Assembly: GCA_963797235.1 (NCBI GenBank)
Contig: CAWCOX010000004.1
Coordinates: 462,400-526,399 of the forward strand
DNA from: an uncultured delta proteobacterium
GTDB taxonomy: Bacteria; Desulfobacterota; Desulfobaccia; Desulfobaccales; 0-14-0-80-60-11
Reading direction: 5' to 3'
DNA length: 64,000 nt
Part shown: one piece after another, positions 1 to 64,000 of the stretch
Position numbering within the stretch: the stretch's first letter is position 1
Layout: the number at the start of each line of letters is the position of its first letter
Notes under the pieces: model-generated
The model's database searches: none
The model's input: only the letters and a program-made list of their open reading frames with translations
What the model was told of the DNA's origin: nothing
Position numbers and translations under genes: made by a program

Positions 1-166
1 GGCCTTCTGATTATGGAAGATCCTGCCCACCTTGAACTCGTCTTTGACACGCTCCAAAAAAACTTGGGGCGGTCCTTGACGGAAATCGGTAATCTGGAAA
101 TAGATTTTACTTTATCGCCGCAGAAATGTGGCCTGAAGCAAGCCAGGCCTAAAGCTACGCTCAGCC

Positions 167-204
167 CGTAGGCCGGGAAAGCGCCGCGCCTCCCGCCTTT
201 AGCA
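167..204. repeat. GC-rich REP-like hairpin (CGTAGGSCGGGAAAGCG..GCGCCTCCCGCCTTTAGCA)
   Basis: Inverted repeat GGCGGGA/TCCCGCC. Near-identical copies at 452-489 and, reverse-complemented, at 54407-54441. Related GGGCGG..CCGCCC hairpins near 1223-1247, 39127-39152, 50357-50388 and 53884-53908. Confidence 0.7.
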
Positions 205-451
205 TTATATTGTGAGCGTTGCTCCTCGGCGCCCTCTGGCCCGCCCCTAATTCCTGCCCAGTTCCTGCTGTGCGCACCCCCTAACTTTGAACCATGAACC
301 TTGAACTACTCTCGTGTTGGGGTGGGGGGGGGCAACTTTTTACTTCCGCCTTTGCGCCTTTGCGCCTTTGCGTGAGGTTTCTTTAGTTTTGAACCTTCAA
401 CCAGCGTGTAGGTGCGGACCTATTGTGCCCGCCCTAAATTCCGGGTGGTGC

Positions 452-489
452 CGTAGGGCGGGAAAGCGAAGCGCCTCCCGCCTTTAGCA
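452..489. repeat. GC-rich REP-like hairpin, second copy
   Basis: Same ~38-nt sequence as 167-204 with 3-4 substitutions. Confidence 0.7.
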
Positions 490-519
490 ATGAGGAAAAA
501 AGATGGTGTGTAGGAAGGC

Positions 520-1066
520 CCCCTGCAAAACCAAAAACTCGAAACTCGGAACTATCTTCGCTTTTACTGGCCCCTGACCCCTGACCACTGACCACTGTCT
601 CTTCTGTTCTGGCCATTTCTCTCCCCCGGCCTTACCTTATGTGCATGTGTAACTTAACCGCCTCTCCCCCGAACCGCCCGCCCTTCAAGCGGCATAAATG
701 CGGCACAACCGCGGCACCACCACGACGCTTCAGCGGTCCCGGACCGCTAAGTCAGCGCCACCTCAGAGAACTAAATCCAGCCAATATAAGGTACTTATGC
801 GCACCAAATTGCGGAATTTTTTCAGCTGCCGGCACAAGCTGGCCCCGATTGGCCACTTTTTTCGGCGCGAAGTCCCTGCAAACCCGGCCGACTCACCTGG
901 AAAACCTAGTAATATGCAGCTACTTGGATGATGTACAATTTTTCTCTTCCCTAAGTTGTACTTGGCATTGCCTTTTTCGCCCCCAGGCCCGGCCTGGCCA
1001 CCATTGCCGTTCCCAATGCAACTTGGGAACCAGGGGAAACCGTGATTAACCCGCACCTCAAAGCAG
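520..1066 (+). repeat. Dispersed ~0.5-kb non-coding repeat, copy 1
   Basis: Block-wise ~75-80% nucleotide identity to the reverse complement of 54873-55345. Example: ATGTGTAACTTAACCGC at 645 corresponds to 55246 on the minus strand. A partial third copy lies at 43245-43372. Contains three GCGGCA boxes at 689, 700 and 711, exactly 11 bp apart. Confidence 0.8.
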
Positions 1067-1382
1067 TCACTTTCTTAACTCCCTCCCCCTTGAGGGGGGA
1101 GGGCTGGGGTGGGGGTGGTGCAGGCAGTTTCTTTCCCTTGCAACGGGATTATCTGATCTTAAGTTTTTCTAAACTAGTCGCTCTTGAGCCTTGGGCTCAC
1201 CCGTAAATTATCAAAAGGTTGGTGGGGCGGGCGTCTCGCCCGCCATCTCAGTGCGCCGTGCCCCCACATTTTTGCGGCTTGCTTTGCGACTTTGCGTCTT
1301 GTGCGTGAGATCAAGCTTTTCTGAACCGCCTATGAGCCGGTTGGCTGCACCTTGCGCTCCTTGAGATTACGAAAGGAACCCT

Positions 1383-1994
1383 ATGCCCGAAAAACTGACG
1401 GATTTGCCGAAAGGCATTGACCTCAAAGACGAAGACATCTTTGAGGCCATGAAGAGCATCCCCGGCTACCTGGACATCACCCCCGGAGATTTTAAAGAGG
1501 TCTACCGCCGGGCTTACGCCCACGCCCTGGAGCGCCTGAGCCGGGCCGTCAGCGCCGGGGAGATCATGACCCGGGAGGTGGTCTCGGTGCGCCCCGACAC
1601 CCCCCTGGCCGAAGTGGCCGCGGCCATGGGCGGCCGCGGCATCTCCGGGGTGCCGGTGGTGGACGACGCCGGCCGGGTGCTGGGCGTCATCTCGGAAAAG
1701 GATTTTCTGACCCACATGGGCGTGGCCGAGCCCAAAAATTTCATGGTCCTGGTGGCCTCCTGCCTGCAAAGCCGGGGCTGCGTAGCCCTGCCCATCAAGC
1801 AGCGCCGGGCCGCCGACCTCATGACCTCTCCCGCGGTCACCGTGGGGCCGGAGACCAGCATCAAGGACATCGCCGCGCTCTTCACCGGCCGGGGTATCAA
1901 CCGGGTGCCGGTGACCGATCCGAGCGGCCGCCTCCTGGGTCTGGTCAGCCGGGGCGATCTCGTCCGGGCGGCCATGGGCGGGGGCGCCCCATGA
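1383..1994 (+). CDS. CBS-domain pair protein
   Basis: 203-aa ORF with two CBS-like modules (..MTREVVSVRPDTPL..GVPVVDDAGRVLGVISEKD.. and ..MTSPAVTVGPETSI..RVPVTDPSGRLLGLVSRGD..). Its stop overlaps the next start (ATGA). Confidence 0.8.
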   Translation: MPEKLTDLPKGIDLKDEDIFEAMKSIPGYLDITPGDFKEVYRRAYAHALERLSRAVSAGEIMTREVVSVRPDTPLAEVAAAMGGRGISGVPVVDDAGRVLGVISEKDFLTHMGVAEPKNFMVLVASCLQSRGCVALPIKQRRAADLMTSPAVTVGPETSIKDIAALFTGRGINRVPVTDPSGRLLGLVSRGDLVRAAMGGGAP

Positions 1995-2530
1995 TCGCCG
2001 CTTACTTCCGCAAAATGGCCGGCACCACCCAGAGCCCGCCCCGGGCCGGGCTGGCCGAGATTCTCTGGTCCTGGCTCGGCGCCTGCCTGGGCATCGGCGC
2101 GGTGGCCTGGCTCGACGGCTGGTTGGAAAAGACCGATGTGCTCCTGCTCATCGGCTCCTTCGGGGCCTCGGCGGTCTTGATTTACGGCGCCATCAAGAGC
2201 CCCCTGGCCCAGCCCCGGAACCTGGTGGGCGGGCACCTCATCTCGGCCCTGATCGGCGTCACCGTCTATTCTCTGCTCTCTCCCCTCCCCTGGCTGGCCG
2301 CGGCCGTGGCCGTGGCCACCAGCATCGCGGTGATGCACGCCACCCGGACCCTGCATCCGCCCGGCGGGGCCACCGCCCTGATCTTCGTCATGGGCAGCCC
2401 CAAGATCCATCACCTGGGCTACCTCTATGTCCTGATGCCGGTGGGGGCCGGGGTGGCGGTCATGCTCCTGGTGGCCCTGCTGGTCAATAACCTTTCCCCC
2501 CGGCGCCGCTACCCGGAATTCTGGTGGTGA
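1991..2530 (+). CDS. HPP-family integral membrane protein
   Basis: 179-aa hydrophobic ORF carrying the family signature LHPPGGATAL. Translationally coupled to the upstream CBS gene. Confidence 0.8.
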   Translation: MIAAYFRKMAGTTQSPPRAGLAEILWSWLGACLGIGAVAWLDGWLEKTDVLLLIGSFGASAVLIYGAIKSPLAQPRNLVGGHLISALIGVTVYSLLSPLPWLAAAVAVATSIAVMHATRTLHPPGGATALIFVMGSPKIHHLGYLYVLMPVGAGVAVMLLVALLVNNLSPRRRYPEFWW

Positions 2531-2547
2531 ACCGAGGCCCCAACGTC

Positions 2548-2577
2548 ACAAGGCAGGACCCCCGGGTCCTGCCTTGT
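2548..2577. terminator. Hairpin between convergent genes (no clear U tract)
   Basis: ACAAGGCAGGACCC/GGGTCCTGCCTTGT perfect inverted repeat between the HPP gene (+) and the HExxH gene (-). Confidence 0.35.
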
Positions 2578-2598
2578 GCAGTTCAAAGGCTGCGCGGC

Positions 2599-3057
2599 CT
2601 ATTTTTCGTCTTTTTCCTGGTGATAAATCAAAGACACGGTCTGCGACACCCGCTTCGCCCAGGATGGATCATCCTTGTTCAACTCCACCTCATCATAAAA
2701 ATCGCTGAAATCATGATCCACTAATTTGTAAGGAGCTTTGCTTTCGGAATCGAAAAAGGTATGCCGCAATTCATGCCGCAAAACTCTCTCAATATCAGCC
2801 TCTTCACAGTGTTGCAGCAATTTGCTGTCGAAGAGCACAATATAGTCGTAACCGTCTTCCGGCGCTTCATTTCTGGACAGATATCTCACCAGCTCCGAAG
2901 GTTTGACAATCTTCCCCAGAGCCACCGTGCCTTTCTGCATCATCTTCTTTTTATTAATCAGAAAAAGTATCTTGGCATTGGCCAGGTGCGGAAAATATTT
3001 GCCTTTCAGATTTTCATACATTTCGTAAACGCTGTCCGGGACATCGTCATACTTCAT
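2599..3057 (-). CDS. Small HExxH metallopeptidase-like protein (phage-type / SprT-like)
   Basis: 152-aa ORF with HELRH (HExxH). Visibly lower GC than the flanking genes. No signal peptide. Confidence 0.5.
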   Translation of the reverse strand: MKYDDVPDSVYEMYENLKGKYFPHLANAKILFLINKKKMMQKGTVALGKIVKPSELVRYLSRNEAPEDGYDYIVLFDSKLLQHCEEADIERVLRHELRHTFFDSESKAPYKLVDHDFSDFYDEVELNKDDPSWAKRVSQTVSLIYHQEKDEK

Positions 3058-3240
3058 GGAAATTCTCCTTTTTAAAGCATTATTGCAGCATCAGGGACCG
3101 ACACCAGGCGGAGGATTTTGAGTCTGATGCGGTGGGCGGAAGTCAGATAACCCGCATGGTTGACGCCTTACGGTCAAGCCGAACCTGCTCCCCAATTATA
3201 AAGGTTCCGCCAATTTCCGCCAAGGCTAAACTGGCCCAAA

Positions 3241-4041
3241 CTACTTGGCGGGGCGCGCCTTCTGCCTGGCAAAAAAGGCTTCCAGGGCCTGCATGTGCTC
3301 CGGACTATGGTGGCAGAGGGCCTGGAAGGCGGCGGAAATCTCCAGGGTTTCTTCCAGACTCTTGCCCTGGGCCAGACTGAACAGGCGCTTGGCCAGGCGC
3401 AGAATTCTGGCCGGCTGCCTGGCGATCTCGGCCGCCATTTCCAGGGACCGTTCCAGGAGCCGCTCGTGCGGCACCACTTCGCTCACCAGGCCGATCCGCA
3501 GGGCCTCGGCCGCGTCGATGACCCGACAGGTGAACGCCAGCTCCAGGGCCTTGGCGTAGCCGATCACCCGGGGCAGGAAATAGGCCCCGCCATCGCCGGG
3601 GATCAGACCCACGGAGGCGAAGGTCTCGCCGAAGCGGGCCTTATCGCTGGCGAGGCGAATATCGCACATGCAGGTCAAATCGCAGCCCGCCCCGATGGCC
3701 GGGCCGTTAACCGCGGCGATGGTGGGCACATCCAGCCTCTGAAACGCCAGAGGAATCTGCTGGATGCCCTGGCGGTAATTATTGCGGATCTGGTCCGGGT
3801 CGCCCGCGAACATCCCCTGCTTGTTATACATGTCCTTGACGTTGCCGCCGGCCGAAAAGGCGCTGCCCGCGCCGGTGAGGATCATGACGCTCAGGGCCTC
3901 GTCAGCCTGCACCCGGAGCAACGCGTCCAGGATCTCCTCGATCATGGCCGGCTCCGTAATGGTATTGCGCACCTCCGGCCGGTTCAGGGTGAGGACGGCG
4001 ATGGTTCCCCGTTGCTCGAAGCTGATTTCCCGATAGGTCAT
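3241..4041 (-). CDS. Enoyl-CoA hydratase/isomerase (crotonase) family protein
   Basis: 266-aa ORF with a typical crotonase N-terminus (..GTIAVLTLNRPEVRNT..) and oxyanion-hole region (..GAGSAFSAGGNVKD.., ..AAVNGPAIGAGCDL..). Confidence 0.85.
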   Translation of the reverse strand: MTYREISFEQRGTIAVLTLNRPEVRNTITEPAMIEEILDALLRVQADEALSVMILTGAGSAFSAGGNVKDMYNKQGMFAGDPDQIRNNYRQGIQQIPLAFQRLDVPTIAAVNGPAIGAGCDLTCMCDIRLASDKARFGETFASVGLIPGDGGAYFLPRVIGYAKALELAFTCRVIDAAEALRIGLVSEVVPHERLLERSLEMAAEIARQPARILRLAKRLFSLAQGKSLEETLEISAAFQALCHHSPEHMQALEAFFARQKARPAK

Positions 4042-4056
4042 GGCTCTCTTCCCTCC

Positions 4057-5582
4057 TTAAGAGCAAATTTTTTCGATGGCCGCCTTGATCTGGCAGGCCC
4101 TCCAGCCGAAATCGGTCAGGCAGGCCACGCCTTCCTTAATATAAGCTGCGTCATCAGGGTCGCGCAACAGGTCGACCACCAGCGCTGGGGCGGCCTCCTG
4201 GAGCGCCTCCAGCAGCCTTTTATTGGAGGGATAGAGATGCGCGTCGAAGCAGAAGAGGATGGTCAGGTCTGAGCGTTTAGCCAGGTGTGCCGCCTGTTGA
4301 ATTTCATCTTCCGCCGGCTCGATGGAGACTATTTGAATCTCGGGTTTGAGCCCGAATTTCTGAAACTCTTGCCGCACAAATTCCTGTTCATCGCAAAACT
4401 TCCTTTCTCGATCATGATCTTCGCATCGAGAGCTGAAAATTGCGGCAAGATCACGGCAATACCTGGCGCTGCGGGCCGCAGCGGCAGCAATTTTCTCTCA
4501 TCTTGGAGAACCTGGACGGATTCACGGCAGATTCTGGCCGCCAGCAGGGCGCCGGCCGGTTCAGCCGCGGGCTCTCCCCCGGCAAATCTTCGTTCTCTCT
4601 TTAATTTCAATCTTCTGATCCGCTCGACGCTCTCCTCCAGCTCTTTCAGGGGCAGTCGCTTGCTTTTATAGGCCTCGAGCAGTTTATCGTAAACCTCTTT
4701 TTGGGCCTGGAGGTCGTGGCAGACCAGCAGCAGATCATGTCCCGCCGCGGCAGCCAAGATCCCCGCCTCGCCGATGGGGCAGAGCGCTTTAATGGCGCCC
4801 ATTTCCAGATCGTCGCTGGCAATGACCCCCCCGAAGTTGAGCTCACCTCTAAGGTAATCGTAAATAATTCTTCTGGAAAAGGTGGCGATCCTTTGGGGAT
4901 CGGGATCGAGTTTGGGATAGTGGGGATGAGAAGACATCACCAGATCGACTCCGGTTTGAATCGCCTGCACGAACGGCTTAAGATGCACCTCCTCCATCTC
5001 TTGCCAGGTGGAGCCGATGACCGGCAGTCCCAGATGAGCATCCACCGGGGCATGACCCTTGCCGGGAAAATGCTTGGCGCAGGCTGACAGGCCGCCCCGT
5101 TGCATGCCGGCAATCCGCGCCGCGCCCATTGCCGCCACTAGCCGCCAATCTTTGCCGTAAGCCCGGATGCCGATATTCGGACTGTAGGCCTCGGTCAAGA
5201 CATCGAGCACCGGCCCCAGATTCACATCCAGCCCCAGCCGGCGCAGTTCTTTGGCCTCGATCTCGCCCTGCTGCCTGGCATAGTCGAGGTTTCCGGCCGT
5301 GCCCACCGCCAGATTGTCCGGGAACACGGTAATCCCGTCCCGGAACATGATGACCCGCCCGCCTTCGTGGTCCGCCGTCACCAGCAGTCTGCGGCCGAGG
5401 GCCTCTTCCAGATCGGCAATCAGTTTTTTAAGCTGCGCCGGAGAGTCGAAATTGATCCGGTAGAGAATTAGCCCGCCGGCATGCAGCTCTTGGAAATGAC
5501 GGACAATCGCCGGAGTGATCTTGGTTCCGGGAATACCGATGACCAGCCGTTCTCCCACAAGTTCTTCGAGTTTCCTGTCCAT
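4057..5582 (-). CDS. nagZ: Glycoside hydrolase family 3 beta-N-acetylhexosaminidase (NagZ-like), frame-disrupted
   Basis: The 420-aa ORF shows GH3 N-terminal hallmarks (..VTADHEGGRV.., ..KHFPGKGH.., ..VIASDDLEMGA..). The C-terminal domain continues in the overlapping ORF 4057-4377 in another frame. The shift maps near 4400-4415. ATG at 5582. Confidence 0.75.
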
Positions 5583-5583
5583 T

Positions 5584-6288
5584 TTAAGCAACCGTGCCTT
5601 TCAAGTAAGCCTGCCTCCTGGCCTCGGGCAACCGCTCGATGGCATACCGGAGCATGGTGCGGGGCATCTGCCGGTAATGTTTTCGTAAGAAAGCTTCCGC
5701 CACCGCGGTCTGGCGTTTTTGCACCTCCCGGAGCATCCAGCCCACGGCCTTGTGGATCAAATCTTCCGGGTCCCCCAACAGGAGGCGGGCAATTCTCAGG
5801 GTCTCGTCAAAGTCCTGCCGTTTGATGAAGTGCAGGGTGGCGATGATGGCCAGGCGCCGCTCCCACCAGTTCCCGGAAGCGGCCAACCGGGTCAGGGTAT
5901 CCTTGGGGCGGTCGTCCAGGTAATGGCCCAGCAGGTGCGGCGCCGAGACATCCACCAGATCCCAGTTATTGACGAACCGGGTATGTTCCAGGTAGAAGCG
6001 GTGAAGCTGATCTCTGACATCCTGGTCGCCGCGATCATATTGGCGAATCAGGATCAACAAAACCAGCAGCCGGTCTTCGTGGAAAGTTGATGGCAGCAAG
6101 CGCCGCGCCTCAGCCAGGGAAAGCTCCTGATATTTTTTGGCCAGGCCTCGCAAGACCGGGACGCGAATGCCCCGGAACCGGTCGCCCGCGCCGTACTCGC
6201 CCGGCCCTGTCTTAAAAAACCGTTGGAGAATGGCGGCCTGCGAGGCATCTCCCAGGCTTTCGAGCTCTCTCCGGATTTCTGCGATCAT
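5584..6288 (-). CDS. DNA alkylation repair protein (AlkD-like HEAT-repeat family)
   Basis: Starting from MIAEIRRELESLGD.., the sequence matches the family pattern (..RFFKTGPGEYGAGDRFRGIRVP.., ..WWERRLAI..). Start chosen at the internal ATG at 6288. Confidence 0.7.
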   Translation of the reverse strand: MIAEIRRELESLGDASQAAILQRFFKTGPGEYGAGDRFRGIRVPVLRGLAKKYQELSLAEARRLLPSTFHEDRLLVLLILIRQYDRGDQDVRDQLHRFYLEHTRFVNNWDLVDVSAPHLLGHYLDDRPKDTLTRLAASGNWWERRLAIIATLHFIKRQDFDETLRIARLLLGDPEDLIHKAVGWMLREVQKRQTAVAEAFLRKHYRQMPRTMLRYAIERLPEARRQAYLKGTVA

Positions 6289-6417
6289 CACGGCGCGCCT
6301 ATAAATAATCCATAAAATTCCAATCAGCCATCTTAATATCACCTATCTAAGCCCATTTCTCGCAATTTTTGCGGCTAACAATGCAAAAATCTTTTTGGTA
6401 CAATAGCTTGGCTCTCT

Positions 6418-7954
6418 ATGGAAATCCAAACCCTTTTTTCAAGCGGCAGCAGTCTGACCTGGCAGGATTACTCGGTTCTGTCAGTGATTCTCGCCTTGGT
6501 GGTTTTTGTCGGTTTTTATTCCGGCAGAGAAGAAAAATCCACCAACGACTTTTTCCTGGGGGGGAGAAAAATCCCCTGGTGGGCGGCCGGTCTGGCGTTT
6601 GTCGCCGCGGAAATCAGCGCCCTCACCCTGATTGCGGTGCCCGCCATCGCCTATATGGAAAACTGGGAATATGCCCAGTTTTTTATCGGCGATTTTCTGG
6701 CCCGGATCGCCATCACCTTTCTGTTTATCCCGGCTTTTTACCACTATAACTGCACCTCTATTTATGAATTCTTAAAATATCGCTTCGGACCGGAAACCCA
6801 AATCGCCGGCTCGATCCTGTTTTTCATCACGCGCCTGTTGGCTTCCGGCGTCCGGCTGATGGTAGCTTGTTTGGCGGTGAGCATCTTAGTCGGCTGGCCT
6901 ATCCTGCCGACCATTGTGCTGTTTTCGGTCATCTGCATTCTCTATGTCGCCTGGGGCGGGATCAAGGCGGTGGTCTGGACCAATGTGATTCAAGGCCTGA
7001 CTTACGTAACTGCGGGAATGGTGGCCATCGGTTTCCTGCTGACGCAGCATCGACGGCGGCGCCGCGGGCGTGCTGGCGATTGCCGGCGCGGCCGGCAAAC
7101 TGAAAATCTTCAACTGGGGACCGGGCCTGGCGGCATCGGGATCGGGAGCCTTCCTGAAGAGCCTGTTCACGGATCCCAATCTCCTGGTGCTGGCGACTTT
7201 GAATGGCTTTTTTGGTTCGATGGCGGCCTTTGGGACTGATCAGGAGTCCATGCAGCGACTGCTGACGGTGGAAACGAGACGAGAAAGTCAGAAAACCATG
7301 CTGCTGACCCCCATCGGCAGTTTTCTGATGATGCTCATCTTCCTCTCGGTGGGCGCCTGCCTTTATGCCTTCTATGCCCAGCATCCCGGGATGCCGCTGC
7401 CGGCAAAACTGGACAAAATTTTTCCGCATTTTATCGAGCAGGCGATGCCTCCATACATGCGGGGGCTGATGCTCTCGGCGCTGGTGCTGGCGAGCTTTGA
7501 CACGCCCTTAGGTTCCCTGACCGCTTCCTTTGTCACGGACATCTATCGTCCGGTGCTTCATAAGTCGGGAACCGAACGCCACTATCTTTTAATTTCCCGG
7601 GTCTGTGTGGTGGTTTTTGGCATTATCCTGGCGTTCATCGCCTTCATTTTCAGCCATTTTGAAAAATTCCTCTGGCTCGCTTTCAAGATTGGCGGGGTTA
7701 CCTACGGCTCTTTACTGGGGGTCTTTCTGCTCGGTCTGCTGACCACCAGGCGCTGCAACCGGGTCAATGTCGCGGCCATGGCCCTTTCTGCCTTGAGCAT
7801 GCTAATTCTGTTGATTCTTTCGGAGACGCATGTCTTCCCGCTGGGCTGGACCTGGCTGTTGCTGATCGGCACCTTTTTGACTTTTTCCACCGGTTGGCTT
7901 TTTGGCAAACCAGCCGAGAGCGTCGCGAACTCCCTCCCCAAAACTGAGAGATGA
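6418..7954 (+). CDS. Sodium:solute symporter (SSF) family transporter, frame-disrupted
   Basis: ORFs 6418-7239 and 7070-7954 are the N- and C-halves of one SSF protein (..NDFFLGGRKIPWW.. / ..GTDQESMQRLL..). A +1 shift maps near 7044-7050. Confidence 0.8.
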
Positions 7955-8348
7955 GCCGGAAGCGGTTATCGACTGCTGAACTGGCTTAAAAGAACAGATT
8001 CGTCTGTAACCAACCTCTTTATGTGCCACGACCAAGATTTAAAATGACAACAATCACAGTACCTGACACTTTTGCCAGACAGAATCCGATTCTGTCGTCC
8101 TATCCTACAAAATTGCCCTGACCAGACAACTGGACAGAAAGATGGAGCCTGGCTGGTCCACTGACTGATTGCTCTAAGAAGAGAGGAGATGTTGCGTTCG
8201 GAAAGCCGGAGAGAAAAAAGGATAACCAAATCATGAAACGCAAGTTGTTGGTCTTATCGGTGGAGTGGAGGAAAATTGCAGGTCTGATCTGGATATTGGA
8301 AGCTTTTGGCGCCGTGATAAGTCTCGGATCATAGCAGATATCTTCTAT

Positions 8349-10985
8349 TCATCCCTCCCCGTGTAAAATAAGCCCGGACCAAAAGTAGGGATGGGGCTCT
8401 TTGGCCCGCACTGCCTGCCGGGCGACCTTTAATGCCTCAATCTTGGGTTTCCCCTCCTTCAAGGCTTTATAAAACGCACTATAGAACTTCATGGACTCGT
8501 CTACCGGGATATTCCACAGGGACACCATGACGCTGCGGGCCCCCGCCTGCTGGAAGGCCCGGGCGAAGTTGAGCACCCCCTCCCCCTGCATCACCTGGCC
8601 TACCCCGGTCATGCAGGCGGCGAGGGTCACCAATTCGGCGTCCAACTTGAGCTGTAGCACCTTGCTGAAGGATAGAAAACCATCGTCCGGGGATTTATTC
8701 TCCACCTGGGTCAGTACCAGGGTGGGCTCTTGCACCCCGGCAAGCTTGTCCGCCAAAAACCCGTGAGTGCCGAAGAAGAGATAGCGATACTGCCCTAGGT
8801 TTTCATGGCGCACTCTGGTTTCCGTAGCGTAGACGTCCAGGAGCACCTGTGGCGGTTGGGGCTTTTCCTGGAAGAGGGCCGCCAATTCCAGCACGGTCTG
8901 CCGGGTCTCCGGCAGCGGCGGAAACTCCAGCCGGCCCCACCCCCGGTCGGTGGCCGCCATGGTCATAGCCTTCTCCGGCCCCGCATGCTTGAGTTCCCCC
9001 GCCTTCTCCGTGCCTGCCTTATAGGCCAGATAACGGCTGCTATCCTTGGTGTAGATGCAATCCCCCAGGGCAAAGAGGGCTTGAGCCGCGTGGGACGCTC
9101 CCAGGTGACGGTTCAGGGCCAGGATGGCGGCGGATTGAGAATAGGTTACCGGCCACTGGTCTCCCACCAAAGTGCACTTACCCCAATCCGGCCCCGCCTT
9201 CACCACCAAGGCCTCGAAGGGAAAGGCCCCCAGGGCGCCATCCGGCACGATGATCAGCCGGGTGCCGGGATTCACCCCGGACAGCGCTGGGGCCAGAAGA
9301 TCTTGATATAAGGAGGCCGCGTCGCTCACGCCAAAGCGTGACAAATCCTCCCGCCTCAAGACGCTCTTGCGAAAGGGCGCCAGCATGGCCCCCAGGCGCC
9401 TCTCCAGGGCTTCCTGCCCCAGGGCCAGGCGGAAGATCTGGGTCTTGCCACCGGGCTCCACCCGGAAGATGTAGCTCTCCTTCTCCCCCAGGGCATACTC
9501 TATCAGTACTTCCCCCGGCTTCAGGGGCAGCTCCTGGGCCTTATAGGGCTGGGGATACGCCATGGCGGCGTAACGGGGTTCTCGCCGACGCAGATCTGTC
9601 ACAAACCCTTCTCGTTCTTTTTGCAGGGCTTCAATTTTCCTCAGGAATTCCTGCACGGGCTGCTCTTTTCCTTCCCTCTTCCTCCCACGTTCTTGCATCC
9701 GTGCCAGCCTTTGTTCTTCTAGCTCCTGCAGGTTTTCCCGGAGACTCTTTTCTTTGGCTGCCAAGTCCGGGGGCAACTGCGGGGCTACCCGGGCCGCTCC
9801 GGCGGCCAGGGCCTCCATCAAGGACCGGGCCTTGATGGCCTCGGCAAAATAGAAGGCCGCGGCCGCGGGGTCCTGTCCATAAGTTTGCAAGCCCGGAGGG
9901 GCAGGTTCGCCTTTTAGGGCCATCTCCCCCAAAACCTCCGTCATCTCCCGGTAGGCCCGAAAATAGCCGCCCAGGAGGCCGGACTCGAAGAAACTCGTGC
10001 GTTCCCCCGAAGTTCGAGACCGCAGCCATTCGATATTCTTAATGGCCTCCAGGAAGGCGGCAAACGCCTCGGGCCGGTTTCCTAACCCTTTGAGAGCCAC
10101 CCCCTTTTGCGTGTAATACTGCGCCTGGTATTGGGCCCGGTTCCAAGGCTTGGGAGTAAGTTTAGAAGTCAAGAGGCTCAGTGCTGAATCGTACTTGCCG
10201 GTAGCCAAGTAGAGTTCCACCATCCCCATGTCGCCTTGCTTACCCGGGGCTCGGCGGAAAGTAGATTCCGCCTGGCTGTAATCCTTCTTGGCCAGATAGA
10301 GAAATCCCAGGTTTCTGAGACTCACCGTGGTCCAGAAGTTTTCCGGTCCCAACGTCTTCTCCCTGATCTCGGCGGCCCGCCGGGCCAGGGGCAAGGCCTG
10401 GTCATAGGACCCCATCTGGGTATAAAGGGTCACCAGGTTGTTCAGGGCAGCTGCGGTCTGCGGGCCTTCCGGCCCCGAGACCTTCTCGCTGATCTGCAAA
10501 GCTCGCTGGCTCAGGGCCAGGGCCTTGCCATGCGCCCCCATCTGCCCATAAATAGAGGCCAGGACCATCAGGCTTTGGGCGGTCCGAGGGTGTTCCGGCC
10601 CCAAGGCCTTCTCGCTGCGCTGCAGGGCCTGCTGGGCCAGGGGCAGGGCCTGGTCGAAGGAGCCGAGCTGAGAATATAACCAGGCCAGACGGGCCATGCT
10701 GGCGATGGTGAGGGGATGGTTCGGCCCCAGAGCCGTCTCGCTGAGCTTCAAGGCCTCCTGGAACGGGCGGAGGGCGCGTAAGAACATACTACTGTCCACA
10801 TAATTATTGCCCTCTTTAAGCAGTTCCTTGACCTTGGCCACTTCCGGCTTCTGGCCGGCGACCGGCGTCTCTTCATCCGCGGCGGGCTGAGGAGCTGCCT
10901 GAGAGCCGATTTTCTTGGCATAGCCGGAAGTCCCCGGCAAACCGAGGAACATGAGGCAAACGCAAATGGAGATAAGCCGGCGCAT
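8349..10985 (-). CDS. Secreted TPR-repeat / CHAT-domain (caspase-like) protein
   Basis: 878 aa. N-terminal signal peptide (MRRLISICVCLMFLGLPGTSG). About 5 TPR units (..ALGPNHPLT.. repeated). C-terminal CHAT region with a His/Cys dyad context (..FFGTHGF.., ..LAACMTG..). GGGAGA RBS. Confidence 0.85.
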   Translation of the reverse strand: MRRLISICVCLMFLGLPGTSGYAKKIGSQAAPQPAADEETPVAGQKPEVAKVKELLKEGNNYVDSSMFLRALRPFQEALKLSETALGPNHPLTIASMARLAWLYSQLGSFDQALPLAQQALQRSEKALGPEHPRTAQSLMVLASIYGQMGAHGKALALSQRALQISEKVSGPEGPQTAAALNNLVTLYTQMGSYDQALPLARRAAEIREKTLGPENFWTTVSLRNLGFLYLAKKDYSQAESTFRRAPGKQGDMGMVELYLATGKYDSALSLLTSKLTPKPWNRAQYQAQYYTQKGVALKGLGNRPEAFAAFLEAIKNIEWLRSRTSGERTSFFESGLLGGYFRAYREMTEVLGEMALKGEPAPPGLQTYGQDPAAAAFYFAEAIKARSLMEALAAGAARVAPQLPPDLAAKEKSLRENLQELEEQRLARMQERGRKREGKEQPVQEFLRKIEALQKEREGFVTDLRRREPRYAAMAYPQPYKAQELPLKPGEVLIEYALGEKESYIFRVEPGGKTQIFRLALGQEALERRLGAMLAPFRKSVLRREDLSRFGVSDAASLYQDLLAPALSGVNPGTRLIIVPDGALGAFPFEALVVKAGPDWGKCTLVGDQWPVTYSQSAAILALNRHLGASHAAQALFALGDCIYTKDSSRYLAYKAGTEKAGELKHAGPEKAMTMAATDRGWGRLEFPPLPETRQTVLELAALFQEKPQPPQVLLDVYATETRVRHENLGQYRYLFFGTHGFLADKLAGVQEPTLVLTQVENKSPDDGFLSFSKVLQLKLDAELVTLAACMTGVGQVMQGEGVLNFARAFQQAGARSVMVSLWNIPVDESMKFYSAFYKALKEGKPKIEALKVARQAVRAKEPHPYFWSGLILHGEG

Positions 10986-11020
10986 ATTATTCTCCCATGA
11001 CCCTGCTTAGGGTAAGTTAG

Positions 11021-11749
11021 CTAACGGCTCGTCGCGGCTTGGGAACGGACCCAGGCCTTCAGGTCATTCAGGGCCGCGTCTCCCGGTCGTTTTTGCAGCA
11101 TGGCGTCCACCACTTTGGCCATTTCCGGATACTGTTTATATTCGGCCAGAATGCTGAAAAAATACAATTCCGGGGTGACATCGTCGGCTGCGGTGCCTTT
11201 CTCTAAGTCCCGATAGACCTTCTCGGCTTCCTTGATTTTTCTTTGAGCCTCACTGGAGAGTGGCGCCGCGGTCTTGGCCACCATCTCGCCCCTGGACCCC
11301 ATGGTCTGAATGACTCCTGATTTACTCATACTGGCAGGGCACAAAAGGGGCGCCCCCTCCAACTGCCTGGAGGCTTTGCCGGGGAAGATCTTCACCTCCG
11401 GCTGGGGTGCTGGCTGCTTTCCGGCCACCACCTTGCTCTCTTGGTCGCCGGCCATTAAAGTCACCGGACCTTTCCAGGTTTCTTGCCGACCGCTGGCAAA
11501 ATAGAGGAGTGTCAGGGAAGTAGCCGCCGGAAGCTTGAGGCGGTCACCCTGGCGGACCTTCATAAAGGCCTGCACCTTGGCAGGCTCCTGATTCTCGCCT
11601 TTATTCCTGTATATGGCCGCACCGGTGAGTTTGGTGATCAGCCCCACATCCGGCAAGGATGTTTGGGCCGCCACGGGTGCCGCCAGAAGAGAGGTGAACA
11701 CCGCCAGGCAAAAAAAACCAGTGTACTTCATTCTACGTTTGGCTTTCAT
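11021..11749 (-). CDS. Secreted FecR-like domain protein
   Basis: Start at ATG 11749 with a GGAGGA RBS. Signal peptide (..FFCLAVFTSLLAAPVAAQ). The segment ..GAAIYRNKGENQEPAKVQAFMKVRQGDRLKLPAATSLTLLY.. resembles the FecR beta-sandwich. Lies 14 nt after the cyclase stop and 35 nt before the CHAT start. Confidence 0.5.
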   Translation of the reverse strand: MKAKRRMKYTGFFCLAVFTSLLAAPVAAQTSLPDVGLITKLTGAAIYRNKGENQEPAKVQAFMKVRQGDRLKLPAATSLTLLYFASGRQETWKGPVTLMAGDQESKVVAGKQPAPQPEVKIFPGKASRQLEGAPLLCPASMSKSGVIQTMGSRGEMVAKTAAPLSSEAQRKIKEAEKVYRDLEKGTAADDVTPELYFFSILAEYKQYPEMAKVVDAMLQKRPGDAALNDLKAWVRSQAATSR

Positions 11750-11763
11750 TACCGCTTCCTCCG

Positions 11764-13653
11764 TCAGGAATGCTCCTCGGCTTGCTTTAGACCCTTCACC
11801 TCCAGGACTTCCACCGGTTCCCGGCGGCCCTTGACCCGTACTTGCTTCGCCCCGCCCGTCACCACCCACGGCCCCGCCGCCTTGATCGTATCCGCGCTGG
11901 CCACAATGGTCCAACCTAACTCTTTGGTGAGGCTCTCCAGCCGCGACGCCGTGTTAACCGTATCCCCGATGGCGGTGAATTCGAAACGTTTGGGCGAGCC
12001 GACATTGCCCACTACCACCTCGCCCGTATGGAGTCCGATGCCGATATGGAAATCCTGCCAATCCCGGTCGGGAAAACGCCGGGCTATCCAAGCCTGGAAG
12101 TCCGAGGCCCTTTCGGCCAGAGCCAGGGCCGCGGCAATCGCCCGCCGGGCGTGATCGGGGTGGGGAGCCGGCGAACCAAACACCGCCATAATAGCATCGC
12201 CGATAAACTTGTCCACCGTGCCGCCCTGCTCCAGGATCGGCTCACAGGCCCGGCTGAAGTAATTATTTAGCAGCTCCACCACTTCCTGGGGGGCCAGTGA
12301 TTCCGACATGGGGGTGAAATTTCGGATGTCGGAAAACAGGACCGTCACCGTCACCGCCTCCCCTCCCAGATCGGGCTGCTTGCCGGTAGCCAGAAGCTTC
12401 TCCACCACCTCATCGGAGACGTAGCGCCCAAAGATCTGCCGGAGTCGGGTTCGCTCCCGTTCTTCCCCCGTGAGCCTCAGCCCCAGGACCCCCAGATAGC
12501 TTGCCAGAAGGCCTAGTTGAGGAATGGCCACGGGCATCAGCCAGTCGCGGCGAAACCACAGGTAGGCGAAAACCGCCACCATAACTGCCAGCAGACCCAG
12601 AGCCGCCAATCCCTGTCGAGGAGAAAGTTTGAAGAACACCGCGGTTCCTACGATCAGCACCATTAACAGGTAAATCAGGCGCCTGAGGGCAGAAACCGGC
12701 CGGGGAAACCGTCCCGTCAGGAGGGTCTCCACGATGTTGGCGTGGACTTCCGGGCCGCTCATAAAGCGGGCCGGAAAATTCATAAACCCGCGGCTATACG
12801 GGGTCTGATGAATGTCTTGAACGCCTGTCGGCTCATAGGCAATAATGACGACTTTATCCTTGAGGCCCTGGATTTGGGGATCAGATTCGGCCCCGGGATT
12901 GAGCAAACGCCGGAAAGGGACGCGAGGGACAGTGCCGGGGGGGCCGCTAAACCGGATGAGGGAAAGAGGAGGAAAGAGGCGAGCGCGGTCCCCGGGTGCC
13001 GCCCGCTCCGCCAGGAGAGCGGCAAAAGTGCCCCAGCTCTCGCCTTCATTCGTAGGGATGGCAGGCAGAAATCGACGGATTACCCCATCAGGATCTTGGA
13101 AAAAATTGACTAACCCCACGTCCTCCAGTTTCCCCGGCAATGAACCCCAGTAGTCGGGAAGAGGCAGGAGGATCTTCGCCTTGCCCTGCGTTTCGGCGAT
13201 CTTTTCTGCCGCCAGGATTGTCTTGCCGGCGGCCAGTTGTTCCCTGAAAGCCAGGTCGTAGGTGCGGCTCTGGCCGCTTTCCGTCAATTTCAGCCTTTTC
13301 AGCCACGATTCCGCGCTGACCGAAAAGAGAAAGTCCAGGCCGATGACCTTGGCCCCGGCCTGTCGCAAAACCGCAAGCGCTCGGGCAAAGTGGGGGCTCC
13401 AGAACACCAGGGGCTCGTCCTGGTGCTCCAGCCGCGTCTGGTCATCAATAGCTACGATAACGACATGCTGGGGCTGGTACTGTAGGCCCGCCACCTGGTG
13501 CCAGACATCGTAATACCAATCTTCAGCGGAGTTAAACCACCCCATCCGCTGTGTCACTTCCAAAGCTCCGCCGATAAAGATAATTAGAAGCACAACGCAG
13601 AGGAATTTTCTATGCATTGATACCGTCAATAAGGGTCCTAAATTTGTCCCCAT
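11764..13653 (-). CDS. CHASE2-sensor class III adenylate cyclase
   Basis: 629 aa. N-terminal TM, a periplasmic CHASE2-like region, 3 TM segments, then a cyclase domain (..VTVLFSDIRNFTPMSE.., ..VDKFIGDAIMAVFG.., ..FTAIGDTVNTASRLES..). The Lys/Asp specificity pair suggests ATP as substrate. An alternative start is at 13617. Confidence 0.85.
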   Translation of the reverse strand: MGTNLGPLLTVSMHRKFLCVVLLIIFIGGALEVTQRMGWFNSAEDWYYDVWHQVAGLQYQPQHVVIVAIDDQTRLEHQDEPLVFWSPHFARALAVLRQAGAKVIGLDFLFSVSAESWLKRLKLTESGQSRTYDLAFREQLAAGKTILAAEKIAETQGKAKILLPLPDYWGSLPGKLEDVGLVNFFQDPDGVIRRFLPAIPTNEGESWGTFAALLAERAAPGDRARLFPPLSLIRFSGPPGTVPRVPFRRLLNPGAESDPQIQGLKDKVVIIAYEPTGVQDIHQTPYSRGFMNFPARFMSGPEVHANIVETLLTGRFPRPVSALRRLIYLLMVLIVGTAVFFKLSPRQGLAALGLLAVMVAVFAYLWFRRDWLMPVAIPQLGLLASYLGVLGLRLTGEERERTRLRQIFGRYVSDEVVEKLLATGKQPDLGGEAVTVTVLFSDIRNFTPMSESLAPQEVVELLNNYFSRACEPILEQGGTVDKFIGDAIMAVFGSPAPHPDHARRAIAAALALAERASDFQAWIARRFPDRDWQDFHIGIGLHTGEVVVGNVGSPKRFEFTAIGDTVNTASRLESLTKELGWTIVASADTIKAAGPWVVTGGAKQVRVKGRREPVEVLEVKGLKQAEEHS

Positions 13654-14381
13654 TAGAGCATCATTGGGTCACTTAGTAAAGACTTCTGAACTAAAATTGT
13701 AAATTATGGGGATAGATAGCATGCTCTAATTATCGGGCTGAATCAGGCATGGCAATTAAACATGGCTAACCAATCCCTTGGTCAAAGCAGGCGCAAGAGT
13801 TTCATACCGCGCCCGGAGCTGGCATATCCACGTAGCCTCTGCCTTTCCATTGGCTCACGACTATCGGGCAGTGCTGGCCTGGGGGCCTTAAGCTCTAGTC
13901 TAAAAATGGTTTTGGAGACCCTCATTCCGAGATTTATGCCAAAAGAATCAGTCTATTCTCGACGCGCCCCAATTTTTTAGTTAAGCATGAACTTGATAAA
14001 GTCAAATTTATCTCAGGTTCAAAGCGTAATAAACATCAATGAGCAAGTGCATATTTGTGACCTAAGAACCACTGCTTCCTCTTAGCACCATATCTAGTTG
14101 CATCCACTAAAGAGCTGAGGTCACTTGGATATTGCTCCTCAAGGTATGGCAAAGACTACAAATATCCCAAAGACCGTTGAAAGTTATCTTGCCAAATCTT
14201 ATTCTATAATCGGATCGGCAAAAAATTTAGATATGATTGGATAATGGGAAGTTACTGGACGCCTTATAAGTCCAGGACCATAGTCGATCGCAACACCTAA
14301 AGCTACACCCACGCCTCATCTCAAGCCAATCCACTCATAAAACCAACTTTTTAAATGTCATCCACCTGGTTCCCTCAATCG

Positions 14382-14471
14382 GGCAATCAGGTTCTTTTGG
14401 CATTTTAATCTGAGGCAATTAGCCATTTATGACCAGAGGCAATTAGCCGATTTGACCACGGGCAATTGGCC
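14382..14471 (+). repeat. Four direct GGCAATYRG(CC) boxes upstream of the decayed riboswitch locus
   Basis: GGCAAT occurs at 14382, 14414, 14438 and 14461. The middle units are a ~24-bp tandem repeat (GAGGCAATTAGCCATTTATGACCA / GAGGCAATTAGCCGATTTGACCAC). Each box is near-palindromic (GGCAATTAGCC). Confidence 0.6.
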
Positions 14472-14540
14472 GATTAGCCCATGTGAAACTAATAACAATG
14501 ACTTTATATTGTTGGCAGTTGCAAATATTAATGCTTTTCC

Positions 14541-14641
14541 AGAAAAGCCAAACCCGTCGCGAGGCGAGGGCGGAAAGCCACGGGTCTCATGGATGGAGAC
14601 AGCCGGGTCGCCTGGAAGCATAACCCGGGATCCATTTTTTA
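14541..14641 (+). promoter_or_regulatory. c-di-GMP-I (GEMM-I)-like riboswitch with intrinsic terminator
   Basis: RNA reads GCCAAACC-CGUC-GCGA-GGCG-AGGGCGGAAAGCC-ACGGGUCUC..GAGAC-AGCCGGGUCGCC, followed by hairpin CCGGGU..ACCCGG plus U6. It has the same blocks as the copies at 57.4 and 57.6 kb. It also resembles the Vc2 aptamer as I recall it (CAAACC, GNRA hairpin, GGGACGCAAAGCC, AGCGGGGUUACC). Confidence 0.7.
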
Positions 14642-14836
14642 CTTCCGGTCGCATCACGGAGCGACAGAAAAGGCGTCTTCGGCGTCAACCCCGCCGCCTT
14701 AGTTTTAGCAGGCGGAGTCCAGGTAGCATCCGACGTCGAGGCGGCACCCGTACCCATACCGCCCAGCGCCCTCCTCCTGGGTTCGGGCCTGCTGGGCCTG
14801 GTGGGGCTGGGCTGGAGGCGTAAGAAAAGCCAATAA
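14624..14836 (+). pseudogene. PEP-CTERM protein remnant (C-terminal sorting signal only)
   Basis: The open frame has no start codon and ends ..AAPVPIPPSALLLGSGLLGLVGLGWRRKKSQ*. The tail is ~80% identical in nucleotides to that of the gene at 55498-56193. It lies directly after the riboswitch terminator. Confidence 0.7.
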
Positions 14837-14864
14837 ACTAACCTTTGCAAGCTGAGAAAACGCC

Positions 14865-14893
14865 GGCAGGGCCAGAAATGGCCCTGCCTTTTT
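14865..14893 (+). terminator. Rho-independent terminator
   Basis: GGCAGGGCC-AGAAAT-GGCCCTGCC followed by TTTTT. Confidence 0.75.
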
Positions 14894-15470
14894 GTGGCCA
14901 CAATGCACGCGGAGGGGCAAAATTGGGCGGACAGCTGACGAGAAGGTTGCTCTTTTCCAAGGTAGCCTTGCTCCAGAAGTTATATGAAAGTAATCACTCT
15001 TTCTATTAAAAAAGCCGGGGATTTAGCTGCTCATCTTTTTGAAGATGGGCCTTCTAAAGTTCCCCGGCTTCCGGCCACGGAGAGCGCTGCACCTTCCACT
15101 CTGCCAACGTCTGTCGACAAGTCCTCTGACTTTGTCCGGGACGTTCCGTAGCTCACAGATTGTTCAGCCAGGAGGGGCGGCCAACTTCCTCATTATCCTC
15201 AACTCAAGCTACCTTGCCTGAGCAGGCTAACCGGAGACCTTTCCGGAAATCAGGCTGAACGACCTGTCAATCATCTGATAATCATCTATGCGAGAAAGAC
15301 AAGGTGACGTAAGTAAATAATCCAACGTTCTGACCAACTCCAGAGCATAAAATCAAAGGATAGACTGAAGATATGATCCAGATAGGTAGAATTTTCAGTA
15401 CCTTGATAGTGTCGGATCATAGCAGTTATCTTTATGCTGTTATCCTCGAAGCAGAAAGATCTGTGCAGGA

Positions 15471-15887
15471 CTAAAATTCGTAACGCAGGTTGGCGTTGAC
15501 GTATTGGACCATAGAGCCGGCCCGGCCTACCTCGGCGTTGTAATTGACTTGGGCTTAAAGGTTTTCCTTTAGCCTTGCAGTGATGCTTGCTCCCACCAAC
15601 GCGAGGTTCCGTTTGGCTGCGTCAGTCTGAAAAATGGAGGTGCTGCTCCCCTGACTGCGGCTGGCGTTGAGGCCCCGGCCACCGTTGGCAAATTCGTGTT
15701 GATCTAGGGCATTGCCCTGAGGGGCTACCTTCACCGAGGCCATCTTGAGGGGAATGGTAACTCGCCCGCCCTGCCCGGTTTGCAGGGAATGATGAGTAGT
15801 GATCCACTGCTGAGCAAACCAACCGTGGATCTGACGGCATCTACGCAATTTTCTAGAACGAATACTCCAACCCGGCGGTGACTCCAT
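15471..15887 (-). pseudogene. Outer-membrane beta-barrel fragment with an in-frame TAA
   Basis: The ORF ends ..NLALVGASITARLKENL* at 15555-15557. The same frame continues AQVNYNAEVGRAGSMVQYVNANLRYEF*, a typical OMP C-terminal strand ending in Phe. There is no signal peptide, and it overlaps the end of the upstream OMP gene. Confidence 0.45.
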
Positions 15888-17079
15888 GCAAAAGCACGCC
15901 GGAACCGCAATTGACGCCGTGGGCAGTCACCGTAGCCGGCCCGGTTTCATAGGTTTCCTGGATCTGTCCCGGCGCCAGAGCCACGCCGTGGAGCCAGAGC
16001 GCCTGGTAACCGAGCTTGAGTGCAAGCCCCATGGCAAATTGATATTTGCACCGCAAGCCGGCTTCACCGACGAAGGCGGCGTGGTTGGTCTTGGCCCCCG
16101 ATGGGTACACGACCTTTTCGAGGCTGACCCCGGTTGACTCTGAGGCATGGTTCCAATACCCACCGACCTTTATCAATCCGCCAATCGAAAAGCGGCCACG
16201 TTCGAATAATTTCCCAACAGCACCGATCTGGAGGCCATAAAGATTGTTGGTTGTGCTCGTATTCCAGAAAGGCGGAAATGTTCCGGTGACAGGTATGCCC
16301 CGAAGATTTTCAATCCGTGCGACATCGAAAAGATTGAGATTCGGATCGAACTTCCATATAGGCAGAAGGCGATCCGGGGGTGGTATGGTCCCTTGAAGAT
16401 TTTCATTCAGTTGCAGCCAGCGAAATCCGGCCAGCACGGTTATCCAATTCGAGAGATTATACCGCACGTTGAATTCCGCATTGTAAAGTTCCGTGGAGTA
16501 GTCCCAGGTCATTGACTGGTATGAAAAATCCTGAGTTTGAAAAAAGCCGGGGGCCCTCATCACCAGCCAGTTCGGCGGATTATCCGGACCAATGGATCGA
16601 GTGGAGTCCCAGCCGCTGATGCGAAAGAAAGATAATTCTGCACCAAACTTGGAATCGGCATGGTAAGTCACGCCCACTCTGAATCCAGGGGAAAAGCCCT
16701 GATTCAGATCGCTGCTGTTGAGAGCCGGAGTGCCGGGGGTGGTCGGGATCCTGGCGAAAGACACGTCGCCCGGCACTCGCTCAACTAGCGTCCGACTTGC
16801 CGTGCCGACACGGTCGAAGACGATCGTTTCCGCAGAGACGGTCCAGCGCGGCGGGTGAGACGACCGGGAGGAATCGGCATCGTTGGGGCCGGCGTCTTGA
16901 TTGGCGTTGGCTTCCGGGTGACTGAACGCCGTGGTCCCCGTCGCGTCATGTCGGAAATTCCCGCTATCCGGGGTGCCAGCGACAGGGGCATTGAACTGGT
17001 TGACCTCTGCCGCCCCGGCTACGCATGGTGTGGACAGGGCGAAGATCGCCAGCAGTGTTGCCGAAATAAGTTGTTTCAT
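15853..17079 (-). CDS. Outer-membrane beta-barrel (porin-like) protein
   Basis: 408 aa. Signal peptide MKQLISATLLAIFALSTPCVAGAAE. Alternating amphipathic strands. C-terminus ..GVTAGLEYSF. Confidence 0.65.
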   Translation of the reverse strand: MKQLISATLLAIFALSTPCVAGAAEVNQFNAPVAGTPDSGNFRHDATGTTAFSHPEANANQDAGPNDADSSRSSHPPRWTVSAETIVFDRVGTASRTLVERVPGDVSFARIPTTPGTPALNSSDLNQGFSPGFRVGVTYHADSKFGAELSFFRISGWDSTRSIGPDNPPNWLVMRAPGFFQTQDFSYQSMTWDYSTELYNAEFNVRYNLSNWITVLAGFRWLQLNENLQGTIPPPDRLLPIWKFDPNLNLFDVARIENLRGIPVTGTFPPFWNTSTTNNLYGLQIGAVGKLFERGRFSIGGLIKVGGYWNHASESTGVSLEKVVYPSGAKTNHAAFVGEAGLRCKYQFAMGLALKLGYQALWLHGVALAPGQIQETYETGPATVTAHGVNCGSGVLLHGVTAGLEYSF

Positions 17080-17703
17080 CTTCCCCGTTGCAAAGATTCC
17101 TTCAGAGATGACGGTAAAGGGTTTAAGTTGAGATTTTGCGCAACCTGGGCCACCATGTCAAAAGGATTTGGGGAGCCCTGGCCTGGAGAAATTCCCCCAG
17201 TCTCTGTCCTTAAATCCGCATCCTCTCTTCGACGGCAGGATAGCAAAAATTTTGTTAGAAAAGTAATTTTTCCCGAATGATGGCATATTAAATTTCTCCC
17301 CTAGCCCGCCTTTTTCATGAAGTTTTAAAGATATGAGACAACCCATTGAATCGCTGATGAAAATTCGGGAAGGCGAAAAAGCAGAGTGTTTTTTGCACAG
17401 GCTGGCAAGCCTGTGCCACCAAGTTCTTTGAAGTTTGGTGAATTATTCTGGATAGTTGTATTTACGGGAGAATACCAAGGTACTTGCCACTATCCGCTCT
17501 CCTGAGATCTTTTCAATGATTCGAATATGGGAATCTTTTTGGACAAGCCTCGGGTTTAAACCATTAGAGCCAAAATGAACGATCCCTTCACCGTCGAGGA
17601 GCGAGAGGCCATCATCATGGGCTTCCAGCGATATGCCCCCCACTAGGTCAACTACGTGGCCTCGCGCACCTGGGCTTGGCGCAGCATCATGCGGAGATTT
17701 GGA

Positions 17704-18609
17704 CTACGGAGCATAGCTCAGAAGCATTTCTGGCGGGACAGGCGCGGTGAAATCGATGGACATCATGACACTCATAATGAATATGGTCAGAATGGAGAAG
17801 ATAAAAAGCTTCTTGGCCCAGAGTCGCTCATCGGATGCCTTGTAGCCCGACCAGGCCATATACAGCCAGGACAGGCCCAACACGGTCGCCACTGCCGAGG
17901 TGCTGTAACCGGTGTAGCCGCCTACGGTCAGCATCAGCGTAGCGGCCATAAAGGCCAAGATATAACCGACCATATGCTTTTTTGCCGCGGCGGTTCCCTG
18001 CTTGACCGGCAGAACCGGGATGGCCGCAGCAGTGTAATCATCAAACCGAAAAACCGCGATGGCGTAGCAGTGAGGCATCTGCCAAAGGCTGAAGATCGAC
18101 AACAATATCACTGCTCCCAGGTCGAAGCGACCGGTGACGGCGCAATATCCCGCCAGGGGCGGTGAGGCTCCCGCCAGACTGCCGATCAACGCGCCATAGA
18201 CGGAATGGCGCTTCAGGTAGAGGCTGTACACGCCCACATAAATCGCCAGGCCAGCCAGCACGATGACTACGGACAGCAGGTTGGTTTCCGCCCAGAGCAG
18301 TGCCAGGCCCGCCAGGCCCAAAATCGTGGCGTAGACTACGGCGATCTTCGGTGAGATGAGCCCCTTGGCCAGGGCGCGGTTGCATGTTCGGATCATCTTT
18401 CGGTCTATTTTTCTATCGACACAGTTGTTGAAAACGCAACCTGAAGCCACAACCAGGGATATGCCGATGAGAGTCGGTGTGAGAGCCAGGCCATCAACCC
18501 GCCCTTTGGAGGCCAGAAAAAAGCCGGCTGCCGCGGAGATCAGGTTTCCGAAAACGATCCCCGGTTTGGCAACGAGCACATAGTTTTTGATCCTTGCAGG
18601 CATGCTCAC
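17704..18609 (-). CDS. cyoE: Protohaem IX farnesyltransferase (haem O synthase)
   Basis: 301-aa UbiA-family membrane protein (..[16 protein letters not shown].., ..[14 protein letters not shown]..). Last gene of the cyo cluster. Confidence 0.9.
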
Positions 18610-18617
18610 ATCATCTT

Positions 18618-18758
18618 CAGCTATCAGCTTTCAGCATTCAGCATATCAGCTTTTTAAATAAAAATAATTTGTTCCGTTACCTCAACCAATCAACATTATC
18701 GACCTAATGTGCTAACTCATGGTTTTTGCTGATAGCTGAAAGCTGACTGCTGAACGCT
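18618..18758. repeat. Long imperfect inverted repeat built from GCTGA-NN heptamers, with an AT-rich loop
   Basis: Left arm CAGCTATCAGCTTTCAGCATTCAGCATATCAGC, right arm GCTGATAGCTGAAAGCTGACTGCTGAACGCT, ~75-nt AT-rich spacer. It fills the whole cyoD-cyoE spacer. Confidence 0.7.
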
Positions 18759-18762
18759 AACC

Positions 18763-19089
18763 TCACATCATTCGGTAATTCAGGCTAGACATGATCCAGA
18801 GGGTTCCTCCGACGAAGAGGGCCAAGATCAATAAAGTGAAGATCAGGGCCACCACGTTCCAGCGTGCCGCCGAGGAAGTGTCCAGATGCAGGAAGTAATG
18901 CAGGTGCACCAGAATCTGCACGAGGCCCGCACTGAATATGCCGGCCAGGGTCGCCGCGGAGGACCAGGCGCCGCTCACCACCAAGGCAAACGGCATGGCG
19001 GTCAGAATGAGGGAAAGAACAAAGCCGGTGAGGTACGATTTGAGACTTCCCCTGCTGACGCCGGTGCTGTCGATCGGTGCTTGACTCAT
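18763..19089 (-). CDS. cyoD: Quinol oxidase subunit IV
   Basis: 108-aa protein with three TM segments (..LKSYLTGFVLSLILTAMPF..) in the position expected for cyoD. Confidence 0.8.
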   Translation of the reverse strand: MSQAPIDSTGVSRGSLKSYLTGFVLSLILTAMPFALVVSGAWSSAATLAGIFSAGLVQILVHLHYFLHLDTSSAARWNVVALIFTLLILALFVGGTLWIMSSLNYRMM

Positions 19090-19707
19090 TTAGACAACTC
19101 CCATCAGGTAGACGATACTGAATATGCCGATCCAGATGATATCCAGAAAATGCCAGAACATACCCAGACGCAGCAGCCGTGATTGGACCGGAGAGGTCAA
19201 CCCTTTGACGGCTACCTGGCCCATCATGCACGCCATCCAGATCAGCCCGAAAGTCACATGGGTGCCGTGAGTCCCTACCAGGGTGAAAAAACTCGACAGG
19301 AAGGCGCTGCGGTCCGGTCCAAAGCCCGCGGCCATCAGGCCGCGGAACTCATTGATTTCCATGCAGACAAATCCGAGCCCCAGCAGAAAGGTGACGGCGA
19401 GTCCGATCAGCACCCACTTCTTCTTGGCGTCGCGCCCGGCCAGCATGACCAGACCATAGGTGACGCTGCTGCACAGCAGAAACAAGGTTTCACCCGACAG
19501 GTAAGGCAGGTCAAACAATTCCTTCCCCGTCGGGCCATTGGCATAGTTGCGGCCCAAGACGGCAAAAGTCGCGAAGAGCGTCGCAAATATGATGAGGTCG
19601 CTCATCAGATAGAGCCAGAAACCGAAGGTCTGCATCGCGACGGTATCGGGGTGTGCAACTTCTTCGTTATGAGCGATGCCGATGGTCGAAGCGTCTGTGG
19701 TCATCAT
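19090..19707 (-). CDS. cyoC: Quinol oxidase subunit III
   Basis: 205 aa with haem-copper oxidase subunit III features (..FGFWLYLMSDLIIFATLF.., ..HGTHVTFGLIW.., ..FWHFLDIIWI..). Confidence 0.9.
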   Translation of the reverse strand: MMTTDASTIGIAHNEEVAHPDTVAMQTFGFWLYLMSDLIIFATLFATFAVLGRNYANGPTGKELFDLPYLSGETLFLLCSSVTYGLVMLAGRDAKKKWVLIGLAVTFLLGLGFVCMEINEFRGLMAAGFGPDRSAFLSSFFTLVGTHGTHVTFGLIWMACMMGQVAVKGLTSPVQSRLLRLGMFWHFLDIIWIGIFSIVYLMGVV

Positions 19708-21727
19708 TTACCTCTCCGGTACAGGTTCTGGTCTGTCTGCGGGACGTCTCTTGGCGACGGCGGTCAATTGTCGGTAGCGTTCATTTTCGATCCGCTCGAC
19801 CTCGGCGGCGGGAATGAGGTAATGGATGTCGTCGTCGATTGAGCGGGCAATGACCGTGACCAGCATACCCAGGGCGGCCAGTATGGCCAGCCACCAGATG
19901 TACCAGATCATGGCAAATCCGAACATGAAAGCCAGGGCGCCGATGATCAGGCCGTGCGGCGCGTTCTTCGGCATCTCGATGTCGTGATATTGTTCCGGCC
20001 GCAGGTAAGCGACGCCCTTTTCCTTCATCTCCATGAAGGCATCGATGTCCTCGACGACGGGTATTTTCGGGAAGTTATAGACCGCGGGGGGAGAAGCGGT
20101 CAGCCACTCCAGGGTGCGGCCGTCCCAGGGATCGCCGGTCGGATCGCTGAGGGCCTGGCGCTCCTTAAGGCTGAGGAGTAATTGAATTACCATGAAAGAC
20201 GATGCCGAGCGCGATCACGGCCGTACCCAAGGCGGCGACGAGCAGAAGGGGATGCCAGGCCGGGTTGGCATAATGCACCATGCGGCGGGGCATGCCCATG
20301 AAGCCCAGCACATACAGGGGAATAAAGGCCAGAATAAACCCGATCTGCCAGCACCAGAAGGCGCGTTTGCCCCAATTTTCCTGCAAACGAAAGCCGGTGG
20401 CCTTGGGGAACCAATAATAATAACCTGCCAAAAAGCCGAACAGCGAACCGGGGATCAGCACATTGTGGAAATGCGCGATCAGAAACAGGCTGTTGTGGAG
20501 CACGTAATCAGCGGGCGGCATAGCCAGCATGACGCCGGCAGACCCGCCGATGGCGAAGGTCACGATGAACCCCAGGGTCCAGTACATCGGCGTAGTAAAC
20601 CTGATGCGGCCGCGATACATGGTGAAAAGCCAGTTGAAGGTCTTCACCCCGGTGGGGATGGCAATCATCATGGTCGCAATCCCGAAAAAGAGGTTGACGT
20701 TCGGGCTGGCGCCCATGGTGAAAAAATGATGCACCCAGACGGAAAAGGACAGAACCGTGATGGCCGCAGTGGCATAGACCATGGATCTATAGCCGAACAG
20801 CCGTTTTCCGGAGAAAGTGGCGACGACCTCCGAAAAGATCCCGAAAGCCGGCAGGATGACGATATAGACCTCGGGATGCCCCCAGGTCCAGAACAGGTTG
20901 GCATACATCATCATGTTGCCGCCGAGGTCGTTGCTGAAAAAATGCATACCCAGGTAGCGATCGAGGGTTAACATGGCGAGAGCGGCCGTCAGCACCGGAA
21001 AGGCCCAAACTACGAGCACCATGGTGCAAAGAGTAGTCCAGACAAACATCGGCATCCGCATCAGCGTCATGCCGGGAGCGCGCATTTTCAGGATGGTGAC
21101 GAGAAAATTGATCCCGGTCAGGGTCGAGGCGATACCGGCGATCTGGAAGGACCAGATCCAATAGTCCACCCCGGTGCCGGGGCTGTACTGTTGTTGGGTC
21201 AGTGGGGCATATCCCGACCAGCCGGCCTGGGAAAACTCACCCACCCCCAGAGATACCATGACCAGCAACGCCGCGGCCGTGGTTAGCCAGAGACTGAGCG
21301 AATTCAGAAAGGGAAAGGCGACATCGCGGGCCCCGATTTGCTGCGGCACCACGATATTCATCAACCCGACCAGAAACGGCATGGCCATGAAGACGATCAT
21401 GATCGAGCCGTGGGCGCTGAATATCTGATTGAAGTGCTCAGGGGTCAGATAGCCCAGGGAGCCGCCCGCGGCCATGGCCTGCTGGCCGCGCATCAGAATG
21501 GCATCGGAGAAGCCGCGCAGCAGCATGACCAAGGCGAGGATAATGTACATGATGCCGATCTTTTTGTGGTCGAGGCTGGTCAGCCATTCCTGGTAAAGGT
21601 AGGTCCATTTGCGGTAGTAAGTGATCAAGCCCAGGATCACCAGGCCCAGGAGAACCGAACCAACTACGGCACTCATGGTGATCAGGTTTTCATACGGAAT
21701 CGCCGCCAGGCTTAACTTGCCAAACAT
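19708..21727 (-). CDS. cyoB: Quinol oxidase subunit I, frame-disrupted
   Basis: The ORF starting MFGKLSL.. has haem-copper subunit I motifs (..WFFGHPEVY-like [14 protein letters not shown].., ..HHFFTMG..). The C-terminus (..[17 protein letters not shown]..) is in ORF 19708-20193, in another frame. The shift is at ~20194-20197. Confidence 0.85.
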
Positions 21728-21835
21728 CTCAATGTCCCTCCGCAACGTCGGTTCCCGCGTGTGGTGGAAACGGAGCCCCTGCTCATGGGGCCGGGCATTT
21801 CCTTCCAATTCGGATCGAATTTGCGCAGGATATCC

Positions 21836-22657
21836 TCAAACAGACTCGGGCTTGACTGCCGAGAAATAGGTGACCGGGTGGTAGCCGACGCTCGGCCTGG
21901 CGAGCTGCTCATATCGGTCCAGATCAAGCAATTCCTTCGATTGTCTGATCTTTTGCACCCACGCTTGAAACTCTTCACGGGAAACCGCCTGCGCCTGGAA
22001 ATGCATGTCAGCGTAACCGCGGCCGCTCAATTGGTTATTCTGACCGGCATAGGTGCCTGGCTTATCAGCCAGGAGGTGCAGCCGGGTTTGCATGCCTGCC
22101 ATGGCGTAAATCTGGCTGCCCAGCTGCGGGATGAAGAAGGAAGTCATGACGTTGTCCGAGGTGAGTCTGAAGCTGAGCGGAACATTGACGGGAAAAGTGA
22201 TTTGATTGACCGTGGCGATATTTTCATCCGGGTAAATGAAGAGCCATTTCCATTCCAGGGATATGGCTTCGATGGTGATGGGCTTGGCCGCCGATGGGAT
22301 GGGCTTATAGGGATCCAGAGAATGGGTCCTGGTCCAGGCCAGAATCGACAGAACCGTGACAATGGCAATGGGAACCGCCCACATGACCAAATCGATTTTG
22401 GCGGAATAATTCCATTTCGGCAGATAAGTCGAGGCGGTATTGGAAGCTTTGTACTTCAGGGGAAACCAGAAAGCCATGATGAAGACGGGAATCACGACGA
22501 TCGCCATGAGCACGATGCCCGCCAGGATGACGAACCGCTCCGCCTCGCCGATCGGTCCTTTGGGGTCGAACAAAAGTATCGTGCTGCAACCTCCGAGGAA
22601 AGTTACTGCACCTAGGGATGACAAGCCGACAAAAACGAAATATTTCTTTCTCTTCAT
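21836..22657 (-). CDS. cyoA: Quinol oxidase subunit II (lipoprotein); C-terminus appears frame-shifted
   Basis: Lipobox ..FLGGCS, two TM segments and a cupredoxin-like domain. After ..YFSAVKPES* the expected continuation LFEDILRKF.. is in the overlapping frame (21712-21978). Confidence 0.8.
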   Translation of the reverse strand: MKRKKYFVFVGLSSLGAVTFLGGCSTILLFDPKGPIGEAERFVILAGIVLMAIVVIPVFIMAFWFPLKYKASNTASTYLPKWNYSAKIDLVMWAVPIAIVTVLSILAWTRTHSLDPYKPIPSAAKPITIEAISLEWKWLFIYPDENIATVNQITFPVNVPLSFRLTSDNVMTSFFIPQLGSQIYAMAGMQTRLHLLADKPGTYAGQNNQLSGRGYADMHFQAQAVSREEFQAWVQKIRQSKELLDLDRYEQLARPSVGYHPVTYFSAVKPESV

Positions 22658-23123
22658 CTATCCCCCAATGTCTCAAGGGTCTTCACATTTTGGAAAAATC
22701 AGCAAAGATTATCATCAGGTCCGGTCTTAGCGACCTTAGATCGCCATCCAACCGGGTGATCTGAAAGCCTGGGTTCTCAAAGCCGCTTGGCCCGGTTTTT
22801 ATTAGGTGATGGAGGGCGAAGGATCGTGGGGCCGATGAGGAAAACGGGCCTTAGAGAATGCCTATAAGGTAGGGGTTTAAGATCACCGTGTCAAGATTAC
22901 CCGCTGGCGATTGGCAAGCAAGGGAGACGGGCACTCCTGATAATTCTCCGCAGGCAGAATTATCTACTAATTTTGCCTATGATTCGAATCTGGAAATCTC
23001 TTGAAATGATGAAGCCCCGGGTAGAAATACCCAGGGCTTCAAACGAACCTTTATCGGATGCCAAAATCGGGATCGCCGGTTTTGACTAACCTTTTCTTAT
23101 GGCTTCGCTCGCCGGGGGGCCGA

Positions 23124-23543
23124 TTACCGCACAATCAGCACGCTGCAGGGGGCGTGGCGGCTCACTTTTTCCGCGGTGGTGCCTAAAAGCGCCCAGACCC
23201 CGGAAAGGCCGCTGTGGCCTACCAGGATCACATCAAACTCTCCCCCTTTGGCAACCTCAACGATGGTCTTGGCCGGGTGGCCGGCGCGCAGGAGAGCCTT
23301 TAACTCAATCCCGGCTTCGGCGGCCCGGGCCCGCGCCGCCTCCATCAGCTCGCGGAATTTTTGGTCGGCCAGATCCTTGGCTTCCTGGAACTCGCCAACG
23401 GTGGCGCTGATATGCGGCAGTCTCTCCTCCACCGCCAGCGCCCAAATTTTCCCTTCATGAACCGTGGCCAGATCTATGGCAGCCTCCAGGGCCCGATTGG
23501 CTCCATCCGATCCATCATAGGCCAGCAGGATTTTTTGAAACAT
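23124..23543 (-). CDS. Universal stress protein (UspA family)
   Basis: MFQKILLAYDGSDGANRALE.. ..ILVGHSGLSGVWALLGTTAEKVSRHAPCSVLIVR. GGGAGGA RBS before ATG 23543. Confidence 0.85.
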   Translation of the reverse strand: MFQKILLAYDGSDGANRALEAAIDLATVHEGKIWALAVEERLPHISATVGEFQEAKDLADQKFRELMEAARARAAEAGIELKALLRAGHPAKTIVEVAKGGEFDVILVGHSGLSGVWALLGTTAEKVSRHAPCSVLIVR

Positions 23544-23602
23544 CGTTCCTCCCGTTATCATGCTTGTCTGGATGTTTCATATTCTAGCCCTAAAACTCCC
23601 GC

Positions 23603-24783
23603 TCATTCTTCGACATAATGTAAAAAGTGCTCCGATGTGCCCAAAAATTCCGGCTCATAAGGGACCACGGTCTTGGGCTGGAACCAGGTCTGGGCAATAA
23701 AGGTCGGCACCACGGCGGAGCCGATGACCACCGTCACCAGGACGGAATATTGGGACTGGCTGATAATGCCGCGGGTCAGCCCGTAAAGAGCCGAGATGCT
23801 GCCGAAAGTGAGGCCGGTGGCCATGAGCAGGGTGGTGTAATTACTTTCCCTGATGCGGCATCTTAAAGGCCCGGCATAGCGGCCAGACCCCGATGATTTT
23901 GGCGGCGATCTTAACCCCCAAGAGGATACGCGATCAGCACGATTCCCGTGTACAAAGCCGGCAGGGAGATCAAGGCGCCCGCCTTAATAAAGAAAAACGG
24001 GGTCAACAAGGTGAAGGTAATGGTCCGCATGCGCCGCATCAGGACCTTGTCCCGCACGAACACGCCGGCGACCACCAGCCCGAAGAGATAGGCCGGCAAG
24101 ACCGCCTCGCTGTTGGCCGTGACCGCCAGGGCGCCCAGAAAACAGAGCACCAAAAAGACGAATTTGACTTCCGGCTCGCTGACCCGGCCGCCCCATTTGG
24201 AGAACATCCAGCGGCTGACCCGCGGCAACAGCCACAGGGCAATGCCGGTAACCACGACAAACACCAGCATCCAACGGTTAAAATTGGCAAACAGCACCCC
24301 CAAGGCCAGCACCGTGCCCAGGTCGGTGACGAAACAGGCGGCCAGGATGAGCTTGCCGATGTCGGTCTCATTCAGGCCGGTCTCCACCATGACGGCATAG
24401 ACCACGGCCACCGAGGTGGTGGACAGGGCGATGCCGGCAATCTCGGCGGCTTGCAGGTCCCAGCCGGTGACGTAATAGGTGAAGGCCATGGCCCCCAGGA
24501 AAGGAAATAAGAAGGAGATGAACCCGATGACCAGGCTGGGCTTGAGATGCTTCTTGAAGGAGGCGGGATCGATTTCGGCCCCGGCCAGGAAGGTCAGCAT
24601 CATGGAGCCGAAGGCGGCCAGGACGTCGATCCAGGGAGCGGAATGGAATCCCAGAAAGTTTCCTGCCAGTACCCCCAGGAAGATTTCCACCAGGGCCACC
24701 GAGATGCCGGTGCGGATGGAAATGAGGCTGGCCGCCAGCGCTACGCCCAGCCAACTGGCCGCAGTAAACCAGACCTGTTCCAC
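23603..24783 (-). CDS. Cation:proton antiporter (CPA2 / Kef-type), frame-disrupted twice
   Basis: The 290-aa ORF (GTG 24783) has a Na_H_exchanger-type TM pattern. The sequence continues as LGVKIAAKIIGVWP.. and then ..NYTTLLMATGLTFGSIS.. in two other frames. The shifts are at a G5 run (~23913) and near 23835. Confidence 0.75.
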
Positions 24784-24947
24784 TTTAATCCTCCTGCTGC
24801 CGGGATGGAGGGCAATAAAAAAGCCCCTGCTTCACCAAAGGTGAACACAGGAGCCATCAGCGTCGGCGCGGTTCGGGTGGATTTATCCTCCCAGGCGGAC
24901 CCCATCGCCTCGCCCCCCAAATTAAGGCCGCGGCTCAGCGAATGCAA
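24784..24947 (-). promoter_or_regulatory. Structured 5' leader with intrinsic terminator upstream of the antiporter (candidate riboswitch or attenuator)
   Basis: Possible promoter TTGCAT-17-TAATTT (24947-24919). The leader contains hairpins GGCG..CGCC and GGGAGGAU-AAA-UCCACCC. A 14-bp terminator stem (24823-24856) plus U6 (24817-24822) sits ~35 nt before the RBS and GTG. Confidence 0.45.
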
Positions 24948-25046
24948 GGATTTTTTACGAAATAATTAATTCCACCCGGACAAATACCCTGGATAGTTGG
25001 ATTCGACGCGGCATCGCCGCCAACCGCCCACTCCCTTGAGTCTAAC

Positions 25047-26342
25047 TTAGGGTGATACCGCTGACGTGGAGGCGAACCCGGCGCGTAACAGTGAATCCCG
25101 GCTGACCATGCCTTGATAAATCCCCTCCGCATCGATAACCGGCAAACGCTTGATCGCCCGCTCCAACATCAGTTGCAGGGCTTCATCTATCGGGGCGTCT
25201 TCCTGAACCGTCACGATGTGGGTGTTCATGATCTCACCGGCAGTCTTCAGTTCCAACTGCCGCTGGAGATCCTGGTGCCGGCGCCCCCGCTCGGTAAAGG
25301 GAATTTTGCTCACAAAATAATCCCAGATACCCGGATGGCGCTCGGAAAAAGCGACCAGGAGGTCCCGATCCGAGATCAACCCCAGGAAACGTCCTGCCTG
25401 GTCCACCACGCCAACCCGTTGCAGGTCATTGCGGTCAATGAGACGAATCACTTCCTCGACAGGAGTGTCGGGAAGCACTGTCGGAGTGTCTCGGCGCATG
25501 ATGTCGGCAACGGAGCGCAAATTTTCCACCCTGATTTCCTGCGCTTGAAAGGCTTTCCAGTCCGGGGATTCCCGCATACTGGTGCGAAACACGTCCACCC
25601 GCGAGAGGATGCCGGCCAGTCTTCCGGCGGCATCGACCACCGGGAGGCGCTTCACCTTTTTTTCAAGCATTAATTGAACCGCCTCCGTTACCGGCTTATC
25701 CTGCTCTATCGTCACTGCCGGCCGCGTCATGACTTCTCTGGCCCTCCTCGGTGCGAGCGCCTCCAGGACCGCGCTCACTTTTTGGCGATCCGATTCCGCC
25801 AGCAAACCGATCCTCATGGGCATTCCGGCCTTATAGATTAAATCCCCCTGGGCGATGACTCCGACCGGCCGGTTCTCTCCATCCACCACGGGCAGGCCGG
25901 TAAAAGTGGAAGAGAGCAGCAGGCGGGCCACTTCGGCCAGCGAGTCGTCCAGGCCGACCTTTTTCGGAGCCGGAGTCATGATGTCTCGCACCCTGGTCTG
26001 TCTGGGGATGAGAATGCCCCGGGTCCGATGGGAAACGACGCTCAAATCCTGCACCGCCACGATACCGTCGGTGACCATCTCCGCGGCCTTCGCCAAGATC
26101 CGCTCAGACTCGGAAGCCGGCACGATAATCGTAATCCGCACCGGCATGTTGTAGGAGAGGACCTCAAGCCTGCCGGTGGCCAGCTCCCCACTTTCATAAG
26201 AGCCCTCTATCCCCCTGGTCACCAGACAACGCGCCGCGATCTTCAAGTCGTGGACAAATTGGACGACGGCAGCATAAAGGGGCTGCCCCTGCCACCGCGC
26301 TTCCTCACTGCTAAAGATCTCAATCTTTTTATACTGCTGCAT
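25047..26342 (-). CDS. DUF190 (CrcB-associated, PII-like) domain fused to four CBS domains
   Basis: The N-terminus MQQYKKIEIFSSEEARWQGQPLYAAVVQFV.. is DUF190-like. It is followed by 4 CBS modules (..IMTPAPKKV.., ..VMTRPAVTI.., ..IMRRDTPTV.., ..IMNTHIVTV..). AAGGTGAGG RBS. It lies 14 nt after crcB. Confidence 0.7.
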   Translation of the reverse strand: MQQYKKIEIFSSEEARWQGQPLYAAVVQFVHDLKIAARCLVTRGIEGSYESGELATGRLEVLSYNMPVRITIIVPASESERILAKAAEMVTDGIVAVQDLSVVSHRTRGILIPRQTRVRDIMTPAPKKVGLDDSLAEVARLLLSSTFTGLPVVDGENRPVGVIAQGDLIYKAGMPMRIGLLAESDRQKVSAVLEALAPRRAREVMTRPAVTIEQDKPVTEAVQLMLEKKVKRLPVVDAAGRLAGILSRVDVFRTSMRESPDWKAFQAQEIRVENLRSVADIMRRDTPTVLPDTPVEEVIRLIDRNDLQRVGVVDQAGRFLGLISDRDLLVAFSERHPGIWDYFVSKIPFTERGRRHQDLQRQLELKTAGEIMNTHIVTVQEDAPIDEALQLMLERAIKRLPVIDAEGIYQGMVSRDSLLRAGFASTSAVSP

Positions 26343-26355
26343 AATTAGCCTCACC

Positions 26356-26730
26356 TTACCTTAGGCGGCCCACCAGCATGCCCAGAAAAACCAAGGCTCC
26401 ACCAATGAGGTTGTTGGAAAGAAAGTTGGCCAGGGTGACCAGGTGCGTTCCCGCCCGCATGGAATTCACCGTCTCCAGGCCAAAGGTGGAAAAGGTCGTC
26501 AGGGCCCCAAGATACCCGGTAACAAAAAAGAGGCGAATCGAAGGGTTCATGATGCTGAAGCCGCGGTCGGCCAGGGCAAAAGAGAGACCGATGAGAAAGC
26601 AGCCTGAAAGGTTGACGATAAGGGTTCCCCAAGGGAATCTGGTGCCAAAAAGCTGCACGGCCAGCAAGGACACGCCATATCGGGAGAGCGCCCCGATGCT
26701 GCCGCCTAACATTACCAGGACTATTTTCAT
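26356..26730 (-). CDS. crcB: Fluoride channel CrcB/FluC
   Basis: MKIVLVMLGGSIGALSRYGV.. ..GTLIVNLSGCFLIG.. ..GYLGALTTFSTF... An alternative start at 26817 overlaps the pepP stop (TAATG). Confidence 0.85.
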   Translation of the reverse strand: MKIVLVMLGGSIGALSRYGVSLLAVQLFGTRFPWGTLIVNLSGCFLIGLSFALADRGFSIMNPSIRLFFVTGYLGALTTFSTFGLETVNSMRAGTHLVTLANFLSNNLIGGALVFLGMLVGRLR

Positions 26731-26816
26731 GATCCAGCCATCATGCCTGAGCAGCTGCCGCAGCCAATTAAGGGCGAAGAGTTTCTCGCCGCGCCTTTTC
26801 CCCTTTTCCCCGCTCA

Positions 26817-27926
26817 TTAATCCCACTCGTAAAAATCCACATAGCCATTCAACACTTCGGCTCCAGCCGTCTTGATCAGGGCCATATCCTCCAGCCGCAC
26901 CCCGCCCCAACCCGCCAGGTAGATGCCCGGCTCCACGGTCACCACGCTGCCGGCCTGGAGCACCGTGCGGCGCTCCGGGATGGGGCTCAGGGTGGGGTTT
27001 TCGTGGACTGCCAGGCCCACCCCGTGGCCCAGGGAATGGCCGAAGGCCTCGCCGTAGCCACCGTCGGCAATCACCTGCCGGGCCAGGGCGTCGGCGTCCA
27101 GGCTATCCATCCCGGCCTTAAGCCCCGCCTCGGCCTTAGCCTGGGCCCGGCGCACCAGGCTGTAGATCTTCCGGAACTGCTCATCCGGCGGCCCCAGAAT
27201 ATAGGTGCGGGTGATGTCGGCGCAGTAGCCGTGCAGCCGGCCGCCCATATCGATGATAATGGGCTCGCCGGCCTTGAGGACATGGTCCCCCGGCTGGTGG
27301 TGGGGCCGGGCGCTGTTCTCACCGGCGGCCACGATGGGGGCAAAGGCCATGGACTGGCACCCCCCTTCCCGCAGACCCCGTTCGATCTCCCAGGCCACCT
27401 GGCTTTCCGTCTTCCCCGGGGTGAGCTCCCGGGAGACCTGGCGCAGCACCGCCTCGCTTAGTTCCAGAGCCCGGCGCATGGCGGCCAGTTCCTCCGGGGC
27501 CTTCACTTCCCGCAGCTCTTCCACCACCCCTTCCAAGGGGCGCCACTCCACCTGGACCCCTTTGGAACTGACGGTTTCAGTCAAGCGTTGATAGGCCCGA
27601 AAGGTAACGTGGGCCGCTTCGAACCCCAGCCGCCGCACCCCAAGTTCCTGGAGCAGCCCGGCCAGGGTTTCCCCCAGGCTCACCTGATAAATCACTATCT
27701 GAAAGGCCGGGGCCTCCTGCCGGGCCCAAAGCTCGTAGCGAAAATCGGTGAGCAGCACCGCGGCGGCCGGGGTGATGAGCAGGGCGCCCCAATCGGCATC
27801 ATCGGCAGTGAAGCCGCTGAGATAGCGGCGGCTCGCCAGGCCGGAGACCAGCAGAGCATCAATTTCCCGCCGGCTGCAAAGATCTCTCAAGGCGCCCAGA
27901 CGCGGCATTTCGAGGGAGGTTGACAT
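26817..27926 (-). CDS. pepP: Xaa-Pro aminopeptidase (M24B)
   Basis: Creatinase-like N-terminal domain plus an M24 core (..DMGGRLHGYCADITRT.., ..HSLGHGVGLAVHE.., ..VVTVEPGIYL.., ..GVRLEDM..). ATG at 27926. Confidence 0.85.
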   Translation of the reverse strand: MSTSLEMPRLGALRDLCSRREIDALLVSGLASRRYLSGFTADDADWGALLITPAAAVLLTDFRYELWARQEAPAFQIVIYQVSLGETLAGLLQELGVRRLGFEAAHVTFRAYQRLTETVSSKGVQVEWRPLEGVVEELREVKAPEELAAMRRALELSEAVLRQVSRELTPGKTESQVAWEIERGLREGGCQSMAFAPIVAAGENSARPHHQPGDHVLKAGEPIIIDMGGRLHGYCADITRTYILGPPDEQFRKIYSLVRRAQAKAEAGLKAGMDSLDADALARQVIADGGYGEAFGHSLGHGVGLAVHENPTLSPIPERRTVLQAGSVVTVEPGIYLAGWGGVRLEDMALIKTAGAEVLNGYVDFYEWD

Positions 27927-28206
27927 GAAAGGATTTTGGGAAAAACCCGGCTGAAAAGCAAGGAAAAAGCTCGCCGCCAAATTTTTCCTTGCCGGCAACG
28001 AGAGGGCTGACCGTAATCTCAACTGCTGAAAAACCAGGGCGGGGCCGCCGCGCAAGTCGTCTCCCGGGTCGCTATTGACAATCAGGCTATTTCGAATTAA
28101 TCTTATTATTTAATGCCTGTTCTGATGGCCGGGTAATTTTCTGTTCCCACCCTGAAGCAAGGTCGTTGGCGGGCAACTGCACTCCACTATTTCCAGGATT
28201 TATGCT

Positions 28207-28830
28207 TTGATCAAACTGGTTGCCTTTGACTGCGATGGCGTCTTGTTCGACTCCCGGCCGGCCAACATCGCCTTTTACAATGACATCCTGGCCCGCTTCG
28301 AGCAACCTCGGATGGACCTCGAAGCCGAGGATTTCGTCCATAGCCACACCGTCTGGGAATCGGTGGAACATATCTTTCAAGGGTATCCTGATCTAAACGC
28401 GGTTCGCGGTTATTGCCGCAATTTCGATTACAGCCCCTTCATTCCCATGATGGTGGAAGAACCGCACCTGCGGGAATTTCTGGAATTTTTGCGCCCCGCC
28501 TGCTTTACGGCCCTGGCCACCAACCGCGCCACCACCACCGACGCGGTGCTCAGCTATCATCGGCTGACGGACAGGTTTGATCTGGTGGTTTCGGCCTCGG
28601 ACGTCGCCTGTCCGAAGCCGCATCCGGAATCCTTTGAACGGATCCTGAGTCACTTCGGTCTGACGCCCCGGGAGACTATCTATATCGGGGACTCCGAGGT
28701 GGACCAAGCCTTTGCCGCTAATGCCGGGGTGCCCCTGGTGGCCTTCCGCAATCCCCGGCTGCAGGCGGCCTATTACCTTGATTCCTTCGCCGCCGGCCCG
28801 GATTTGCTCCGGCAACTCAACGGCTGTTAA
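28207..28830 (+). CDS. HAD-superfamily hydrolase (phosphoglycolate phosphatase-like)
   Basis: Motif I is [13 protein letters not shown] and the C-terminal motif is ..[17 protein letters not shown]... TTG start. A TTGACA-17-TAATCT promoter candidate lies near 28071-28099. Confidence 0.8.
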
Positions 28831-28853
28831 TCACACTGAAAGAGGAGCCTGCC

Positions 28854-29015
28854 ATGAAGAAATATCAATGTCAGATCTGTGGCTATATCTATGACCCCGA
28901 GCAAGGTGATCCGGATAACGGCGTCCCCGCCGGCACCCCTTTTGAAAAACTGCCCTCGGGGTGGGTCTGCCCCATCTGTGGCGCCCCCCAAGATCAATTT
29001 GTGCCGGTGGACTGA
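28854..29015 (+). CDS. Rubredoxin
   Basis: A 53-aa ORF absent from the >=60-aa track: [53 protein letters not shown]. It has two CxxCG knuckles and a GAGGAG RBS. Confidence 0.9.
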
Positions 29016-29059
29016 ACCGGCTCCCAGCCGGCGTCTGCCTGCCATAAAAATCGAGGAAC

Positions 29060-29800
29060 ATGAGCTCATCCGCCTTTAAAACCGGCAAGGCCGTATCCCA
29101 AGCCCGCCCCAAGAAATCCCTGGTCCGGGAGTACGCCGAGGCCCTGGCCATTGCCTTCGTTCTGGCCCTGGTCATCAAATTCTTTCTGTTCCAGGCCTTT
29201 TCCATCCCCTCGGGGTCCATGGAAAAGACCCTGCTGATCGGCGACTACCTGCTGGTAAACAAACTAAGCTACGGTGTCCGCAACCCCCTGGACAACAAGG
29301 TGCTGATCCCCCTCGGCCAACCGCAACGCGGTGATGTGGTGGTCTTCATCTTTCCCCAGGACCCCAGCAAGGACTACATCAAGCGGGTTATCGGCCTGCC
29401 CGGGGACACGGTCCAGATCGCCAATAAAAAGGTCTTGGTCAACGGCAAAGCGTATGAGACCCCCCAGGCCCATTACGAAGACACCCTGATCATCCCGGCT
29501 CCTCGAAACCCCATCGAATCCGCCCGGGATAATTTCGGCCCGGTGGTGGTCCCCCCCAGCAGCTATTTCGTTATGGGCGACAATCGGGACCGCAGCTATG
29601 ACAGCCGCTTCTGGGGCTTCGTGCCCATGGATAACTTCCGGGGCAAGGCCATGGTCATCTATTTCTCTTGGGCCGGTGACCATCACGACGGCTTCTTCCC
29701 GGCCTTAATGAGTGGACTGGGTGGACTGGTGCACAATTTCGCCTGGAATAGCCAACAGTTCCGGATACGCTGGGACCGCCTGGGTAGGGTGATCCATTAG
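29060..29800 (+). CDS. lepB: Signal peptidase I
   Basis: ..IPSGSMEKTLLIGDYLLVNK.., ..YIKRVIGLPGD.., ..GDNRDRSYDSRFWG... Confidence 0.9.
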   Translation: MSSSAFKTGKAVSQARPKKSLVREYAEALAIAFVLALVIKFFLFQAFSIPSGSMEKTLLIGDYLLVNKLSYGVRNPLDNKVLIPLGQPQRGDVVVFIFPQDPSKDYIKRVIGLPGDTVQIANKKVLVNGKAYETPQAHYEDTLIIPAPRNPIESARDNFGPVVVPPSSYFVMGDNRDRSYDSRFWGFVPMDNFRGKAMVIYFSWAGDHHDGFFPALMSGLGGLVHNFAWNSQQFRIRWDRLGRVIH

Positions 29801-29817
29801 AGGGACTGTTTTCCGTA

Positions 29818-30778
29818 ATGCGAAGCTTCCCGGCCCCAGCGATCACCCGCAGAAAACGGCAAATAGCCAAACGAAAATCTTTCATTTTCCTCACTCTGAC
29901 CCTGCTGGTCATCTGGGGCTGCGGCCCCGCCGCCTCCAATCCCATCGCCGTCTTCTGCTCCCCGGACTCGCCCCGGATGCAGCAGGCCATCGCCGCCCTG
30001 CGGGAAAATCTGCCGGACGCTCCCCTGGAAGTGGTCTGCGTCCCGGAATTCGGCGATGAACTCAAGGCCAGCCTGCGCCGCCTTCGGCAACTCAAACCCC
30101 GGCTGCTGGTGGTCCTGGGTACCCCGGCTTTTATCGCGGTGACCCCGGTGGAGAAACAGCTCCCGGTGGTCTTCGCCCTGGTGGCCGACCCTTATTTTAC
30201 CGGCGCCGCCTCTGAGTGCGGAAGACCACCAGGAGAATCTCACCGGTATCGCCTCGCCGGCGCCCCTGGAGGCGGCCCTGCAACAGGGCGCCGGCCTCCT
30301 GGGCCAGGCCTCCTGGGGGCTGTTGTATGATCCCAGCGACGGGATAGCTGCAGAACTGGCGGCCGAATTCACCCGAAAAGCCCCGCAGTTCGGGATCACT
30401 CCCCTGGTTGAGGCCAGCACCCGAGCGGCTTCTGACCCCCAGGCCTTGAAACGCCTCTTGGGCCGGGGTGCGAGGGTAATATACCTCCCGCCCGCGGCCA
30501 GCGCCGGGCGCTACGCTTCTCTGGTGCTGGACCGGGGCCGTCGGCTGCAGGTCATGGTGGTAAGCGGTTATCCCGAAGGTTCCCATCAAGGGGCGCTTTT
30601 ATGGGTGGCTTTGGACTACCGCCGCCTGGGCGAAGAGGCCGCCGCCCTGGCCCAACGGGTCCTGAAAGGCGAGGCCCCCAAACAGATTCCCATCGCCCAG
30701 GCGACTCCTTTAAAGGTAGAAGTGGATGAAAAGCTGCTGCGCCATTGGAGCGGCTATCCCGGAAAAAATTGGCAATGA
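29818..30778 (+). CDS. ABC-transporter substrate-binding lipoprotein (ABC_sub_bind/BMP-like), frame-disrupted
   Basis: Lipobox ..LLVIWGCG. The two ORFs 29818-30330 and 30323-30778 join as ..ADPYFTGAA/LSAEDHQENLTGIASP... The shift is near 30205-30212. Confidence 0.6.
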
Positions 30779-30790
30779 ATAAAACATTTT

Positions 30791-30876
30791 CACCACCAAA
30801 ATACCGAGGGCACCACGAAACACCAAGAAAATCATTGCCTTGGTGCGCCTTGGTGATCTTGGTGTCTTGGTGGTGA
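30791..30876. repeat. CACCAAG-heptamer hairpin element, copy 1
   Basis: The left arm is rich in CACCA(A/C)G units, and the right arm is CTTGGTGCGCCTTGGTGATCTTGGTGTCTTGGTGGTG. It lies immediately 3' of a stop codon. Confidence 0.75.
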
Positions 30877-30907
30877 AGCATTTATTTCGATTGGCTTGGA
30901 GGATTAC

Positions 30908-32236
30908 ATGACCACATCCCCGAAATTCGACCCGGCGGCCTGGCAGCCGGAGATCAGCATGGTGCAATACACCCTGGACAACGGCCTTACCCTCCTGGTC
31001 TTGCCCGACCGGAGCCTCCCCATCGTTTCCCTGCAGATTCATTACAAGGTGGGCTCCCGCCACGAGCTGCCCGGCATCACCGGCATCTCGCACCTCTTCG
31101 AGCATCTGATGTTCCGGGGCACCGAAACCCTGGGCCCCGAGGAGTTCTCCCGCATCCTCCAGGCCAAGGGCGGCGAAATCAATGCCTTTACCACCAAGGA
31201 TCACACCTCCTACTTCGAGAATCTGCCTTCCGAGCACCTGGAACTGGGCCTGGAGCTGGAGGCCGACCGCCTGCTGCACCTGAAACTGGACGACGACACC
31301 TTCTCGCCGGAACTCCAGGTGGTCATCAGCGAACGCAAACTCCGGAGCGTCGACAGCCCCCTGGGGCTGGTGCAGGAGCAGCTCTATGCCACCGCCTTTA
31401 CCCAACATCCCTATCAATGGCCGGTGATCGGCTGGGACCAGGACCTGCACCATCTCAGCCTGGCGGATTGCCTCACTTACTACCGCAGCCACTATCACCC
31501 GGGGAACATGACGGTGGTGATCGCCGGCGACGCCGAGCCCGAGCGGGCCCGGGACCTGGTGGACCGCTATTTCGGGGCCGTCCCCAACCCCGGCGTACCC
31601 AACGAACGGACCTTCACCGAGCCGCCCCAACGGGGCGAGCGCCGGGGCGTGGTCAAGAAGGTCTCCCAGGTGGAGGCCCTGCTGGCGGGCTACCACGCCG
31701 TGGGCATGGACCACCCGGACCTCTATCCCCTGAGCCTGCTGGCCATCATCCTCGCCGGCGCCAAGTCCTCCCGCTTCTACCAGGAATTCGTCCGCCCGGG
31801 CAAGGCCGCGGCCCTGGAAGTGGAGCTGGCCCCCCTGCCCTTCGCCTCCCAGGACCCGGACCTGCTGGTGGTGGCCGCGGTGGCCGCTCCCGGCCAACCC
31901 CTGGCGGCCTTGGAAAACGAGCTCTGGCAGGCCCTCGCACACTTGCGTCAAGACGGGGTTGAGACCCTGGAACTGGCCCGGGCCAAAAAATTGCTGCGGG
32001 CCCAGATGGTGAAGAGCCTGTCCCACAACTTCTTCCGGGGCCTGCTGGTGGGCCTGTTTCACTTGAAGACCGGCGACGCCGCCAAGGCCAACCAGATCCT
32101 GGCCGCCTACGAAGCGGTCACCGAAGCCGACATCCTGCGGGTCGCCCAGACGTACCTCAAGGACGACAACCGCACCGTGGTAACCTTGCAGCCGGTCTCT
32201 GGAGAAGAAAGCGCCGCCCTGGGACCATTGGCGTGA
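30908..32236 (+). CDS. M16 (pitrilysin) family zinc peptidase, catalytic subunit
   Basis: Inverted zinc motif HLFEHLMF (HxxEH). GGAGG RBS before ATG 30908. Confidence 0.85.
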   Translation: MTTSPKFDPAAWQPEISMVQYTLDNGLTLLVLPDRSLPIVSLQIHYKVGSRHELPGITGISHLFEHLMFRGTETLGPEEFSRILQAKGGEINAFTTKDHTSYFENLPSEHLELGLELEADRLLHLKLDDDTFSPELQVVISERKLRSVDSPLGLVQEQLYATAFTQHPYQWPVIGWDQDLHHLSLADCLTYYRSHYHPGNMTVVIAGDAEPERARDLVDRYFGAVPNPGVPNERTFTEPPQRGERRGVVKKVSQVEALLAGYHAVGMDHPDLYPLSLLAIILAGAKSSRFYQEFVRPGKAAALEVELAPLPFASQDPDLLVVAAVAAPGQPLAALENELWQALAHLRQDGVETLELARAKKLLRAQMVKSLSHNFFRGLLVGLFHLKTGDAAKANQILAAYEAVTEADILRVAQTYLKDDNRTVVTLQPVSGEESAALGPLA

Positions 32237-32316
32237 GCCTGGCCGTGCCCATCCACTGACCACCGATCACTGGCCACTAACTGCTTACTGCTCACTGCTC
32301 ACTGAAAGGAAACGAT

Positions 32317-33630
32317 ATGGCAGACTATATTCCCGAAATCCACCAGGCCACCCTGGCCAACGGCATGAACCTCCTGGGCGTGGAGTTCGGCCGGGTCCCA
32401 TGGCTGAGCCTCACCTTCATGGCCAAGCGGGGCTCCGAAACCGACCCTCCGGGCAAACCCGGGGTGGCCGATTGGGCCGCGGAACTCCTCACCCTGGCCA
32501 CCGCCTCCCGCAGCCAGTTGCAACTGGCCCAGGACATCGAGTCCCGGGGGGCGAGCCTCTCGGGCACCGCCGGCTACGACGCCACTCTCCTCTCCATCGA
32601 AGGTCTGGCGGAGGATTTCGGGGAGCACCTGGCCACCCTGGCGGAGATCGTCCAGACCCCGGCCTTCTCCGAGGACGAGTTCCACCTCATCCGGGAGCGC
32701 CGGCGGGCCGAACTGACCCACCAGTTGGAGGACCCCCGGGAGCTGGCCAGCCTGCGCTTCCTGCGTCTCTTTTTCGGGGAGGCGCCCTATGGCCACGCGG
32801 TGCAAGGCGACCTTAAGAGCCTGGACGCCCTCGGACTGCCGGATCTGCAAAACTTTTACCAGCGGGAGATCACCCCGGCGACCTCCACTTTGGTGGTGGT
32901 GGGGATGCTGGATTTTGCCACGGTGGTTCAGGAGGCGGAACGCCTCTTCGGTTCCTGGCAGGGCGTCGGTCCGGCCAGCCCGGCCTATACCGCGGCGCCG
33001 GATAAAACCGCCGCGCCCGGCATCTATCTCCTGGACCGCCCCGACCTGACCCAGAGCGAAATCCGGGTGGGCCACCTGGGTCTGCCCCGCTCCCACCCCG
33101 ATTACTTCCCTCTCAGGCTGGCGAACTACATCCTGGGCGAAGGCGGCTTCTCTTCCCGCCTCATGGCCCGCATCCGCTCGGATCTGGGCTTCACTTACGG
33201 CATCCGCAGCAATTTTTCCTTCCGCCGGGCCCCGGGTCCCTTCATCGTTTCTACCTTTACCCCGGCGGCCAACACCACGGCGGTGGTCAAAGAGATCAAG
33301 GCCGTCATCCAGGAAGTGCAGGAAAACGGCGTCACTGCCCAGGAACTGGCCGAGGCCCAGAGTTATTTCGTGGGCCATTTTCCCTTGGGGCTGGAGACCT
33401 CGCGGGGCATCGGCCGCCAGGTCCTGTCCATCGACCTTTACGACCTGGGCCGGGATTACCTGCAGGGCTATTGTGATAAAATTCGCAACATTACCCTGAA
33501 GAACGCGGCCCAGGCGGCCCGGGACCATCTCCGCCCCGACGCCCTGGTCACCCTGGTGCTGGGCCCGGCGGCCCAGTGCGCTGAGGCCCTGAAGGAATTG
33601 GGCCCGCTGCAAACCATCCACGAAATTTAG
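32317..33630 (+). CDS. M16 family peptidase-like protein lacking HxxEH (probable non-catalytic partner)
   Basis: 437 aa with M16 N- and C-domain architecture but no HxxEH motif. Paired with the upstream M16 gene. Confidence 0.75.
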   Translation: MADYIPEIHQATLANGMNLLGVEFGRVPWLSLTFMAKRGSETDPPGKPGVADWAAELLTLATASRSQLQLAQDIESRGASLSGTAGYDATLLSIEGLAEDFGEHLATLAEIVQTPAFSEDEFHLIRERRRAELTHQLEDPRELASLRFLRLFFGEAPYGHAVQGDLKSLDALGLPDLQNFYQREITPATSTLVVVGMLDFATVVQEAERLFGSWQGVGPASPAYTAAPDKTAAPGIYLLDRPDLTQSEIRVGHLGLPRSHPDYFPLRLANYILGEGGFSSRLMARIRSDLGFTYGIRSNFSFRRAPGPFIVSTFTPAANTTAVVKEIKAVIQEVQENGVTAQELAEAQSYFVGHFPLGLETSRGIGRQVLSIDLYDLGRDYLQGYCDKIRNITLKNAAQAARDHLRPDALVTLVLGPAAQCAEALKELGPLQTIHEI

Positions 33631-33740
33631 GCTACCAATTTTTTAGTTGACAAATGTCTTCCGATGTTATGAGATAGGAGTGATTTTGTGAAAAAAAGGA
33701 TAAGCCCTTTGGGGACCATTTTAAGAGGGAGGAAAGTTGC

Positions 33741-34982
33741 ATGTCCGATACCCCATTAATTGATCAACTTGAAAGCGGACCTTGGCCCAGTTTTGTCAAG
33801 GATCTGAAGCGGGCCGCCGCCAAAAAGGCTTCGGCTAAGGATTTGTTGCGGCAGTTGGATCGTTCCTATAAGGACAAGATCACCCACTGGAAGCACGGCG
33901 GTATCGTGGGCGTCCTGGGTTACGGCTCCGGCATCATCGGCCGTTACTCCGACCTGCCGAACGAATTCCCCGGCGTGGAACATTTCCATACCGTGCGCGT
34001 CAATCAGCCCTCCGGCTGGTTCTACACCACCCAGGCCCTGCGGGACCTGTGCGCCATCTGGGACGAGCATGGCTCCGGCGTGCTGAACGTGCACGGCTCC
34101 ACCGGCGACATGGTCTTCCTGGGCACCACCACCGATCAGTTGGAACCCTGCTTTGCGGCCCTGACCGCCAAGGGTTGGGACCTGGGCGGCTCCGGTTCCG
34201 CCATGCGGACCCCGAGCTGCTGCGTAGGCAAGGCCCGCTGCGAATACGCCTGCTACGACACCATGGACCTGTGCTACCAGGCCACCCAGAACTTCCAGTT
34301 CGATATGCACCGCCCGTCCTTTCCTTATAAGTACAAGATCAAATGCTCCGGCTGCCCGAATGACTGCGTGGCCGCGGTAGCCCGCGCCGATATGAGCGTC
34401 ATCGGCGTCTGGAAGGACGACATCCGCATCGACCAGTCTGCAGTGGCCGCCTATGCCGGCGGTGACCTGAAACCCCGGGCCGGCGGCACCCCTTATGCCA
34501 AGCTGGATGTTAAGGCCGACGTCACCGATCTCTGCCCGACCGCCTGCATGAGCTACGACGGCAAGAAGCTGACCATCGACAACAAGAACTGCAACCATTG
34601 CATGCACTGCATCAGCCTGATGCCCCAGGCCCTGCGGATCGGGACCGAGACCGGCGCCACCCTGCTCCAGGGCTCGCATGCTCCCATCCTGGAAGGCGCC
34701 CAGATGAGCTGGGTTATCGTGCCTTTCATGCCCATGGAAGCCCCCTTTGACGAATTCATGGAGCTGGTGGGTAACATCCATGAGTGGTGGTCGGAAAACG
34801 GCAAGAACCGGGAGCGCGTCGGCGAGTTGATGCTGCGCCTGGGCATGCGGAATTTCTTCCAGTCCGTGGGCCTGGAACCGCCCCCACAGACCATCCGGAC
34901 CCCCCGGGCCAATCCCTTCTTCTTCTGGCATAAAGAAGACTTCGAGGCCGAGGCTGCGGGCCGCAAGTACATCAAACTGTAA
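33741..34982 (+). CDS. dsrA: Dissimilatory sulfite reductase alpha subunit
   Basis: ..GPWPSFVKDLK.., ..THWKHGGIVGVLGYGSGIIGRYSD.., sirohaem/FeS cysteines (..CCVGKARCEYAC.., ..KCSGCPNDC..). Strong GGGAGGA RBS. Confidence 0.95.
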   Translation: MSDTPLIDQLESGPWPSFVKDLKRAAAKKASAKDLLRQLDRSYKDKITHWKHGGIVGVLGYGSGIIGRYSDLPNEFPGVEHFHTVRVNQPSGWFYTTQALRDLCAIWDEHGSGVLNVHGSTGDMVFLGTTTDQLEPCFAALTAKGWDLGGSGSAMRTPSCCVGKARCEYACYDTMDLCYQATQNFQFDMHRPSFPYKYKIKCSGCPNDCVAAVARADMSVIGVWKDDIRIDQSAVAAYAGGDLKPRAGGTPYAKLDVKADVTDLCPTACMSYDGKKLTIDNKNCNHCMHCISLMPQALRIGTETGATLLQGSHAPILEGAQMSWVIVPFMPMEAPFDEFMELVGNIHEWWSENGKNRERVGELMLRLGMRNFFQSVGLEPPPQTIRTPRANPFFFWHKEDFEAEAAGRKYIKL

Positions 34983-35046
34983 GGCTATCAACCATTCAAG
35001 TCGATTAACTGACTTAATGGCGATAATATGAGGAGGAATTAAGACA

Positions 35047-36117
35047 ATGGCTGATCGTATTACTGATATTGGACCTCCAAAGTTTGACAAATTCTTGCCG
35101 CCCGTCATCAAAGAGAACTACGGCAAGTGGAAATATCACGAGATCCTGGAACCCGGCGTGCTGGTGCACGTTGCCGAGTCCGGGGCCAAAATCTTCTCCG
35201 TCCGGGGCGGCTCGCCTCGGCTGGTATCCACTGACTTCGTCAAAGAGCTGTGCGACGTCGCCGACAAATTCTGCGACGGCTACCTGCGTTTCACCAGCCG
35301 GAACAACGTCGAGTTCCTGCTCACCGACCAGAGCAAGATCGCCGGCGTCAAGGCCGAATGCAAAAAGCTCGGCATTCCCATCGGCGCCACCGGCCACTCG
35401 GTGAGCAACATCGTCCATACCCAGGGCTGGGTCCACTGCCACACCCCGGCCATCGACGCCTCGGGCATCGTGAAAGCCGTGATGGACGACCTGTTCGAGT
35501 ATTTCGGCAGCCACAAGCTGCCGGCCCAGGTTAGGATCGCCCTGGCCTGCTGCCTCAACATGTGCGGCGCGGTGCATTGCTCCGACATCGCCATCCTGGG
35601 CATCCACCGCACCCCGCCCAAGGTGAACCACGAGCGGCTGCGCCATCTGTGCGAAATTCCCACCACGATCTCGGCTTGCCCCACCGGCGCCATCCGGCCC
35701 CATCCGGACAAGACCATCAAGAGCGTCGTGATCAACGAAGAGCGCTGCATGTACTGCGGCAACTGCTACACCATGTGCCCGGCCCTGCCGGTGTTCGATT
35801 CCGTCAAAGGCGGCGTGGCCCTGCTGGTGGGCGGCAAGGTCTCCAATTCAAAGACCCCGCCCATGTTCTCCAAGCTGGCGGTGCCTTATCTGCCCAACAA
35901 CCCGCCCCGGTGGCCGGAAGTGGTCCAGGCCATCCGCAAGATCCTCATCAAGTACGCCGAAGGCGCCAACAAGTGGGAGCGCGTCGGTGAGTGGGTCAAC
36001 CGGATCGGCTGGGAGAAATTCTTTGAAGTTTGCGAAATTCCCTTCACCTTCCAGCACATTGACGACTACCGTTGGGCTTATGACACCTACCGGACGTCGA
36101 TGCATTTTAAATTCTAA
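35047..36117 (+). CDS. dsrB: Dissimilatory sulfite reductase beta subunit
   Basis: ..[25 protein letters not shown].., ..[14 protein letters not shown].., ferredoxin-like insert (..CPTGAIRP.., ..[12 protein letters not shown]..). Confidence 0.95.
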
Positions 36118-36130
36118 GCAGGTGGAATAA

Positions 36131-36373
36131 ATGGCACTATCCAAAGAAGAGTTGGTGGAGTTCGTTTACCAGTTGGTGTTCAAGGCCCAGGGCAAGAAAC
36201 AGCTCAAGGCCATGGATCTCCAGAAGGCCGTAATGAAAGAGCATCCTGATCAGGACAAGACCATGGTCAAGTTCGCCATCAAGGAGCTCATCGACGGCGG
36301 CCGCTGCGTCTACACCTACTTCGGTGGAAGCTTCGTGGAGATTCCCCACGAAGAAGGCGCCGCAAAGCACTGA
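36131..36373 (+). CDS. dsrD: DsrD
   Basis: 80 aa in the position immediately after dsrB, with the typical ..KFAIKELIDGGRCVYTYFGGS.. region. Confidence 0.9.
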   Translation: MALSKEELVEFVYQLVFKAQGKKQLKAMDLQKAVMKEHPDQDKTMVKFAIKELIDGGRCVYTYFGGSFVEIPHEEGAAKH

Positions 36374-37833
36374 TGAAACAGCCCTGTCCCCGACTGCTGC
36401 TCGCAGCTCTCCGGGGTGGGGCTGGTAAGACCACCTTGACCTTGGGGCTTCTGGCCGCCTGGCGCGACCAGGGTCGTCGATTAGTGCCTTTTAAAAAAGG
36501 CCCCGACTACATCGACCCCGCCTGGCACGCCCTGGCTGCCGGATGCCCCAGCCACAATCTGGACCCCTTTCTTATGGAGGGGGACCAGATTATGGCCATG
36601 GTGGCCCGCCAGGCCGCCCAGGCAGACGCCCTGGTTATCGAAGGCAACCGCGGCCTGTACGACGGTCTGGATGCCCAGGGAACCTATAGCACCGGCGAGT
36701 TGGCCAAATTTCTGGCCACTCCCGTGGTGTTGGTGGTGGACTGCACCATGCGGACCCGCACCACCGCCGCCATGGTCCTGGGTTGCCAGCATTTCGACCC
36801 CGACGTCCCCATCCGGGGGGTGGTCCTCAATCAAATCGCCCGCCCCCGCCACGAAGACATCATCCGCCAGGCCATCGAACGCTACTGCGGCATTCCCGTC
36901 TTAGGGGCGATCCCGCGTCTCAAGTGCGCGGTCTTTCCGGAGCGCCACATGGGTTTGGTGCCGCCTCAGGAACACGTCACCGCCATCCGGGCCATCAACA
37001 CCGCCCGGGACCTGGCCCGCAAGTACCTGGATCTGGAGGGCCTCTGGCGGGTAGCCTGCCAGGCCCCTCCCCTGCCGGCCTGGCCGGAGAGGGTCCAGCC
37101 GGTTTCAGCGGCCGCGGCTCGGGTGACCATCGGCGTGATCCGGGACTCCGCCTTTCAATTCTACTATCCGGAAAACCTGGAGGCTCTGGAACAGCAGGGC
37201 GCCCGCCTGGTGGAAATCAGCGCCCTGGACGATGCCATGCTGCCGCCGGAGTTGAACGCCCTGTACATCGGCGGCGGCTTTCCCGAAACCCACGCCCAGG
37301 CCCTGGCTGAAAATCTGAGCTTCCGCCAATCCGTCAAGGCCGCGGCCGTGGCCGGCCTGCCCATTTATGCCGAATGCGGCGGCCTCATGTTTCTGGGCGA
37401 AACCATCCAGATCCGGGAAGAAAAATTCCCCATGGTGGGCCTCTTCCCCTACGACTTTGTCATGGGCAAGAAGCCCCAAGGCCACGGCTACACCGTGCTG
37501 GAAGTAGTCCAGGAGAACCCGTTTTTCCCCATCGGCGCCCGGCTCATGGGCCACGAGTTCCATTATTCTCAGATCGCGCCGGACCCCGCGGCCGACGCGG
37601 CCATGGCCTTTCGGGTTACCCGGGGCACCGGCATGGGTGGCCGGCGGGAAGGCCTGGTTTTTAATAACGTCCTGGCCACTTACACCCATTTGCACGCCAT
37701 GGGATCGGCCCAATGGGCCCCGGCCCTGGTGCAGCGGGCCCTGGAACATCAGCGCGACAATCTCCTCCTGGATGAGCTGCCCGGTGGTCCGGAAATGGCC
37801 TCCCGGGTGGGCCGTCTTCCCGAAACTCATTGA
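36373..37833 (+). CDS. dsrN: Cobyrinic acid a,c-diamide synthase homologue (DsrN, sirohaem amidase)
   Basis: ..LLLAALRGGAGKTTLTLGL.. P-loop plus a C-terminal glutamine amidotransferase domain (..IYAECGGLMFLG..). The TGATG start overlaps the dsrD stop. Confidence 0.85.
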   Translation: MKQPCPRLLLAALRGGAGKTTLTLGLLAAWRDQGRRLVPFKKGPDYIDPAWHALAAGCPSHNLDPFLMEGDQIMAMVARQAAQADALVIEGNRGLYDGLDAQGTYSTGELAKFLATPVVLVVDCTMRTRTTAAMVLGCQHFDPDVPIRGVVLNQIARPRHEDIIRQAIERYCGIPVLGAIPRLKCAVFPERHMGLVPPQEHVTAIRAINTARDLARKYLDLEGLWRVACQAPPLPAWPERVQPVSAAAARVTIGVIRDSAFQFYYPENLEALEQQGARLVEISALDDAMLPPELNALYIGGGFPETHAQALAENLSFRQSVKAAAVAGLPIYAECGGLMFLGETIQIREEKFPMVGLFPYDFVMGKKPQGHGYTVLEVVQENPFFPIGARLMGHEFHYSQIAPDPAADAAMAFRVTRGTGMGGRREGLVFNNVLATYTHLHAMGSAQWAPALVQRALEHQRDNLLLDELPGGPEMASRVGRLPETH

Positions 37834-37954
37834 GCTTATAAAGTTCGTCCATACGGCCACTTGACGCCGGCCGGCCGCTGGCATAAAATAGTCTTGAATA
37901 TAGCCATGGGGCCCCTTATCGGCCCATGATTTTAGGAGAAGGAGGAAGAGGTTA

Positions 37955-38143
37955 ATGGGTTTTCGTGTCGAAGTGGATACCGACAAATGCACCGGGGACG
38001 AAGAATGCGTCAACGTTTGTCCCGTGGGCGTCTTTGAGATGAAGAATGACAAGGCGAGTGTGGCGAATGAGGATGAGTGCCTGGGCTGCGAGAGCTGCAT
38101 CGAGGTCTGCCCGTCCGGCGCCATCACGGTTACCGAAACCTAA
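37955..38143 (+). CDS. Ferredoxin, 7Fe-type motif pattern
   Basis: 62 aa. The first cluster motif CTGDEECVNVCP has Asp in place of the second Cys. The second motif is CLGCESCIEVCP. Confidence 0.9.
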   Translation: MGFRVEVDTDKCTGDEECVNVCPVGVFEMKNDKASVANEDECLGCESCIEVCPSGAITVTET

Positions 38144-38165
38144 AAATTTTTTTGGCATTTCCAGA

Positions 38166-38197
38166 GCGGCGGCCCACTTCCTGGGCCGTCTTTTTTG
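38166..38197 (+). terminator. Rho-independent terminator
   Basis: GCGGCGGCCCA-CTTCC-TGGGCCGTC followed by TTTTTT. Confidence 0.75.
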
Positions 38198-38282
38198 TGG
38201 CCTGCAACGAGTTTTCGCCAGGTGCGTCTCGCGCACCTGGGTAATCAATAGCTGCGGCAATATCGTCAGGAGGAGAGGCTAA

Positions 38283-38471
38283 ATGGCTTGGCAGGTTGAA
38301 GTTGATGTGGACCAATGCACCGGCGACGAAGAATGCGTCAATGTCTGCCCCGCGGGCGTCTTGGAGATGGCTGGCGACAAAGCCAACCCGGCGAACGTCG
38401 ATGAATGTCTGGGCTGCGAGTCCTGCGTGGAGGTCTGCCCCTCGGCGGCCATCACGGTAACCGAGATGTAA
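38283..38471 (+). CDS. Ferredoxin paralogue (tandem duplicate)
   Basis: 62 aa, ~74% identical to the preceding ferredoxin, with the same Cys/Asp pattern. Confidence 0.9.
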   Translation: MAWQVEVDVDQCTGDEECVNVCPAGVLEMAGDKANPANVDECLGCESCVEVCPSAAITVTEM

Positions 38472-38495
38472 CTTCGGCAGCATTAAGAATATTTC

Positions 38496-38530
38496 GGGGA
38501 GGCGGAACTGGTTTCCGCCTCCCTTTTTTT
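38496..38530. terminator. Bidirectional terminator
   Basis: GGGGAGGCGGAA-CTG-GTTTCCGCCTCCC followed by T7. It sits between the convergent ferredoxin (+) and slyD (-) genes. Confidence 0.8.
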
Positions 38531-39039
38531 CAGGAACACTGCCCTTCCAAGTCGTCGCTGCAGGACTTGCACTGCTTCAGCGGCTCCAACTCCTCCGGCG
38601 TCGCGGGCCTCACCTCCATCACCTTCACGGCATAATGGAGGTCGTGCCCGGCCAGGGGATGATTCATATCCAGGGTGACGCAATTTTCTTTCACTTCCTT
38701 GATGGTCAAAGGATACTCCGGCTCAACGGGCAGGTTGGCCGGGATTACCCGCTGGCCCACTTTCAGTTCCTTGTCCGGCGGAAAGACCTTGCGGCTCCAC
38801 TCCCGGACGTTTTCCGGCTCGTAGAGGCCGAAGGCCTCGTCCGCCGGGATGACAAACTCCACCGCATCCTGAACCCTGAGCCCAATGAGGCGGCGCTCCA
38901 GCGCCGGCAGGAGTTCTTTGTAGCCCGCCACAAAGGTAAGCTGTTCCGGGGCCTCGGCCGTGCCTCGAAGCTGCTCGCCGGAATCCAGGCTCATGCGGTA
39001 TTCCAGGACGACATATTGGTCTGGCGCGATCACTGTCAT
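38530..39039 (-). CDS. slyD: FKBP-type peptidyl-prolyl isomerase (SlyD-like)
   Basis: ..VVLEYRMSLDSGE.., ..DMNHPLAGHDLHYAVKVMEVR.., Cys-containing tail. Confidence 0.8.
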   Translation of the reverse strand: MTVIAPDQYVVLEYRMSLDSGEQLRGTAEAPEQLTFVAGYKELLPALERRLIGLRVQDAVEFVIPADEAFGLYEPENVREWSRKVFPPDKELKVGQRVIPANLPVEPEYPLTIKEVKENCVTLDMNHPLAGHDLHYAVKVMEVRPATPEELEPLKQCKSCSDDLEGQCS

Positions 39040-39246
39040 ATAGTCCTATCCTTAAAATGATGATATAATTTATAAGATTTGGCTGGCGGCCGTGACGGCC
39101 GCCCCACCAAAAAAATATGCCTCTGGTGGGGCGGGCCTCCGTGCCCGCCTTTAGGTAAACCGGCAGTCGGCAGGTGCAAAGCACCAAACAACATGTTGAG
39201 AAATTATATCTGAACCGGTGGTTATTCGTAACCCTCTAATGACAAA

Positions 39247-39722
39247 ATGATTCGCAAGGCCCAAATTCAAGAAGTCCCGGAAATCTGCCGCATGTTGCAT
39301 GAGTTTACCATGAGGGTGGCATCCTGCCCCGGACCATGGCCGATCTTTACGGCCAGTTCGGGAATATTTTGTCTACCGCACCGACCAGTGGCCCCATCAT
39401 CGGAGTGGCCGCCCTGCATGTCTTCTGGGCCGGCCTGGGGGAGATTCGCTCGGTGGCCGTGGCGCCGGACTTTCGAGCGAGGCCGGGGTCATCGGCTCCC
39501 GCCTGGTTCAGAACTGTCTGGAGGAGGCCAAAGTTTTGGGCTGACAAAATTTTCCTCCTCACTCTGGCTCCCGATTTCTTCAAGACGCTTCGGCTTTCGA
39601 CTGGTTTCCCGGGAGGACCTCCTGCCCATCATCTGGAGCCGAGTGCGTCAATTGCGTCAAGTACCCCGATAACTGCAACGAAATCCCCATGCTCCTGGAG
39701 TTGGAAAACTTGAAATCCTAAT
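39247..39722 (+). CDS. GNAT N-acetyltransferase (short ArgA-like type), about 5 frame shifts
   Basis: Pieces of one protein are spread over three frames: MIRKAQIQEVPEICRMLHEFT / MADLYGQFGNIL..GVAALHVFWAGLGEIRSVAVAPDFR / GVIGSRLVQNCLEEAKVLG / ADKIFLLTLAPDFFK / GFRLVSREDL / ECVNCVKYPDNCNEIPMLLELENLKS*. Confidence 0.6.
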
Positions 39723-39806
39723 AACCGACTAAGCGTTCTTGCGCCTTGGCGAGAGCTATTTTTCTCACGCCAGGACGCAAGGCGCCAAGATTAAACTACT
39801 TAACCT

Positions 39807-42307
<2,501 letters not shown>

Positions 42308-42314
42308 AAAATCT

Positions 42315-42434
42315 CACCACCAAGTCACCAAGAGCACCAAGATTCACGAAGGATTGTTTCCTTGTGGTGGATAAATTCACCACAAAGATATAACTTTCTT
42401 GGTGTGTCTTGGTGCCCTTGGTGTCCTTGGTGGT
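42315..42434. repeat. CACCAAG-heptamer hairpin element, copy 2
   Basis: CACCACCAAGTCACCAAGAGCACCAAG ... CTTGGTGTGTCTTGGTGCCCTTGGTGTCCTTGGTGG. Directly 3' of secA. Confidence 0.8.
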
Positions 42435-42446
42435 TAATATTTAATT

Positions 42447-43064
42447 ATGGCAAAAATCGACCTTAAGCAAGAACTCAAGCCCCTCTACACCGCCTCCGCC
42501 GAAAAGGCCACCCTGGTGAGCGCCTGGCCCCTGAAGTACCTGATGTTCAACGGCTACGGCGACCCCGACACTAACCCGGACTTTCAAGCCGGGGTGGAGG
42601 CCCTCTATACCGCCTCCTATACCCTCAAGTTCAGCCTCCGGAAGGAATTGGACCTAGATTGGGTGGTGCCCCCCCTGGAGGGCCTCTGGTGGATGCTCCT
42701 GGATGACTTTGACCCGGACCGCCGGGACGACTGGCGCTGGACCCTGATGCTCCCCCAGCCGACCGAGGTCACCCGGGAATTGCTGGACCAGGCAGTGGCC
42801 GCGGCTAAGCAGAAAAAGTCCCTGCCGGCCCTGGAGAAACTGCGCCTGGAGATCTATGACGAAGGGCGGGCCGCCCAGATTCTTCACGTCGGTCCCTACT
42901 CCGAAGTCACGCCCACCATCGACCGGCTCCACACCTTTATTAAAGAGCAAGGCTTGCATCTCTGCGGCAAGCACCACGAAATCTATCTGAGTGATCCCCG
43001 GCGCACCGCCCCGGAGAAGCTTAAGACCATCCTCCGGCAGCCCGTCTCTACCGAAGCAGCCTGA
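42447..43064 (+). CDS. GyrI-like small-molecule-binding domain protein
   Basis: 205 aa. ..LKPLYTAS.. ..EGLWWM.. ..ILHVGPYSEV..HHEIYLSDPRRT.. is typical of the GyrI-like fold family. Confidence 0.7.
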   Translation: MAKIDLKQELKPLYTASAEKATLVSAWPLKYLMFNGYGDPDTNPDFQAGVEALYTASYTLKFSLRKELDLDWVVPPLEGLWWMLLDDFDPDRRDDWRWTLMLPQPTEVTRELLDQAVAAAKQKKSLPALEKLRLEIYDEGRAAQILHVGPYSEVTPTIDRLHTFIKEQGLHLCGKHHEIYLSDPRRTAPEKLKTILRQPVSTEAA

Positions 43065-43244
43065 CGGTAAATCAAGGCCGCCGGTCCGGCGGCCAAGGCT
43101 CCAAACCCCGGTTTCCATTACTGACATTTTGCACTGCCGATTTATTTATTATTTTCCAATAGTTACCATCACTTGCCTCCACTTTCCCGCAAAAAAGGCT
43201 ACCTTTGTTGCGCTTTTGGCATCCTTCGATTCCGGGTCATTCAT

Positions 43245-43372
43245 CCATTCTCTTCTGGAAATTTATCTCGTCCTGATTTAGGTTATTTTAAATGGCAAAC
43301 AACCGCTCCACCTCCGGGATGACTTCCCGCCAGCGGCACAAATGCGGTACAAGAGCGGTACCGGAATGCTGA
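43245..43372 (+). repeat. Partial third copy of the ~0.5-kb dispersed repeat
   Basis: TTCTGGAAATTTATCTC ... AACCGCT ... then GCGGCA, GCGGTA, GCGGTA at 43333, 43344 and 43355 (11-bp phasing), matching the 5' part of the copies at 520-1066 and 54873-55345. Confidence 0.65.
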
Positions 43373-43594
43373 TGAGGTGTTAAGTTTCCGGCTCGTTAGT
43401 GGCATAATTATAAAAATATCAGCAACTTTTGCTGATCAACTTGCGGCCGATCTTGACGTTCCGGAACAGGAATGGTCTAATTAAAGCCTTTTAAGGCGAT
43501 TTAGGGCGTTCTAAAATTACCTTAAAAGTTAGCTTCCCAACCTGGCTGCAAAAGAGTGTCATTCTGTGCTCCATTACTTATTAAGGACAAGCCC

Positions 43595-44776
43595 ATGATC
43601 ATTCCCGGATTTCGCTTTGCCGCCACCGCGGCCGGCCTCAAGAAGACCGGCGCCCTGGACCTGGCCCTGCTGGTGGCGGACACACCCGCCGCCGCGGCCG
43701 GGGTCTTCACCACCAACCGGGTCAAGGCCGCCCCGGTCGTGCTCTCCCGGGAGCGCCTGCGGGCCGGGAGCGCCCAGGCCATCCTGGTAAACGCCGGCAA
43801 CGCCAACGCCTGCACCGGCCCCGAAGGCCTGGAGGACGCCCGGGAAACTACCCTGGGCGTCGCCGAATTGCTGAAGATCCCGGAACGCCTGGTACTGCCC
43901 GCCTCCACCGGGGTCATCGGCCAACCTTTCCCGCTGGAGAAGATCACCCGGGCGCTGCCCAAACTGACGGCCCGCCTCAACCCCCAGGGCTTCCCGGAAG
44001 CCGCTGAGGCCATCCTGACCACCGATACCCGGCCCAAGACCTCTTTACTGCGCACCAGGATTGACGGCAAAGAAGTGACTCTGGCCGGTATGGCCAAGGG
44101 CGCCGGCATGATCCACCCGGACCTGGCCACCCTGCTGGTCTTCATCTTTACCGATGCTGCGGCCACCCCCCAGGTCCTGAAATCCCTGCTTCGCCGGGCC
44201 TTGCCGGTGAGCTTCAACCGCATCACCGTGGACGGCGACACCTCCACCAACGATACGATTTTGTTGCTGGCCGGCGGCCGGGCGGGCAATCCTCTGATCC
44301 AGGGGGAAGGCCTCGCCATGGCGGCCCTGGGGGAGATGCTCGACCAGGTGATGGGCGATCTGGCGTCCCAGGTGGTAGCCGATGGCGAAGGGGCCAGGCA
44401 CATGTTCCGGGTGGAGGTCCGGGGCGCGGTCACGGCCAATGAGGCCCTGAAGGCCGCCCGCACCGTGGCCCTCTCGCCCCTGGTGAAGACCGCCATGGCC
44501 GGCGAGGACGTCAACTGGGGCCGCATCATGGCGGCCCTGGGGCGCTCCGGGGCCCGCTTCGACCCCGAGCAGGTGGAGATCGCTTACGGCGACGTCCTGG
44601 TGGCGCAGCAAGGCCGCGGCCTCGGCCCCGAGGCCGAGGCCCGGGCCCAACAAGTCATCCAGGCCGGGGCCTTCAACCTGACCATCGACCTGAATAACGG
44701 CGACTTCACCGACTACTACGAGACCTGCGACTATACGGAAGATTACATCAAAATCAATGCCAGTTATCGGAGTTGA
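43595..44776 (+). CDS. argJ: Bifunctional ornithine acetyltransferase / N-acetylglutamate synthase
   Basis: ..GFRFAATAAGLKKTGALDLALLV.., ..GMIHPDLATLLVFIFTDA.. (autoproteolytic ATLL site), C-terminus ..INASYRS. Confidence 0.9.
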   Translation: MIIPGFRFAATAAGLKKTGALDLALLVADTPAAAAGVFTTNRVKAAPVVLSRERLRAGSAQAILVNAGNANACTGPEGLEDARETTLGVAELLKIPERLVLPASTGVIGQPFPLEKITRALPKLTARLNPQGFPEAAEAILTTDTRPKTSLLRTRIDGKEVTLAGMAKGAGMIHPDLATLLVFIFTDAAATPQVLKSLLRRALPVSFNRITVDGDTSTNDTILLLAGGRAGNPLIQGEGLAMAALGEMLDQVMGDLASQVVADGEGARHMFRVEVRGAVTANEALKAARTVALSPLVKTAMAGEDVNWGRIMAALGRSGARFDPEQVEIAYGDVLVAQQGRGLGPEAEARAQQVIQAGAFNLTIDLNNGDFTDYYETCDYTEDYIKINASYRS

Positions 44777-44809
44777 ACGCCGCGTCTAATAAAATCAAGG
44801 TAATAACTG

Positions 44810-45496
44810 ATGAGAAGGTATTTATATGTTCTTGCCATTATCCTCTTTACTTCCATCTATGCCTCGCCGGCCAGCGCCGTTAACGTCTTTAAGCGCTACG
44901 CCAAAGTAATTTGGATTGATCAACCCAGACAAACGGGAACCGCCTATGAAAAAGGACAAAAACTTTTTTCCTTTCCCCTGATGACTGGAGATGATGAAAC
45001 GCCGACTCCACCCGGAGCTTATGTGGTAAGAGTGAAGGATGCCAATTATTATTCCCGCCATTTCAAGCAACCTATGCCTTACTCGATATTCTTCGATTAC
45101 AAAGCCAAGAGAGCCATTCACGAAGGAGAAGTCGCTGACCCTGAGCATCTGGCGAAATGGGCTTCCCACGGCTGCATCCACGTTGAAGAACCCTACATCA
45201 AAAGATTGTTTGATTGGACCGAGGTAAACAAAACCCTGGTGGTGGTGCGCGGCAAAAGAGACTGGGCCCTGGAAGAGCAGATCGGCGAAGTTGACGAGGG
45301 CATCCAGGATAACCAAGAGGATCAAGATAACCAGGATCAAGATAATCAAGAGAACCAAGGCAATCAAGAGAATCAAAGGTACCAGGAGGACCGGGAGAAT
45401 AATGAGGACCAAGGGAATCAAGGGCGTCAAAAGGACCAAGAGAGCGAGGACGAAGAATCACCCGGGCCGGATACCCCCGGCCAGCAATCGGAATAA
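44810..45496 (+). CDS. L,D-transpeptidase (YkuD) domain protein with a D/E/Q/N-rich tail
   Basis: Signal peptide. ..RAIHEGEVAD..WASHGCIHVEEPYIKRLFDW.. (catalytic His/Cys). C-terminal ~70-aa low-complexity QDNQEDQDNQDQDNQENQGNQENQ... Confidence 0.8.
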   Translation: MRRYLYVLAIILFTSIYASPASAVNVFKRYAKVIWIDQPRQTGTAYEKGQKLFSFPLMTGDDETPTPPGAYVVRVKDANYYSRHFKQPMPYSIFFDYKAKRAIHEGEVADPEHLAKWASHGCIHVEEPYIKRLFDWTEVNKTLVVVRGKRDWALEEQIGEVDEGIQDNQEDQDNQDQDNQENQGNQENQRYQEDRENNEDQGNQGRQKDQESEDEESPGPDTPGQQSE

Positions 45497-45543
45497 CTGG
45501 TCCCGGTCATAGAGGCATTCAGAAAATCGTGGCAGTCCGGCTA

Positions 45544-46083
45544 ATGAAAACCTGGCTCTATCTCCTGATCATCGCCCTGGCGGCTCCGCTTTTTCCTGCG
45601 GCTGCCGGGGCCGGTGCCTTGCAGAAGCATGACAAGGTAATCTGGATCGACCAGGAAAACCAGAAGGGCGCGGCCTACGGGCGAGGCCGCAAGCTCTTGG
45701 AATTCCCCATACTTTCCGGCGATGATGAAACCCCGACGCCGCCGGGAACTTATGTGGTCAAGCTCAAGGATAAAACTTATTATTCGCGCAAATATGCCCA
45801 GCCGATGCCTTACTCCCTTTTTTTTGATTTAAAAGGCATGAGAGCCATTCACGAAGGGGATTTGCCTGACCCCGGTGAAATATCGGCCTGGGCGACTCAC
45901 GGTTGTATCCATGTGGAAGAACCTTACATGAAATGGCTGTATGATTGGGCCGAGCCCGGGAAAACGGTCGTGGTAATTCAAGGACGGCGAGTAGGGGGAG
46001 ACGAAGAGAACAGCGCCTTAGAGGAGAAACGAGACCGAGGAGAGAACGGGGAAATCAGGGGAGAAGACGACACCGAGGATTGA
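45544..46083 (+). CDS. L,D-transpeptidase (YkuD) domain protein, tandem paralogue
   Basis: Same core (..RAIHEGDLPD..WATHGCIHVEEPYMKWLYDW..) with a shorter acidic tail. Confidence 0.8.
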   Translation: MKTWLYLLIIALAAPLFPAAAGAGALQKHDKVIWIDQENQKGAAYGRGRKLLEFPILSGDDETPTPPGTYVVKLKDKTYYSRKYAQPMPYSLFFDLKGMRAIHEGDLPDPGEISAWATHGCIHVEEPYMKWLYDWAEPGKTVVVIQGRRVGGDEENSALEEKRDRGENGEIRGEDDTED

Positions 46084-46198
46084 ATAAATCTCATTACCGG
46101 CTGTGTACAACACCTCGGGACTGCAAACGCGTCTTTCCAACATTGAGAGAAAAAATATTTGAATAGCTCGGAAAAAGGGTGCAGCAGGATCGCCCTTT

Positions 46199-46330
46199 TT
46201 AATAGGCAATGAAAGTAACGTAATAAATTGAAAGCATGCAGACTAAAACAACACTAACAGCTGCAAGTCCGAGAAGAATTCCTTTCAGTATCTTCCTCTT
46301 TCTTATAAGATCTTCTAGTATATTTTGCAT
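46199..46330 (-). CDS. Hypothetical 43-aa single-TM peptide
   Basis: MQNILEDLIRKRKILKGILLGLAAVSVVLVCMLSIYYVTFIAY, in an AT-rich islet. It ends at a bidirectional hairpin (46171-46200). Confidence 0.3.
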   Translation of the reverse strand: MQNILEDLIRKRKILKGILLGLAAVSVVLVCMLSIYYVTFIAY

Positions 46331-46365
46331 ATTAACCCTAATTTAATTTATTCGCAAATAAATCC

Positions 46366-46524
46366 TTAGTAATTCATCTCTATTTTTACCATGTCAGCAT
46401 ATTCTCTATAGAGACTCCCACGTCTTTTATGGCCATTAGCCTCCTCCTCTTGTGCCCGGCAAAGCAGCCATTCATAAAATTCGCGCAGTTCATTCTCGCT
46501 TCTCACCAATACCGCACTAACCAT
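46366..46524 (-). CDS. Hypothetical 52-aa protein
   Basis: MVSAVLVRSENELREFYEWLLCRAQEEEANGHKRRGSLYREYADMVKIEMNY. Strong AGAGGAGGG RBS 6 nt upstream of the ATG. Confidence 0.35.
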   Translation of the reverse strand: MVSAVLVRSENELREFYEWLLCRAQEEEANGHKRRGSLYREYADMVKIEMNY

Positions 46525-46697
46525 CAGAGGCCCTCCTCTTTGATCGGCTGATTATTGTACTGCCTTGATTGCTTTCATCTTATGCTTGCCACGATGTTGG
46601 TTAAATGTAAATTCCACTGAGAAAATTATCAATCAGGAAATTCCTGAATTTGTTATGGGTAATATTACCTATAGACTCTATTCGAAAAGCCCGCTCC

Positions 46698-49424
46698 CTA
46701 TGCCGTCCGCGCTCGCCGCCGCAGCCACCATTTGGCCGCTTCCACCACCGGCAGGATGAGAAGCCCCAGGACCGCGGCAATGAGCCAGTCCTGCCAGCCC
46801 AGCGGCGTGGTGTGGAATAGGCGGGCCAGCGGCTCCCATTCGATCACCGCCACCATCATCGCCAGAGAGAGCACCAGGGACATAACGAGGAAGCGGTTTT
46901 GAAAGAGCCCCACCTTAAAGGCCGAGAGGTAATCGGAGCGACAGTTGAAGGCGTTCACCAGTTCGACCAGGACCAAAGTGATAAACACCATGGTCTGGGC
47001 TCGGATCAGGACCTGGTCCGGGTCTCCCAGGCCCCAGGGGTTCCAATAGAGGTAGTAAATGAACAAGGGAATGAGGATGCCGGTGAGGTAAAGGGCGATC
47101 ACCCCGCACAGGGTGTTCACCGTCCGGCTGAAGACCCCCTCCCGGGCCGGCCGGGGCGGGCGCCGCATGATGTCCGGCGCCTTGGGGTCCACGCCCAGGG
47201 CCAGGGCCGGCAGGCCGTCGGTGGTGAGGTTGACCCAGAGGATCTGCAGGGCAATGAGCGGCAAAGGCAGGCCCAGGAAGAAGGACCCGGTGAGCACCAG
47301 GATCTCGGCGATGTTGCAGCTCAGCAGGTAGATCAGGTACTTTTTGATGTTATCGAAGATGGCCCGGCCTTCCTCCACCGCGGCCACCAGGCTGGCGAAG
47401 TTGTCGTCCGCCAGGATCATGGCCGCGGTCTCCTTGGTGACTTCGGTGCCGGTGAGGCCCATGGCCACCCCGATGTCGGCCCGCTTCAGGGCCGGGGCGT
47501 CGTTGACCCCATCGCCGGTCATGGCCACGACCTCGCCCTGGCTCTTGAGCAGGTCCACCAGCCGCAGCTTGTGATCCGGGGCCACCCGGGCGAAGACCCG
47601 GGTCTCCTTCAGGGCCTCCAGCAGCGCCTCATCGCCCAGTTGGTTCAATTCCAGCCCGGTTAGGACCACGTGCCTTTTTTGGTGAGGAGGCACCAGCCCC
47701 ACCTCCCGGGCGATGGCCGCGGCGGTGTCCGGATGGTCGCCGGTGACCATGATGACCCGGATGCCGGCCCGATGGCAACGGCCCACGGCCTCCCGGGCCT
47801 CGGGCCGGGGCGGGTCCATCAACCCCACCAATCCCACCCAGACCAGGTCCACTGCCGCAGCTTCATGGGTTAATTGGGGAAGCTTTTTCACCCGGCGGTA
47901 CGCCAGACCCAGGACCCGGAGGGCCCCATGGGCCATCATAGCCCCCTCGGCCATGATCTGCCGCCGGTCATCACCAGTGAGCGGCCTCTCCCCGCCGGCG
48001 GTCAAGACCCTGGCGGCGTGGTGCAGCAGACTCTCCGGGGCCCCCTTGAGGCACATGATAAACCCGCCTGTACCCTCGTGGAAGGTGCTCATCCGCTTGG
48101 TTTCCGAAGAGAAGGGAATCTCTGCCAGGCGGGGGAACAGGTCCAATTCCTCGACATTCAACCCGGCCTTCCGGGCCAGCACCAGCAGTGCCCCTTCGGT
48201 GGGGTCGCCCCGCACCGTCCAGAGACCGTCAGTCTCCTCCAGGGCCGCGTCGTTGCAGAGCAGGGAGATGCGGGCCGCCATGGACAGGACCTGGTCCTTC
48301 GCCGGCGCCAACTCCTGCCGGCCGACCAGGAATTGACCCAGGGGTTCATAGCCCGAGCCGGTTACCTCGATCTCCCGGCCATCCAGAAAAAGTTTACGGG
48401 CCGTCATCTCGTTTCTGGTGAGGGTGCCGGTCTTGTCGGTGCAGATCACCGTGGTGCAGCCCATGGTCTCCACCGCCGGCAGGCGCTTGACGATGGCGTG
48501 GCGCCGGGCCATGCGGGTGGTGCCGATGGCCAGGGAGCCGGTTACTACCGCCGGCAGGGACTCCGGCACCGCGGCCACCGCCAGGCTGATGCCCCAAATG
48601 AGCATTTCTAGCCAGCCGTGGCCCCGGAGCACGCCCAGGACGGTGGCCCCGGCGGCCACCGCCAGACAGATGATGCTCAAGATCCGGCCAATGGAGACCA
48701 TGCGCTTTTCCAGCGGCGTGGCTTCCTCTTCGACCTCCGTCAACAGGCCAGCAATCCGGCCGAACTGGCTCTCCATGCCGGTGGCGGTAACCACTGCCCG
48801 GCCCCGGCCGTAAGTGATCACCGTGCCCCCGAAGACCATGCAGCCTTGGTCGGCCACTGCGGTCTCCGACGCGGCCACGGCGGCCAGAGCTTTATCCACC
48901 GCGGTGGACTCGCCGGTGAGCAGCGCCTCATCCGCTTTCAGATTGACCACTTCCAGGAGGCGGGCGTCCGCGGCCACCCGGTCCCCGGAATGGAGCACCA
49001 GCAGATCACCGGGCACCACCTCGCTGGCGGGCACCACCTGTTCTTTGCCCTCCCGCACCACCGTGGCCTCCGGGGCCGCCAATTTCTTGAGGGCCGCGGC
49101 CGCTTTCTCGGCCCGGTACTCCTGGATAAATCCCAAAACCACGCAGGCCAGGACAATGGCCAGGATGACCCAGGCATCCAGGCTTTCGCCCATCAGGAAA
49201 GAGACGGCCGTGGCTGCAATCAGGATGGCGATCAGGAGATTTTGGAATTGCCGCCAGAGAATCAGCCAGGGGGAAATCTGCCTCGCCGCCACCAGGACGT
49301 TAGGGCCATAAAGACTGAAGCGCTCCCGGGCTTCGTTGTGGCTCAAGCCCTCGAGCCCGGTTCCCAGCAATTCCAAAACCTGCACGGGGCTCAGGGTGTG
49401 CATCGGAGTGACTTCTGTTCCCAT
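46698..49424 (-). CDS. P-type cation-transporting ATPase (P2 / Ca2+- or Mg2+-type)
   Basis: ..ICTDKTGTLT.., ..MVTGDHPDTA.., ..VAMTGDGVNDAPALKRADIG.., 10 TM pattern. The start is ambiguous (49424 or 49403). Confidence 0.9.
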   Translation of the reverse strand: MGTEVTPMHTLSPVQVLELLGTGLEGLSHNEARERFSLYGPNVLVAARQISPWLILWRQFQNLLIAILIAATAVSFLMGESLDAWVILAIVLACVVLGFIQEYRAEKAAAALKKLAAPEATVVREGKEQVVPASEVVPGDLLVLHSGDRVAADARLLEVVNLKADEALLTGESTAVDKALAAVAASETAVADQGCMVFGGTVITYGRGRAVVTATGMESQFGRIAGLLTEVEEEATPLEKRMVSIGRILSIICLAVAAGATVLGVLRGHGWLEMLIWGISLAVAAVPESLPAVVTGSLAIGTTRMARRHAIVKRLPAVETMGCTTVICTDKTGTLTRNEMTARKLFLDGREIEVTGSGYEPLGQFLVGRQELAPAKDQVLSMAARISLLCNDAALEETDGLWTVRGDPTEGALLVLARKAGLNVEELDLFPRLAEIPFSSETKRMSTFHEGTGGFIMCLKGAPESLLHHAARVLTAGGERPLTGDDRRQIMAEGAMMAHGALRVLGLAYRRVKKLPQLTHEAAAVDLVWVGLVGLMDPPRPEAREAVGRCHRAGIRVIMVTGDHPDTAAAIAREVGLVPPHQKRHVVLTGLELNQLGDEALLEALKETRVFARVAPDHKLRLVDLLKSQGEVVAMTGDGVNDAPALKRADIGVAMGLTGTEVTKETAAMILADDNFASLVAAVEEGRAIFDNIKKYLIYLLSCNIAEILVLTGSFFLGLPLPLIALQILWVNLTTDGLPALALGVDPKAPDIMRRPPRPAREGVFSRTVNTLCGVIALYLTGILIPLFIYYLYWNPWGLGDPDQVLIRAQTMVFITLVLVELVNAFNCRSDYLSAFKVGLFQNRFLVMSLVLSLAMMVAVIEWEPLARLFHTTPLGWQDWLIAAVLGLLILPVVEAAKWWLRRRARTA

Positions 49425-49480
49425 AGCCGCTATTTTATCCCCTAAACCCGTGATCCTCAAAAGGAAAAGGCTAAAAGCGC

Positions 49481-49519
49481 TTGCATCAATTTTAGATAGT
49501 TCTTAATATTTTACTATCT
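49481..49519 (+). promoter_or_regulatory. Sigma-70 promoter candidate with an overlapping palindromic operator
   Basis: TTGCAT (49481-49486), 17 nt, TAATAT (49504-49509). The inverted repeat AGATAGT (49494-49500) / ACTATCT (49513-49519) brackets the -10. It lies 46 nt upstream of the DUF169 gene. Confidence 0.5.
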
Positions 49520-49564
49520 CGACATTTTTTCCGGGACTACCGACTCACCAACCAAGGAAAAATC

Positions 49565-50353
49565 ATGGATTATAAAGCTGCCGCCACCCAATTGAAAGAA
49601 GCTCTGCGCCTCAAGACCGAACCCTTCGGGGTCGCTTTTCTGAAAGACGCCTCCTCCCTACCCGAGAAGACCCGCCGGCCGTCCCAGGTCTTCGGCAAAC
49701 GCGTCACCATCTGCCAGGGCGTTACCATGGCCCGGATTTACGGCTGGCCGGTGGGCCTGACCAAAGACGACCTGATTTGCATCCCCGGCATGCTGGCCTT
49801 TGGCTTCACGCCGGCCACCGACCCCATCCTGGAGTTGGGCCAGCTTTTTTGTGAGGTGGGATTCCACCAAGACTTGGGGCCGGCTCTCAAGGAGGTGGAG
49901 GGTCTGCCCCACTTCGAACCCCAGGAGGTGGGCGCCATCTACCTCTGCCCCCTGGAGCGCCTGGCCTTGCAGCCTGATGTCGTGGTGGTCTACGGCAACC
50001 CGGCCCAGCTCACGCGCCTCATCCAGGCGGCTGCCTTCATCCTGGGAGAGCGGGTCAAAGGCGAATTCGGCGGCAAGGTGGAGTGCGCCTCCTATCTCAT
50101 CGGCCCTTACCGCCACGGCGAATTCACCGTGGCCATCCCCGGTCAGGGCGACCGGATCTTCTCCATGACCCAAGACGACGAGCTGGTGCTGTCGTTCCCG
50201 CTTAAGTATCTGGAGGGACTGCTCATCGGTTTGAAGGAGGCGGCCCGCAAAATCGGGGCTCGCTACCCCATCACGGTGTATCAGAATTTCAGCCCGACCT
50301 TTCCCCCCGTCTACCTGGAGCGGGCCAAGAAATGGGGGATCATCGAAGAATGA
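49565..50353 (+). CDS. DUF169 domain protein
   Basis: 262 aa. ..EPFGVAFLKD.. ..TICQGVTMARIYGW.. is typical of DUF169. Confidence 0.7.
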   Translation: MDYKAAATQLKEALRLKTEPFGVAFLKDASSLPEKTRRPSQVFGKRVTICQGVTMARIYGWPVGLTKDDLICIPGMLAFGFTPATDPILELGQLFCEVGFHQDLGPALKEVEGLPHFEPQEVGAIYLCPLERLALQPDVVVVYGNPAQLTRLIQAAAFILGERVKGEFGGKVECASYLIGPYRHGEFTVAIPGQGDRIFSMTQDDELVLSFPLKYLEGLLIGLKEAARKIGARYPITVYQNFSPTFPPVYLERAKKWGIIEE

Positions 50354-50428
50354 GTGGCAGGGCGGCTCGCGAGCCGCCCCTACGGATGATTGCTGTTCTT
50401 ATTTTGGAATTGAAGGCAGAACGCTCTT

Positions 50429-52207
50429 ATGCTTGAGCCGCCCCCCCTGGAATTTCGGCCCATTGCCCTGCGGGTCCTGGAAGAGCGTTATCTCCGCCGT
50501 GACCCCGACGGCCGGGTAATGGAGACGCCGGAGGAACTGTTCCTCCGGGTGGCCCGGGGGGTGGCGGCGGCCGAGGAACGCTACGGCGGCCCCAAGGCCG
50601 TGGCCCGCCGGACGGCAGACTTCCACGAGGCCCTGCGTTCCCTGAAATTCCTGCCCAACACCCCCACTCTGATGAACGCCGGCCTGCGGCAGGGACAATT
50701 GGCCGCCTGCTTTGTCGTCCCGGTGCTTGACGACCTGCGCTCCATCCTGGAGGGCGTGCGGGACATGGCCCTGATCCATCAGACCGGCGGCGGCACCGGC
50801 TTTTCCTTCACCCATCTCCGGCCCCGGGGCGACCAGGTGCGCAGCACCGGCCGCGTGGCAAGCGGCCCCGTGGGCTTCATGCGCATCTTCGACACCGCCA
50901 CCGAAGTGGTGAAGCAGGGCGGCCGGCGCCGGGGCGCCAACATGGGCATCCTCAACTTCGATCACCCGGACATCCTGGAGTTCATCAAGGCCAAGGCCGA
51001 GCCGGGGATGCTCAGCAACTTCAACCTCTCCGTGGCAGTCACCGACGACTTCATGGCGCGGGTGGGACGGGACGAAGAATATCCCCTCATCAACCCCCGC
51101 ACCCGGACGGAGGTGGGCCGACTCCGGGCCCGGGAGGTCTTCGACCTCATCTGCCGTTGCGCCCTGGAGACCGGCGACCCGGGTCTCCTCTTTCTGGACG
51201 CCATCGAGCGGGACAACCCCACCCCGGAAATGGGCCGACTCGAAGCTACCAACCCTTGCGGCGAGCAGCCCCTGCTGGCCTATGAATCCTGCAACCTGGG
51301 CTCCATCAACCTGGCCCGCCTGGTCCGGGACCGCGGCCTGGACTGGGAAGAACTGGACCGCCTGACGGACCTGGGGGTCACCTTTCTGGACGACGTCATC
51401 GACCAGAGCCACTACCCCCTGCCCCAGATCACCGCCATCACCCAGGCCAACCGCAAGATTGGCCTGGGGGTCATGGGCCTGGCGGATTTGTTTATCCGGT
51501 TGGGGATCGCCTACGACTCGCCGGAGGCCCTGGAGTTGGGCGAGCAGATCATGGCCCGCCTCCAGGCTCGGGCCGTGGCGCGCTCCGAAGCCCTGGCCCA
51601 AGAGCGGGGCCCATTCCCCAATTTCCCTCGCAGCCGCTATTGCAAGGAGGGCCGCAACCCCCGGCGTCACGCCACCGTGACCACCGTGGCCCCCACCGGC
51701 ACCATCAGCATCATCGCCGGGGCCTCCAGCGGCATCGAACCCCTGTTCGCCGTGGCCTACCGGCGCCGGGCCCTGGAGGGGACAGAATTTGGCGAGGTCC
51801 ATCCCCTCTTTTTACAAAAGTTGCGGGAATTCGGCCTGCAGGAAGAGGAGTGGCTGCCGCGCCTCCTCACCACCGGCCGGGTGCGGCCCTTCAAGGAACT
51901 GCCGGCAGCGCTCCGGCGGCTCTTCCCCACCACCTTCGAGGTGAGCGTGGACTACCAGGTTAAAATGCAGGCCGCCTTCCAGCGCCACGTGGAAAACGCC
52001 GTCTCCAAGACCATCAACCTGGCCTCGGACGCCACGGAGGCGGACATCGCCCAGGCCTACACCCAGGCCCATACGCTGGGCCTCAAGGGCATCACCGTTT
52101 ACCGTTACGGCTCCAAATCCGGCCAGGTTCTGAGCCTGCCGACTGCGGCCCAGGCCCTGACCCTGGCGCAGGAATTCGCCGAAGAATGCCGCCTCTGCTC
52201 GGTTTAG
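50429..52207 (+). CDS. nrdJ: Adenosylcobalamin-dependent ribonucleotide reductase (class II)
   Basis: ..FLPNTPTLMNAG.., ..GGGTGFSFTHLRPRGD.., ..GGRRRGANMGIL.., ..TNPCGEQPLL.., ..TVAPTGTISI... Confidence 0.9.
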   Translation: MLEPPPLEFRPIALRVLEERYLRRDPDGRVMETPEELFLRVARGVAAAEERYGGPKAVARRTADFHEALRSLKFLPNTPTLMNAGLRQGQLAACFVVPVLDDLRSILEGVRDMALIHQTGGGTGFSFTHLRPRGDQVRSTGRVASGPVGFMRIFDTATEVVKQGGRRRGANMGILNFDHPDILEFIKAKAEPGMLSNFNLSVAVTDDFMARVGRDEEYPLINPRTRTEVGRLRAREVFDLICRCALETGDPGLLFLDAIERDNPTPEMGRLEATNPCGEQPLLAYESCNLGSINLARLVRDRGLDWEELDRLTDLGVTFLDDVIDQSHYPLPQITAITQANRKIGLGVMGLADLFIRLGIAYDSPEALELGEQIMARLQARAVARSEALAQERGPFPNFPRSRYCKEGRNPRRHATVTTVAPTGTISIIAGASSGIEPLFAVAYRRRALEGTEFGEVHPLFLQKLREFGLQEEEWLPRLLTTGRVRPFKELPAALRRLFPTTFEVSVDYQVKMQAAFQRHVENAVSKTINLASDATEADIAQAYTQAHTLGLKGITVYRYGSKSGQVLSLPTAAQALTLAQEFAEECRLCSV

Positions 52208-52407
52208 CTTGTGTAGATGTGCAAAATTACGCACCCTTCATTCTTACTCTGGCATTTTGGCTGAGCGGGATATAACATATGAGAGGCGGGCGGCAAGGCC
52301 TAACCTTCACCTTAACCAAAGCCTGCCCGCGGCTTTCTAACTCAGAGGCAACTTAGGGAATGTCCCCCTAATCCTAACTTCAACGCCATCCCAGGAGGTT
52401 CCAAATC

Positions 52408-52844
52408 GTGAAACGTTTCGTCATGCCTATGGGCATCTTGGTCTTAGCCCTGCTGTTTACCGCCGGCCTGGCCACGGCCCAGGACGTCAAGACCTTGGTG
52501 GAGCGGGGTATGGAAAACAGCCAGTCCGGCCGGTACGACCAGGCCCTCAAGGACTTTAACGACGCCTTGAAGTTGAAACCCAACGATGCCCTACTCATCA
52601 CCTACCGGGGCGTGGTCTATTACGCCAAGGGCCAAAACGACCTGGCCATGAAGGACTTCAACCAGGCCATCGAGATTGATCCCAAAGGCGGCAAGGCTTA
52701 CTACCAGCGGGGCATGATCTACGCCAACCAGGAGAAATACGGCCAGGCCGTGCCGGAGCTGAAAAAGGCCAAGAGCCTGGGGTACGGCGTCGACCCGGTC
52801 TTCATCGAGAGCCTGGAGAAGAAGGCACCGCCGCGAAGAAATAG
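52408..52844 (+). CDS. Secreted TPR-repeat protein; native stop lost by a frame shift
   Basis: GTG start with a GGAGG RBS, a signal peptide and 3 TPR units. The computed 462-aa ORF runs on antisense through hisG. The likely real end is ..EEGTAAKK* (TAG at 52842-52844), just before the terminator at 52866-52901. Confidence 0.6.
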
Positions 52845-52865
52845 GCTAAGTGACTGCCGCTCAAC

Positions 52866-52901
52866 AAAAAAGGCAGGGGCCCGGAAGCCCTGCCTTTTTT
52901 T
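52866..52901. terminator. Bidirectional rho-independent terminator
   Basis: A6-GGCAGGGGC-CCGGA-AGCCCTGCC-T7, between the TPR gene (+) and hisG (-). Confidence 0.8.
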
Positions 52902-52977
52902 ATTGCTGGCGGGCAAAAACCCGCCCCACCTCACCAATCTTGCACCGGCTGGAAAGCCTGGGCCACCAAAGCGCCCC

Positions 52978-53853
52978 TTAAATCACCTTATGCAGCGGAT
53001 ACTCCACGATGCCCTGAGCCCCGGCCCGGATCAGGCGGGGGATGAGGCTCCGCACCTCGGACTGGTTCACCACCACCTCCACCGAATACCAGTCGGTTTC
53101 GTAAAGACTGGCGATGGTGGGGGCCAGCAGGCTGGGCAACAGGTCCACGATATTCTTCAGCTGCTTTTCCGGGATATTCATCTTCAGGCCCACCATGCGT
53201 TCGGCCCGAAGCGCCCCCAGCAGCAGGACCGTCAGGCCCTCCATCTTCTGCCGCTTCGCCGGGTTGCTCTCCCAGACCTGGGTGTTGGCGATGAACTGGG
53301 TGTTGCTCTGGAACAGCTCATGGATGATCTTGAGGCCGTGGGCCTTGATGGTGCTGCCGGTCTCGGTCACTTCGACGATGGCGTCCACCAGCCCGGCGGC
53401 CACCTTGGCCTCGGTGGCTCCCCAGGAAAACTCCACCTTGACCGGGATCTGGCGCTGCTCGAAGTAGCGCTTGGTGTAATGCAGCAGTTCGGTGGCGAGC
53501 TTTTTGCCCGCCAGGTCCCGCAGGCTCTTGAGCTCCGAATCCGCCGGCACCGCCAGCACCCAGCGCACCGGGTTGAGGCTGGACTTGGAATACATCAGGT
53601 CCGCCACCACCGTCACCTGGGAGTCGTTCTCCATGATCCAGTCTTTGCCGGTGATGCCGCAATCCAGGGTGCCGTTCTCCACATAGCGGCTCATCTCCTG
53701 GGCCCGGCAGACGGAGCAGGCGATCTCCGGGTCGTCGATATCCGGAAAATAACTCCGCCCGCTCACCTGGATATGCCAGCCGGAGCGGCGAAATAGCTCC
53801 AGGGTGGCCTTCTCCAGGCTGCCCTTAGGGATCCCCAATCGCAGTTTATCCAC
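52978..53853 (-). CDS. hisG: ATP phosphoribosyltransferase (long form)
   Basis: ..LRLGIPKGSLEKATLELF.., ..DCGITGKDWI.., ..LVDAIVEVTETGSTIKAHGL... Confidence 0.9.
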   Translation of the reverse strand: MDKLRLGIPKGSLEKATLELFRRSGWHIQVSGRSYFPDIDDPEIACSVCRAQEMSRYVENGTLDCGITGKDWIMENDSQVTVVADLMYSKSSLNPVRWVLAVPADSELKSLRDLAGKKLATELLHYTKRYFEQRQIPVKVEFSWGATEAKVAAGLVDAIVEVTETGSTIKAHGLKIIHELFQSNTQFIANTQVWESNPAKRQKMEGLTVLLLGALRAERMVGLKMNIPEKQLKNIVDLLPSLLAPTIASLYETDWYSVEVVVNQSEVRSLIPRLIRAGAQGIVEYPLHKVI

Positions 53854-53918
53854 CCCCGTACACCTCCTTGGGATATACCTTACATAGGGCGGGCGTCTCG
53901 CCCGCCGCAGTTTGCCAC

Positions 53919-54326
53919 TTATCCGGCCCCATAAACCTTCTTGGGATCGAAGACCGGCGTACCCACCACCTCCCAGCCTTCTCCCCGGCGGCGGCGGTAA
54001 AAACAGCTCTTGTAGCCGGTATGGCAGGCCGCGCCGCCCACCTGCTCCACCTTTAAAAGCACCGTATCATTATCGCAATCCAGGTAAATCTCTTGAATAC
54101 GCTGCACGTGCCCGGAGGTGCCGCCCTTGTGCCACAGCGTCTGGCGGGTGCGGCTGAAATAATGGGCCTCCCCGGTCTTCAGGGTCGCCTCCCAGGCCGC
54201 CTCGTTCATGAAGGCCAGCATCAGCACCTCACCCGTGGCCGCGTCCTGGACAATGGCCGGCAGCAGGCCCCCCAGCTTGGCGAAATCGGGTCTCTCTGAA
54301 TCTTGCATATTTTGCATATTTTTCAT
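53919..54326 (-). CDS. hisI: Phosphoribosyl-AMP cyclohydrolase
   Basis: ..[21 protein letters not shown].., ..[18 protein letters not shown].., ..[22 protein letters not shown]... Confidence 0.9.
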
Positions 54327-54406
54327 ATCAGGAAAAATTAACCTTTTTGGCTTGAATCTGCAAGGTTGAATGCTGATTTTTGCAGAGAGAAGTCCTAACC
54401 CACTTA

Positions 54407-54441
54407 CCGAAGGCGGGAGGCGCTCGCTTTCCGCCCTACGA
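54407..54441. repeat. GC-rich REP-like hairpin (reverse-complement copy) flanked by a ~28-bp direct duplication
   Basis: Reverse complement of the element at 167-204. It is flanked by TTGAATGCTGATTTTTGCAGAGAGAAGTC (54366-54394) and CTGAAGCTGATTTTTCCAGAGAGGTGTC (54442-54469). Confidence 0.7.
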
Positions 54442-54464
54442 CTGAAGCTGATTTTTCCAGAGAG

Positions 54465-54848
54465 GTGTCTACCACGATGTCCAAAGTCATCTCATATCGC
54501 GCCCTGGCCCGGCAGCAGCAGCTCAACTACCTGAAGCAAAAAGATCGGGAGTATCGCGAGCGGGAAGATTTCCTGGGCCGAACGCAAAAGCTCCTGTTCC
54601 GGTTGGAGGCCCAGATGCGCCAGGCCGAGATGCAGCAACTGGAAGTCTTTCGGGAGCTGGCGGCCTACTTCAAGATTCCTCTGAACTTCCCCGACCTGGG
54701 AGACCGGGTGGGGCTGCAGCGCTGGTTCGCCACCGATCCCTTTCTGCAGATTCTGCAGGCCTTCTTTGCCGGGCGCCTCGCGGTTGAGGAGTGCCACCAG
54801 AAAATCATGGAACTGCAGGGGAACCCTGGTCCGGCCCGGGAAGATTAA
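54465..54848 (+). CDS. Hypothetical protein (coiled-coil-rich)
   Basis: 127-aa ORF with native-like composition. I recognise no family. Confidence 0.4.
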
Positions 54849-54872
54849 GCGCAGCGAGGGTTCGCCGGCCTA

Positions 54873-55345
54873 CTGCTTGGAGGCGCAGGTTTGGCAATTT
54901 TTGGGTCCCGGTTTTGAGCCGGCGGCTAAAAAGGCAATGCCAGCTTGAACTTAGGGCAAGAAAAATTGTGCATAAAGCAACTAGCTGAATATTGCAAGAA
55001 TTTTCAGGTGAGTCGGCCAGTTTGGCGCGATTTGTACGGTGAAGATAGGACACAATCGGGGCAGGCTGTGCCGGCATCTGAAAAAATTCCGCATTTGGGT
55101 CCGCATAAGTTCCTTATTTTGCTAAGTTTAGTCCGCTGAGCGGCCGCTGACTTAGCGGTCCGACACCGGAGAAGGGCCGCTGATGTACCGCAATTGTGCC
55201 GCCTGGCGGCCGGGAGGTTCGGGGGTAAAGCGGTTAAGTTACACATGGAGATAGGGTAAAGTCAGCGGAGAAAAATTTCCAGAACAGCCGAGAGAGTTGA
55301 CCCGATTGAAAGTTTGAGGTCAAGGAGATAGCTATTTTTCTTAGA
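54873..55345 (-). repeat. Dispersed ~0.5-kb non-coding repeat, copy 2 (inverted relative to copy 1)
   Basis: The reverse complement aligns block-wise with 520-1066 and has the same three 11-bp-phased GCGG(C/T)(A/C) boxes. Confidence 0.8.
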
Positions 55346-55395
55346 AGATTGGTCTGACGTAGCCCCAGGTTGATAAGAAGCATTAAATGACCAAA

Positions 55396-55421
55396 GGCAG
55401 GGTCTCTCTCGAGACCCTGCC
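55396..55421. terminator. Hairpin terminator downstream of the PEP-CTERM gene
   Basis: GGCAGGGTCTC-TCTC-GAGACCCTGCC. The T-rich tract is on the + side (TCTTTTATT), with only a weak U tract on the - side. Confidence 0.5.
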
Positions 55422-55497
55422 TCTTTTATTGACTTCCTGCCTGGCTCGAACTCACTCCGGTCAGACTCCCGAGATCAGATCAAGGGCAGTTGAGGGT

Positions 55498-56193
55498 TTA
55501 GCTCCGTTTCCGCCAGCCCAAGCCGACCAGGCCCAGCAGGCCGGAGCCCAGCAGCAAGGCGCTGGGGGGGATGGGAACGTAGACACCGTCTCCAGGGCAT
55601 GTTCCGAAATAAAATGTTGCGGATTCAATACCCGTACCGCTGTTAACTCCTGGGATAGATAAAACGAAACTAGCAGTTTGATTAAGGAACGGGTTGTGCG
55701 GTCCGTTGCCGGCAATCGACGCGTTCGCATTGCTGTAAGTGCCGCCGGTATCAGCCGGACCGATAAGAGTGTCCTTCGGGCCTGCGCCGCCGGTCCCCAG
55801 ATCGTTGAGCAGAAAGCTTAAGGAGCCAGTTTGGGACAGCACCCATCCAGTTGGGACGGTTGAGCCAGGGCTAACGGTCCCACCCGAGGTTATAGAAATA
55901 TTTTGTGAAGACGAGCTTGTTTCTGAAATTGAGCCTGTTTGCGTGAAGCTGGTTAACACGAAAGCAAGACCGCTCAAGCACTGGGCGACACTTTTCGGAT
56001 TAGCCAATTTGTTAGTTATTGTGATGTCGACCTCGTTAGAGAGTGTGGTGATTGTGACCAACGCATCTATCGGGTTGCCACCACTTTCAGTGATGCCGGG
56101 CCATGTCTCCCAAGTCATCATGCTCGCCGACGCCGGCGTGATCCAGCATGTCAAGGCCAAAATGACCAACATTACTAAAGTTTTTCGTTTCAT
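55498..56193 (-). CDS. PEP-CTERM sorting-domain secreted protein
   Basis: Signal peptide MKRKTLVMLVILALTCWITPASA. Ser/Thr/Gly-rich body. C-terminus ..VPIPPSALLLGSGLLGLVGLGWRKRS (P-x-P motif, TM segment, basic tail). GGAGGAGGA RBS. Confidence 0.85.
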   Translation of the reverse strand: MKRKTLVMLVILALTCWITPASASMMTWETWPGITESGGNPIDALVTITTLSNEVDITITNKLANPKSVAQCLSGLAFVLTSFTQTGSISETSSSSQNISITSGGTVSPGSTVPTGWVLSQTGSLSFLLNDLGTGGAGPKDTLIGPADTGGTYSNANASIAGNGPHNPFLNQTASFVLSIPGVNSGTGIESATFYFGTCPGDGVYVPIPPSALLLGSGLLGLVGLGWRKRS

Positions 56194-56371
56194 ACCTCTA
56201 TCCTCCTCCTGACGAATCAGCTCACCCCCCCTGCTTGATTGGCTTCAACCAGCCAATCTGCCGGGGTAACTTGTGACCGACGGTCTGCTCATCTCCTTAG
56301 GCCAAATCCTGGCTTGGGTTTCCCGGTTTTTTTGCAAAAAAAAACCGGCGCGCCCTAATGTATCCAGTAAA

Positions 56372-56452
56372 GCAACCAGGCTACCCCTTCCTAAGGACCT
56401 TAGTTTGCTGCCCCCGCCTCAAGACGGGTTCTGGTTCCCGCCCTCAGCCAAA
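56372..56452 (-). promoter_or_regulatory. Divergent GEMM-like aptamer variant in the leader of the distal PEP-CTERM gene
   Basis: RNA: GGAACCAGAACC-CGUC-UUGA-GGCG-GGGGCAGCAAAC-UAAGGUCCUUAGGAAGGGGU-AGCCUGGUUGC. It keeps the tetraloop hairpin, the UUAGGAAG block and closing AACCAG/CUGGUU pairing, but GGGACGGAAAGCC is replaced by GGGGCAGCAAAC. Confidence 0.4.
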
Positions 56453-56466
56453 ACCAAACCCCGGTT

Positions 56467-56505
56467 AAAAACAGACAGGGTTTCTGCGGAGAAGCCCTGT
56501 CTGTC
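56467..56505 (-). terminator. Rho-independent terminator of the proximal PEP-CTERM gene
   Basis: On the minus strand, GACAGACAGGG-CUUCUCCGCAGAAA-CCCUGUCUGU followed by U5. Confidence 0.8.
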
Positions 56506-56580
56506 TATCCAGATGATCCATTGTGGCCGACTACGGGCGACCACCTACTTTTGGTTGCCGCGGGCCTCGGAGGTTAGAGT

Positions 56581-57177
56581 TTAGCTCCGTTTCCGCCAGC
56601 CGATACCCACCAGGCCCAACAGGGCGGAGCCCAGCAGCAGGGCGCTGGGCGGGATGGGCACGGCGGAGGTTTCGACGTCGGATTGCAGGCTGATCGTCAA
56701 TCCAGTAGTGGTCCCGTGGAGCTGCGAGGTTACGTCCTGTGCAGTTCCGTTTTCCACGAGCGTACAATAATTCACGTTGCATTCGAAGTTCTGCAAGGCA
56801 GTAGAAAAGCCGGTGGCCTCATCAGAATAGAAGGTGAGAGTGAAATCTCTGACATTTTGGAATCCATCACCCAAACTAAAATAGGAACTCCCTATAGTCA
56901 GAGTCGCGAAATCACTAACGGGCCCGCCCACACACTCAAGCAATTCTACGCCAAACGTGCCAGCGCTGAGGCTGTCCTTAGCAATTGTGCCAGTTACCTT
57001 CGCATACTCAGCTGCGAGGCTAGTCTGGTAACCATAAATGGTTCCCGCGGTAGTCACCGTGGGGTTGCCATCGGTTAAGTCGCTTATGCTGATGAATGGG
57101 GTTGTGGTGGCCAACGCTTGCCCCGGGAGCCAGCAAACCAGGGCGGCCAATGCCATAATGAGAGCCATTTTCTTCAT
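56581..57177 (-). CDS. PEP-CTERM sorting-domain secreted protein
   Basis: Signal peptide MKKMALIMALAALVCWLPGQALA. C-terminus ..AVPIPPSALLLGSALLGLVGIGWRKRS. Confidence 0.85.
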   Translation of the reverse strand: MKKMALIMALAALVCWLPGQALATTTPFISISDLTDGNPTVTTAGTIYGYQTSLAAEYAKVTGTIAKDSLSAGTFGVELLECVGGPVSDFATLTIGSSYFSLGDGFQNVRDFTLTFYSDEATGFSTALQNFECNVNYCTLVENGTAQDVTSQLHGTTTGLTISLQSDVETSAVPIPPSALLLGSALLGLVGIGWRKRS

Positions 57178-57376
57178 TTGTTTCTCCTCATCTGCAGATG
57201 TGGTGGTGCAAAAAGAGATCCTTCATCCAGTCGACTGACGCAGCAATCACTCTAGCTTATTCTTTTTACACCTCCTTATTGACTTCCTTGTTCAGGTATT
57301 ATCTCCACCCCGTCGGGGGAACATTTAACGTGACTGCACCTTGCCAAGGCCTGCGGGCCTGCCGTCCAGGCCCCAA

Positions 57377-57470
57377 TAAAAAAGCCGCGTTACCCGTTTC
57401 AGGTAACCCGGCTGTCTCTTCCTAAGACCCGTGGCTTTCCGTCCCCGCCTCACGACGGGTTTGGCTTGCA
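57377..57470 (-). promoter_or_regulatory. c-di-GMP-I (GEMM-I)-like riboswitch A with terminator
   Basis: RNA: GCCAAACC-CGUC-GUGA-GGCG-GGGACGGAAAGCC-ACGGGUCU-UAGGAAG-AGAC-AGCCGGGUUACC-UGAAAC-GGGUAACGCGGC-U6. The terminator stem uses the aptamer 3' strand. Confidence 0.75.
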
Positions 57471-57590
57471 TGTAAACTAATTATGTAATATTTCTTGTCA
57501 AGTCACTTTCAGCTAAGTCAAGTCACTTTTAACTAATTTTTCCTGGCTTTTCGCTGGAGGCCTCCCCTGCATGACTGGATTGGCCCAAAT

Positions 57591-57682
57591 AAAAAAGCCG
57601 CGGTCGCCCTCTTCAGGCAACCCGGCTATCTCTTCCTAAGACCCGTGGCTTTCCGTCCCCGCCTCACGACGGGTTTGGCTTG
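57591..57682 (-). promoter_or_regulatory. c-di-GMP-I (GEMM-I)-like riboswitch B with its own terminator (tandem with A)
   Basis: The aptamer is identical to A except for one position. Its terminator is GCCGGGUUGCCUGAAGAGGGCGACCGCGGC-U6. A degenerate third copy lies at ~57697-57748. Confidence 0.75.
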
Positions 57683-57756
57683 TCTTCGTTAGTGGCGATC
57701 TCTTCCTTAGAGCCTTGCTCTGCCCTCATCGCCTCACGTCGGCATCATTTGTGTGT

Positions 57757-57785
57757 ATATTAATTATGAAACAACTGCTTGTCAA
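57757..57785 (-). promoter_or_regulatory. Sigma-70 promoter for the riboswitch/PEP-CTERM transcript
   Basis: On the minus strand, TTGACA (57785-57780), 17 nt, TAATAT (57762-57757). A ~60-bp tract of >85% AT lies immediately upstream (57810-57870). Confidence 0.65.
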
Positions 57786-58321
57786 GCTATTTTTAACTAA
57801 TTTCGAAAATATTTTCTTATATTAAAATAATTTATATTTATTATAAATTTAAAAAATATAAGTTATTTTGCAACCGATTCATCCAAGCTTTAAGCTTGAT
57901 GGATTATCAGCCGCTTTCCTCAATTTTTCTATAGGTAAAATTACCTATTCGGGACTAGGTATTTTTACTTAAAATACTAGCCGGACGTGGAACCCGGTTA
58001 TTGAGAGCGGCAGACTTGTTTTCGCCAGGGTCCTTCCCGGGTTCCCCTGCCCTAAGTATATGCAAAGGCCGGACCATAAGCTTAATTAATTATAAACAAC
58101 TAAAACCACAGGATAAATAGAAGAATCGTCCTGAAGCAATGGTTCAGATCTTGAAAAGAAAGGGGCAATCAATGTTCACCAAAAGAAACATAATGTTCTG
58201 GCTATTCACAAAGAAAGAATGAGGATGGCGATCGGCAGGACCCTGCGGCTTCCTTCTCCCCTGGGAGCCCGGCTGCCTGGGTTTTTCGGCAAATTTTGGC
58301 AAATAGGGAGAAGGGCAGGCT

Positions 58322-58440
58322 AAAAAAAGCTGGCCAGGAAGGGGGAGGACCCGGCCAGCTTACCCATCGGCAGGAGAAAGCTCTGAACTCACCGGAGGGG
58401 GCAAAAAGGTTATGGGTTCAGGTTCTTTCTCTTATACATT
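58322..58440 (-). ncRNA. Candidate sigma-54-dependent sRNA 1 (C-rich loops)
   Basis: Runs from the predicted TSS (~58440) to the terminator GCUGGCCGGG-UCCUCCCCCUUCC-UGGCCAGC-U7. The 5' stem is GAAAG..CUGAAC / GUUCAG..CUUUC with loop UUUUUGCCCCCUCC. The linker is UUUCUCCUG. Confidence 0.6.
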
Positions 58441-58450
58441 GTATTGTTTA

Positions 58451-58466
58451 TGCAGAAATCATGCCA
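58451..58466 (-). promoter_or_regulatory. Sigma-54 (-24/-12) promoter
   Basis: The minus strand reads TGGCATG-ATTT-CTGCAT, against the consensus TGGCACG-N4-TTGCW. Confidence 0.65.
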
Positions 58467-58668
58467 TGTAATACTAAACCAGGCATTACTTGGTAAATCA
58501 GTAGGTTAGGCTGCTAGCCAAATTTCTCGGGTCGGTTTTTGGTTCAATATTTTGGACGAATCGACCGGCCAAATCCTCCCAACCAAGCCCACCCCGGGGT
58601 TGGTCGGCCGCAAAAATTTTGACGCGGGGGGGGCAATTTTTCCCTGATATCGATCCGGTCACCAGGGC

Positions 58669-58783
58669 AAAAAAAAACTGGCCGGATGGGGGAGGAACCC
58701 GGCCAGTTCGGTGAAAGGAGAAAATGGTATATGAACTTTGATTAAGGGGGGGATGTGGGTACCTTAATGGGGTTCATATACGC
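58669..58783 (-). ncRNA. Candidate sigma-54-dependent sRNA 2 (paralogue of sRNA 1)
   Basis: Perfect 10-bp outer stem GUAUAUGAAC/GUUCAUAUAC and 7-bp inner stem AUUAAGG/CCUUAAU. Loop UACCCACAUCCCCC. Linker UUUUCUCCUUUC. Terminator ACUGGCCGGG-UUCCUCCCCCAUCC-GGCCAGU-U9. Confidence 0.6.
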
Positions 58784-58793
58784 CAATATTTAA

Positions 58794-58809
58794 TGCAGGT
58801 ATTGTGCCA
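58794..58809 (-). promoter_or_regulatory. Sigma-54 (-24/-12) promoter
   Basis: The minus strand reads TGGCACA-ATAC-CTGCAT. Confidence 0.65.
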
Positions 58810-59164
58810 AATACCGGCTTTGTTATTTTATATCATATTTCAATATGTTATCCCTTAGTCGCTCAAACCCCTCGGTTCAATAATTTATACCGAGGAAGGG
58901 TTTTTGTATATCATTATAGCCTCATCCATCTAATTTAATTTAACAATAGCGTTTTTAGGTCTAATTCAATTTTTTGTTCAAGCCGCGGCGCCGGCCGGGA
59001 ATCTAGCCAAAATTGTCTGGTGCTCTGGTCAGCTGGTCAGCAACCGCGGCCGGCTGCACCGACGCCTCCGGGGCGGAAGCGGGCGCCACTCCTGCGACTT
59101 TTTACGGGAAAGAGGCCGCTAAAACGATTATAATGACTTTATCAAACGAGAGGTCAGACTTTCC

Positions 59165-59512
59165 ATGTGTATCTTCTGCGGGGGGCAATGCGGCGGCGCC
59201 GGTGAATTTCTGATTTCCATCGGTTTGCCGTTTTTGGTGCTCTATTTTTTGAGGATAAAGCAGGCGCTGGTCAGGCTAGGAAATAGAATTGTGCGCCGGG
59301 GCCAAGCAATGCCGGCTGCACCGGCTAAATGTGAATGTTGTGGCCAGCCGCGGCAGGATTGTCAAGCGCCGCAAAGTCAATCCATCGATCTCAAAGACTT
59401 AGAGCTGCTTGAATTGAAATCTCAGCATAACGAGTCTACCGAAGTTTCCTTAGAGACAACTAGATTAAATAACCAATTAAAATTAGTAAAAAGAGAGAGT
59501 GTCCGGAGTTAA
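59165..59512 (+). CDS. Hypothetical Cys-rich single-TM protein
   Basis: 115 aa: MCIFCGGQCGG.., a TM segment (FLISIGLPFLVLYFL), then ..KCECCGQPRQDC... Low-GC region. It overlaps the next gene by 14 nt. Confidence 0.4.
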   Translation: MCIFCGGQCGGAGEFLISIGLPFLVLYFLRIKQALVRLGNRIVRRGQAMPAAPAKCECCGQPRQDCQAPQSQSIDLKDLELLELKSQHNESTEVSLETTRLNNQLKLVKRESVRS

Positions 59513-59993
59513 AGGCTGGTTGTTGTTACTATGTTTAAACCTCACTATTTTTATTCCCGCTGTAAATCTTTATCAAATTAATTGTATTCTTGATTTATTT
59601 AATTCTCGCCGGAATAAAATACTCTTATTAATGTTTAAGACGCTATTGGCCTATAACGTCTTGGCAATTGCTACGATGCTATTTCTGGCTATCTTCAGTT
59701 TTTATGCCGGACAGAGGCTTTGGCAGATTAAATCAAGGGCCGTGAAGACCGCCAAGGTATTTTTGGTCACTCAATTATTGCTAATCTTGGTTATCACCAT
59801 TATCCGGCCGATTATGACCGCAACCGTAGATACCGGGGGGCAGGTTTTCGGTGCCATATTAATCAGCTTAATTCCTTCCTTATTGCAGTTTGGCCTCTGG
59901 TACTTATATCTGGCTAAATCGCGTCGAGTCCGTAATACCTATGGTGACGGCGAAGCTAAACTATCTGTGATCCCTCACCTTCTGCAAAATTAA
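59499..59993 (+). CDS. Multi-TM membrane protein (DUF2569-like)
   Basis: 164 aa with 4 predicted TM segments and low GC (~40%). The family call is from general resemblance only. Confidence 0.45.
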   Translation: MSGVKGWLLLLCLNLTIFIPAVNLYQINCILDLFNSRRNKILLLMFKTLLAYNVLAIATMLFLAIFSFYAGQRLWQIKSRAVKTAKVFLVTQLLLILVITIIRPIMTATVDTGGQVFGAILISLIPSLLQFGLWYLYLAKSRRVRNTYGDGEAKLSVIPHLLQN

Positions 59994-60172
59994 CTGACCA
60001 GACTGGATTTACTTTAGAGAGTTGGGGGCATAAGCCCCTGCCTCACCTCTTCCGGACCATCCATCATCATGCCTTCCTGGATTCTCTTTTTTTCCCACGA
60101 CAGGTGGATTCTGGTCAGGTGCGTCTTAAATTAAGATAAGCGTCCGGAGCAGAAATCCAAAGGAGAGCACAG

Positions 60173-60700
60173 ATGAAATTAAAGATCATGGCAACGGCGT
60201 TGGCTTTAACCGTGGTGTTGATTTGGGCCTGCAGCGAATCTACCGCCCAGACGGCCAAGGCCACCCTGATGAACACCCAGGGGCAGAAGGTCGGAGAAGC
60301 AAAGTTGACCCAGTCTGCCGAGGGGGTGAAGATCGACCTGGCGGTGGAAAATCTCCCGCCCGGGGTGCACGCCTTCCATATCCATGAAAAGGGAGACTGC
60401 CTGAGCCACGATTTCACGAGTGCCGGCGGCCATTTCAATCCCTTCGGCAAGCATCATGGTCTGGAAAATCCCCAGGGCCCGCACGCCGGCGACCTGCCCA
60501 ACCTGACGGTGGGCCCCGATGGTCGGGGCACGGTCTCGACGGTGGCCAAACTGGTCACCCTGAAGGAAGGCGAGAAAAATTCCCTCTTTCAACCCGGGGG
60601 GACTTCCCTGGTCATTCATGAGAAGGCGGACGACAACGTGAGCGACCCGGCCGGCAACGCCGGAGCCCGCATCGCCTGCGGCGCGATCATCAAGCCCTAA
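60173..60700 (+). CDS. sodC: Periplasmic Cu,Zn superoxide dismutase
   Basis: Signal peptide. ..GVHAFHIHEKGDC.., ..GGHFNPFGKHHG.., ..HAGDLPNL.., ..LVIHEKADD..GNAGARIACG... Confidence 0.95.
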   Translation: MKLKIMATALALTVVLIWACSESTAQTAKATLMNTQGQKVGEAKLTQSAEGVKIDLAVENLPPGVHAFHIHEKGDCLSHDFTSAGGHFNPFGKHHGLENPQGPHAGDLPNLTVGPDGRGTVSTVAKLVTLKEGEKNSLFQPGGTSLVIHEKADDNVSDPAGNAGARIACGAIIKP

Positions 60701-60717
60701 TTCCACTCCGGAGTATC

Positions 60718-61674
60718 TTAAAGGGACGCGGCCTGGCGAGTCAATCTATTTTCCATAAACCGGATCAGGCGGCTCATCGTCTCATTGTAAGGGGTGGCCA
60801 CCCCGGTCTCCCGGCCGTAGCGGCAGATGGCGCCGTTGAGCGCCTCGATTTCGGTGCGCCGCCCGGCCTGCAGGTCCTGCCACATGGAGGGCCAATGCGC
60901 CGCGGTGGGGGGCACCAGATTCTCCAGGAAATGGTGGAAATAGCCGGCCGCCTCCGGATGATGCAGCGCGACGCCCCTGGCCCGGGCCACGTCATAGATC
61001 TCAGCGATGATCAGCCCCATCAGGTCCCGAGTCTCGGGGTCGTCGCCCAGGGCCCCGTAAGTGGCGCCCAGGATGGCGCCCAACGGGTTCAAGGCGCAAT
61101 TATACAACACCTTGTCCCACAGGTGCGGGATGATCTCGGCCACCACCTCGGTGGGGATGCCGGCCCGGTTCAGATCCACCGCCACCCGGGACAGTTGGCC
61201 GCCGGGAAGCTCCGGGTCCAAAGCCCCCAGCAAGACCGGTGCGGCGTATACCGTCACCGTGACCAGGCCCGGCCGGATAACCTGGGCCCCGAAAATGACC
61301 CGGGCCCCGATGGTACGTGACCTCCCGAACTCCTCGGCAATGATCTCCAGGTTGCCCAGGCCGTTTTGCACGGAAACGATCAGCCCATGAGAAGCCAGCC
61401 TGCCTCTCAGCCGGCGGCAGGCTTCCTGGGTGGCAAAGGATTTGACACAGAGCAGGATAACCTCATAGGGCTCATCGGCCTCGGGTTCGAGGGGCGCGGC
61501 GCTGATGGGACCGACCTGAAAATTCCCCCAAATGCCGTCAATCTCCAGCCCTTGAGCCGCGGCCCGGGCAAAATGCTCGCCCCGGCCCAGGCAGGCCACC
61601 GCCTGGCCGGAGCGCTGCAAGAGACCAGCAAAGACCGAGCCCAGGGCTCCGGTGCCAACGACGAGATAGCGCAT
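60718..61674 (-). CDS. panE: 2-dehydropantoate 2-reductase
   Basis: MRYLVVGTGALGSVFAGLL.. Rossmann N-terminus. The ApbA_C region includes ..LWDKVLYNCALNPLGA.. and ..SMWQDLQAGRRTEIEALNG... Confidence 0.85.
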   Translation of the reverse strand: MRYLVVGTGALGSVFAGLLQRSGQAVACLGRGEHFARAAAQGLEIDGIWGNFQVGPISAAPLEPEADEPYEVILLCVKSFATQEACRRLRGRLASHGLIVSVQNGLGNLEIIAEEFGRSRTIGARVIFGAQVIRPGLVTVTVYAAPVLLGALDPELPGGQLSRVAVDLNRAGIPTEVVAEIIPHLWDKVLYNCALNPLGAILGATYGALGDDPETRDLMGLIIAEIYDVARARGVALHHPEAAGYFHHFLENLVPPTAAHWPSMWQDLQAGRRTEIEALNGAICRYGRETGVATPYNETMSRLIRFMENRLTRQAASL

Positions 61675-61841
61675 AAGAAGTTTTCAGTTGCCAGTTGCCA
61701 GTTAAAAAAACCGGAGTGATTAAATCATTAAATCTTAAAACCTATTTCAAGACCTCTCCGGCGTAGTCCCCCTCCCCCTAACCCCCTCCCACCAGGGGAG
61801 GGGGGATAAAGCCTTGAACTCTTGTAGGTTATTCCTGGGAA

Positions 61842-62141
61842 ATGATACTAGCTATGAACACCATACGCCAACTGATTAAGGAATTGTTGCTGGAGGAGAC
61901 CCTCTCCAGCCTGGAACTCTCCCAGCGCCTGTCGGTCTCGGAAAAAGAGGTCCTGGACCACCTGACCCATATCGTCCGGGCCCCAGGGCCGGGTTGCCGG
62001 TTTCAGATAACCCCCGCGGTCTGCAAAAATTGCGGTTTTGCCTTTAAAAAGCGGGAGCGCCTCACCATTCCGTCCCGCTGTCCCATCTGCCAGCACGAAT
62101 CCATTCGCCGGCCGCGCTTTGCGTTGGTGCGGCAAAAATAA
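61842..62141 (+). CDS. Small HTH plus zinc-ribbon regulator-like protein
   Basis: 99 aa. N-terminal winged-helix-like region (..LSSLELSQRLSVSEKEVLDHL..). C-terminal CxxC..CxxC (CKNCGF..CPICQH). Confidence 0.55.
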   Translation: MILAMNTIRQLIKELLLEETLSSLELSQRLSVSEKEVLDHLTHIVRAPGPGCRFQITPAVCKNCGFAFKKRERLTIPSRCPICQHESIRRPRFALVRQK

Positions 62142-62148
62142 GAAATCT

Positions 62149-62231
62149 AACCACCAAGACACCAAGAGCACCAAGTTCCACCAAGAAATGATCTTGGTGA
62201 CCCCTTGGTGTCCTTGGTGCCCTTGGTGGTA
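62149..62231. repeat. CACCAAG-heptamer hairpin element, copy 3
   Basis: ACCACCAAGACACCAAGAGCACCAAGTTCCACCAAG-AAATGAT-CTTGGTGACCCCTTGGTGTCCTTGGTGCCCTTGGTGGT, between convergent genes. Confidence 0.85.
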
Positions 62232-62239
62232 CATTTCTT

Positions 62240-64000
<1,761 letters not shown>

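Follow-up and report, generated by a model that had tools for sequence, protein, structure and literature searches.

The window, a 64,000-nucleotide stretch of DNA from an uncultured delta proteobacterium of the Desulfobaccales, carries two inverted copies of about 390 bases and one truncated copy of a single non-coding repeat. We read this repeat as a low-copy family of dispersed intergenic mosaic elements that would exist and spread as DNA and be specific to a narrow Desulfobaccales group. We give this reading a probability of roughly 0.45, and it fits the data better than a conserved RNA gene does.

The inverted pair proposed in a first-pass annotation of this DNA is real. A repeat finder returned five collinear inverted segments (594-984 against 54921-55297, with a complementarity of 71-86%), profile searches found both long copies (Table 1), and all nine sequence blocks quoted in that annotation were found in copy A and in copy B. 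Between their core limits, which were defined on 12 copies, A and B are about 76-79% identical. A pattern built on a 26-base motif matched three times in the window and not once in 100 shuffles. The span originally assigned to the pair (520-1066 and 54873-55345) held on its 3′ side, where the two copies share an additional block, AACC.GC.CCTC.AAGCAGT, at 1044-1070 and 54871-54903; its 5′ side did not, 520-582 being the heptamer array and unrelated DNA. The third copy likewise exists, although it had been drawn too short, at 43245-43372. Some 125 nt separate the 3′ limit of this copy, C, from the argJ start codon (43595) downstream of it.

Table 1. Repeat copies and attached modules in the window, with the evidence for each.
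Feature	Positions	Strand	Evidence
Copy A, repeat core, 399 nt	583-981	+	nhmmer E = 1e-139; ends from 9-12-copy alignments
Copy B, repeat core, 385 nt	54924-55308	-	nhmmer E = 1e-131
Copy C, diverged, 5′ 240 nt only	43232-43471	+	nhmmer E = 1e-23, model positions 9-250
Heptamer array ACTGACC x4.6, in place of the usual 5′ end of copy A (CAACCGGGTCAAC)	566-597	+	Tandem Repeats Finder; alignment
Central degenerate 11-nt array of copy A, GCGG in phase	687-841	+	lag-11 self-similarity z = 4.0; unit table; phase-specific conservation
Array of 13 x 11-nt units in the centre of copy B	55062-55204	-	lag-11 z = 3.5; alignment register
Optional REP-like double hairpin at the 3′ end of copy A, CCAGGCC..GGCCTGG then GTTCCCAA..TTGGGAAC	983-1030	+	
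3′ accessory module: AACCCGCACCTCAAAGCAGTCAC, then G-rich hairpin CCCTCCCCCTTGAGGGGGGAGGGCTGGGGTGGGGG	1044-1120	+	
Partial 3′ accessory block of copy B (AAATTGCCAAACCTGCGCCTCCAAGCAGT)	54871-54903	-	aligns with copy A 1044-1070, L003 and L020

The unit has a 5′ part of about 100 nt with a sharp edge (CCGGGTCA), followed by a degenerate array of about 143 nt (13 units of 11 nt, GCGG in phase) and then by a 3′ part of about 150 nt, which is more variable and terminates in GCCTTTTTCGCC. Heptamer arrays, REP-like hairpins and a G-rich hairpin, all of them small repeats of these genomes, join this core in varying combinations. A T-run stands at the 3′ end of the element, and hairpins often come after it. 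The REP-like double hairpin lies 3′ of the core in copy A and in L004, L002, L005, L008, L009 and L011 (L numbers denote sequences from relatives), and it also occurs on its own, for example at 4142-4241 of L006 and 4870-4925 of L011. The 3′ accessory module of copy A is shared with L003, L009 and L020, with 95% identity to L009, and is present in part at copy B. Copy A is itself a mosaic of L009-like and L004-like parts, and its array holds one extra, diverged unit, visible as an 11-nt insertion in the alignment. Indels of 1 nt and 11 nt occur among the copies, and L011 contains a tandem partial duplication.

Further copies were found in relatives; 13 full and 3 partial copies were read as DNA. 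All came from Desulfobaccales or 'delta proteobacterium' metagenome-assembled genomes (MAGs) or from close metagenomic relatives, and collections of plasmid, phage and viral contigs gave no match to the element. The repeat is limited to a narrow Desulfobaccales group of roughly genus rank. Between one and three copies were seen per genome, with three in this 64-kb window and one or two pattern matches per representative MAG. A literature search on Desulfobaccales non-coding RNA found nothing, and an exact-sequence look-up of the window's CBS protein returned no record.

The genes that adjoin different copies are unrelated, and include CBS-HPP, CLC, MgtC, LigD, CN-hydrolase, acyltransferase, esterase, a PEP-CTERM-like protein and argJ. 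Copy B lies between the 3′ ends of two convergent genes, and L004 and L006 likewise adjoin the 3′ end of a convergent gene; several other copies are oriented towards the downstream gene. Occupancy also varies at each of the three sites of the window. Orthologues of copy A stand upstream of CBS-HPP in L009, L010 and L011, and the site is empty in L012, L013 and L015. Orthologues of copy B are present in L019 (99.2% identical) and L020 (91.1%), and the same site has no element in L021, which is the very contig that, as L009, bears copy A. Copy C has an orthologue in L018 (908-1159), and in L016 and L017 the region upstream of argJ is an unrelated 150-200 nt without it. Where filled and empty sites were compared (L012, L016, L017 and L021), the entire intergenic DNA differed and no target-site junction was readable. 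These comparisons show that the intergenic sites into which copies were inserted or duplicated are unrelated, and that even close relatives differ by gain, loss, truncation and partial duplication of copies. Copy C may have been carried in with, or co-opted into, a segment that replaced the ancestral argJ upstream region.

In their dispersal as non-coding copies with sharp ends, their filled and empty sites among relatives, their star-like phylogeny and their occasional co-option as a gene's upstream region, the copies resemble MITEs and other non-autonomous derivatives of insertion sequences, such as Correia elements. They differ in having no terminal inverted repeats (CAACCGGGTCAACTG... and ...TTGCCTTTTTCGCC, the two ends of the consensus, show no complementarity), no recognisable target-site duplication, no transposase parent that we could find and only one to three copies seen per genome. 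Subterminal hairpins of the IS200/IS605 type were not seen. The first-pass annotation had reported no associated transposase, and we found none beside any copy or anywhere among the window's genes; the only integrase gene seen lay about 9 kb from the copy in L010. REP/BIME and ERIC/IRU elements of enterobacteria provide a second comparison. They too are non-coding elements of intergenic DNA, where 3′ ends and the gaps between convergent genes are common sites; they have no internal transposase, combine small modules into mosaics of varying make-up and vary in presence among close relatives; the convergent 3′ ends at copy B, L004 and L006 and the variable hairpin and heptamer modules are traits of this kind. 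In contrast to their 35-130 nt, the core here is about 390 nt, non-palindromic, low in copy number and marked by an array phased at 11 nt. Counting against our dispersed-repeat reading are the lack of terminal inverted repeats, of a recognisable target duplication and of a transposase, and the one to three copies seen per genome, unlike classical REP, BIME and MITE families, and also the ORF that several copies keep open over much of their length.

The long inverted copies had been considered substrates for an inversion of the intervening 54 kb. Such an inversion is unlikely: exact matches between A and B reach 18 nt at most, and local adjacencies at both copies are unchanged in relatives.

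The element is non-coding, as first judged. One frame, starting MCNLTALPP..., could be taken for a fast-evolving small protein gene, and it is open for 80-136 codons in six of nine translated copies; gene callers predict products of 137-184 amino acids from the element in 17 clusters of a library of 1.84 billion proteins. Such matches are a biased sample, however, because only long ORFs enter a protein library, and their cysteines are not conserved. In this frame pN/pS is 0.8-1.1, as in other frames (0.6-1.5 over all frames and blocks). An 11-nt duplication breaks it in L004 and L002, L001 has lost the ATG, and L004, L002, L009 and copy A carry frameshifts of 11 nt or 1 nt. No Shine-Dalgarno sequence precedes the ATG, and no Pfam family matches. 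The database ORFs look like translated non-coding DNA, and we regard a protein gene as highly improbable. A small ORF of the type I toxin kind was also rejected, there being no conserved start codon and no hydrophobic peptide.

Comparison of orthologous copies with their surroundings gave a measure of constraint. Copy A differed from L010 by 13.8% (neighbouring pS 0.09) and from L009 by 22% (pS 0.15, with intergenic DNA 12-25% diverged). Copy B differed from L020 by 8.9% (pS 0.04-0.12) and from L019 by 0.8% (pS 0.02-0.04), and copy C from L018 by 15.5% (pS 0.22). Since divergence at orthologous loci resembles both synonymous and intergenic divergence, these values show that the element as a whole drifts at about the neutral rate. 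Strong purifying selection, which flanks that do not align had suggested, is not borne out by the same two baselines. A neighbour-joining tree of the copies was star-like with long terminal branches. Substitutions per site were nevertheless over-dispersed (index 1.75; 179 invariant sites versus 125 expected), and the 5′ 230 nt, or 5′ two thirds, changed 2-3 times more slowly than columns 287-350. Runs of invariant sites were no longer than after permutation, which speaks against the initial description of conserved blocks separated by variable spacers. The contention that the element is something other than a decaying duplication fared no better, given near-neutral divergence at orthologous loci and copies that are truncated, partly duplicated and variably present among close relatives.

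The first-pass annotation had also offered a structured RNA. Rfam gave no match at gathering score in the whole window, searches of copy A, copy B and L003 at E ≤ 10 brought up no meaningful hit, and a tRNA/tmRNA scan found none. The covariation term of RNAalifold was positive on both strands (+3.9, +3.95 and +1.5, on 9 and 12 copies), and the fold was unstable and differed once sequences were added, both of which count against a structured RNA. Two-sided changes occurred in 2 of 54 pairs versus 0-2 in slid controls, with 28 pairs that never vary, in a test whose power is limited by 12 sequences at 82% identity; an all-pairs scan for helices with compensatory changes returned only noise. Folding energies were ordinary on both strands (z from +1.6 to -3.1 in eight copies, with means of about -0.7 on the forward and -1.0 on the reverse strand). 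A conserved RNA fold is not supported, and the element should be kept out of lists of structured RNA candidates.

An independent, weakly structured non-coding RNA family of about 400 nt with two or three paralogues per genome, for example sequestering a protein through repeated GCGG or base-pairing through C-rich seeds, would account for the defined ends, for the independence from neighbouring genes, including positions between convergent genes, and for the T-run at the 3′ end with hairpins often next to it; the slower 5′ 230 nt relative to columns 287-350 could reflect an RNA or regulatory function. CsrB/C, RsmX/Y/Z and CrcZ/Y are conserved RNAs with defined regulated promoters and terminators. 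By analogy with them, an RNA of about 350-400 nt with two or three paralogues per genome and a repeated short motif rather than a covarying fold is conceivable. However, the element differs from these RNAs in its near-neutral drift, in its loss from close relatives and in having no promoter or terminator that we could find: neither strand held a sigma-70 site (at least 8 of 12 positions) or a sigma-54 site at a fixed alignment column, and there was no conserved intrinsic terminator (hairpin plus T-run). Further candidates were dismissed. A sigma-54 reading of TGGCATTGCCTTTTT had the wrong spacing and a motif that is not conserved; a reverse-strand GG-N10-GC is present in only 8 of 11 copies; a sigma-70 candidate in copy C, TTGACG-N17-TCTAAT, has no -11 A and failed the scan; and GGA motifs of the CsrA type, on a count of the alignment by eye, were neither enriched nor conserved. 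Nor does RNA binding need exact 11-nt phasing. Together with the missing Rfam match, the covariation at control level and the ordinary folding energies, these points make an RNA gene unlikely.

The central array is where constraint might reside. Lag 11 was the strongest self-similarity lag in all six copies tested (z 2.9-5.9), and up to eight phased GCGG cores span 110-140 bp (in L003, for example, GCGG stands at 112, 123, 134, 145, 178 and 222). The number of units shifts by exactly 11 nt in four copies. Over the whole family, GCGG-phase positions had 0.58 changes per site versus 1.43 elsewhere (p = 0.0007, with phases picked after the motif had been seen), and within orthologous groups 13 of 104 such positions had changed versus 50 of 180 elsewhere (p = 0.003, phases again picked post hoc); base composition had no effect on this conservation. 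We infer that the phased GCGG motif is probably the only selected feature of the element.

The 11-nt phasing could also be no more than the footprint of an old tandem duplication, and this bears on the view that the whole element is a relic with no function. On that view the clade's ancestor acquired a few copies of a segment, through a mobile element now extinct or through ectopic recombination among its many small repeats, and these copies are decaying neutrally, with the GCGG phase effect a post hoc or mutational artefact of the old array. Neutral-like divergence at orthologous loci, the star-like tree and the gain, loss and truncation of copies all agree with such a relic. An assumption-free autocorrelation of site variability, moreover, showed nothing at lag 11 (0.05), and in the pair formed by copy C and L018 the GCGG-phase positions are not protected and GCGG units are lost. 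Over-dispersed substitutions, the slower 5′ two thirds and the protection of GCGG-phase positions, in the whole family as within orthologous groups, argue otherwise, and a pure relic seems doubtful to us.

Because the GCGG spacing equals one helical turn, it suggests a protein or protein oligomer that would dock on, or wrap, one face of the DNA. The proposal of a multi-site protein-binding cassette thus gains some support from GCGG cores that are phased every 11 nt and appear protected from substitution. Response regulators bind 11-bp direct repeats, and arrays of the OmpR/PhoB family include pho boxes, the 11-nt direct repeat units of Streptomyces and the CtrA site TTAA-N7-TTAA. Like the element, these repeat a short core directly every 11 bp, with several units in phase and a varying number of units. 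They differ in that here up to eight GCGG are phased over so long a stretch, no recognisable promoter adjoins and some copies have no gene to regulate. REP/BIME elements bind gyrase and IHF, and BIMEs also DNA polymerase I. That the 143-bp array is a selected docking or wrapping site for an oligomerising DNA-binding protein (a winged-helix response regulator, a nucleoid protein or gyrase) or, if transcribed, part of a sponge RNA of about 400 nt that sequesters an RNA-binding protein, is in our judgement quite unlikely as a specific proposal.

A portable cis-regulatory cassette, with an array of transcription-factor sites and a promoter driving the downstream gene (CBS-HPP at A, argJ at C, and MgtC, LigD and others elsewhere), would draw on the same geometry, 11-bp direct repeats being that of OmpR/PhoB-family sites. 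In its favour, copy C retains exactly the 5′ 240 nt, ends 125 nt from the argJ start and replaces the ancestral upstream region; the orientation of several other copies towards a downstream gene points the same way. Yet copy B, L004 and L006 face a convergent 3′ end with no gene for them to drive, none of the promoter-like sites is conserved and the downstream genes have no common functional theme, so that we consider this cassette improbable.

Taken as a dispersed intergenic repeat, the element has its main value in annotation. It marks a narrow clade of Desulfobaccales, and the 'hypothetical proteins' of 137-184 amino acids in at least 17 database clusters should count as spurious. It is also an example of fast turnover in the repeat-rich intergenic DNA of Desulfobaccales genomes. 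If the GCGG array truly docks a protein, for which support is modest, it would open a new way into regulation or chromosome organisation for a group of uncultured sulfate reducers: the two or three copies in each genome would then make up a small regulatory or chromosome-structuring system peculiar to the clade, and its cassette would be movable and open to co-option, as at argJ.

The element is a non-coding repeat present three times in the window. The inverted pair described in the first-pass annotation is real: every block quoted there was found in both copy A and copy B, and a repeat finder returned five collinear inverted segments (594-984 vs 54921-55297; complementarity 71-86%). A third copy is also present as described, but its length is ~240 nt rather than ~130 nt (nhmmer E 1e-23, model positions 9-250). 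A 26-base pattern drawn from the most conserved part of the element, AACCGC-N20-34-GCGGCANAANTGCGGNACANNNGCGG, had three matches in the window and none in 100 shuffles. Alignments place a sharp 5' edge, common to the truncated copy C, at CAACCGGGTCAAC and the 3' end at GCCTTTTTCGCC, which gives a core of 385-399 nt. Heptamer arrays, a REP-like double hairpin and a block with a G-rich hairpin join this core in differing combinations. Intergenic DNA of the window is dense in small repeat families, including 7-9-nt tandem arrays and a REP-like hairpin (GTAGGGCGGGAAAGCG..TCCCGCC). CACCAAG-type tandem arrays also make inverted pairs, at three loci. These small-repeat modules recur in related loci, with fast turnover among close relatives.

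Positions of the repeat copies, their modules and neighbouring features (window coordinates unless a related locus is named)
Feature	Position	Context
Copy A	583-981 (+)	adjoins CBS-HPP
Copy B	54924-55308 (-)	near PEP-CTERM-like gene and 123-aa gene
Copy C	43232-43471 (+)	truncated; upstream of argJ
Heptamer arrays (AACCTTG or ACTGACC)	5' side of core	
REP-like double hairpin	3' side of core	also alone elsewhere
Block with G-rich hairpin at its end	around core	
Small intergenic repeats	168-197, 347-372, 453-482, 566-597, 18617-18653, 30778-30877, 42302-42432, 62136-62228	
c-di-GMP-I aptamers	14537-14615 (+), 57398-57474 (-), 57612-57688 (-)	
PEP-CTERM-like-tail proteins	55498-56193, 56581-57177, ORF ending near 14823	downstream of c-di-GMP-I aptamers
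Fluoride riboswitch	24841-24918 (-)	directly upstream of Na+/H+ exchanger ORF
Na+/H+ exchanger ORF	23911-24783 (-)	
DUF190-CBS gene	25047-26354 (-)	just upstream of fluoride riboswitch
crcB	26356-26910 (-)	just upstream of fluoride riboswitch
Replaced argJ upstream region	43065-43594	530 nt, including copy C
argJ upstream region, L016	9852-10000	unrelated sequence
argJ upstream region, L017	9802-10000	unrelated sequence
Partial tandem duplication, L011	4870-5370	beside full copy
Phased units, L007	1108-1164 (-)	~90-140 nt from start of divergent ORF

The element is not unique to the window. In one-genome-per-species bacterial contigs the 26-base pattern found five loci, all in Desulfobaccales or 'delta proteobacterium' metagenome-assembled genomes, one of them on a 3.6-kb contig that was assigned to a Bacteroidetes bin; three further loci came from metagenomes. 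For seven of these eight, BLASTN aligned 390-455 nt at 75-86% identity. More copies were reached through orthologous loci, using neighbouring proteins as a guide, for a total of 13 full-length and 3 partial copies read as DNA. Plasmid, phage and viral contig collections held no match.

Element-bearing genomes are close relatives, with neighbouring genes at a synonymous divergence (pS) of 0.02-0.22 from those of the window. The divergence of the element was set beside that of its surroundings at orthologous loci (L numbers). At site A, the place of copy A, the element is 86.2% identical between the window and L010 (genes 92.9% nucleotide identity, pS 0.09) and 77.9% identical between the window and L009 (genes 92.1%, pS 0.15), two genomes whose short intergenic regions are 75-88% identical. 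Identity at site B is 91.1% with L020 (pS 0.04-0.12) and 99.2% with L019 (pS 0.02-0.04), and at site C 84.5% with L018 (ArgJ pS 0.22). Overall, the element diverges at about the rate of unconstrained DNA. An impression of strong purifying selection had come from unalignable flanks and was dropped once synonymous and intergenic baselines were computed.

For each of the three window sites there are near relatives that lack the element: L012, L013 and L015 for site A, L016 and L017 for site C, and L021 for site B. The contig of L021, 2.07 Mb long, is also the one on which L009, with its copy A, is found. In L011, ~340 nt comprising the REP-like upstream flank and the 5' half of the element (209 nt) are tandemly duplicated; the L011 and L009 assemblies hold frameshifted genes, so their single-base indels may be sequencing errors. 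A neighbour-joining tree of the copies is star-like with long terminal branches, and same-locus copies are not clearly closer to one another than to copies elsewhere. Derived states of copy A are common to L009 in its 5' part and to L004 in its 3' part, and copy A is therefore a mosaic. The copies behave as a dispersed repeat does, with copying into intergenic sites, rearrangement, truncation, partial duplication, loss and approximately neutral drift. A conserved gene does not behave in this way, and the earlier 'rather than a decaying duplication' is not supported.

The inverted pair had also been read as a substrate for a 54-kb inversion covering dsrAB, the quinol oxidase cluster and secA. 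Those genes are present as stated, but the longest exact match between copies A and B is 18 nt, short for efficient homologous recombination, and adjacencies at both loci are as in the window: L009 keeps the element next to the CBS gene, and L021 keeps the 123-aa gene next to the PEP-CTERM-like gene. On contig_62611 of ena:ERZ25039458, L009 and L021 lie ~560 kb apart on opposite strands, whereas in the window 53 kb separate the CBS-HPP and 123-aa gene loci, which share a strand. Altered distance and strand with kept adjacencies thus indicate a rearrangement between the genomes, but not between the repeats. A breakpoint of a large rearrangement lies between ~12 kb and ~30 kb of the window, away from the repeats.

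The element had been called non-coding, and this stands, although database ORFs formally answer to an earlier refuting condition, a conserved protein in one of the frames. An ORF beginning MCNLTALPP is open for 80-136 codons in six of nine translated copies, and predicted 'proteins' of 137-184 aa spanning the element form 17 clusters (P0361-P0377) in a library of 1.84 billion representatives; protein libraries take only long ORFs, making these matches a biased sample. Tests counter coding: pN/pS in this frame is 0.8-1.1 (0.6-1.5 across all six frames), an 11-nt tandem duplication breaks the frame in L004 and L002, the L001 copy is without the ATG and others carry one-base indels, no Shine-Dalgarno sequence precedes the ATG, and the ORF has no Pfam family match. 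Cysteines also vary among the database ORFs. A small protein gene is practically excluded by these results, and the clusters are probably spurious gene calls, translations of the repeat; they do show a family wider and more diverse than the copies read as DNA.

The suggestion of a structured RNA found no support. An Rfam search returned nothing, even at E<=10. With RNAalifold, run on either strand, the covariation term was positive, that is, a penalty (+3.9 and +3.95 for 9 copies, +1.5 for 12), and the predicted fold shifted once the three sequences were added. In the 12-copy alignment, 28 of 54 predicted pairs were invariant and two showed two-sided change, each in one sequence, compared with 0-2 in controls with partners slid by 1-3 columns. 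Long-range helices of the 9-copy fold have uncompensated breaks in copy A and L009, an all-pairs helix scan gave only noise, and folding energies were ordinary (z +1.6 to -3.1; means ~-0.7 forward, ~-1.0 reverse). Because 12 sequences at 82% identity give limited power, this reads as no evidence for structure rather than proven absence. A weakly structured or protein-sequestering RNA gene is a rival reading: size and paralogy are reminiscent of CsrB- or CrcZ-type sponge RNAs, but the element lacks their promoter, terminator and conservation. No hairpin plus T-run is conserved, and neither strand keeps a sigma-70-like or sigma-54-like site at a constant column of the alignment.

Flanking genes vary by copy (CBS-HPP, CLC channel, MgtC, LigD, CN-hydrolase, acyltransferase, esterase, PEP-CTERM-like protein, argJ). 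A portable promoter or regulator cassette is best argued from copy C, which the argJ start follows at 125 nt; the strongest point against it is copy B, flanked on both sides by the 3' ends of convergent genes. Copies in L004 and L006 likewise face a convergent gene's 3' end, and a leader or riboswitch is therefore excluded for all three. The argJ upstream region is wholly replaced in the window/L018 lineage; in L016 and L017 argJ is preceded by 150-200 nt of unrelated sequence, so the argJ promoter must differ between close relatives. Riboswitches do occur elsewhere in the window: each of three c-di-GMP-I aptamers, including a tandem pair at a distance of 214 nt, precedes a small protein that looks secreted and has a PEP-CTERM-like tail, matched by NCBIfam PEP-CTERM models only under their cut-offs, and a fluoride riboswitch directly precedes a Na+/H+ exchanger ORF, with crcB and a DUF190-CBS gene just upstream on the same strand.

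The earlier picture of conserved blocks and spacers was not borne out at fine scale, as runs of invariant sites are no longer than under permutation. Substitutions per site are over-dispersed (index 1.75; 179 of 380 sites invariant vs 125 expected), with 0.4-1.0 changes per site in the 5' 230 nt vs 1.5-2.5 in columns 287-350. The central 143 nt form a degenerate array of thirteen 11-nt units. GCGG falls in a single phase in L003 (112, 123, 134, 145, 178, 222), and in each of the six copies tested self-similarity peaks at lag 11 (z 2.9-5.9). L004, L002, copy A and the L018 version of copy C differ in unit number, in every case by exactly 11 nt. With phases chosen after the motif was seen, GCGG-phase positions have 0.58 changes per site vs 1.43 elsewhere (permutation p 0.0007), and within orthologous groups alone 13/104 vs 50/180 (Fisher p 0.003); base composition had no effect. 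Assumption-free autocorrelation of site variability gave no signal at lag 11, and GCGG-phase positions are not protected in the copy-C pair. Phasing alone may be what an old tandem duplication left behind, and a wholly functionless relic is a rival reading. We infer that the phased array may be the only selected part; since its spacing is one helical turn, a protein may dock on one face of the DNA or wrap it. Three phased units (TTGCGGCACAAG TGCGGCACAAT TGCGGCGTGCG) also occur in L007, an unrelated, very GC-rich 2-kb metagenome contig, where GCGGCACAA at 11-nt spacing may be a hint of a binding motif beyond the clade, or chance.

In its way of working, the element most resembles intergenic mosaic repeats of the REP/BIME/ERIC type and MITE-like elements. 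Compared with REP/BIME units it is longer, and it is also rarer. It lacks two defining traits of a MITE, terminal inverted repeats and a transposase: as first noted, no transposase accompanies it, and neither the window genes nor those beside any copy include a transposase or integrase. No target duplication could be read. In geometry the array matches response-regulator direct-repeat sites, without their promoter context. No paper on such an element was found in the literature. The element is thus a non-coding mosaic repeat, dispersed, low in copy number, restricted to one clade and behaving as DNA; we place it, as a new family, among the bacterial interspersed non-coding repeats, which are a known kind of element.

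Follow-up and report, generated by a model that had tools for sequence, protein, structure and literature searches.

CHASE2 is a widespread sensor domain that, to our knowledge, has gone two decades without a defined ligand or mechanism. In the window analysed here, a stretch of 64,000 nucleotides from an uncultured delta proteobacterium, the gene of a CHASE2-bearing adenylate cyclase is closely followed by two others, which encode a small middle protein, hereafter MID, and a caspase-like TPR-CHAT protein. Do these three genes form a single device, and could a protease thereby be connected to cAMP synthesis? The reading we prefer, which we hold tentatively and at slightly under an even chance, is that they constitute one envelope-sensing module setting cAMP synthesis, in which MID is an adaptor and the protease gates the CHASE2 cyclase.

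The initial annotation of this locus had described an operon of three minus-strand genes with gaps of 14 and 35 nt, and the ORFs are found exactly in this arrangement. The features referred to below are the following:

11764..13653, minus strand: CHASE2-class III adenylate cyclase, 629 aa, first gene of the module (ORF; Pfam)
12646..13560, minus strand: CHASE2 domain, predicted periplasmic, residues 32-336 (Pfam, 4e-36)
11824..12351, minus strand: class III cyclase catalytic domain, predicted cytoplasmic, residues 435-610 (Pfam Guanylate_cyc, 3e-25)
11750..11763, minus strand: 14-nt spacer before the MID start codon, with Shine-Dalgarno GGAGGA at 11757-11762 (sequence)
11021..11749, minus strand: MID, 242 aa, start MKAKRR (ORF)
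11666..11749, minus strand: putative MID signal peptide, residues 1-28, ending LLAAPVAA before QTS (alignment and model, heuristic)
11387..11650, minus strand: MID beta domain, residues 34-121, with motifs AFMKVRxGD and GRQETWxGP (models; conservation over 220 sequences)
11297..11323, minus strand: MID linker motif K143-S-G-V-I-Q-T-M150-G (conservation; disordered region)
11027..11254, minus strand: MID C-terminal four-helix TPR-like domain, residues 166-241 (model; Foldseek to Fis1/TPR domains)
10986..11020, minus strand: 35-nt spacer before the TPR-CHAT start codon, with Shine-Dalgarno GGGAG at 10992-10996 (sequence)
8349..10985, minus strand: TPR-CHAT protein, 878 aa (ORF; Pfam)
10917..10985, minus strand: putative TPR-CHAT signal peptide, residues 1-23, ending LPGTSGYA before KK (signal-like N-termini across orthologues)
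10026..10838, minus strand: kinesin-light-chain-type TPR array, residues ~50-320 (Pfam TPR_12/TPR_10)
8358..9320, minus strand: CHAT domain, residues 556-876, with catalytic His741 (codon 8763-8765) and Cys791 (codon 8613-8615) (Pfam)

Both Shine-Dalgarno sites lie 7-8 nt ahead of the ATG of genes 2 and 3. A common strand, short gaps, ribosome-binding sites and an adjacency kept across loci all point to an operon, and a convincing internal terminator was not found between the three genes. Upstream of the cyclase, a blastn search for a repeat or leader element returned nothing common at the DNA level, and no sigma factor gene adjoins the module.

Chance adjacency of the three genes was ruled out by a conservation survey. 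Across 73 species-level loci, the CHASE2 cyclase lies directly upstream of MID in 68 and a CHAT-domain gene is present in 52, the cyclase-MID pair being more conserved than the triad; at well-flanked loci the counts are 39 of 40 for the cyclase and 35 of 40 for the CHAT gene (TPR-CHAT). Since five of these 40 loci have no CHAT gene, the protease is not obligatory. Gene order is cyclase, MID, CHAT in Thermodesulfobacteriota and CHAT, cyclase, MID in Betaproteobacteria. Moreover, MID is naturally fused to caspase-fold proteins: MID-TPR-CHAT fusions make up five protein clusters, one of them on 16 contigs, plus a genome locus (L025) where the fusion comes directly after the cyclase, and MID-Peptidase_C14 fusions (P0260, P0266) have a CHASE2 cyclase immediately upstream and large CHAT proteins downstream. 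In two fusions (P0127, P0147) the MID signal peptide takes the place of the CHAT protein's own. Each contig with P0127 breaks off about 318 nt ahead of the fusion gene, so that any cyclase there would lie beyond the contig end; this break coincides with the C-terminal fragment of a transposase, possibly a transposase remnant.

The triad therefore co-occurs outside this genome, and the functional wiring that the initial annotation had proposed is strengthened by 73 loci in two phyla, a rearranged gene order and the natural fusion of two of the genes. Because the module is conserved in two phyla, it is probably one cAMP-controlling envelope-sensing device. Sequence comparison and Pfam searches on 105 flanking ORFs revealed neither a syntenic gene beyond the three nor a cAMP receptor or phosphodiesterase accompanying the module. 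Even where the proteins are 80% identical, synteny of the surroundings is not conserved, and the Usp, EarP and AMP-binding genes that recur in the flanks can be put down to lineage synteny alone.

The CHASE2 domain of the cyclase scores 125 bits in a profile search, for a Pfam gathering cut-off of 26.3, and this region has no match among solved PDB structures. Hydrophobic segments detected by a Kyte-Doolittle scan at residues 7-38, 319-369 and 372-390 lie on both sides of CHASE2; this heuristic layout, an N-terminal segment and a C-terminal bundle, agrees with the earlier placing of CHASE2 between transmembrane segments. In the catalytic domain, whose closest PDB relatives are adenylate cyclases, the metal-binding Asp residues (D442, D486), the substrate Lys K482 and Asp D564, all recognized at the outset, are each kept in 67/67 orthologues, and the transition-state residues N567 and R571 each in 66/67. 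The domain is predicted to be catalytically competent and ATP-specific, and from its Lys/Asp pair ordinary cAMP is the expected product.

In the TPR-CHAT protein, the repeats match TPR_12 with 168 bits (6e-50), and the sequences closest to them in the PDB are TPR domains of kinesin light chain (E 2e-33). The CHAT domain is recognized at 6e-52, with 177 bits against a Pfam gathering cut-off of 24. His741 (in FFGTHGF) and Cys791 (in LAACMTG), already noted in their expected contexts, are conserved in all 44 cluster-linked CHAT proteins, at canonical strand-end positions, and such invariance argues that catalysis is under selection. CHAT domain, TPR array and dyad together suggest a clan CD caspase-fold cysteine protease. 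The signal peptides first proposed for the middle and TPR-CHAT proteins have, by heuristic criteria, a Sec-type n/h/c layout that is kept in orthologues. From this layout, from the exchange of signal peptides in the fusions and from the PG_binding_1 domain carried by one related CHAT protein, both proteins are predicted to be exported to the periplasm.

A periplasmic CHAT protein was initially set against the cytoplasmic defence systems from which bacterial CHAT proteases are best known, and here a precedent exists: the Myxococcus anti-sigma protein DdvA has a periplasmic TPR-CHAT domain of solved structure, for which linker autoproteolysis has been proposed (PMC11506125). DdvA likewise uses a periplasmic TPR-CHAT unit with a His-Cys dyad as sensory front end, with proposed cleavage of a flexible linker. 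However, it is a single membrane-anchored polypeptide, with a cytoplasmic zinc anti-sigma domain and a transmembrane helix, and has an ECF sigma factor and a defence island under its control, whereas the protein described here has only a cleavable-type signal peptide, is predicted to be free and secreted, and would have cAMP as output and its candidate linker on a separate adaptor. No match to DdvA was obtained in a sequence search with TPR-CHAT. The link of CHASE2 to CHAT, on the other hand, is absent from the literature searched: full-text searches gave no paper in which CHASE2 or FecR appears together with 'CHAT domain', and for this reason the arrangement can still be called uncharacterised within that literature.

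MID itself matches no Pfam or NCBIfam model. To judge from its sequence relatives, it belongs to a large unnamed family, with 286 homologues and 642 representative clusters at 50% identity; none of 72,556 plasmids searched contained a relative. In the orthologue alignment the N-terminus is hydrophobic and variable and ends in a conserved A-Q, and in the model of this region pLDDT is low for residues 1-9 and 24-28, and residues 14-21 form a helix. The full AF2 model has a pLDDT of 80, and the beta domain modelled alone reaches 85. The only Foldseek fold match of the beta domain is 5ix9, an MpIBP/LapA-type retention-module domain, which superposes with an rmsd of 1.6 A over 69 columns at 17% identity (E 0.011, prob 1.0). 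When the MID alignment was used as a profile against the PDB, the only matches, to integrase SH3 and ryanodine receptor, were at chance level. For the C-terminal domain, TPR_14 matches in 38 of 119 family members.

Between the two domains, residues 138-157 have a pLDDT below 50, as expected of a disordered linker. The motif they contain has the family consensus [KR][SA]G[GV][VI]x[VT][RM][GA]; over 220 sequences, G145 is conserved in 93%, and at position 150 there are 155 sequences with R and 40 with M. The motif was found in 74 of 87 MID ORFs, in none of 70 cyclases or 52 CHAT proteins, and in 3 of 1078 other ORFs. Some family members contain it twice. Being specific to MID and predicted to be disordered, it is a candidate protease target, the more so as the kinesin-light-chain type of TPR is peptide-binding. 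The motif is also kept in loci without a CHAT neighbour (Propionivibrio L073-L076; L021, L023), so its role may lie in binding to CHASE2 and not in proteolysis. A mutual-information comparison of MID position 150 with the CHAT columns is uninformative, since 201 columns correlate perfectly and a two-clade phylogeny confounds the comparison fully.

Starting from the domain identities, the catalytic residues, the export signals, the two-phylum linkage and the MID-caspase-fold fusions, all of which the sequences show, we propose a mechanism in which the cyclase would be an inner-membrane receptor whose periplasmic CHASE2 domain controls the cytoplasmic catalytic domain. MID would be a soluble periplasmic adaptor, composed of the beta domain, a flexible motif-bearing linker and the small TPR-like domain, and the TPR-CHAT protein an active caspase-fold cysteine protease in the periplasm. 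MID would dock on CHASE2 and would also be the dedicated partner of the protease, whose TPR array or active site would engage the linker motif, with M150, an Arg in most relatives, as candidate P1 residue. Activation of the protease by an envelope or extracellular cue would lead to MID being cut or released, whereupon CHASE2 would change state and cAMP production would be switched. We infer that MID binds CHASE2, that the linker is cleaved and in which direction the signal runs; the most specific proposition, that the caspase-fold protease cuts the adaptor at the linker motif, or is restrained by it there, and so turns the CHASE2 cyclase on or off, is possible, though we consider it less likely than not.

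The architecture of the protease recalls Craspase (the type III-E TPR-CHAT protein Csx29 with its substrate Csx30) and separase-securin. In these systems a partner exerts allosteric control over the protease, which acts on, or is blocked by, a dedicated protein encoded in its neighbourhood. They differ in being cytoplasmic and RNA- or cell-cycle-controlled, whereas the present module is devoid of gRAMP or CRISPR components, and similarity of the TPR-CHAT sequence to either is undetectable outside the Pfam CHAT model. If the receptor is indeed gated by a protease, CHASE2 would have its first defined activation mechanism and bacteria their first direct link from a caspase to cAMP, centred on the unnamed MID family, and the roles of caspase-fold proteins (CHAT, C14) would extend from cytoplasmic defence and cell death to extracytoplasmic second-messenger signalling. 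The module offers a compact three-gene handle on CHASE2, with a dyad, a nine-residue candidate target motif and natural fusions hinting at contacts, and the 642-cluster MID family gains an annotation, as a putative periplasmic adaptor associated with CHASE2 cyclases and caspases.

An alternative to which we give a small but appreciable weight is that MID and TPR-CHAT act as ligand-binding accessories of CHASE2, as NsrA does for CyaK, without proteolysis of MID: the TPR array would capture a peptide or protein cue, and the dyad would serve maturation, turnover or ligand processing. In Sinorhizobium meliloti, CyaD1 becomes constitutive once CHASE2 is deleted, indicating that the domain is inhibitory (PMC5498481), and the CHASE2 cyclases require the periplasm-facing accessory NsrA and respond to a signal that is a protein (PMC13001267). 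This only worked example of CHASE2 suggests that partner and signal are both proteins. The NsrA-CyaK/CyaD1/CyaD2 systems share with the present one the combination of CHASE2 and a class III cyclase, adjoined by the gene of a secreted accessory with a beta domain and TPR (L078, L079, pSymB). NsrA, however, has 1220 aa, comprising FecR, TPR and an outer-membrane barrel, and no protease is involved, whereas here a soluble, non-FecR MID of 242 aa without a barrel is combined with a separate caspase-fold protease. A BBP7 porin gene upstream in the window (15853-17079) had been a candidate for an outer-membrane partner of the NsrA kind, but was set aside since it is syntenic in none of the related loci.

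CHASE2 receptors are accompanied by secreted accessories in the Burkholderia 'BiofilmReg' operon and in a Campylobacterota CHASE2-cyclase cluster as well (PMC5192318, PMC9239204). The latter resembles our module in also having a TPR protein, but the accessories of both bear genuine FecR domains (LysM-FecR in Burkholderia), the output in Burkholderia is a histidine kinase, and a CHAT or caspase protease is reported in neither cluster. Non-enzymatic partners made of a beta domain and TPR, whether NsrA-like (L078, L079) or the FecR-domain and TPR proteins of Campylobacterota, thus lend credit to MID and TPR-CHAT as co-receptors, as does the better conservation of the cyclase-MID pair. The unvarying His/Cys dyad argues against it, and so do the two independent fusions of MID, to two caspase-fold families, which suggest a relationship specific to proteases.

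The protease-gated receptor can also be set against a role in conflict or defence, which we regard as improbable: the module would watch the envelope for phage or competitors, with the protease as trigger or effector and cAMP as alarm. Caspase-fold proteases and nucleotide cyclases are typical of conflict systems, the periplasmic TPR-CHAT of DdvA controls a CBASS-CRISPR island (PMC11506125), and the module appears mobile, given its lack of conserved synteny, the possible transposase remnant and its patchy distribution over two phyla. A variant locus (L081), with CHASE2, a weak HEPN-like tail and two TPR-CHAT genes, lies near cas1/cas2, and the cyclase domain matches PycC models. However, the PADLOC matches amount to generic cyclase-domain homology, with none for MID and only a weak TPR match for CHAT; the product predicted from the Lys/Asp pair is ordinary cAMP; and the cluster contains no cNMP-activated effector and has metabolic or housekeeping neighbours instead of defence islands.

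Quite improbable, in our view, is an output like that of the Lap system, where the protease would trim envelope or surface proteins, MID would be a decoy or tether, and the cyclase would report or feed back. LapD-LapG-LapA also ties a periplasmic cysteine protease to an inner-membrane cyclic-nucleotide signalling protein, and in LapA-type substrates of LapG a small beta domain for retention precedes a flexible linker bearing a cleavage motif, a plan that MID reproduces with its single fold match. This match is modest in both E-value and identity, however, and LapG is transglutaminase-like, not caspase-fold. LapD receives c-di-GMP and signals inside-out, whereas the cyclase domain here is an output and not a nucleotide receiver. 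None of the LapD, LapG, T1SS or RTX adhesin genes accompanies the module among the recurrent matches of the flank survey, and the three window proteins match no Lap family in Pfam (e.g. LapG PF06035).

The initial description of the middle protein as FecR-like has to be abandoned. MID does not match Pfam FecR (PF04773 / COG4254) even at E<=10, nor NCBIfam FecR, and among the 56 Pfam families matched (E<=1) by 119 diverse MID relatives, the 25 commonest do not include FecR. Aligned by hhalign with five genuine FecR domains, a small set that limits sensitivity, MID reaches probabilities of 0.9% and 0.6%, and with the NsrA-like protein of L078 0.8%; a Foldseek search with the confident MID model gave no FecR/PupR structure among its matches. 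That MID is a FecR homologue acting like FecR-type anti-sigma transducers under regulated proteolysis is highly improbable, for although FecR-domain proteins adjoin CHASE2 receptors elsewhere and hhalign pairs residues 30-83 of MID with the beginning of the FecR domain, the two sharing a comparable hydrophobic/GD pattern, it does so at the 0.9% level, and family match, FecR fold match, transmembrane domain and anti-sigma domain are all absent from MID. Genuine FecR-domain partners adjoin CHASE2 cyclases in L078, L079 and L083, with FecR profile E-values of 7.6e-14 and 2.1e-11, the partner in L083 being a FecR protein of 223 aa. MID is only a positional analogue of these proteins: its place beside the CHASE2 cyclase in 68/73 loci suggests that it works in the position of a FecR partner while belonging to another family.

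Three adjacent minus-strand genes of the window, encoding a CHASE2 adenylate cyclase, a 242-aa protein that we call MID and a secreted TPR-CHAT protein, lie close together, with intergenic spacers of 14 nt (cyclase/MID) and 35 nt (MID/TPR-CHAT) as the initial annotation had read them, and no convincing terminator was found between them in the window sequence:

11764-13653 (-): cyclase ORF, 629 aa
11757-11762 (-): Shine-Dalgarno GGAGGA, ahead of the MID start
11021-11914 (-): MID ORF in its longest form; conserved start at 11749 (MKAKRR..), 242 aa
10992-10996 (-): Shine-Dalgarno GGGAG, ahead of the TPR-CHAT start
8349-10985 (-): TPR-CHAT ORF, 878 aa

This linkage extends well beyond the present genome. 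When one genome per GTDB species was scanned with a pattern, 73 loci encoding MID relatives emerged, in Thermodesulfobacteriota (Desulfobaccales, Syntrophales, Desulfobacterales) and Betaproteobacteria (Burkholderiales, Propionivibrio); ORFs were called there and searched with the window's domains. In 68 of the 73, MID directly follows a CHASE2 cyclase gene of its own strand, and 52 of the 73 clusters include a CHAT protein; at the 40 well-flanked loci (at least 6 kb upstream and at least 3.5 kb downstream), the counts are 39/40 for the cyclase and 35/40 for the CHAT gene. Gene order is cyclase-MID-CHAT in Thermodesulfobacteriota and CHAT-cyclase-MID in Betaproteobacteria, where a second MID paralogue is frequent; such reshuffling of genes that stay together is a classic hallmark of functionally coupled genes, and the three proteins very probably work together. 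The unit is the three-gene module itself, since the window's first 26 kb share no further synteny with the MID loci, even at 80% MID identity, and Pfam searches with 105 ORFs from the flanks returned lineage-specific neighbours only (Usp, EarP, AMP-binding); genes for cNMP-binding proteins, CRP or phosphodiesterases did not recur among them.

Several surveyed loci (L numbers) depart from this layout. In many betaproteobacterial loci the cyclase is followed by two MID paralogues in tandem, each with the linker motif described below; at another, MID occurs without cyclase or CHAT, divergent from a gene for a streptopain-like Peptidase_C10 cysteine protease with an Inhibitor_I69 prodomain; and in some loci from MAGs the TPR-CHAT gene is broken into several ORFs, reflecting either frameshift assembly errors or pseudogenes:

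L041 9165-9827 and 9953-10615: tandem MID paralogues; also in L033, L036-L038, L042, L043, L050, L051 and L055
L018 7324-8919 (-) and 9803-10672 (+): divergent MID / Peptidase_C10 pair
L005 10743-13420, L013 11199-13379, L029 10585-12220: split TPR-CHAT genes

Both enzymes of the module appear intact. The cyclase matches CHASE2 (4e-36, residues 32-336) and Guanylate_cyc (3e-25, residues 435-610), and hydropathy places hydrophobic segments (7-38, 319-369, 372-390) on both sides of CHASE2, in line with the sensor between transmembrane segments proposed at the outset. No residue of the class III catalytic set is missing (D442, D486, K482, D564, N567, R571); the set includes the metal-binding Asp residues and the Lys/Asp pair already pointed out, and is kept in 66-67 of 67 orthologues. 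In class III cyclases, such a Lys/Asp pair points to ATP as the substrate. The third protein matches CHAT (6e-52, residues 556-876) and TPR_12/TPR_10, its TPR array being of the peptide-binding, kinesin-light-chain type. Its predicted dyad, His741 (FFGTHGF) and Cys791 (LAACMTG), is invariant in every one of the 44 cluster-linked CHAT proteins with a length of 700 aa or more. By a heuristic reading, MID and the TPR-CHAT protein both begin with Sec-type signal sequences, as had been predicted, and these are kept in orthologues.

The label that did not survive is that of the middle protein, initially called FecR-like. MID has no Pfam match at E<=10 besides a sub-threshold TPR_14 and no NCBIfam match, and its 286 database homologues are all unannotated, none with a Pfam domain. 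When 119 diverse relatives were scanned singly against Pfam (E<=1), FecR was absent from the top 25 by frequency among the 56 families matched, and TPR_14 was matched in the C-terminal part of 38. An hhalign comparison of the MID family profile with five genuine FecR domains gave a probability of 0.9%; it sets MID 30-83 against the beginning of the FecR domain, where the two patterns are alike, a likeness that was probably the source of the FecR call. AlphaFold2 confidently models both the whole protein (pLDDT 80, pTM 0.72) and its beta domain (pLDDT 85):

N-terminus: signal peptide
34-121: beta domain
138-157: disordered linker
166-241: four-helix TPR-like domain

Foldseek against the PDB matched the C-terminus to Fis1/TPR folds and the beta domain solely to 5ix9, the N-terminal domain of a Marinomonas ice-binding adhesin (E 0.011, prob 1.0, rmsd 1.6 A, 69 columns), with no FecR/PupR entry among the matches; by these domain, profile and fold searches MID is not a detectable FecR homologue. 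A MID profile search of 1.84 billion representatives collected 642 clusters at E<=1e-3, 151 of them at E<=1e-30, and the family is therefore a large, unnamed one. In the alignment A3 of family members, 5 of 119 match Pfam DUF7354 (best 6.7e-6) and six match EAD1 (effector-associated domain 1) weakly. With the FecR label excepted, the original observation is real.

MID nevertheless takes the place of a FecR-domain partner although it is not FecR, and can be seen as a positional stand-in because FecR-domain proteins adjoin CHASE2 receptors elsewhere. In Methylocystis, Ensifer and pSymB, the gene adjoining CHASE2 cyclases encodes a 1220-aa protein with FecR, TPR and a C-terminal putative barrel; on a Rhodobacteraceae plasmid, the partner of a CHASE2 cyclase is a genuine FecR protein of 223 aa; in Burkholderia, a CHASE2 kinase goes with LysM-FecR (PMC5192318); and in Campylobacterota, a CHASE2 cyclase clusters with a phosphodiesterase and two further proteins, one with a FecR domain and one with TPRs (PMC9239204). 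The S. meliloti cyclases CyaD1, CyaD2 and CyaK respond, via the outer-membrane protein NsrA, to a protein signal from the plant (PMC13001267), and CyaD1 becomes constitutive once CHASE2 is deleted (PMC5498481). Fusions of CHASE2 to a caspase, the latter cytoplasmic, are on record from cyanobacteria and from conflict systems. A periplasmic CHAT protein genetically tied to cAMP synthesis had been presented as an uncharacterised signalling arrangement: periplasmic TPR-CHAT itself has a precedent in the Myxococcus anti-sigma factor DdvA, for which a cryo-EM structure is available and signal-induced cleavage of a flexible linker is proposed (PMC11506125), while our literature search found no paper on a CHASE2 cyclase-CHAT module or on the MID family. 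The arrangement is a variation on two themes already known, CHASE2 receptors that have accessory proteins in the envelope and TPR-CHAT sensors in the periplasm, and brings in a sizeable protein family without a name.

Gene fusions tie MID directly to proteases. Five protein clusters of about 1100 aa join MID to TPR-CHAT (P0127, P0129, P0147, P0148, P0153), P0127 being present on 16 contigs, and at L025 such a fusion directly follows the cyclase. In the sequences read (P0127 and P0147), the junction takes the place of the CHAT protein's own signal peptide; this lends support to the signal-peptide reading, and the single signal peptide supports co-localisation of the predicted partners outside the cytoplasm. 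Independent fusions join MID to a Peptidase_C14 caspase domain (P0260, P0266), and others to DUF4384. The C14 fusions directly follow a CHASE2 cyclase and precede 1350-aa CHAT proteins, one of which has a peptidoglycan-binding domain, so that these clusters hold two caspase-fold proteases each:

L085 2363-11284 and L087 5094-14145: CHASE2 cyclase, MID-Peptidase_C14, (DUF4384 protein), 1350-aa MORN/TPR/PG_binding_1-CHAT

MID is therefore a module that repeatedly keeps company with caspase-fold proteases, of two families, and always together with a CHASE2 cyclase. A more distant TPR-CHAT protein, P0228, is solitary. L081 (3498-14461), near cas1/cas2 and a WD40 gene, lacks MID and encodes a weak DUF928 protein, a cyclase-less CHASE2 protein with a weak HEPN_Swt1-like tail and two TPR-CHAT proteins, which suggests a CHASE2-CHAT linkage wider than the cyclase module.

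Over 220 family members, the best-conserved features of MID are the beta-domain motifs AFMKVRxGD and GRQETWxGP and, unexpectedly, a motif in the disordered linker: K143-S-G-V-I-Q-T-M150-G in the window, with the consensus [KR][SA]G[GV][VI]x[VT][RM][GA]. Conservation of G145 is 93%, 155 sequences have Arg and 40 have Met at position 150, and the motif is doubled in some long-linker members. It occurs in 74/87 MID ORFs, 0/70 cyclases, 0/52 CHAT proteins and 3/1078 other ORFs. Cleavage after Arg is common among clan CD proteases, and after Met or Leu among craspases. Because of its MID-restricted conservation, the Arg/Met at position 150 and the peptide-binding type of the TPR array, the motif is a plausible candidate for a cleavage, pseudosubstrate or docking site.

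We therefore picture a periplasmic sensing module in which MID would bridge CHASE2 and the TPR-CHAT protease, and in which its cutting or release at the linker would gate cAMP synthesis. A role of MID as an adaptor touching both CHASE2 and the protease is reasonably likely; gating by proteolysis through the linker motif is a more tentative proposal. The motif is also retained at loci without a CHAT neighbour, and a covariation test on it is confounded by phylogeny; the same proteins could instead form a non-proteolytic co-receptor. A Lap-like protease output device is another reading, 5ix9 having served as the template for the LapA retention module. Further rivals are an envelope-surveillance defence system and the version with MID as a FecR homologue; PADLOC lends no support to a known defence system. 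With the bridging, protease-gated module preferred, the earlier interpretation, a periplasmic CHAT protein tied to cAMP synthesis with protease gating as one possibility, by analogy with FecR/anti-sigma cleavage cascades, is directionally right, with strong comparative evidence now beneath it.

Other elements lie around the module and elsewhere in the window:

13778-13891 (+): short frame just upstream of the cyclase, containing ..ARVSYRARSWHIHVASAFPLAH..
14537-14615 (+): c-di-GMP-I riboswitch, 53 bits (gathering score 35)
14680-14696 and 14865-14888: terminator-like hairpins after this riboswitch
15853-17079 (-): BBP7-family beta-barrel porin gene, upstream of the module on the same strand
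24841-24918 (-): fluoride riboswitch, 41.5 bits
57398-57474 and 57612-57688 (-): tandem c-di-GMP-I-GGC aptamers, 62 and 68 bits

The porin gene is kept beside the module in no related locus surveyed. The short frame resembles one at L001 134-298, just upstream of a MID-TPR-CHAT fusion gene, with no similarity at the DNA level; the one at L001 has a match to the C-terminus of an IS1380-type DDE transposase (DDE_Tnp_1_4, E 0.0075), and the four contigs shown (L001-L004) end about 318 nt upstream of the fusion gene. The window's frame is possibly a transposase remnant beside a mobile module. The c-di-GMP-I riboswitch at 14537-14615 is on the strand opposite to the cyclase and sits in the gene-poor gap of 2.2 kb that lies upstream of the latter; after the riboswitch there is no obvious gene, just ORFs of at most 60 aa before the opposite-strand porin gene, and it may be an orphan or control a small ORF.

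Follow-up and report, generated by a model that had tools for sequence, protein, structure and literature searches.

Tandem c-di-GMP-I riboswitches ahead of a gene for a putative PEP-CTERM-like surface protein in an uncultured delta proteobacterium

Background

Among riboswitches that occur in tandem, the c-di-GMP-I class is the commonest; one catalogue lists 347 doublets and 12 triplets of it (PMC9481103). A triple tandem of this class, Bc3-5 of Bacillus thuringiensis, has been validated, and tandem switches are described as digital in behaviour (PMC4759541). In Methylophaga nitratireducenticrescens GP59, c-di-GMP riboswitches lie upstream of PEP-CTERM/VPLPA-CTERM genes (PMC12530212). In-line probing has shown binding of c-di-GMP by those aptamers of Desulfobacca acetoxidans (Desulfobaccales) that have G at the key position, and they are predicted ON switches (PMC9481103). 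Here we analyse a locus of an uncultured delta proteobacterium within a stretch of 64 kb (64,000 nucleotides, the window in what follows), on the minus strand of which two riboswitches, B and then A, precede two genes. The sequence-only reading of this DNA had been aware of no characterised case of the layout or of the pairing with PEP-CTERM genes; the studies above are precedents (PMC9481103, PMC4759541, PMC12530212), the pairing recurs in other genomes, and the locus is genuine but unremarkable as an instance of an arrangement known to be common. All ten elements named in that reading are present, with positions that are exact or off by no more than a few bases.

The locus resembles the Bc3-5-type tandems in that it holds complete riboswitches from a single class, here two, of which either has a separate terminator and is a predicted ON switch. 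It departs from those tandems in that its copies arose by recent duplication of the entire promoter-aptamer-terminator module, with a promoter relic between them, a decayed aptamer at the 5' end and a copy number that differs between near-identical strains. D. acetoxidans likewise has several near-identical GEMM-I aptamers within a few kb (PMC9481103), which carry terminators, are predicted ON switches and show a correlation between c-di-GMP binding and G at the key position; those aptamers, however, form logic gates together with AdoCbl riboswitches, whereas the Rfam scan of the window found no AdoCbl element.

Aptamer class and ligand

In the scan of the 64 kb, two aptamers exceed the gathering score of 59 of the Rfam model RF03167 (c-di-GMP-I-GGC):

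57612-57688, minus strand: aptamer of riboswitch B, c-di-GMP-I class (RF03167, 68.5 bits, E 4e-14, cmscan)
57398-57474, minus strand: aptamer of riboswitch A, c-di-GMP-I class (RF03167, 62.2 bits, E 3e-12, cmscan)

Both reach the covariance-model threshold for the clan CL00126 (GEMM-I), and RF03167 is the top-scoring model for A, B and all relatives. Two weaker matches of the same clan, each reaching its own gathering score, were suppressed in the Rfam scan and are most likely those of RF01051 (gathering score 35). G20, A47 and C92 (Vc2 numbering), which we take from crystal structures to be the nucleotides that contact the ligand, correspond to model positions 10, 37 and 75 in the cmscan alignments and are located at 57679, 57652 and 57617 in B, and at 57465, 57438 and 57403 in A. 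The helices P1a (CCCGUC-GUGA-GGCGGG, with a GNRA tetraloop) and P1b (AGCCACGGGUC...GAYAGCCGGGUU) are both recovered in the minimum free energy fold of either aptamer alone; the P1 helix is weak in A and B, with non-canonical pairs flagged by cmscan. Compared with Vibrio cholerae Vc2 (RF01051, CL00126), the GNRA-capped P1a, the P1b helix, the CAAACC and GGGAC..AAAGCC blocks and G20/A47/C92 are alike, whereas P1b of A and B is short, lacking the long distal extension, C-G replaces G-C in the closing pairs, a subtype often seen among Desulfobacterota, and the best Rfam model is the GGC variant although its defining G47 is absent. On the whole, A and B are genuine GEMM-I (c-di-GMP-I) aptamers with a canonical pocket, as had been proposed from four hallmark blocks that are all literally present in both.

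The ligand of A and B is predicted to be c-di-GMP rather than 3'3'-cGAMP, because position 20, singled out beforehand as the place where G or A would tell the two apart, is G in both; the A that marks c-AMP-GMP aptamers (GEMM-Ib) at this position occurs in neither. Single changes are known to switch specificity on the GEMM-I scaffold, and some G20 aptamers are reportedly promiscuous, but G20 stands here alongside A47 and C92, and we regard it as highly unlikely that A and B sense 3'3'-cGAMP or another cyclic dinucleotide in place of c-di-GMP. The example of D. acetoxidans bears on both sides, for this member of the Desulfobaccales has a cGAMP-preferring variant, yet its aptamers with G at the key position strongly favour c-di-GMP (PMC9481103). 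The Rfam label raises the further question of an orphan c-di-GMP-I-GGC class with another, non-c-di-GMP ligand, for which the best match above the gathering score would speak. We take the name of this variant, from Weinberg et al. 2017, to mean that G replaces A47. The A47 position is the sole pocket difference between the consensus of RF03167 (GACGCGAAGCC) and that of RF01051 (GACGCAAAGCC), and exactly there A and B have A at model position 37 against the consensus G, a mismatch in cmscan. A scan of genome contigs with the aptamer core drew matches from many phyla; among the matches listed, A47 is found in all 127 same-core aptamers of other genomes, and the CC/GG closing pair is common to 54 of the 127. 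RF03167 outscores RF01051 for every CC/GG-closing aptamer with short P1b that was tested, though all have A47, and GC/GC-closing aptamers are assigned to RF01051 instead. The GGC label on A and B is misleading, because A and not G occupies position 47 in both, and it follows helix details rather than the pocket; a separate ligand class is thus hardly credible. Automated 'GGC variant' calls therefore need a check at position 47, since the model beats its parent for a whole subtype with the canonical pocket. As for a 'c-di-GMP-I-UAU' match in the related locus L002, it is not a real variant, a 4-nt deletion having removed C92.

Leader organization and predicted mechanism

The leader that carries B and A, together with the region upstream, consists of the following elements:

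57786-57880, minus strand: A+T-rich tract by composition, 86-91% A+T (the part 57786-57870 about 90%), upstream of promoter P1
57757-57785, minus strand: putative promoter P1 of sigma-70 type, TTGACA-17-TAATAT (promoter scan, 10/12 matches)
57590-57627, minus strand: intrinsic terminator of B, -25.1 kcal/mol, z -4.5, U6 after the hairpin
57474-57529, minus strand: degenerate copy of P1 ('P2'), two AAAGTGACTTGAC boxes followed by TTGACA-16-TAGTTT
57377-57413, minus strand: intrinsic terminator of A, -25.2 kcal/mol, z -5.0, U6 after the hairpin
57178-57376, minus strand: spacer of 199 nt before gene 1, Shine-Dalgarno GAGGAG, fold z only -1.8

A strong promoter behind a tract of more than 85% A+T had been noted here, in agreement with P1 and the tract. 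The hexamers and spacing of P1 are identical in L081, which comes from a more distant species, and the tract, possibly an UP-element-like region, is also conserved in L001, L003, L006 and L081. Downstream of P1, the claim of a tandem pair with separate terminators holds as well: two complete aptamer-terminator units, their starts 214 nt apart, lie in one predicted leader. The 5' arm of the B terminator, AGCCGGGUUGCC, is made of the P1b 3' strand of the aptamer and C92, and that of the A terminator, AGCCGGGUUACC, is the 3' strand of aptamer A; the aptamer and terminator folds are computed to be mutually exclusive in A and in B. Where the B terminator has a G-C pair, that of A has A-U, a compensatory difference made up of G to A on the 5' side and C to U on the 3' side of the hairpin. 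The shared strand, already noticed in the sequence-only reading, is what leads us to predict c-di-GMP-dependent antitermination, with A and B acting as ON switches.

Between B and A there is no ORF and no strong promoter, but the degenerate copy of P1 is present. Its AAAGTGACTTGAC box occurs twice and exactly, at 57529-57517 and 57509-57497, both boxes being tied to the P1 -35 region by one repeat family (D5), and its hexamers are TTGACA at 57501-57496 and TAGTTT at 57479-57474. Owing to this copy, some transcripts might see only A. The 199-nt spacer that follows A has no Rfam match. A possible leader ORF of 12 codons ahead of gene 1 (MKDLFLHHHICR) was considered and rejected, as it is not conserved in L006.

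Taken together, we consider it likely that a P1-driven leader with serial c-di-GMP ON riboswitches controls gene 1, which encodes a secreted surface protein. P1 would drive a leader of about 570 nt holding B and then A. At low c-di-GMP, the 3' strand of the aptamer would pair downstream to form the intrinsic terminator and transcription would stop; at high c-di-GMP, the bound aptamer would keep the strand, no terminator would form and RNA polymerase would continue. A transcript from P1 would have to get past both terminators, and for this reason the output would be steeper with c-di-GMP than that of a single switch, a 'pseudo-cooperative' design. In this way a biofilm second messenger would be linked to the supply of a matrix or surface protein without a protein regulator.

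Secreted proteins behind the leader

Two genes, each with a hairpin after it, are located downstream:

56581-57177, minus strand: gene 1, secreted protein of 198 aa with putative signal peptide MKKMALIMALAALVCWLPGQALA and a C-terminal VPIPPS-hydrophobic-RKRS tail
56465-56506, minus strand: strong terminator hairpin after gene 1 with U5, -28.1 kcal/mol, z -4.0
55498-56193, minus strand: gene 2, secreted beta-sandwich protein of 231 aa with putative signal peptide and a VPIPPS tail like that of gene 1
55395-55422, minus strand: hairpin after gene 2 with a weak U tract, -27.9 kcal/mol, z -6.1

The terminator after gene 1 had already been noted from the sequence, and the Rfam search of 54300-55500, beyond gene 2, gave no further module. 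The gene 1 family is rare (23 matches), and AlphaFold models the product of gene 1 as a beta-sandwich, with moderate confidence (pLDDT 68). The exact sequence of gene 1 is not on record; the related loci came via its homologues, which are named by NCBI as from Desulfobaccales MAGs, and with a protein named PEP-CTERM it shares the termini alone. For gene 2, the AlphaFold model (pLDDT 89.5) has a helix at either end (residues 2-17 and 210-230), with no significant fold match in the PDB. Its family is widespread, with over 450 full-length homologues (42-52% identity); many of these have a PF07589 match on record, and the consensus tail of the family is the canonical PEP-CTERM VPEPxSLxLLGxGLxGL...RR.

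Both proteins have a putative signal peptide (MKKMALIMALAALVCWLPGQALA in gene 1) and, at the extreme C-terminus, a tripartite VPIPPS-hydrophobic-RKR tail (as in VPIPPSALLLGSALLGLVGIGWRKRS*) of Pro-rich motif, hydrophobic helix and Arg/Lys cluster, which is the PEP-CTERM-type architecture. The earlier naming of both as PEP-CTERM proteins stands in this respect and in the homology of gene 2, but not by the profile models: TIGR02595 matches neither protein, PF07589 scores 12.5 against a cutoff of 20.7 and for gene 2 only, TIGR03370 (VPLPA-CTERM) gives 16.4 and 17.0 against 25.35, and the MYXO-CTERM model 16.7 against 20. The homologue P0009 passes TIGR02595 (17.2 against 16). The two proteins are PEP-CTERM-like by architecture only, plus full-length homology in the case of gene 2, and tails of the VPxPPS kind escape the current sorting-domain models.

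The search for an exosortase suggested by the sequence-only reading gave no Pfam match among the 32 window ORFs scanned. The locus resembles Methylophaga GP59 in that a c-di-GMP riboswitch goes with small secreted proteins with exosortase-type tails, several genes being clustered. However, GP59 belongs to a different phylum, has one switch per gene (PMC12530212) and carries its cluster among exopolysaccharide genes, whereas the neighbours in the window are housekeeping genes, with no EPS or exosortase genes. We infer co-transcription and sorting by an exosortase; gene 1 encodes a small beta-sandwich protein, secreted and with a VPIPPS-type PEP-CTERM-like signal, which an exosortase-type system would presumably receive for placement at the cell surface or in the matrix. 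The locus thereby offers a comparatively documented case of c-di-GMP acting, as predicted, on the mRNA of an exosortase-type surface protein in an uncultured lineage apparently related to Desulfobaccales.

Degenerate copies and alternative readings

Besides A and B, other aptamer-derived sequences are present; a repeat finder independently groups four copies, parts of A and B among them, at 56379-56427, 57410-57458, 57624-57672 and 57694-57742.

57694-57748, minus strand: pseudo-aptamer, aligning to the aptamers (76% identical in repeat family D1)
56367-56438, minus strand: variant aptamer C (RF03167, 27 bits against the gathering score of 59)
56336-56385, minus strand: terminator-like hairpin of variant C, using the 3' strand of C, with U9 at 56344-56336

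The pseudo-aptamer has neither the 3' strand nor the pocket residues of an aptamer and gives no Rfam match at E<=10. Its hairpin, in which GGCGAU (57733-57728) pairs with AUCGCC (57699-57694), persists across 7 versions, where 95% of cells are paired and L002 shows one compensatory change; the segment is an aptamer-derived refolded hairpin and no aptamer. In variant C the helices are retained, while the pocket is altered, with A47 changed to C and the context of G20 changed. The array of riboswitches described earlier is thus confirmed for A and B, which pass the model threshold, but comprises only these two, and the gating of gene 2 by a riboswitch is not borne out. Gene 2, with a strong terminator and a diverged, probably non-c-di-GMP-binding aptamer copy ahead of it, would be expressed by read-through at best.

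Different readings of this layout have to be weighed. The locus might be no true tandem but two independent promoter-riboswitch modules, with P2 driving most gene 1 transcription via A alone and B a duplication leftover yielding mostly short terminated transcripts. The region ahead of A does copy the P1 promoter region with its -35 box duplicated, the second module of L006/L007 and L081 retains the full A+T tract and a CATAATTAATAT -10 region, and module number and spacing differ among near-identical strains. In the window, however, the P2 -10 hexamer is decayed to TAGTTT (3/6) and the promoter scan did not report P2. If transcription began about 7 nt downstream, the start would correspond to aptamer position 18, at most 3 nt upstream of G20 of A, and would leave no 5' flank or P1 strand; moreover, the aptamer and terminator of B are intact in every strain but L002. 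We therefore judge independent modules unlikely, and prefer the serial arrangement read from P1. Variant C, for its part, could function as a riboswitch that recognises a new ligand and controls gene 2 separately. Against the intact homologous aptamers of L081 and L006, two compensatory changes plus two that are wobble-compatible maintain its P1b, its P1a is unchanged, its changes cluster at pocket positions, and its terminator-like hairpin with the U9 run lies on the shared 3' strand. Yet there is one unique sequence of C only, the window and L001 being nearly identical there, its score is far under the gathering score, its tetraloop has gone from GUGA to UUGA and does not fit GNRA any more, and it has lost the outer P1a pairs. 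In addition, its pocket sequence had zero matches in two JGI metagenome scans, the fold of the whole module (z -0.6) is no better than shuffles, and it follows directly after a strong terminator without a promoter, all of which makes such a switch very unlikely. Nor do we give more than a small chance to a broader reading, a modular fast-evolving site with a duplicating promoter/aptamer/terminator module, swappable surface-protein cassettes, and a repurposed pseudo-aptamer and variant C. The cassettes may then share the signal peptide and sorting tail only, the pseudo-aptamer hairpin may serve, for example, as a transcript stabiliser or as a folding helper for the downstream aptamer, and variant C may be a new-specificity switch gating the second cassette.

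Related loci and strain variation

The arrangement is also found in three strain-level relatives and in one separate species. Because the flanks of the relatives show 95-97% identity, the conservation of the leader weighs little as independent evidence. No riboswitch is found upstream of the gene 2 homologues of other organisms at L128, L130 and L131, which shows the association to be lineage-specific and no property of the gene 2 family. Overall, eight other lineages have c-di-GMP-I aptamers in front of PEP-CTERM-type genes, and at L043, L108 and L028 the genes behind the same aptamer type are bona fide PEP-CTERM or VPLPA-CTERM genes.

Strains differ in having two or three aptamers, in one terminator common to two aptamers and in decayed copies, and these differences can be taken as snapshots of the origin and decay of tandem riboswitches. 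The promoter-aptamer duplications are modular and the gene cassettes hypervariable, and a third riboswitch adjoins a gene remnant.

Tandem riboswitches ahead of gene 1

All elements listed by the sequence-only reading are present on the minus strand, as shown by an Rfam scan of the entire 64-kb window at gathering thresholds, a promoter scan, the ORFs and a repeat finder which, independently of Rfam, places four aptamer-derived copies of the region in one group. The leader is composed as follows.

57880-57786 (-), tract of 86-91% A+T upstream of the promoter-like site (composition)
57785-57757 (-), P1, promoter-like site TTGACA-17-TAATAT (promoter scan)
57748-57694 (-), degenerate segment that aligns to aptamers
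57688-57612 (-), riboswitch B aptamer (Rfam 68.5 bits, E 4e-14)
57679, 57652 and 57617 (-), G20, A47 and C92 of the B pocket, Vc2 numbering (cmscan alignment)
57474-57398 (-), riboswitch A aptamer (Rfam 62.2 bits, E 3e-12)
57465, 57438 and 57403 (-), G20, A47 and C92 of the A pocket (cmscan alignment)

A G+C-rich hairpin followed by U6 lies downstream of both B and A, and the interval between the two units contains the box AAAGTGACTTGAC in two copies. Downstream of the leader come genes 1 and 2 (ORFs of 198 aa and 231 aa), and between these genes lie a strong terminator (hairpin plus U5) and variant C, a diverged copy of the aptamer.

Both A and B score above the gathering threshold. For the choice between c-di-GMP and cGAMP, which had been left to position 20, both carry G20 and not the A20 of cGAMP-sensing variants, and their G20/A47/C92 constitute the canonical c-di-GMP pocket. 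The top Rfam model for both is RF03167, 'c-di-GMP-I-GGC', whose consensus (…GACGCGAAGCC…) differs from that of the parent RF01051 (…GACGCAAAGCC…) at a single pocket position; this position is A in both A and B, a mismatch in the cmscan alignment. The meaning of 'GGC' reportedly comes from Weinberg et al. 2017, and our reading also leans on the two Rfam consensus lines. Among the matches listed, we compared 127 same-core aptamers from other genomes; all 127 have A47, and 54 have C-G closing pairs like those of A and B. Panel aptamers with G-C closing pairs go to RF01051, while all those with C-G closing pairs and a short P1b go to RF03167 despite A47. In addition, two same-clan matches were suppressed at the gathering threshold, most simply the RF01051 matches on A and B. 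Because of the canonical pocket, the panel pattern and the suppressed matches, we reject membership of the GGC variant and, with A47 present, class both A and B as ordinary c-di-GMP-I aptamers.

Wherever C-G closing pairs occur together with a short P1b, RF03167 scores above RF01051, although all these aptamers have the canonical A47; this is seen on the window, L001-L007 (related loci), L028, L043, L076, L078, L081 (a separate GTDB species), L088, L091, L108 and L127. Automated annotation would thus mislabel this whole subtype as the orphan 'c-di-GMP-I-GGC' variant.

Predicted switching

When the aptamer is folded alone, P1a and P1b are recovered, and when the downstream sequence is included the terminator forms instead, with AGCCGGGUUGCC (B) or AGCCGGGUUACC (A) as its 5' arm, which consists of the P1b 3' strand plus C92 in both units (B -25.1 kcal/mol, z -4.5; A -25.2 kcal/mol, z -5.0). 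The two folds are mutually exclusive, therefore ligand binding should block termination, and each unit would act as an ON switch in which c-di-GMP prevents the terminator. The one G/A difference between the 5' arms of B and A is accompanied by a C/U difference in their 3' arms; terminator pairing has thus been maintained. A transcript from P1 would have to get past both terminators, and B and A in series would make a 'pseudo-cooperative' tandem with a sharper response, a design established as sharpening the response (PMC9481103) and validated in a triple c-di-GMP-I tandem (PMC4759541). In vitro, c-di-GMP binding has been observed for Desulfobacca acetoxidans (order Desulfobaccales) aptamers whose key position is G (PMC9481103). 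For the present tandem we infer ligand binding, P1 use and co-transcription.

The degenerate segment had been read as an aptamer-like member of the array, but it has no match in Rfam at E<=10, and three parts of the aptamer are missing from it: the CAAACC block, the A47 context and the entire 3' strand. It is a 5' hairpin derived from an aptamer, in which three coordinated changes give a new perfect 6-bp helix, GGCGAU (57733-57728) with AUCGCC (57699-57694). This helix is kept in seven versions from relatives, with 95% of cells paired versus 30-48% in slid controls, and L002 shows a compensatory G-C to U-A change (GUCGAU/AUCGAC). Such a pattern in seven related sequences is only suggestive of selection on a 5' hairpin as opposed to neutral decay.

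Variant C and gene 2

56438-56367 (-), variant C (27 bits versus the gathering threshold of 59)

L081 and L006 carry a second type of module whose intact aptamer is a homologue of variant C, and the homology extends to the terminator of that module and the downstream GCAAAAAA…CCGGGAAA sequence. Compared with these homologues, P1a is unchanged, and P1b still pairs after two compensatory and two wobble-compatible changes. Canonical c-di-GMP binding appears unlikely, because the pocket (C at position 47, G20 context altered), the outer P1a pairs (gone) and the tetraloop (UUGA) are changed. There is only one unique variant C sequence, and two metagenome scans for its pocket gave no matches. The promoter scan finds no promoter-like site before C, which directly follows the strong terminator of gene 1, so gene 2 would be transcribed only by read-through and its gating is therefore unproven. 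Of the proposed riboswitch gating of both genes, the part concerning gene 1, with A and B ahead of it, is supported as a prediction, while gating of gene 2 by the weakly scoring, pocket-altered C finds no support.

The two proteins

Both products begin with a hydrophobic signal sequence and terminate in VPIPPSALLLGS(A/G)LLGLVG(I/L)GWRKRS*. In the searches of the two proteins, TIGR02595 gives no match, and PF07589 (12.5 vs 20.7), TIGR03370 for VPLPA-CTERM (16.4 and 17.0 vs 25.35) and the MYXO-CTERM model (16.7 vs 20) stay below their cutoffs; the alignments of the weak full-length matches are all confined to the C-terminal end of PEP-CTERM family models. The gene 1 family is rare (23 matches), one member being named PEP-CTERM by NCBI and passing TIGR02595. 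The gene 2 family has more than 450 proteins with 42-52% identity across the full length, many with PF07589 on record, and a consensus tail VPEPxSLxLLGxGLxGL…RR. The tails falling below the curated models and the family tail being VPEP, membership rests on architecture and, for gene 2, homology rather than on sorting-domain HMMs; both proteins are thus best described from sequence as PEP-CTERM-like with a variant VPxPPS motif, and the earlier plain 'PEP-CTERM' label survives in this qualified form. For gene 2, AlphaFold confidently predicts a beta-sandwich flanked by two terminal helices (pLDDT 89.5), without significant structural neighbours in the PDB. The exosortase that was to be located is not found among the scanned window ORFs.

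Among near-identical strains, the mature domains are unrelated, and only the signal peptide (~70 nt) and the C-terminal tail (~85 nt) are conserved at the variable locus, pointing to cassette-like hypervariability of the regulated surface proteins. The cassettes compared, in strains with 95-97% identical flanks, are the following.

56581-57177 and 55498-56193 (-), window, genes 1 and 2
L003:5001-6333, strain-level relative
L006:5001-6553, strain-level relative

Modular origin

Related loci, found via homologues of gene 1, carry the same modules in differing numbers. L001 has two aptamers; L003 and L004 have three, two of which lie 7 nt apart and have a single terminator in common.

L003:4619-4694 and 4702-4778, close-set pair of intact c-di-GMP-I aptamers
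L004:3621-3696 and 3704-3780, the same pair

These pairs are dual aptamers on a single platform, whereas in the window each aptamer has a separate terminator; the pseudo-aptamer-plus-aptamer units probably derive from the dual-aptamer layout. In L006 and L007 there are two aptamers at a distance of 540 nt, and an A+T tract, a promoter and a pseudo-aptamer accompany each of them; L081 has two full modules ahead of a gene 2-like gene. In the window, A is preceded by a copy of the P1 region in which the -35 box is duplicated (repeat family D5). Its promoter-like site P2 (TTGACA-16-TAGTTT), from which a start would fall at most 3 nt upstream of G20 of A, may be a weak second promoter or only a remnant. 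In one strain, riboswitch B (L002:3084-3159) has lost C92 through a 4-nt deletion (GGGTTGCCTGAAG to GGGTGTGAAG); Rfam labels this version c-di-GMP-I-UAU, below threshold, and either the copy is decaying or the assembly is wrong here. Since the flanking genes are 95-97% identical among strain-level relatives, conservation of their leaders does not argue independently for function.

The sequence-only reading set the novelty of the pairing and layout too high. No tandem class is known in greater numbers than tandem c-di-GMP-I riboswitches, of which 347 doublets and 12 triplets have been counted (PMC9481103), and Methylophaga GP59 is listed with c-di-GMP riboswitches ahead of PEP-CTERM and VPLPA-CTERM genes (PMC12530212). 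Among the matches listed, same-subtype aptamers lie ahead of proteins that carry such tails in L028, L043, L076, L078, L081, L088, L108 and L127, of which L043 and L108 pass TIGR02595 and L028 passes TIGR03370; no riboswitch is found upstream of gene 2 homologues in three other organisms. The locus adds one sound case to an established riboswitch/surface-protein kind, and what appears new in its sequence is the pseudo-aptamer hairpin, variant C and the cassette-like variability.

Other elements in the window

A third aptamer lies in a 2.2-kb ORF-free gap together with a remnant of the same tail as in genes 1 and 2.

14537-14615 (+), third c-di-GMP-I aptamer (RF01051, 53 bits)
14750-14830 (+), tail remnant …APVPIPPSALLLGSGLLGLVGLGWRRKKSQ*, in frame, ~135 nt after the aptamer
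14866-14890, hairpin after the remnant

The remnant frame has no start codon and no signal peptide, and the aptamer looks like a riboswitch left beside a deleted gene of this tail family. Adjoining the gap is a CHASE2-sensor adenylate/guanylate cyclase gene (11764-13653, -), and a CHAT-TPR protein gene lies at 8349-10985. A fluoride riboswitch (24918-24841, -; 41.5 bits vs 34) follows a CBS/DUF190 gene (25047-26354) and precedes one for a Na_H_Exchanger-family membrane protein (23911-24783). Finally, the 1.4 kb at 57800-59165, without an ORF of at least 70 aa and conserved in relatives, holds two terminator-like hairpins 348 nt apart (58318-58358 and 58666-58706), both reading GCTGGCCGGG…CCTGGCCAGC and then a T run on the minus strand; this stretch may contain small transcription units.

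Follow-up and report, generated by a model that had tools for sequence, protein, structure and literature searches.

The element that precedes the distal PEP-CTERM gene of this locus, which we call varA, is a true homologue of the local c-di-GMP-I (GEMM-I) aptamers, far beyond chance. It is probably a relic: an ordinary c-di-GMP-I transcriptional ON riboswitch that has degenerated in this one lineage. The concept that comes closest is that of a ghost aptamer or riboswitch relic, and varA combines the features by which such an element is known: clear homology, lost binding-site residues and a neutral-like rate of change. As a relic, varA would be a dated snapshot of the death of a riboswitch, in which the promoter was lost by a rearrangement that put the gene behind a riboswitch-controlled unit, and in which the pocket and the terminator decayed at about the neutral rate with the helices lagging behind. 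Throughout, the window is the whole stretch of DNA that was analysed, 64,000 nucleotides in length.

The locus and the aptamer homologue

All elements of the locus lie on the minus strand, and transcription passes in order through the promoter, varB, aptamer 1, a promoter-like module, aptamer 2, gene 1, its terminator, varA, a palindrome, the remaining leader and gene 2 (Table 1). The protein of gene 2 gave weak matches to PEP-CTERM models of NCBIfam, its homologues carry PF07589, and its C-terminal sequence is VPIPPSALLLGSGLLGLVGLGWRKRS. Exact look-ups with the proteins of gene 1 and gene 2 returned no identical protein on record. At the Rfam gathering thresholds, the window contains aptamers 1 and 2, a third c-di-GMP-I aptamer (14537-14616) and a fluoride riboswitch; neither varA nor varB was detected at these thresholds. 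The fluoride riboswitch (RF01734, 24841-24918, minus strand) scored 41.5 bits, which exceeds its gathering score.

Table 1. Elements of the locus, listed in the order of transcription. Coordinates are counted from the first letter of the window.
Feature	Coordinates	Strand	Source or score
Sigma-70-like promoter, TTGACA-17-TAATAT	57757..57785	-	promoter scan
varB, apparently an old fragment derived from an aptamer, at the transcript 5' end	57693..57748	-	synteny; R1 8.7 bits
Canonical c-di-GMP-I aptamer 1, with terminator (to ~57590)	57612..57688	-	Rfam; R1 105.2 bits
Second promoter-like module, between aptamers 1 and 2	~57505-57480	-	
Canonical c-di-GMP-I aptamer 2, with terminator (to ~57380)	57398..57474	-	Rfam; R1 103.8 bits
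Gene 1, PEP-CTERM protein, 198 aa	56581..57177	-	ORF
Intrinsic terminator of gene 1, AGACAGACAGGG...CCCUGUCUGU then U5; strong hairpin, directly upstream of varA	56466..56506	-	
varA, degenerate c-di-GMP-I (GEMM-I) aptamer homologue, model positions 1-77	56367..56443	-	R1 51.2 bits
Weakened terminator-like hairpin of varA, then U9 run at 56344-56336	56336..56381	-	folding
Palindrome CCGG-U9-GC-A7-CCGG, i.e. terminator U-run and downstream A-run	56323..56348	-	
Remaining leader of gene 2 (~130 nt), including hairpin at 56258-56237 and ribosome-binding site	56194..56322	-	~78% identical to L001 leader
Gene 2, PEP-CTERM protein, 231 aa	55498..56193	-	ORF

A direct repeat, AAAGTGACTTGAC, occurs in two copies within 57480-57535 (minus strand), immediately 5' of aptamer 2, and the -35/-10 module near this aptamer, CTTGACAAG...CATAATTA, duplicates that of the main promoter. 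The entire promoter and riboswitch unit appears from these repeats to have been duplicated upstream of aptamer 2.

The canonical copies of the window (57612-57688, 57398-57474 and 14537-14616) and those of the related loci L001, L002 and L004 bear the Rfam label 'c-di-GMP-I-GGC' because that is their best-scoring model; RF03167 indeed outscores the other Rfam models for each copy in the locus. Weinberg and colleagues, in 2017, reportedly defined the GGC and UAU variants of c-di-GMP-I. The column that discriminates between the two models is the equivalent of A47, where the consensus is G in RF03167 and A in RF01051. Every canonical local copy has A at this column and varA has C; none is a GGC variant by its binding-site residues, and the canonical local copies, given their A, are ordinary c-di-GMP-I aptamers by the same measure.

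The homology of varA was assessed with a local covariance model, R1, built on an alignment (A4) of 11 canonical aptamers from the window and three related assemblies. varA matches this model without gaps at 51.2 bits (E 6.5e-13), and the 14 canonical matches score 82-105 bits. The best match of varA within the Rfam clan is to RF03167, at 27.0 bits (E 0.001 over 1.8 kb, 0.036 over the whole window). It lies under both Rfam gathering scores, 59 for RF03167 and 35 for RF01051; since 27.0 bits is the best clan match, any match to RF01051 must fall below 27 and thus under its gathering score of 35. The preliminary description of this DNA had recognised that the leader of the distal PEP-CTERM gene holds a copy that has diverged from the aptamers nearby, and the R1 score and the map of the locus bear this out. 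The sequence features that it had listed (AACCAG, CUGGUU, the hairpin, the core, UUAGGAAG, AGCC, the palindrome and the segment at 57748-57697) are all present in their places.

The helices of varA are largely kept. Compared with aptamer 1, 15 of 65 sites differ, and 16 of the 18 helix pairs are standard, two of them by way of compensatory double changes. The core of varA reads GGGGCAGCAAAC (56414-56403), as against GGGACGGAAAGCC in the canonical copies, and UUAGGAAG is retained at 56394-56387, as is AGCC at 56382-56379. The stem of the P1b hairpin, CCCGUC-UUGA-GGCGGG (56413..56428, minus strand), is untouched. Its loop has changed from GUGA to UUGA with the loss of the GNRA form; the loops of the canonical copies all start with G (11 of 11, GNGA or GNAA). 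The P2 arm (56374..56405, minus strand) keeps nine of its ten pairs, and it is here that the compensatory changes are located, C-G to A-U at 44-69 and U-A to C-G at 48-63.

The residues of the binding site fared differently, as the preliminary description had rightly noted in contrasting the kept helices with the rewritten junction. The ligand contacts in Vc2 are G20, A47 and C92, and mutation of G20 lowers binding 30,000-fold (PMC4744006). The three equivalents in varA are C, C and C. The equivalent of G20, within the 5' junction AACCAG (56431..56436, minus strand), has become C (56434), and the equivalent of A47, within the rewritten junction GGCAGCAAAC (56403..56412, minus strand), has become C as well (56407), such that two of the three contacts are replaced and that of C92 is retained. 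The equivalent of G45 in the same junction has turned into A. The columns of G20, A47 and G45 are invariant in all 11 canonical copies, as nearly all the substituted positions are; by model position, the substituted sites that are invariant there are 10, 12, 13, 22, 35, 37, 40, 42, 44, 48, 63 and 69. The junction-closing pair 11-36 (C-G) is kept, and the pair 12-35 is broken, as A.A. The equivalents of A18, A48 and A49 are retained. varA also keeps C at model position 34 and G at model position 66, which in our own mapping onto Vc2 are the nucleotides of the interhelical Watson-Crick pair C44-G83 (PMC4744006).

Related loci and the rate of change

The distribution of the core was explored with a degenerate pattern, open at all varA-specific positions, in 185,579 species genomes (one per species). 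Just two loci matched, L001 from an uncultured deltaproteobacterial MAG and L002 from a Desulfobaccales MAG. Both are syntenic, and their six Rfam aptamer matches (57-69 bits) all have canonical cores. A pattern scan of JGI metagenomes for the varA core produced merely two chance matches inside high-GC coding DNA. The one other carrier is L003, a contig of an independent ENA metagenome assembly, in which varA is identical (3751-3827) and the gene 2 product is 99% identical to that of the window. The presence of the identical sequence in an independent assembly indicates that varA is real; because the two gene 2 loci are near-identical, their carriers count as one lineage. No further copy of the varA core besides those of the window and L003 was found by these scans, which need an exact pattern and which distant variants could therefore escape. 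The word subtype in the preliminary description, which implies a recurring class, finds no support in this distribution: the rewritten core occurs in the window and L003 alone, the equivalent leader in L001 is canonical and the scans gave no other copy of the core. As far as such scans can test, the variant has no homologue elsewhere other than the near-identical L003, one of the outcomes for which a decayed copy had been named as the fallback.

The locus L001 offers a positional comparison. The leader of its gene 2 can be aligned collinearly with that of varA as far as the start codon. This L001 leader has a varB-like element and a canonical aptamer with an AT-rich region upstream, a strong terminator in which the P2 strand is reused, and a U/A palindrome. 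The aptamer has the canonical core and scores 68.9 bits in Rfam. The homology between the leaders of the window and L001 starts at aptamer position 8. On the 5' side of this point the window has the terminator of gene 1, and the flanks, at 30% identity, are unrelated. The L001 counterpart of gene 2 encodes 231 aa with 43% identity to gene 2. The next closest homologues of gene 2 (51% identity) likewise have a leader with a canonical aptamer. Homologues at 45-49% identity (loci L009-L015) gave no GEMM-like leader at E<=0.5, and these loci are for that reason uninformative on varA. Positional comparison with related genomes quickly tells a relic from a new class, and where an Rfam match below threshold lies beside a true riboswitch, it often represents a paralogous relic rather than a new class.

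The canonical aptamers are 95.5-98.5% identical across paralogues and genomes (a difference of 1.5-4.5%), and varA is 72-75% identical to any canonical copy, a divergence of about 25%. The neutral yardstick was at first the flanking leader, of which the remaining part is 78-82% identical between the window and L001. As the coding sequences of gene 2 are just 54% identical, it was recalibrated on four-fold degenerate sites of two neighbouring housekeeping genes, which are 75-84% identical (a neutral divergence of 16-25%), and was upheld. The divergence of varA thus equals the neutral background, and varA has drifted at about the neutral rate since the lineages split. The retention of the helices was compared by simulation with randomly placed substitutions, under the assumption of an ancestor identical to aptamer 1 and for this single lineage, and gave P 0.022, or 0.006 conditional on the nine stem substitutions. 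This hints at selection on structure and is only suggestive.

Between window 55498-56193 and L001 6696-7391, the PEP-CTERM coding regions are 54% identical at the nucleotide level (43% at four-fold sites), whereas the leaders in front of them are ~80% identical. The signal-peptide end and the PEP-CTERM end of these genes are conserved, and the gene bodies between the two ends give the impression of having been swapped or of being mosaic. The gene upstream of varA in L003 (2950-3615, compared with window 56581-57177) is a different PEP-CTERM gene. It resembles the 215-aa gene of L002, is broken into two ORFs, and joins the same block of C-terminus, terminator and varA as in the window, an arrangement that suggests cassette shuffling at the conserved C-terminus. 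L002 has four canonical aptamers in series ahead of one PEP-CTERM gene (5207-5772, minus strand). Two of them, 5540-5464 and 5458-5382, adjoin without an intervening terminator, and a partial relic is found at 5317-5285. The two PEP-CTERM genes of L002 are separated by an odd hairpin, C7-A-U9-G10 (~4430-4460, minus strand), at the place taken in the window by the terminator, varA and the palindrome.

Expression platform and competing explanations

AACCAG (56436-56431) is complementary to CUGGUU (56379-56374), and the two had been taken in the preliminary description as the closing helix of the GEMM fold. That assignment fails: CUGGUU is the 3' strand of P2, so that the AACCAG/CUGGUU helix and P2 are mutually exclusive, and the former belongs to a fold that competes with the GEMM fold. 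In silico, this competing fold, which lacks P2 (-27.5 kcal/mol), is 2.6 kcal/mol more stable than the GEMM-like fold (-24.9 kcal/mol). The stability of varA is unremarkable, with a z-score of -1.26 for the 96-nt fold and three folds within ~5 kcal/mol (-22.6 to -27.5).

The terminator-like hairpin of varA has 13 bp, with 5 G.U pairs and 2 bulges, and ends exactly at U9. Its energy is -13.5 kcal/mol, compared to -22.5 and -24.5 kcal/mol for the canonical terminators. The hairpin shares the strand GCCUGGUUGCU with P2. In four canonical riboswitches, the P2 3' strand AGCCGGGUUGCC doubles as the 5' strand of the terminator, and such sharing is the classic design of an ON switch. In the ensemble computed without ligand, pairing of the shared strand with downstream sequence, in the terminator, has P 0.85-0.98 in the four canonical switches and 0.22-0.24 in varA; it pairs upstream with P 0.00 in the canonical switches and 0.54-0.63 in varA, the partners being P2 or AACCAG. 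In this thermodynamic ensemble, which has co-transcriptional kinetics and tertiary contacts outside the model, the ligand-free default state of varA is predicted to have shifted from OFF to a largely ON state. Part of the switching logic might survive, as the terminator-like hairpin next to U9 persists. No promoter-like site was found in the ~25 nt between the gene 1 terminator and varA by a crude consensus scan, which also missed the likely promoter at ~57505-57480.

Set beside the c-di-GMP-I class (RF01051, clan CL00126), varA has in common with it P1b and P2, the AGCC and UGC motifs, the equivalent of C92, the interhelical C-G nucleotides, the P2 strand shared by the terminator and the PEP-CTERM (surface/biofilm) gene downstream. 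It departs from the class in the two C residues at the G20 and A47 equivalents, the A.A junction pair, the UUGA loop, the score of 27 bits, the weak terminator, the upstream region devoid of a promoter-like site and the predicted ligand-free ON state. We propose that the ancestor would have been a canonical c-di-GMP-I ON switch controlling the distal PEP-CTERM gene. In the lineage of the window, all sequence 5' of aptamer position 8 has been replaced by gene 1 and its terminator. Substitutions have since built up in the aptamer at a roughly neutral rate; through them two of the three contacts, a junction pair and the GNRA loop were lost, and the terminator became weaker. The RNA of varA would no longer sense c-di-GMP. 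The terminator strand would mostly be held by P2 or by the new AACCAG helix, so that the leader would read through by default. Expression of gene 2 would presumably depend on a promoter that escaped recognition or on read-through from the gene 1 unit, in which two c-di-GMP-I riboswitches are intact, and the local sensor may have become redundant. The retained helices might have a residual anti-terminator or structural role, or might simply reflect incomplete decay.

It is possible, although rather unlikely, that varA is instead a selected leader with a ligand-independent structure ('locked-ON' or ghost aptamer), the outcome of adaptive rewiring in which the helices serve to keep the terminator strand occupied or to make the mRNA more stable. 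The overall divergence of varA at the neutral background argues against selection of this kind, as do the ill-defined fold and the occurrence in one lineage only, without comparative support and with the simulated ancestor assumed to be aptamer 1. In its favour are the helix retention (P 0.006-0.022), the two double compensatory changes, the change from C to A at positions 12 and 44, the two sites with which the new U69 could pair, and the shift of the ensemble toward the anti-terminated state. There is also a precedent in the ghost aptamers of singlet glycine riboswitches, which have been conserved widely and touch the functional aptamer through defined tertiary interactions (PMC9481103). By analogy, varA would resemble these ghosts as a degenerate remnant that keeps some structure and, like the non-binding ghost, may have lost its ligand; it differs from them in that it stands alone. 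Nor does it fit well with the tandem (pseudo-cooperative) arrays of c-di-GMP-I aptamers, of which 347 doublets and 12 triplets have been described (PMC9481103). The pair of complete riboswitches that stand one after the other ahead of gene 1 and the series of four in L002 are comparable to such arrays, but a whole gene and a terminator separate varA from the array, and varA is predicted not to be a functional member of it.

The remaining explanations retain ligand binding. A new aptamer subtype of altered specificity, in which the rewritten junction forms a pocket for another nucleotide-derived signal, is very improbable. The scaffold helices and the interhelical C-G nucleotides (34, 66) are kept in varA while pocket residues change, and this is the same pattern by which c-di-GMP-I became the c-AMP-GMP class (GEMM-Ib; Kellenberger 2015, Nelson 2015, as cited in PMC7266159), a GEMM-I scaffold with a changed pocket that serves as a precedent for a specificity switch. 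That class relies mainly on G20A, keeps A47 and all junction pairs, is found at many Geobacter loci and has intact expression platforms. In contrast, varA has C at position 20, has lost A47 and a junction pair, is confined to a single lineage and has a degraded platform. Beyond this, a second lineage with the variant was not found in the scans, the positionally equivalent and closest homologous leaders are canonical, the GNRA loop is lost, the terminator is weakened, the promoter is absent (by the crude scan), the rate is neutral-like and the core of varB is unrelated. We would give correspondingly little credence to varA as an orphan GEMM-I-derived aptamer that binds a ligand other than c-di-GMP or c-AMP-GMP through the C residues at the G20 and A47 equivalents and the remodelled junction. 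If it were one, it would be the first member of its kind, and the gene under its control would encode a surface protein of the PEP-CTERM type in a Desulfobaccales bacterium. The significance of varA would be much greater only if binding assays revealed a new ligand, which the evidence makes unlikely. Of the options raised in the preliminary description, a ligand-independent structural variant or a decayed copy fits the evidence best.

It is also highly doubtful that varA still binds c-di-GMP weakly, as a low-affinity switch tuned to very high c-di-GMP. Retention of the C92 equivalent, of A18, A48 and A49 and of both helices would allow for it, and Vc1 shows that GEMM-I RNAs can function despite weak binding (PMC4744006). 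Against it, the equivalents of G20 and A47 are both C, where the mutation of G20 alone has the 30,000-fold cost given above, and varA is under every Rfam gathering score. With the default of varA already ON, a further ON switch would add little.

The 57.7-kb element, the palindrome and other relics

Syntenic copies of varB, immediately 3' of the promoter and 5' of a canonical aptamer, are present in at least three genomes: one in the window, one each in L002 (5777-5829, minus strand) and L003 (2236-2288), and two in L001 (5833-5885 and 6323-6373). varB is without the P1b 5' strand and the P2 3' strand, and its match to R1 is partial. In Rfam, it had no match even at E<=10. The sole conserved helix, GGCGAU/AUCGCC, is 6 bp long and invariant; Alifold detected no covariation in varB, and its fold z-scores (-0.1 to -1.2) are not significant. 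As a structured motif, varB was rejected on account of the invariant helix, the missing covariation and these z-scores.

The preliminary description had seen in this segment a rewrite similar to that of varA, GGGCAG(A)GCAA, and had reasoned that two independent copies with the same change argue against decay. Neither point survives closer comparison. The motif shared by varA and varB is really GGGCA-N0-GCAA versus GGGCA-N2-GCAA, of which ~4 are expected per window by chance and 3 were observed; this shared 9-11-mer is at chance level. Relative to the common GUGAGGCG, the motif is 4 nt out of register between the two elements, and it is not kept in the varB orthologues of L001, which read GGCUAGGGUAGGG and GGUCAGAGCAGGG. 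varB appears to be a separate, older aptamer-derived relic, conserved by synteny, whose likeness to varA is at chance level. An origin of the varA core by recombination with a varB-type element (common CAG..CA, ACUAAGG) was considered and dropped. varB could be a 5' structure of the ghost-aptamer type or an old relic: like a ghost aptamer, it always abuts a functional aptamer, but unlike one it is without covariation.

The palindrome that follows varA had been called odd in the preliminary description. It is present, but it is not peculiar to varA. The same arrangement stands 3' of canonical terminators in L001, as CCGGC-U6-ACGC-A6-GCCGG and a second copy (~5985-6010 and 6478-6503), and L003 has CCGG-U7-AUGC-A7-CCGG at 3848-3873. 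Its presence with normal riboswitch terminators in L001 indicates that the palindrome is ancestral and part of the terminator region. The general form in these loci is CCGG(C)-U6-9-N2-4-A5-7-(G)CCGG, a perfect palindrome, which could be a bidirectional terminator or a post-termination hairpin.

Scored with R1, the related loci contain a graded series of relics, at 30, 21, 19, 12, 9 and 8 bits, and the aptamers near PEP-CTERM genes of this clade evidently duplicate and decay often. Among the degenerate GEMM-I copies are L004 1588-1662 (30.3 bits), L004 2073-2146 (19.4 bits) and L003 2586-2647 (7.8 bits). Both copies in L004 have a distinct 5' part, GGGKUAAAGGYAAAACCU, and one of them is still upstream of a U-run. 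Further downstream in the leader of gene 2, the hairpin GAUUGGCU-GGUUGA-AGCCAAUC (56237-56258, minus strand) is conserved in L001 (~6576-6600), where the changes lead to G.U and the pairing is preserved.
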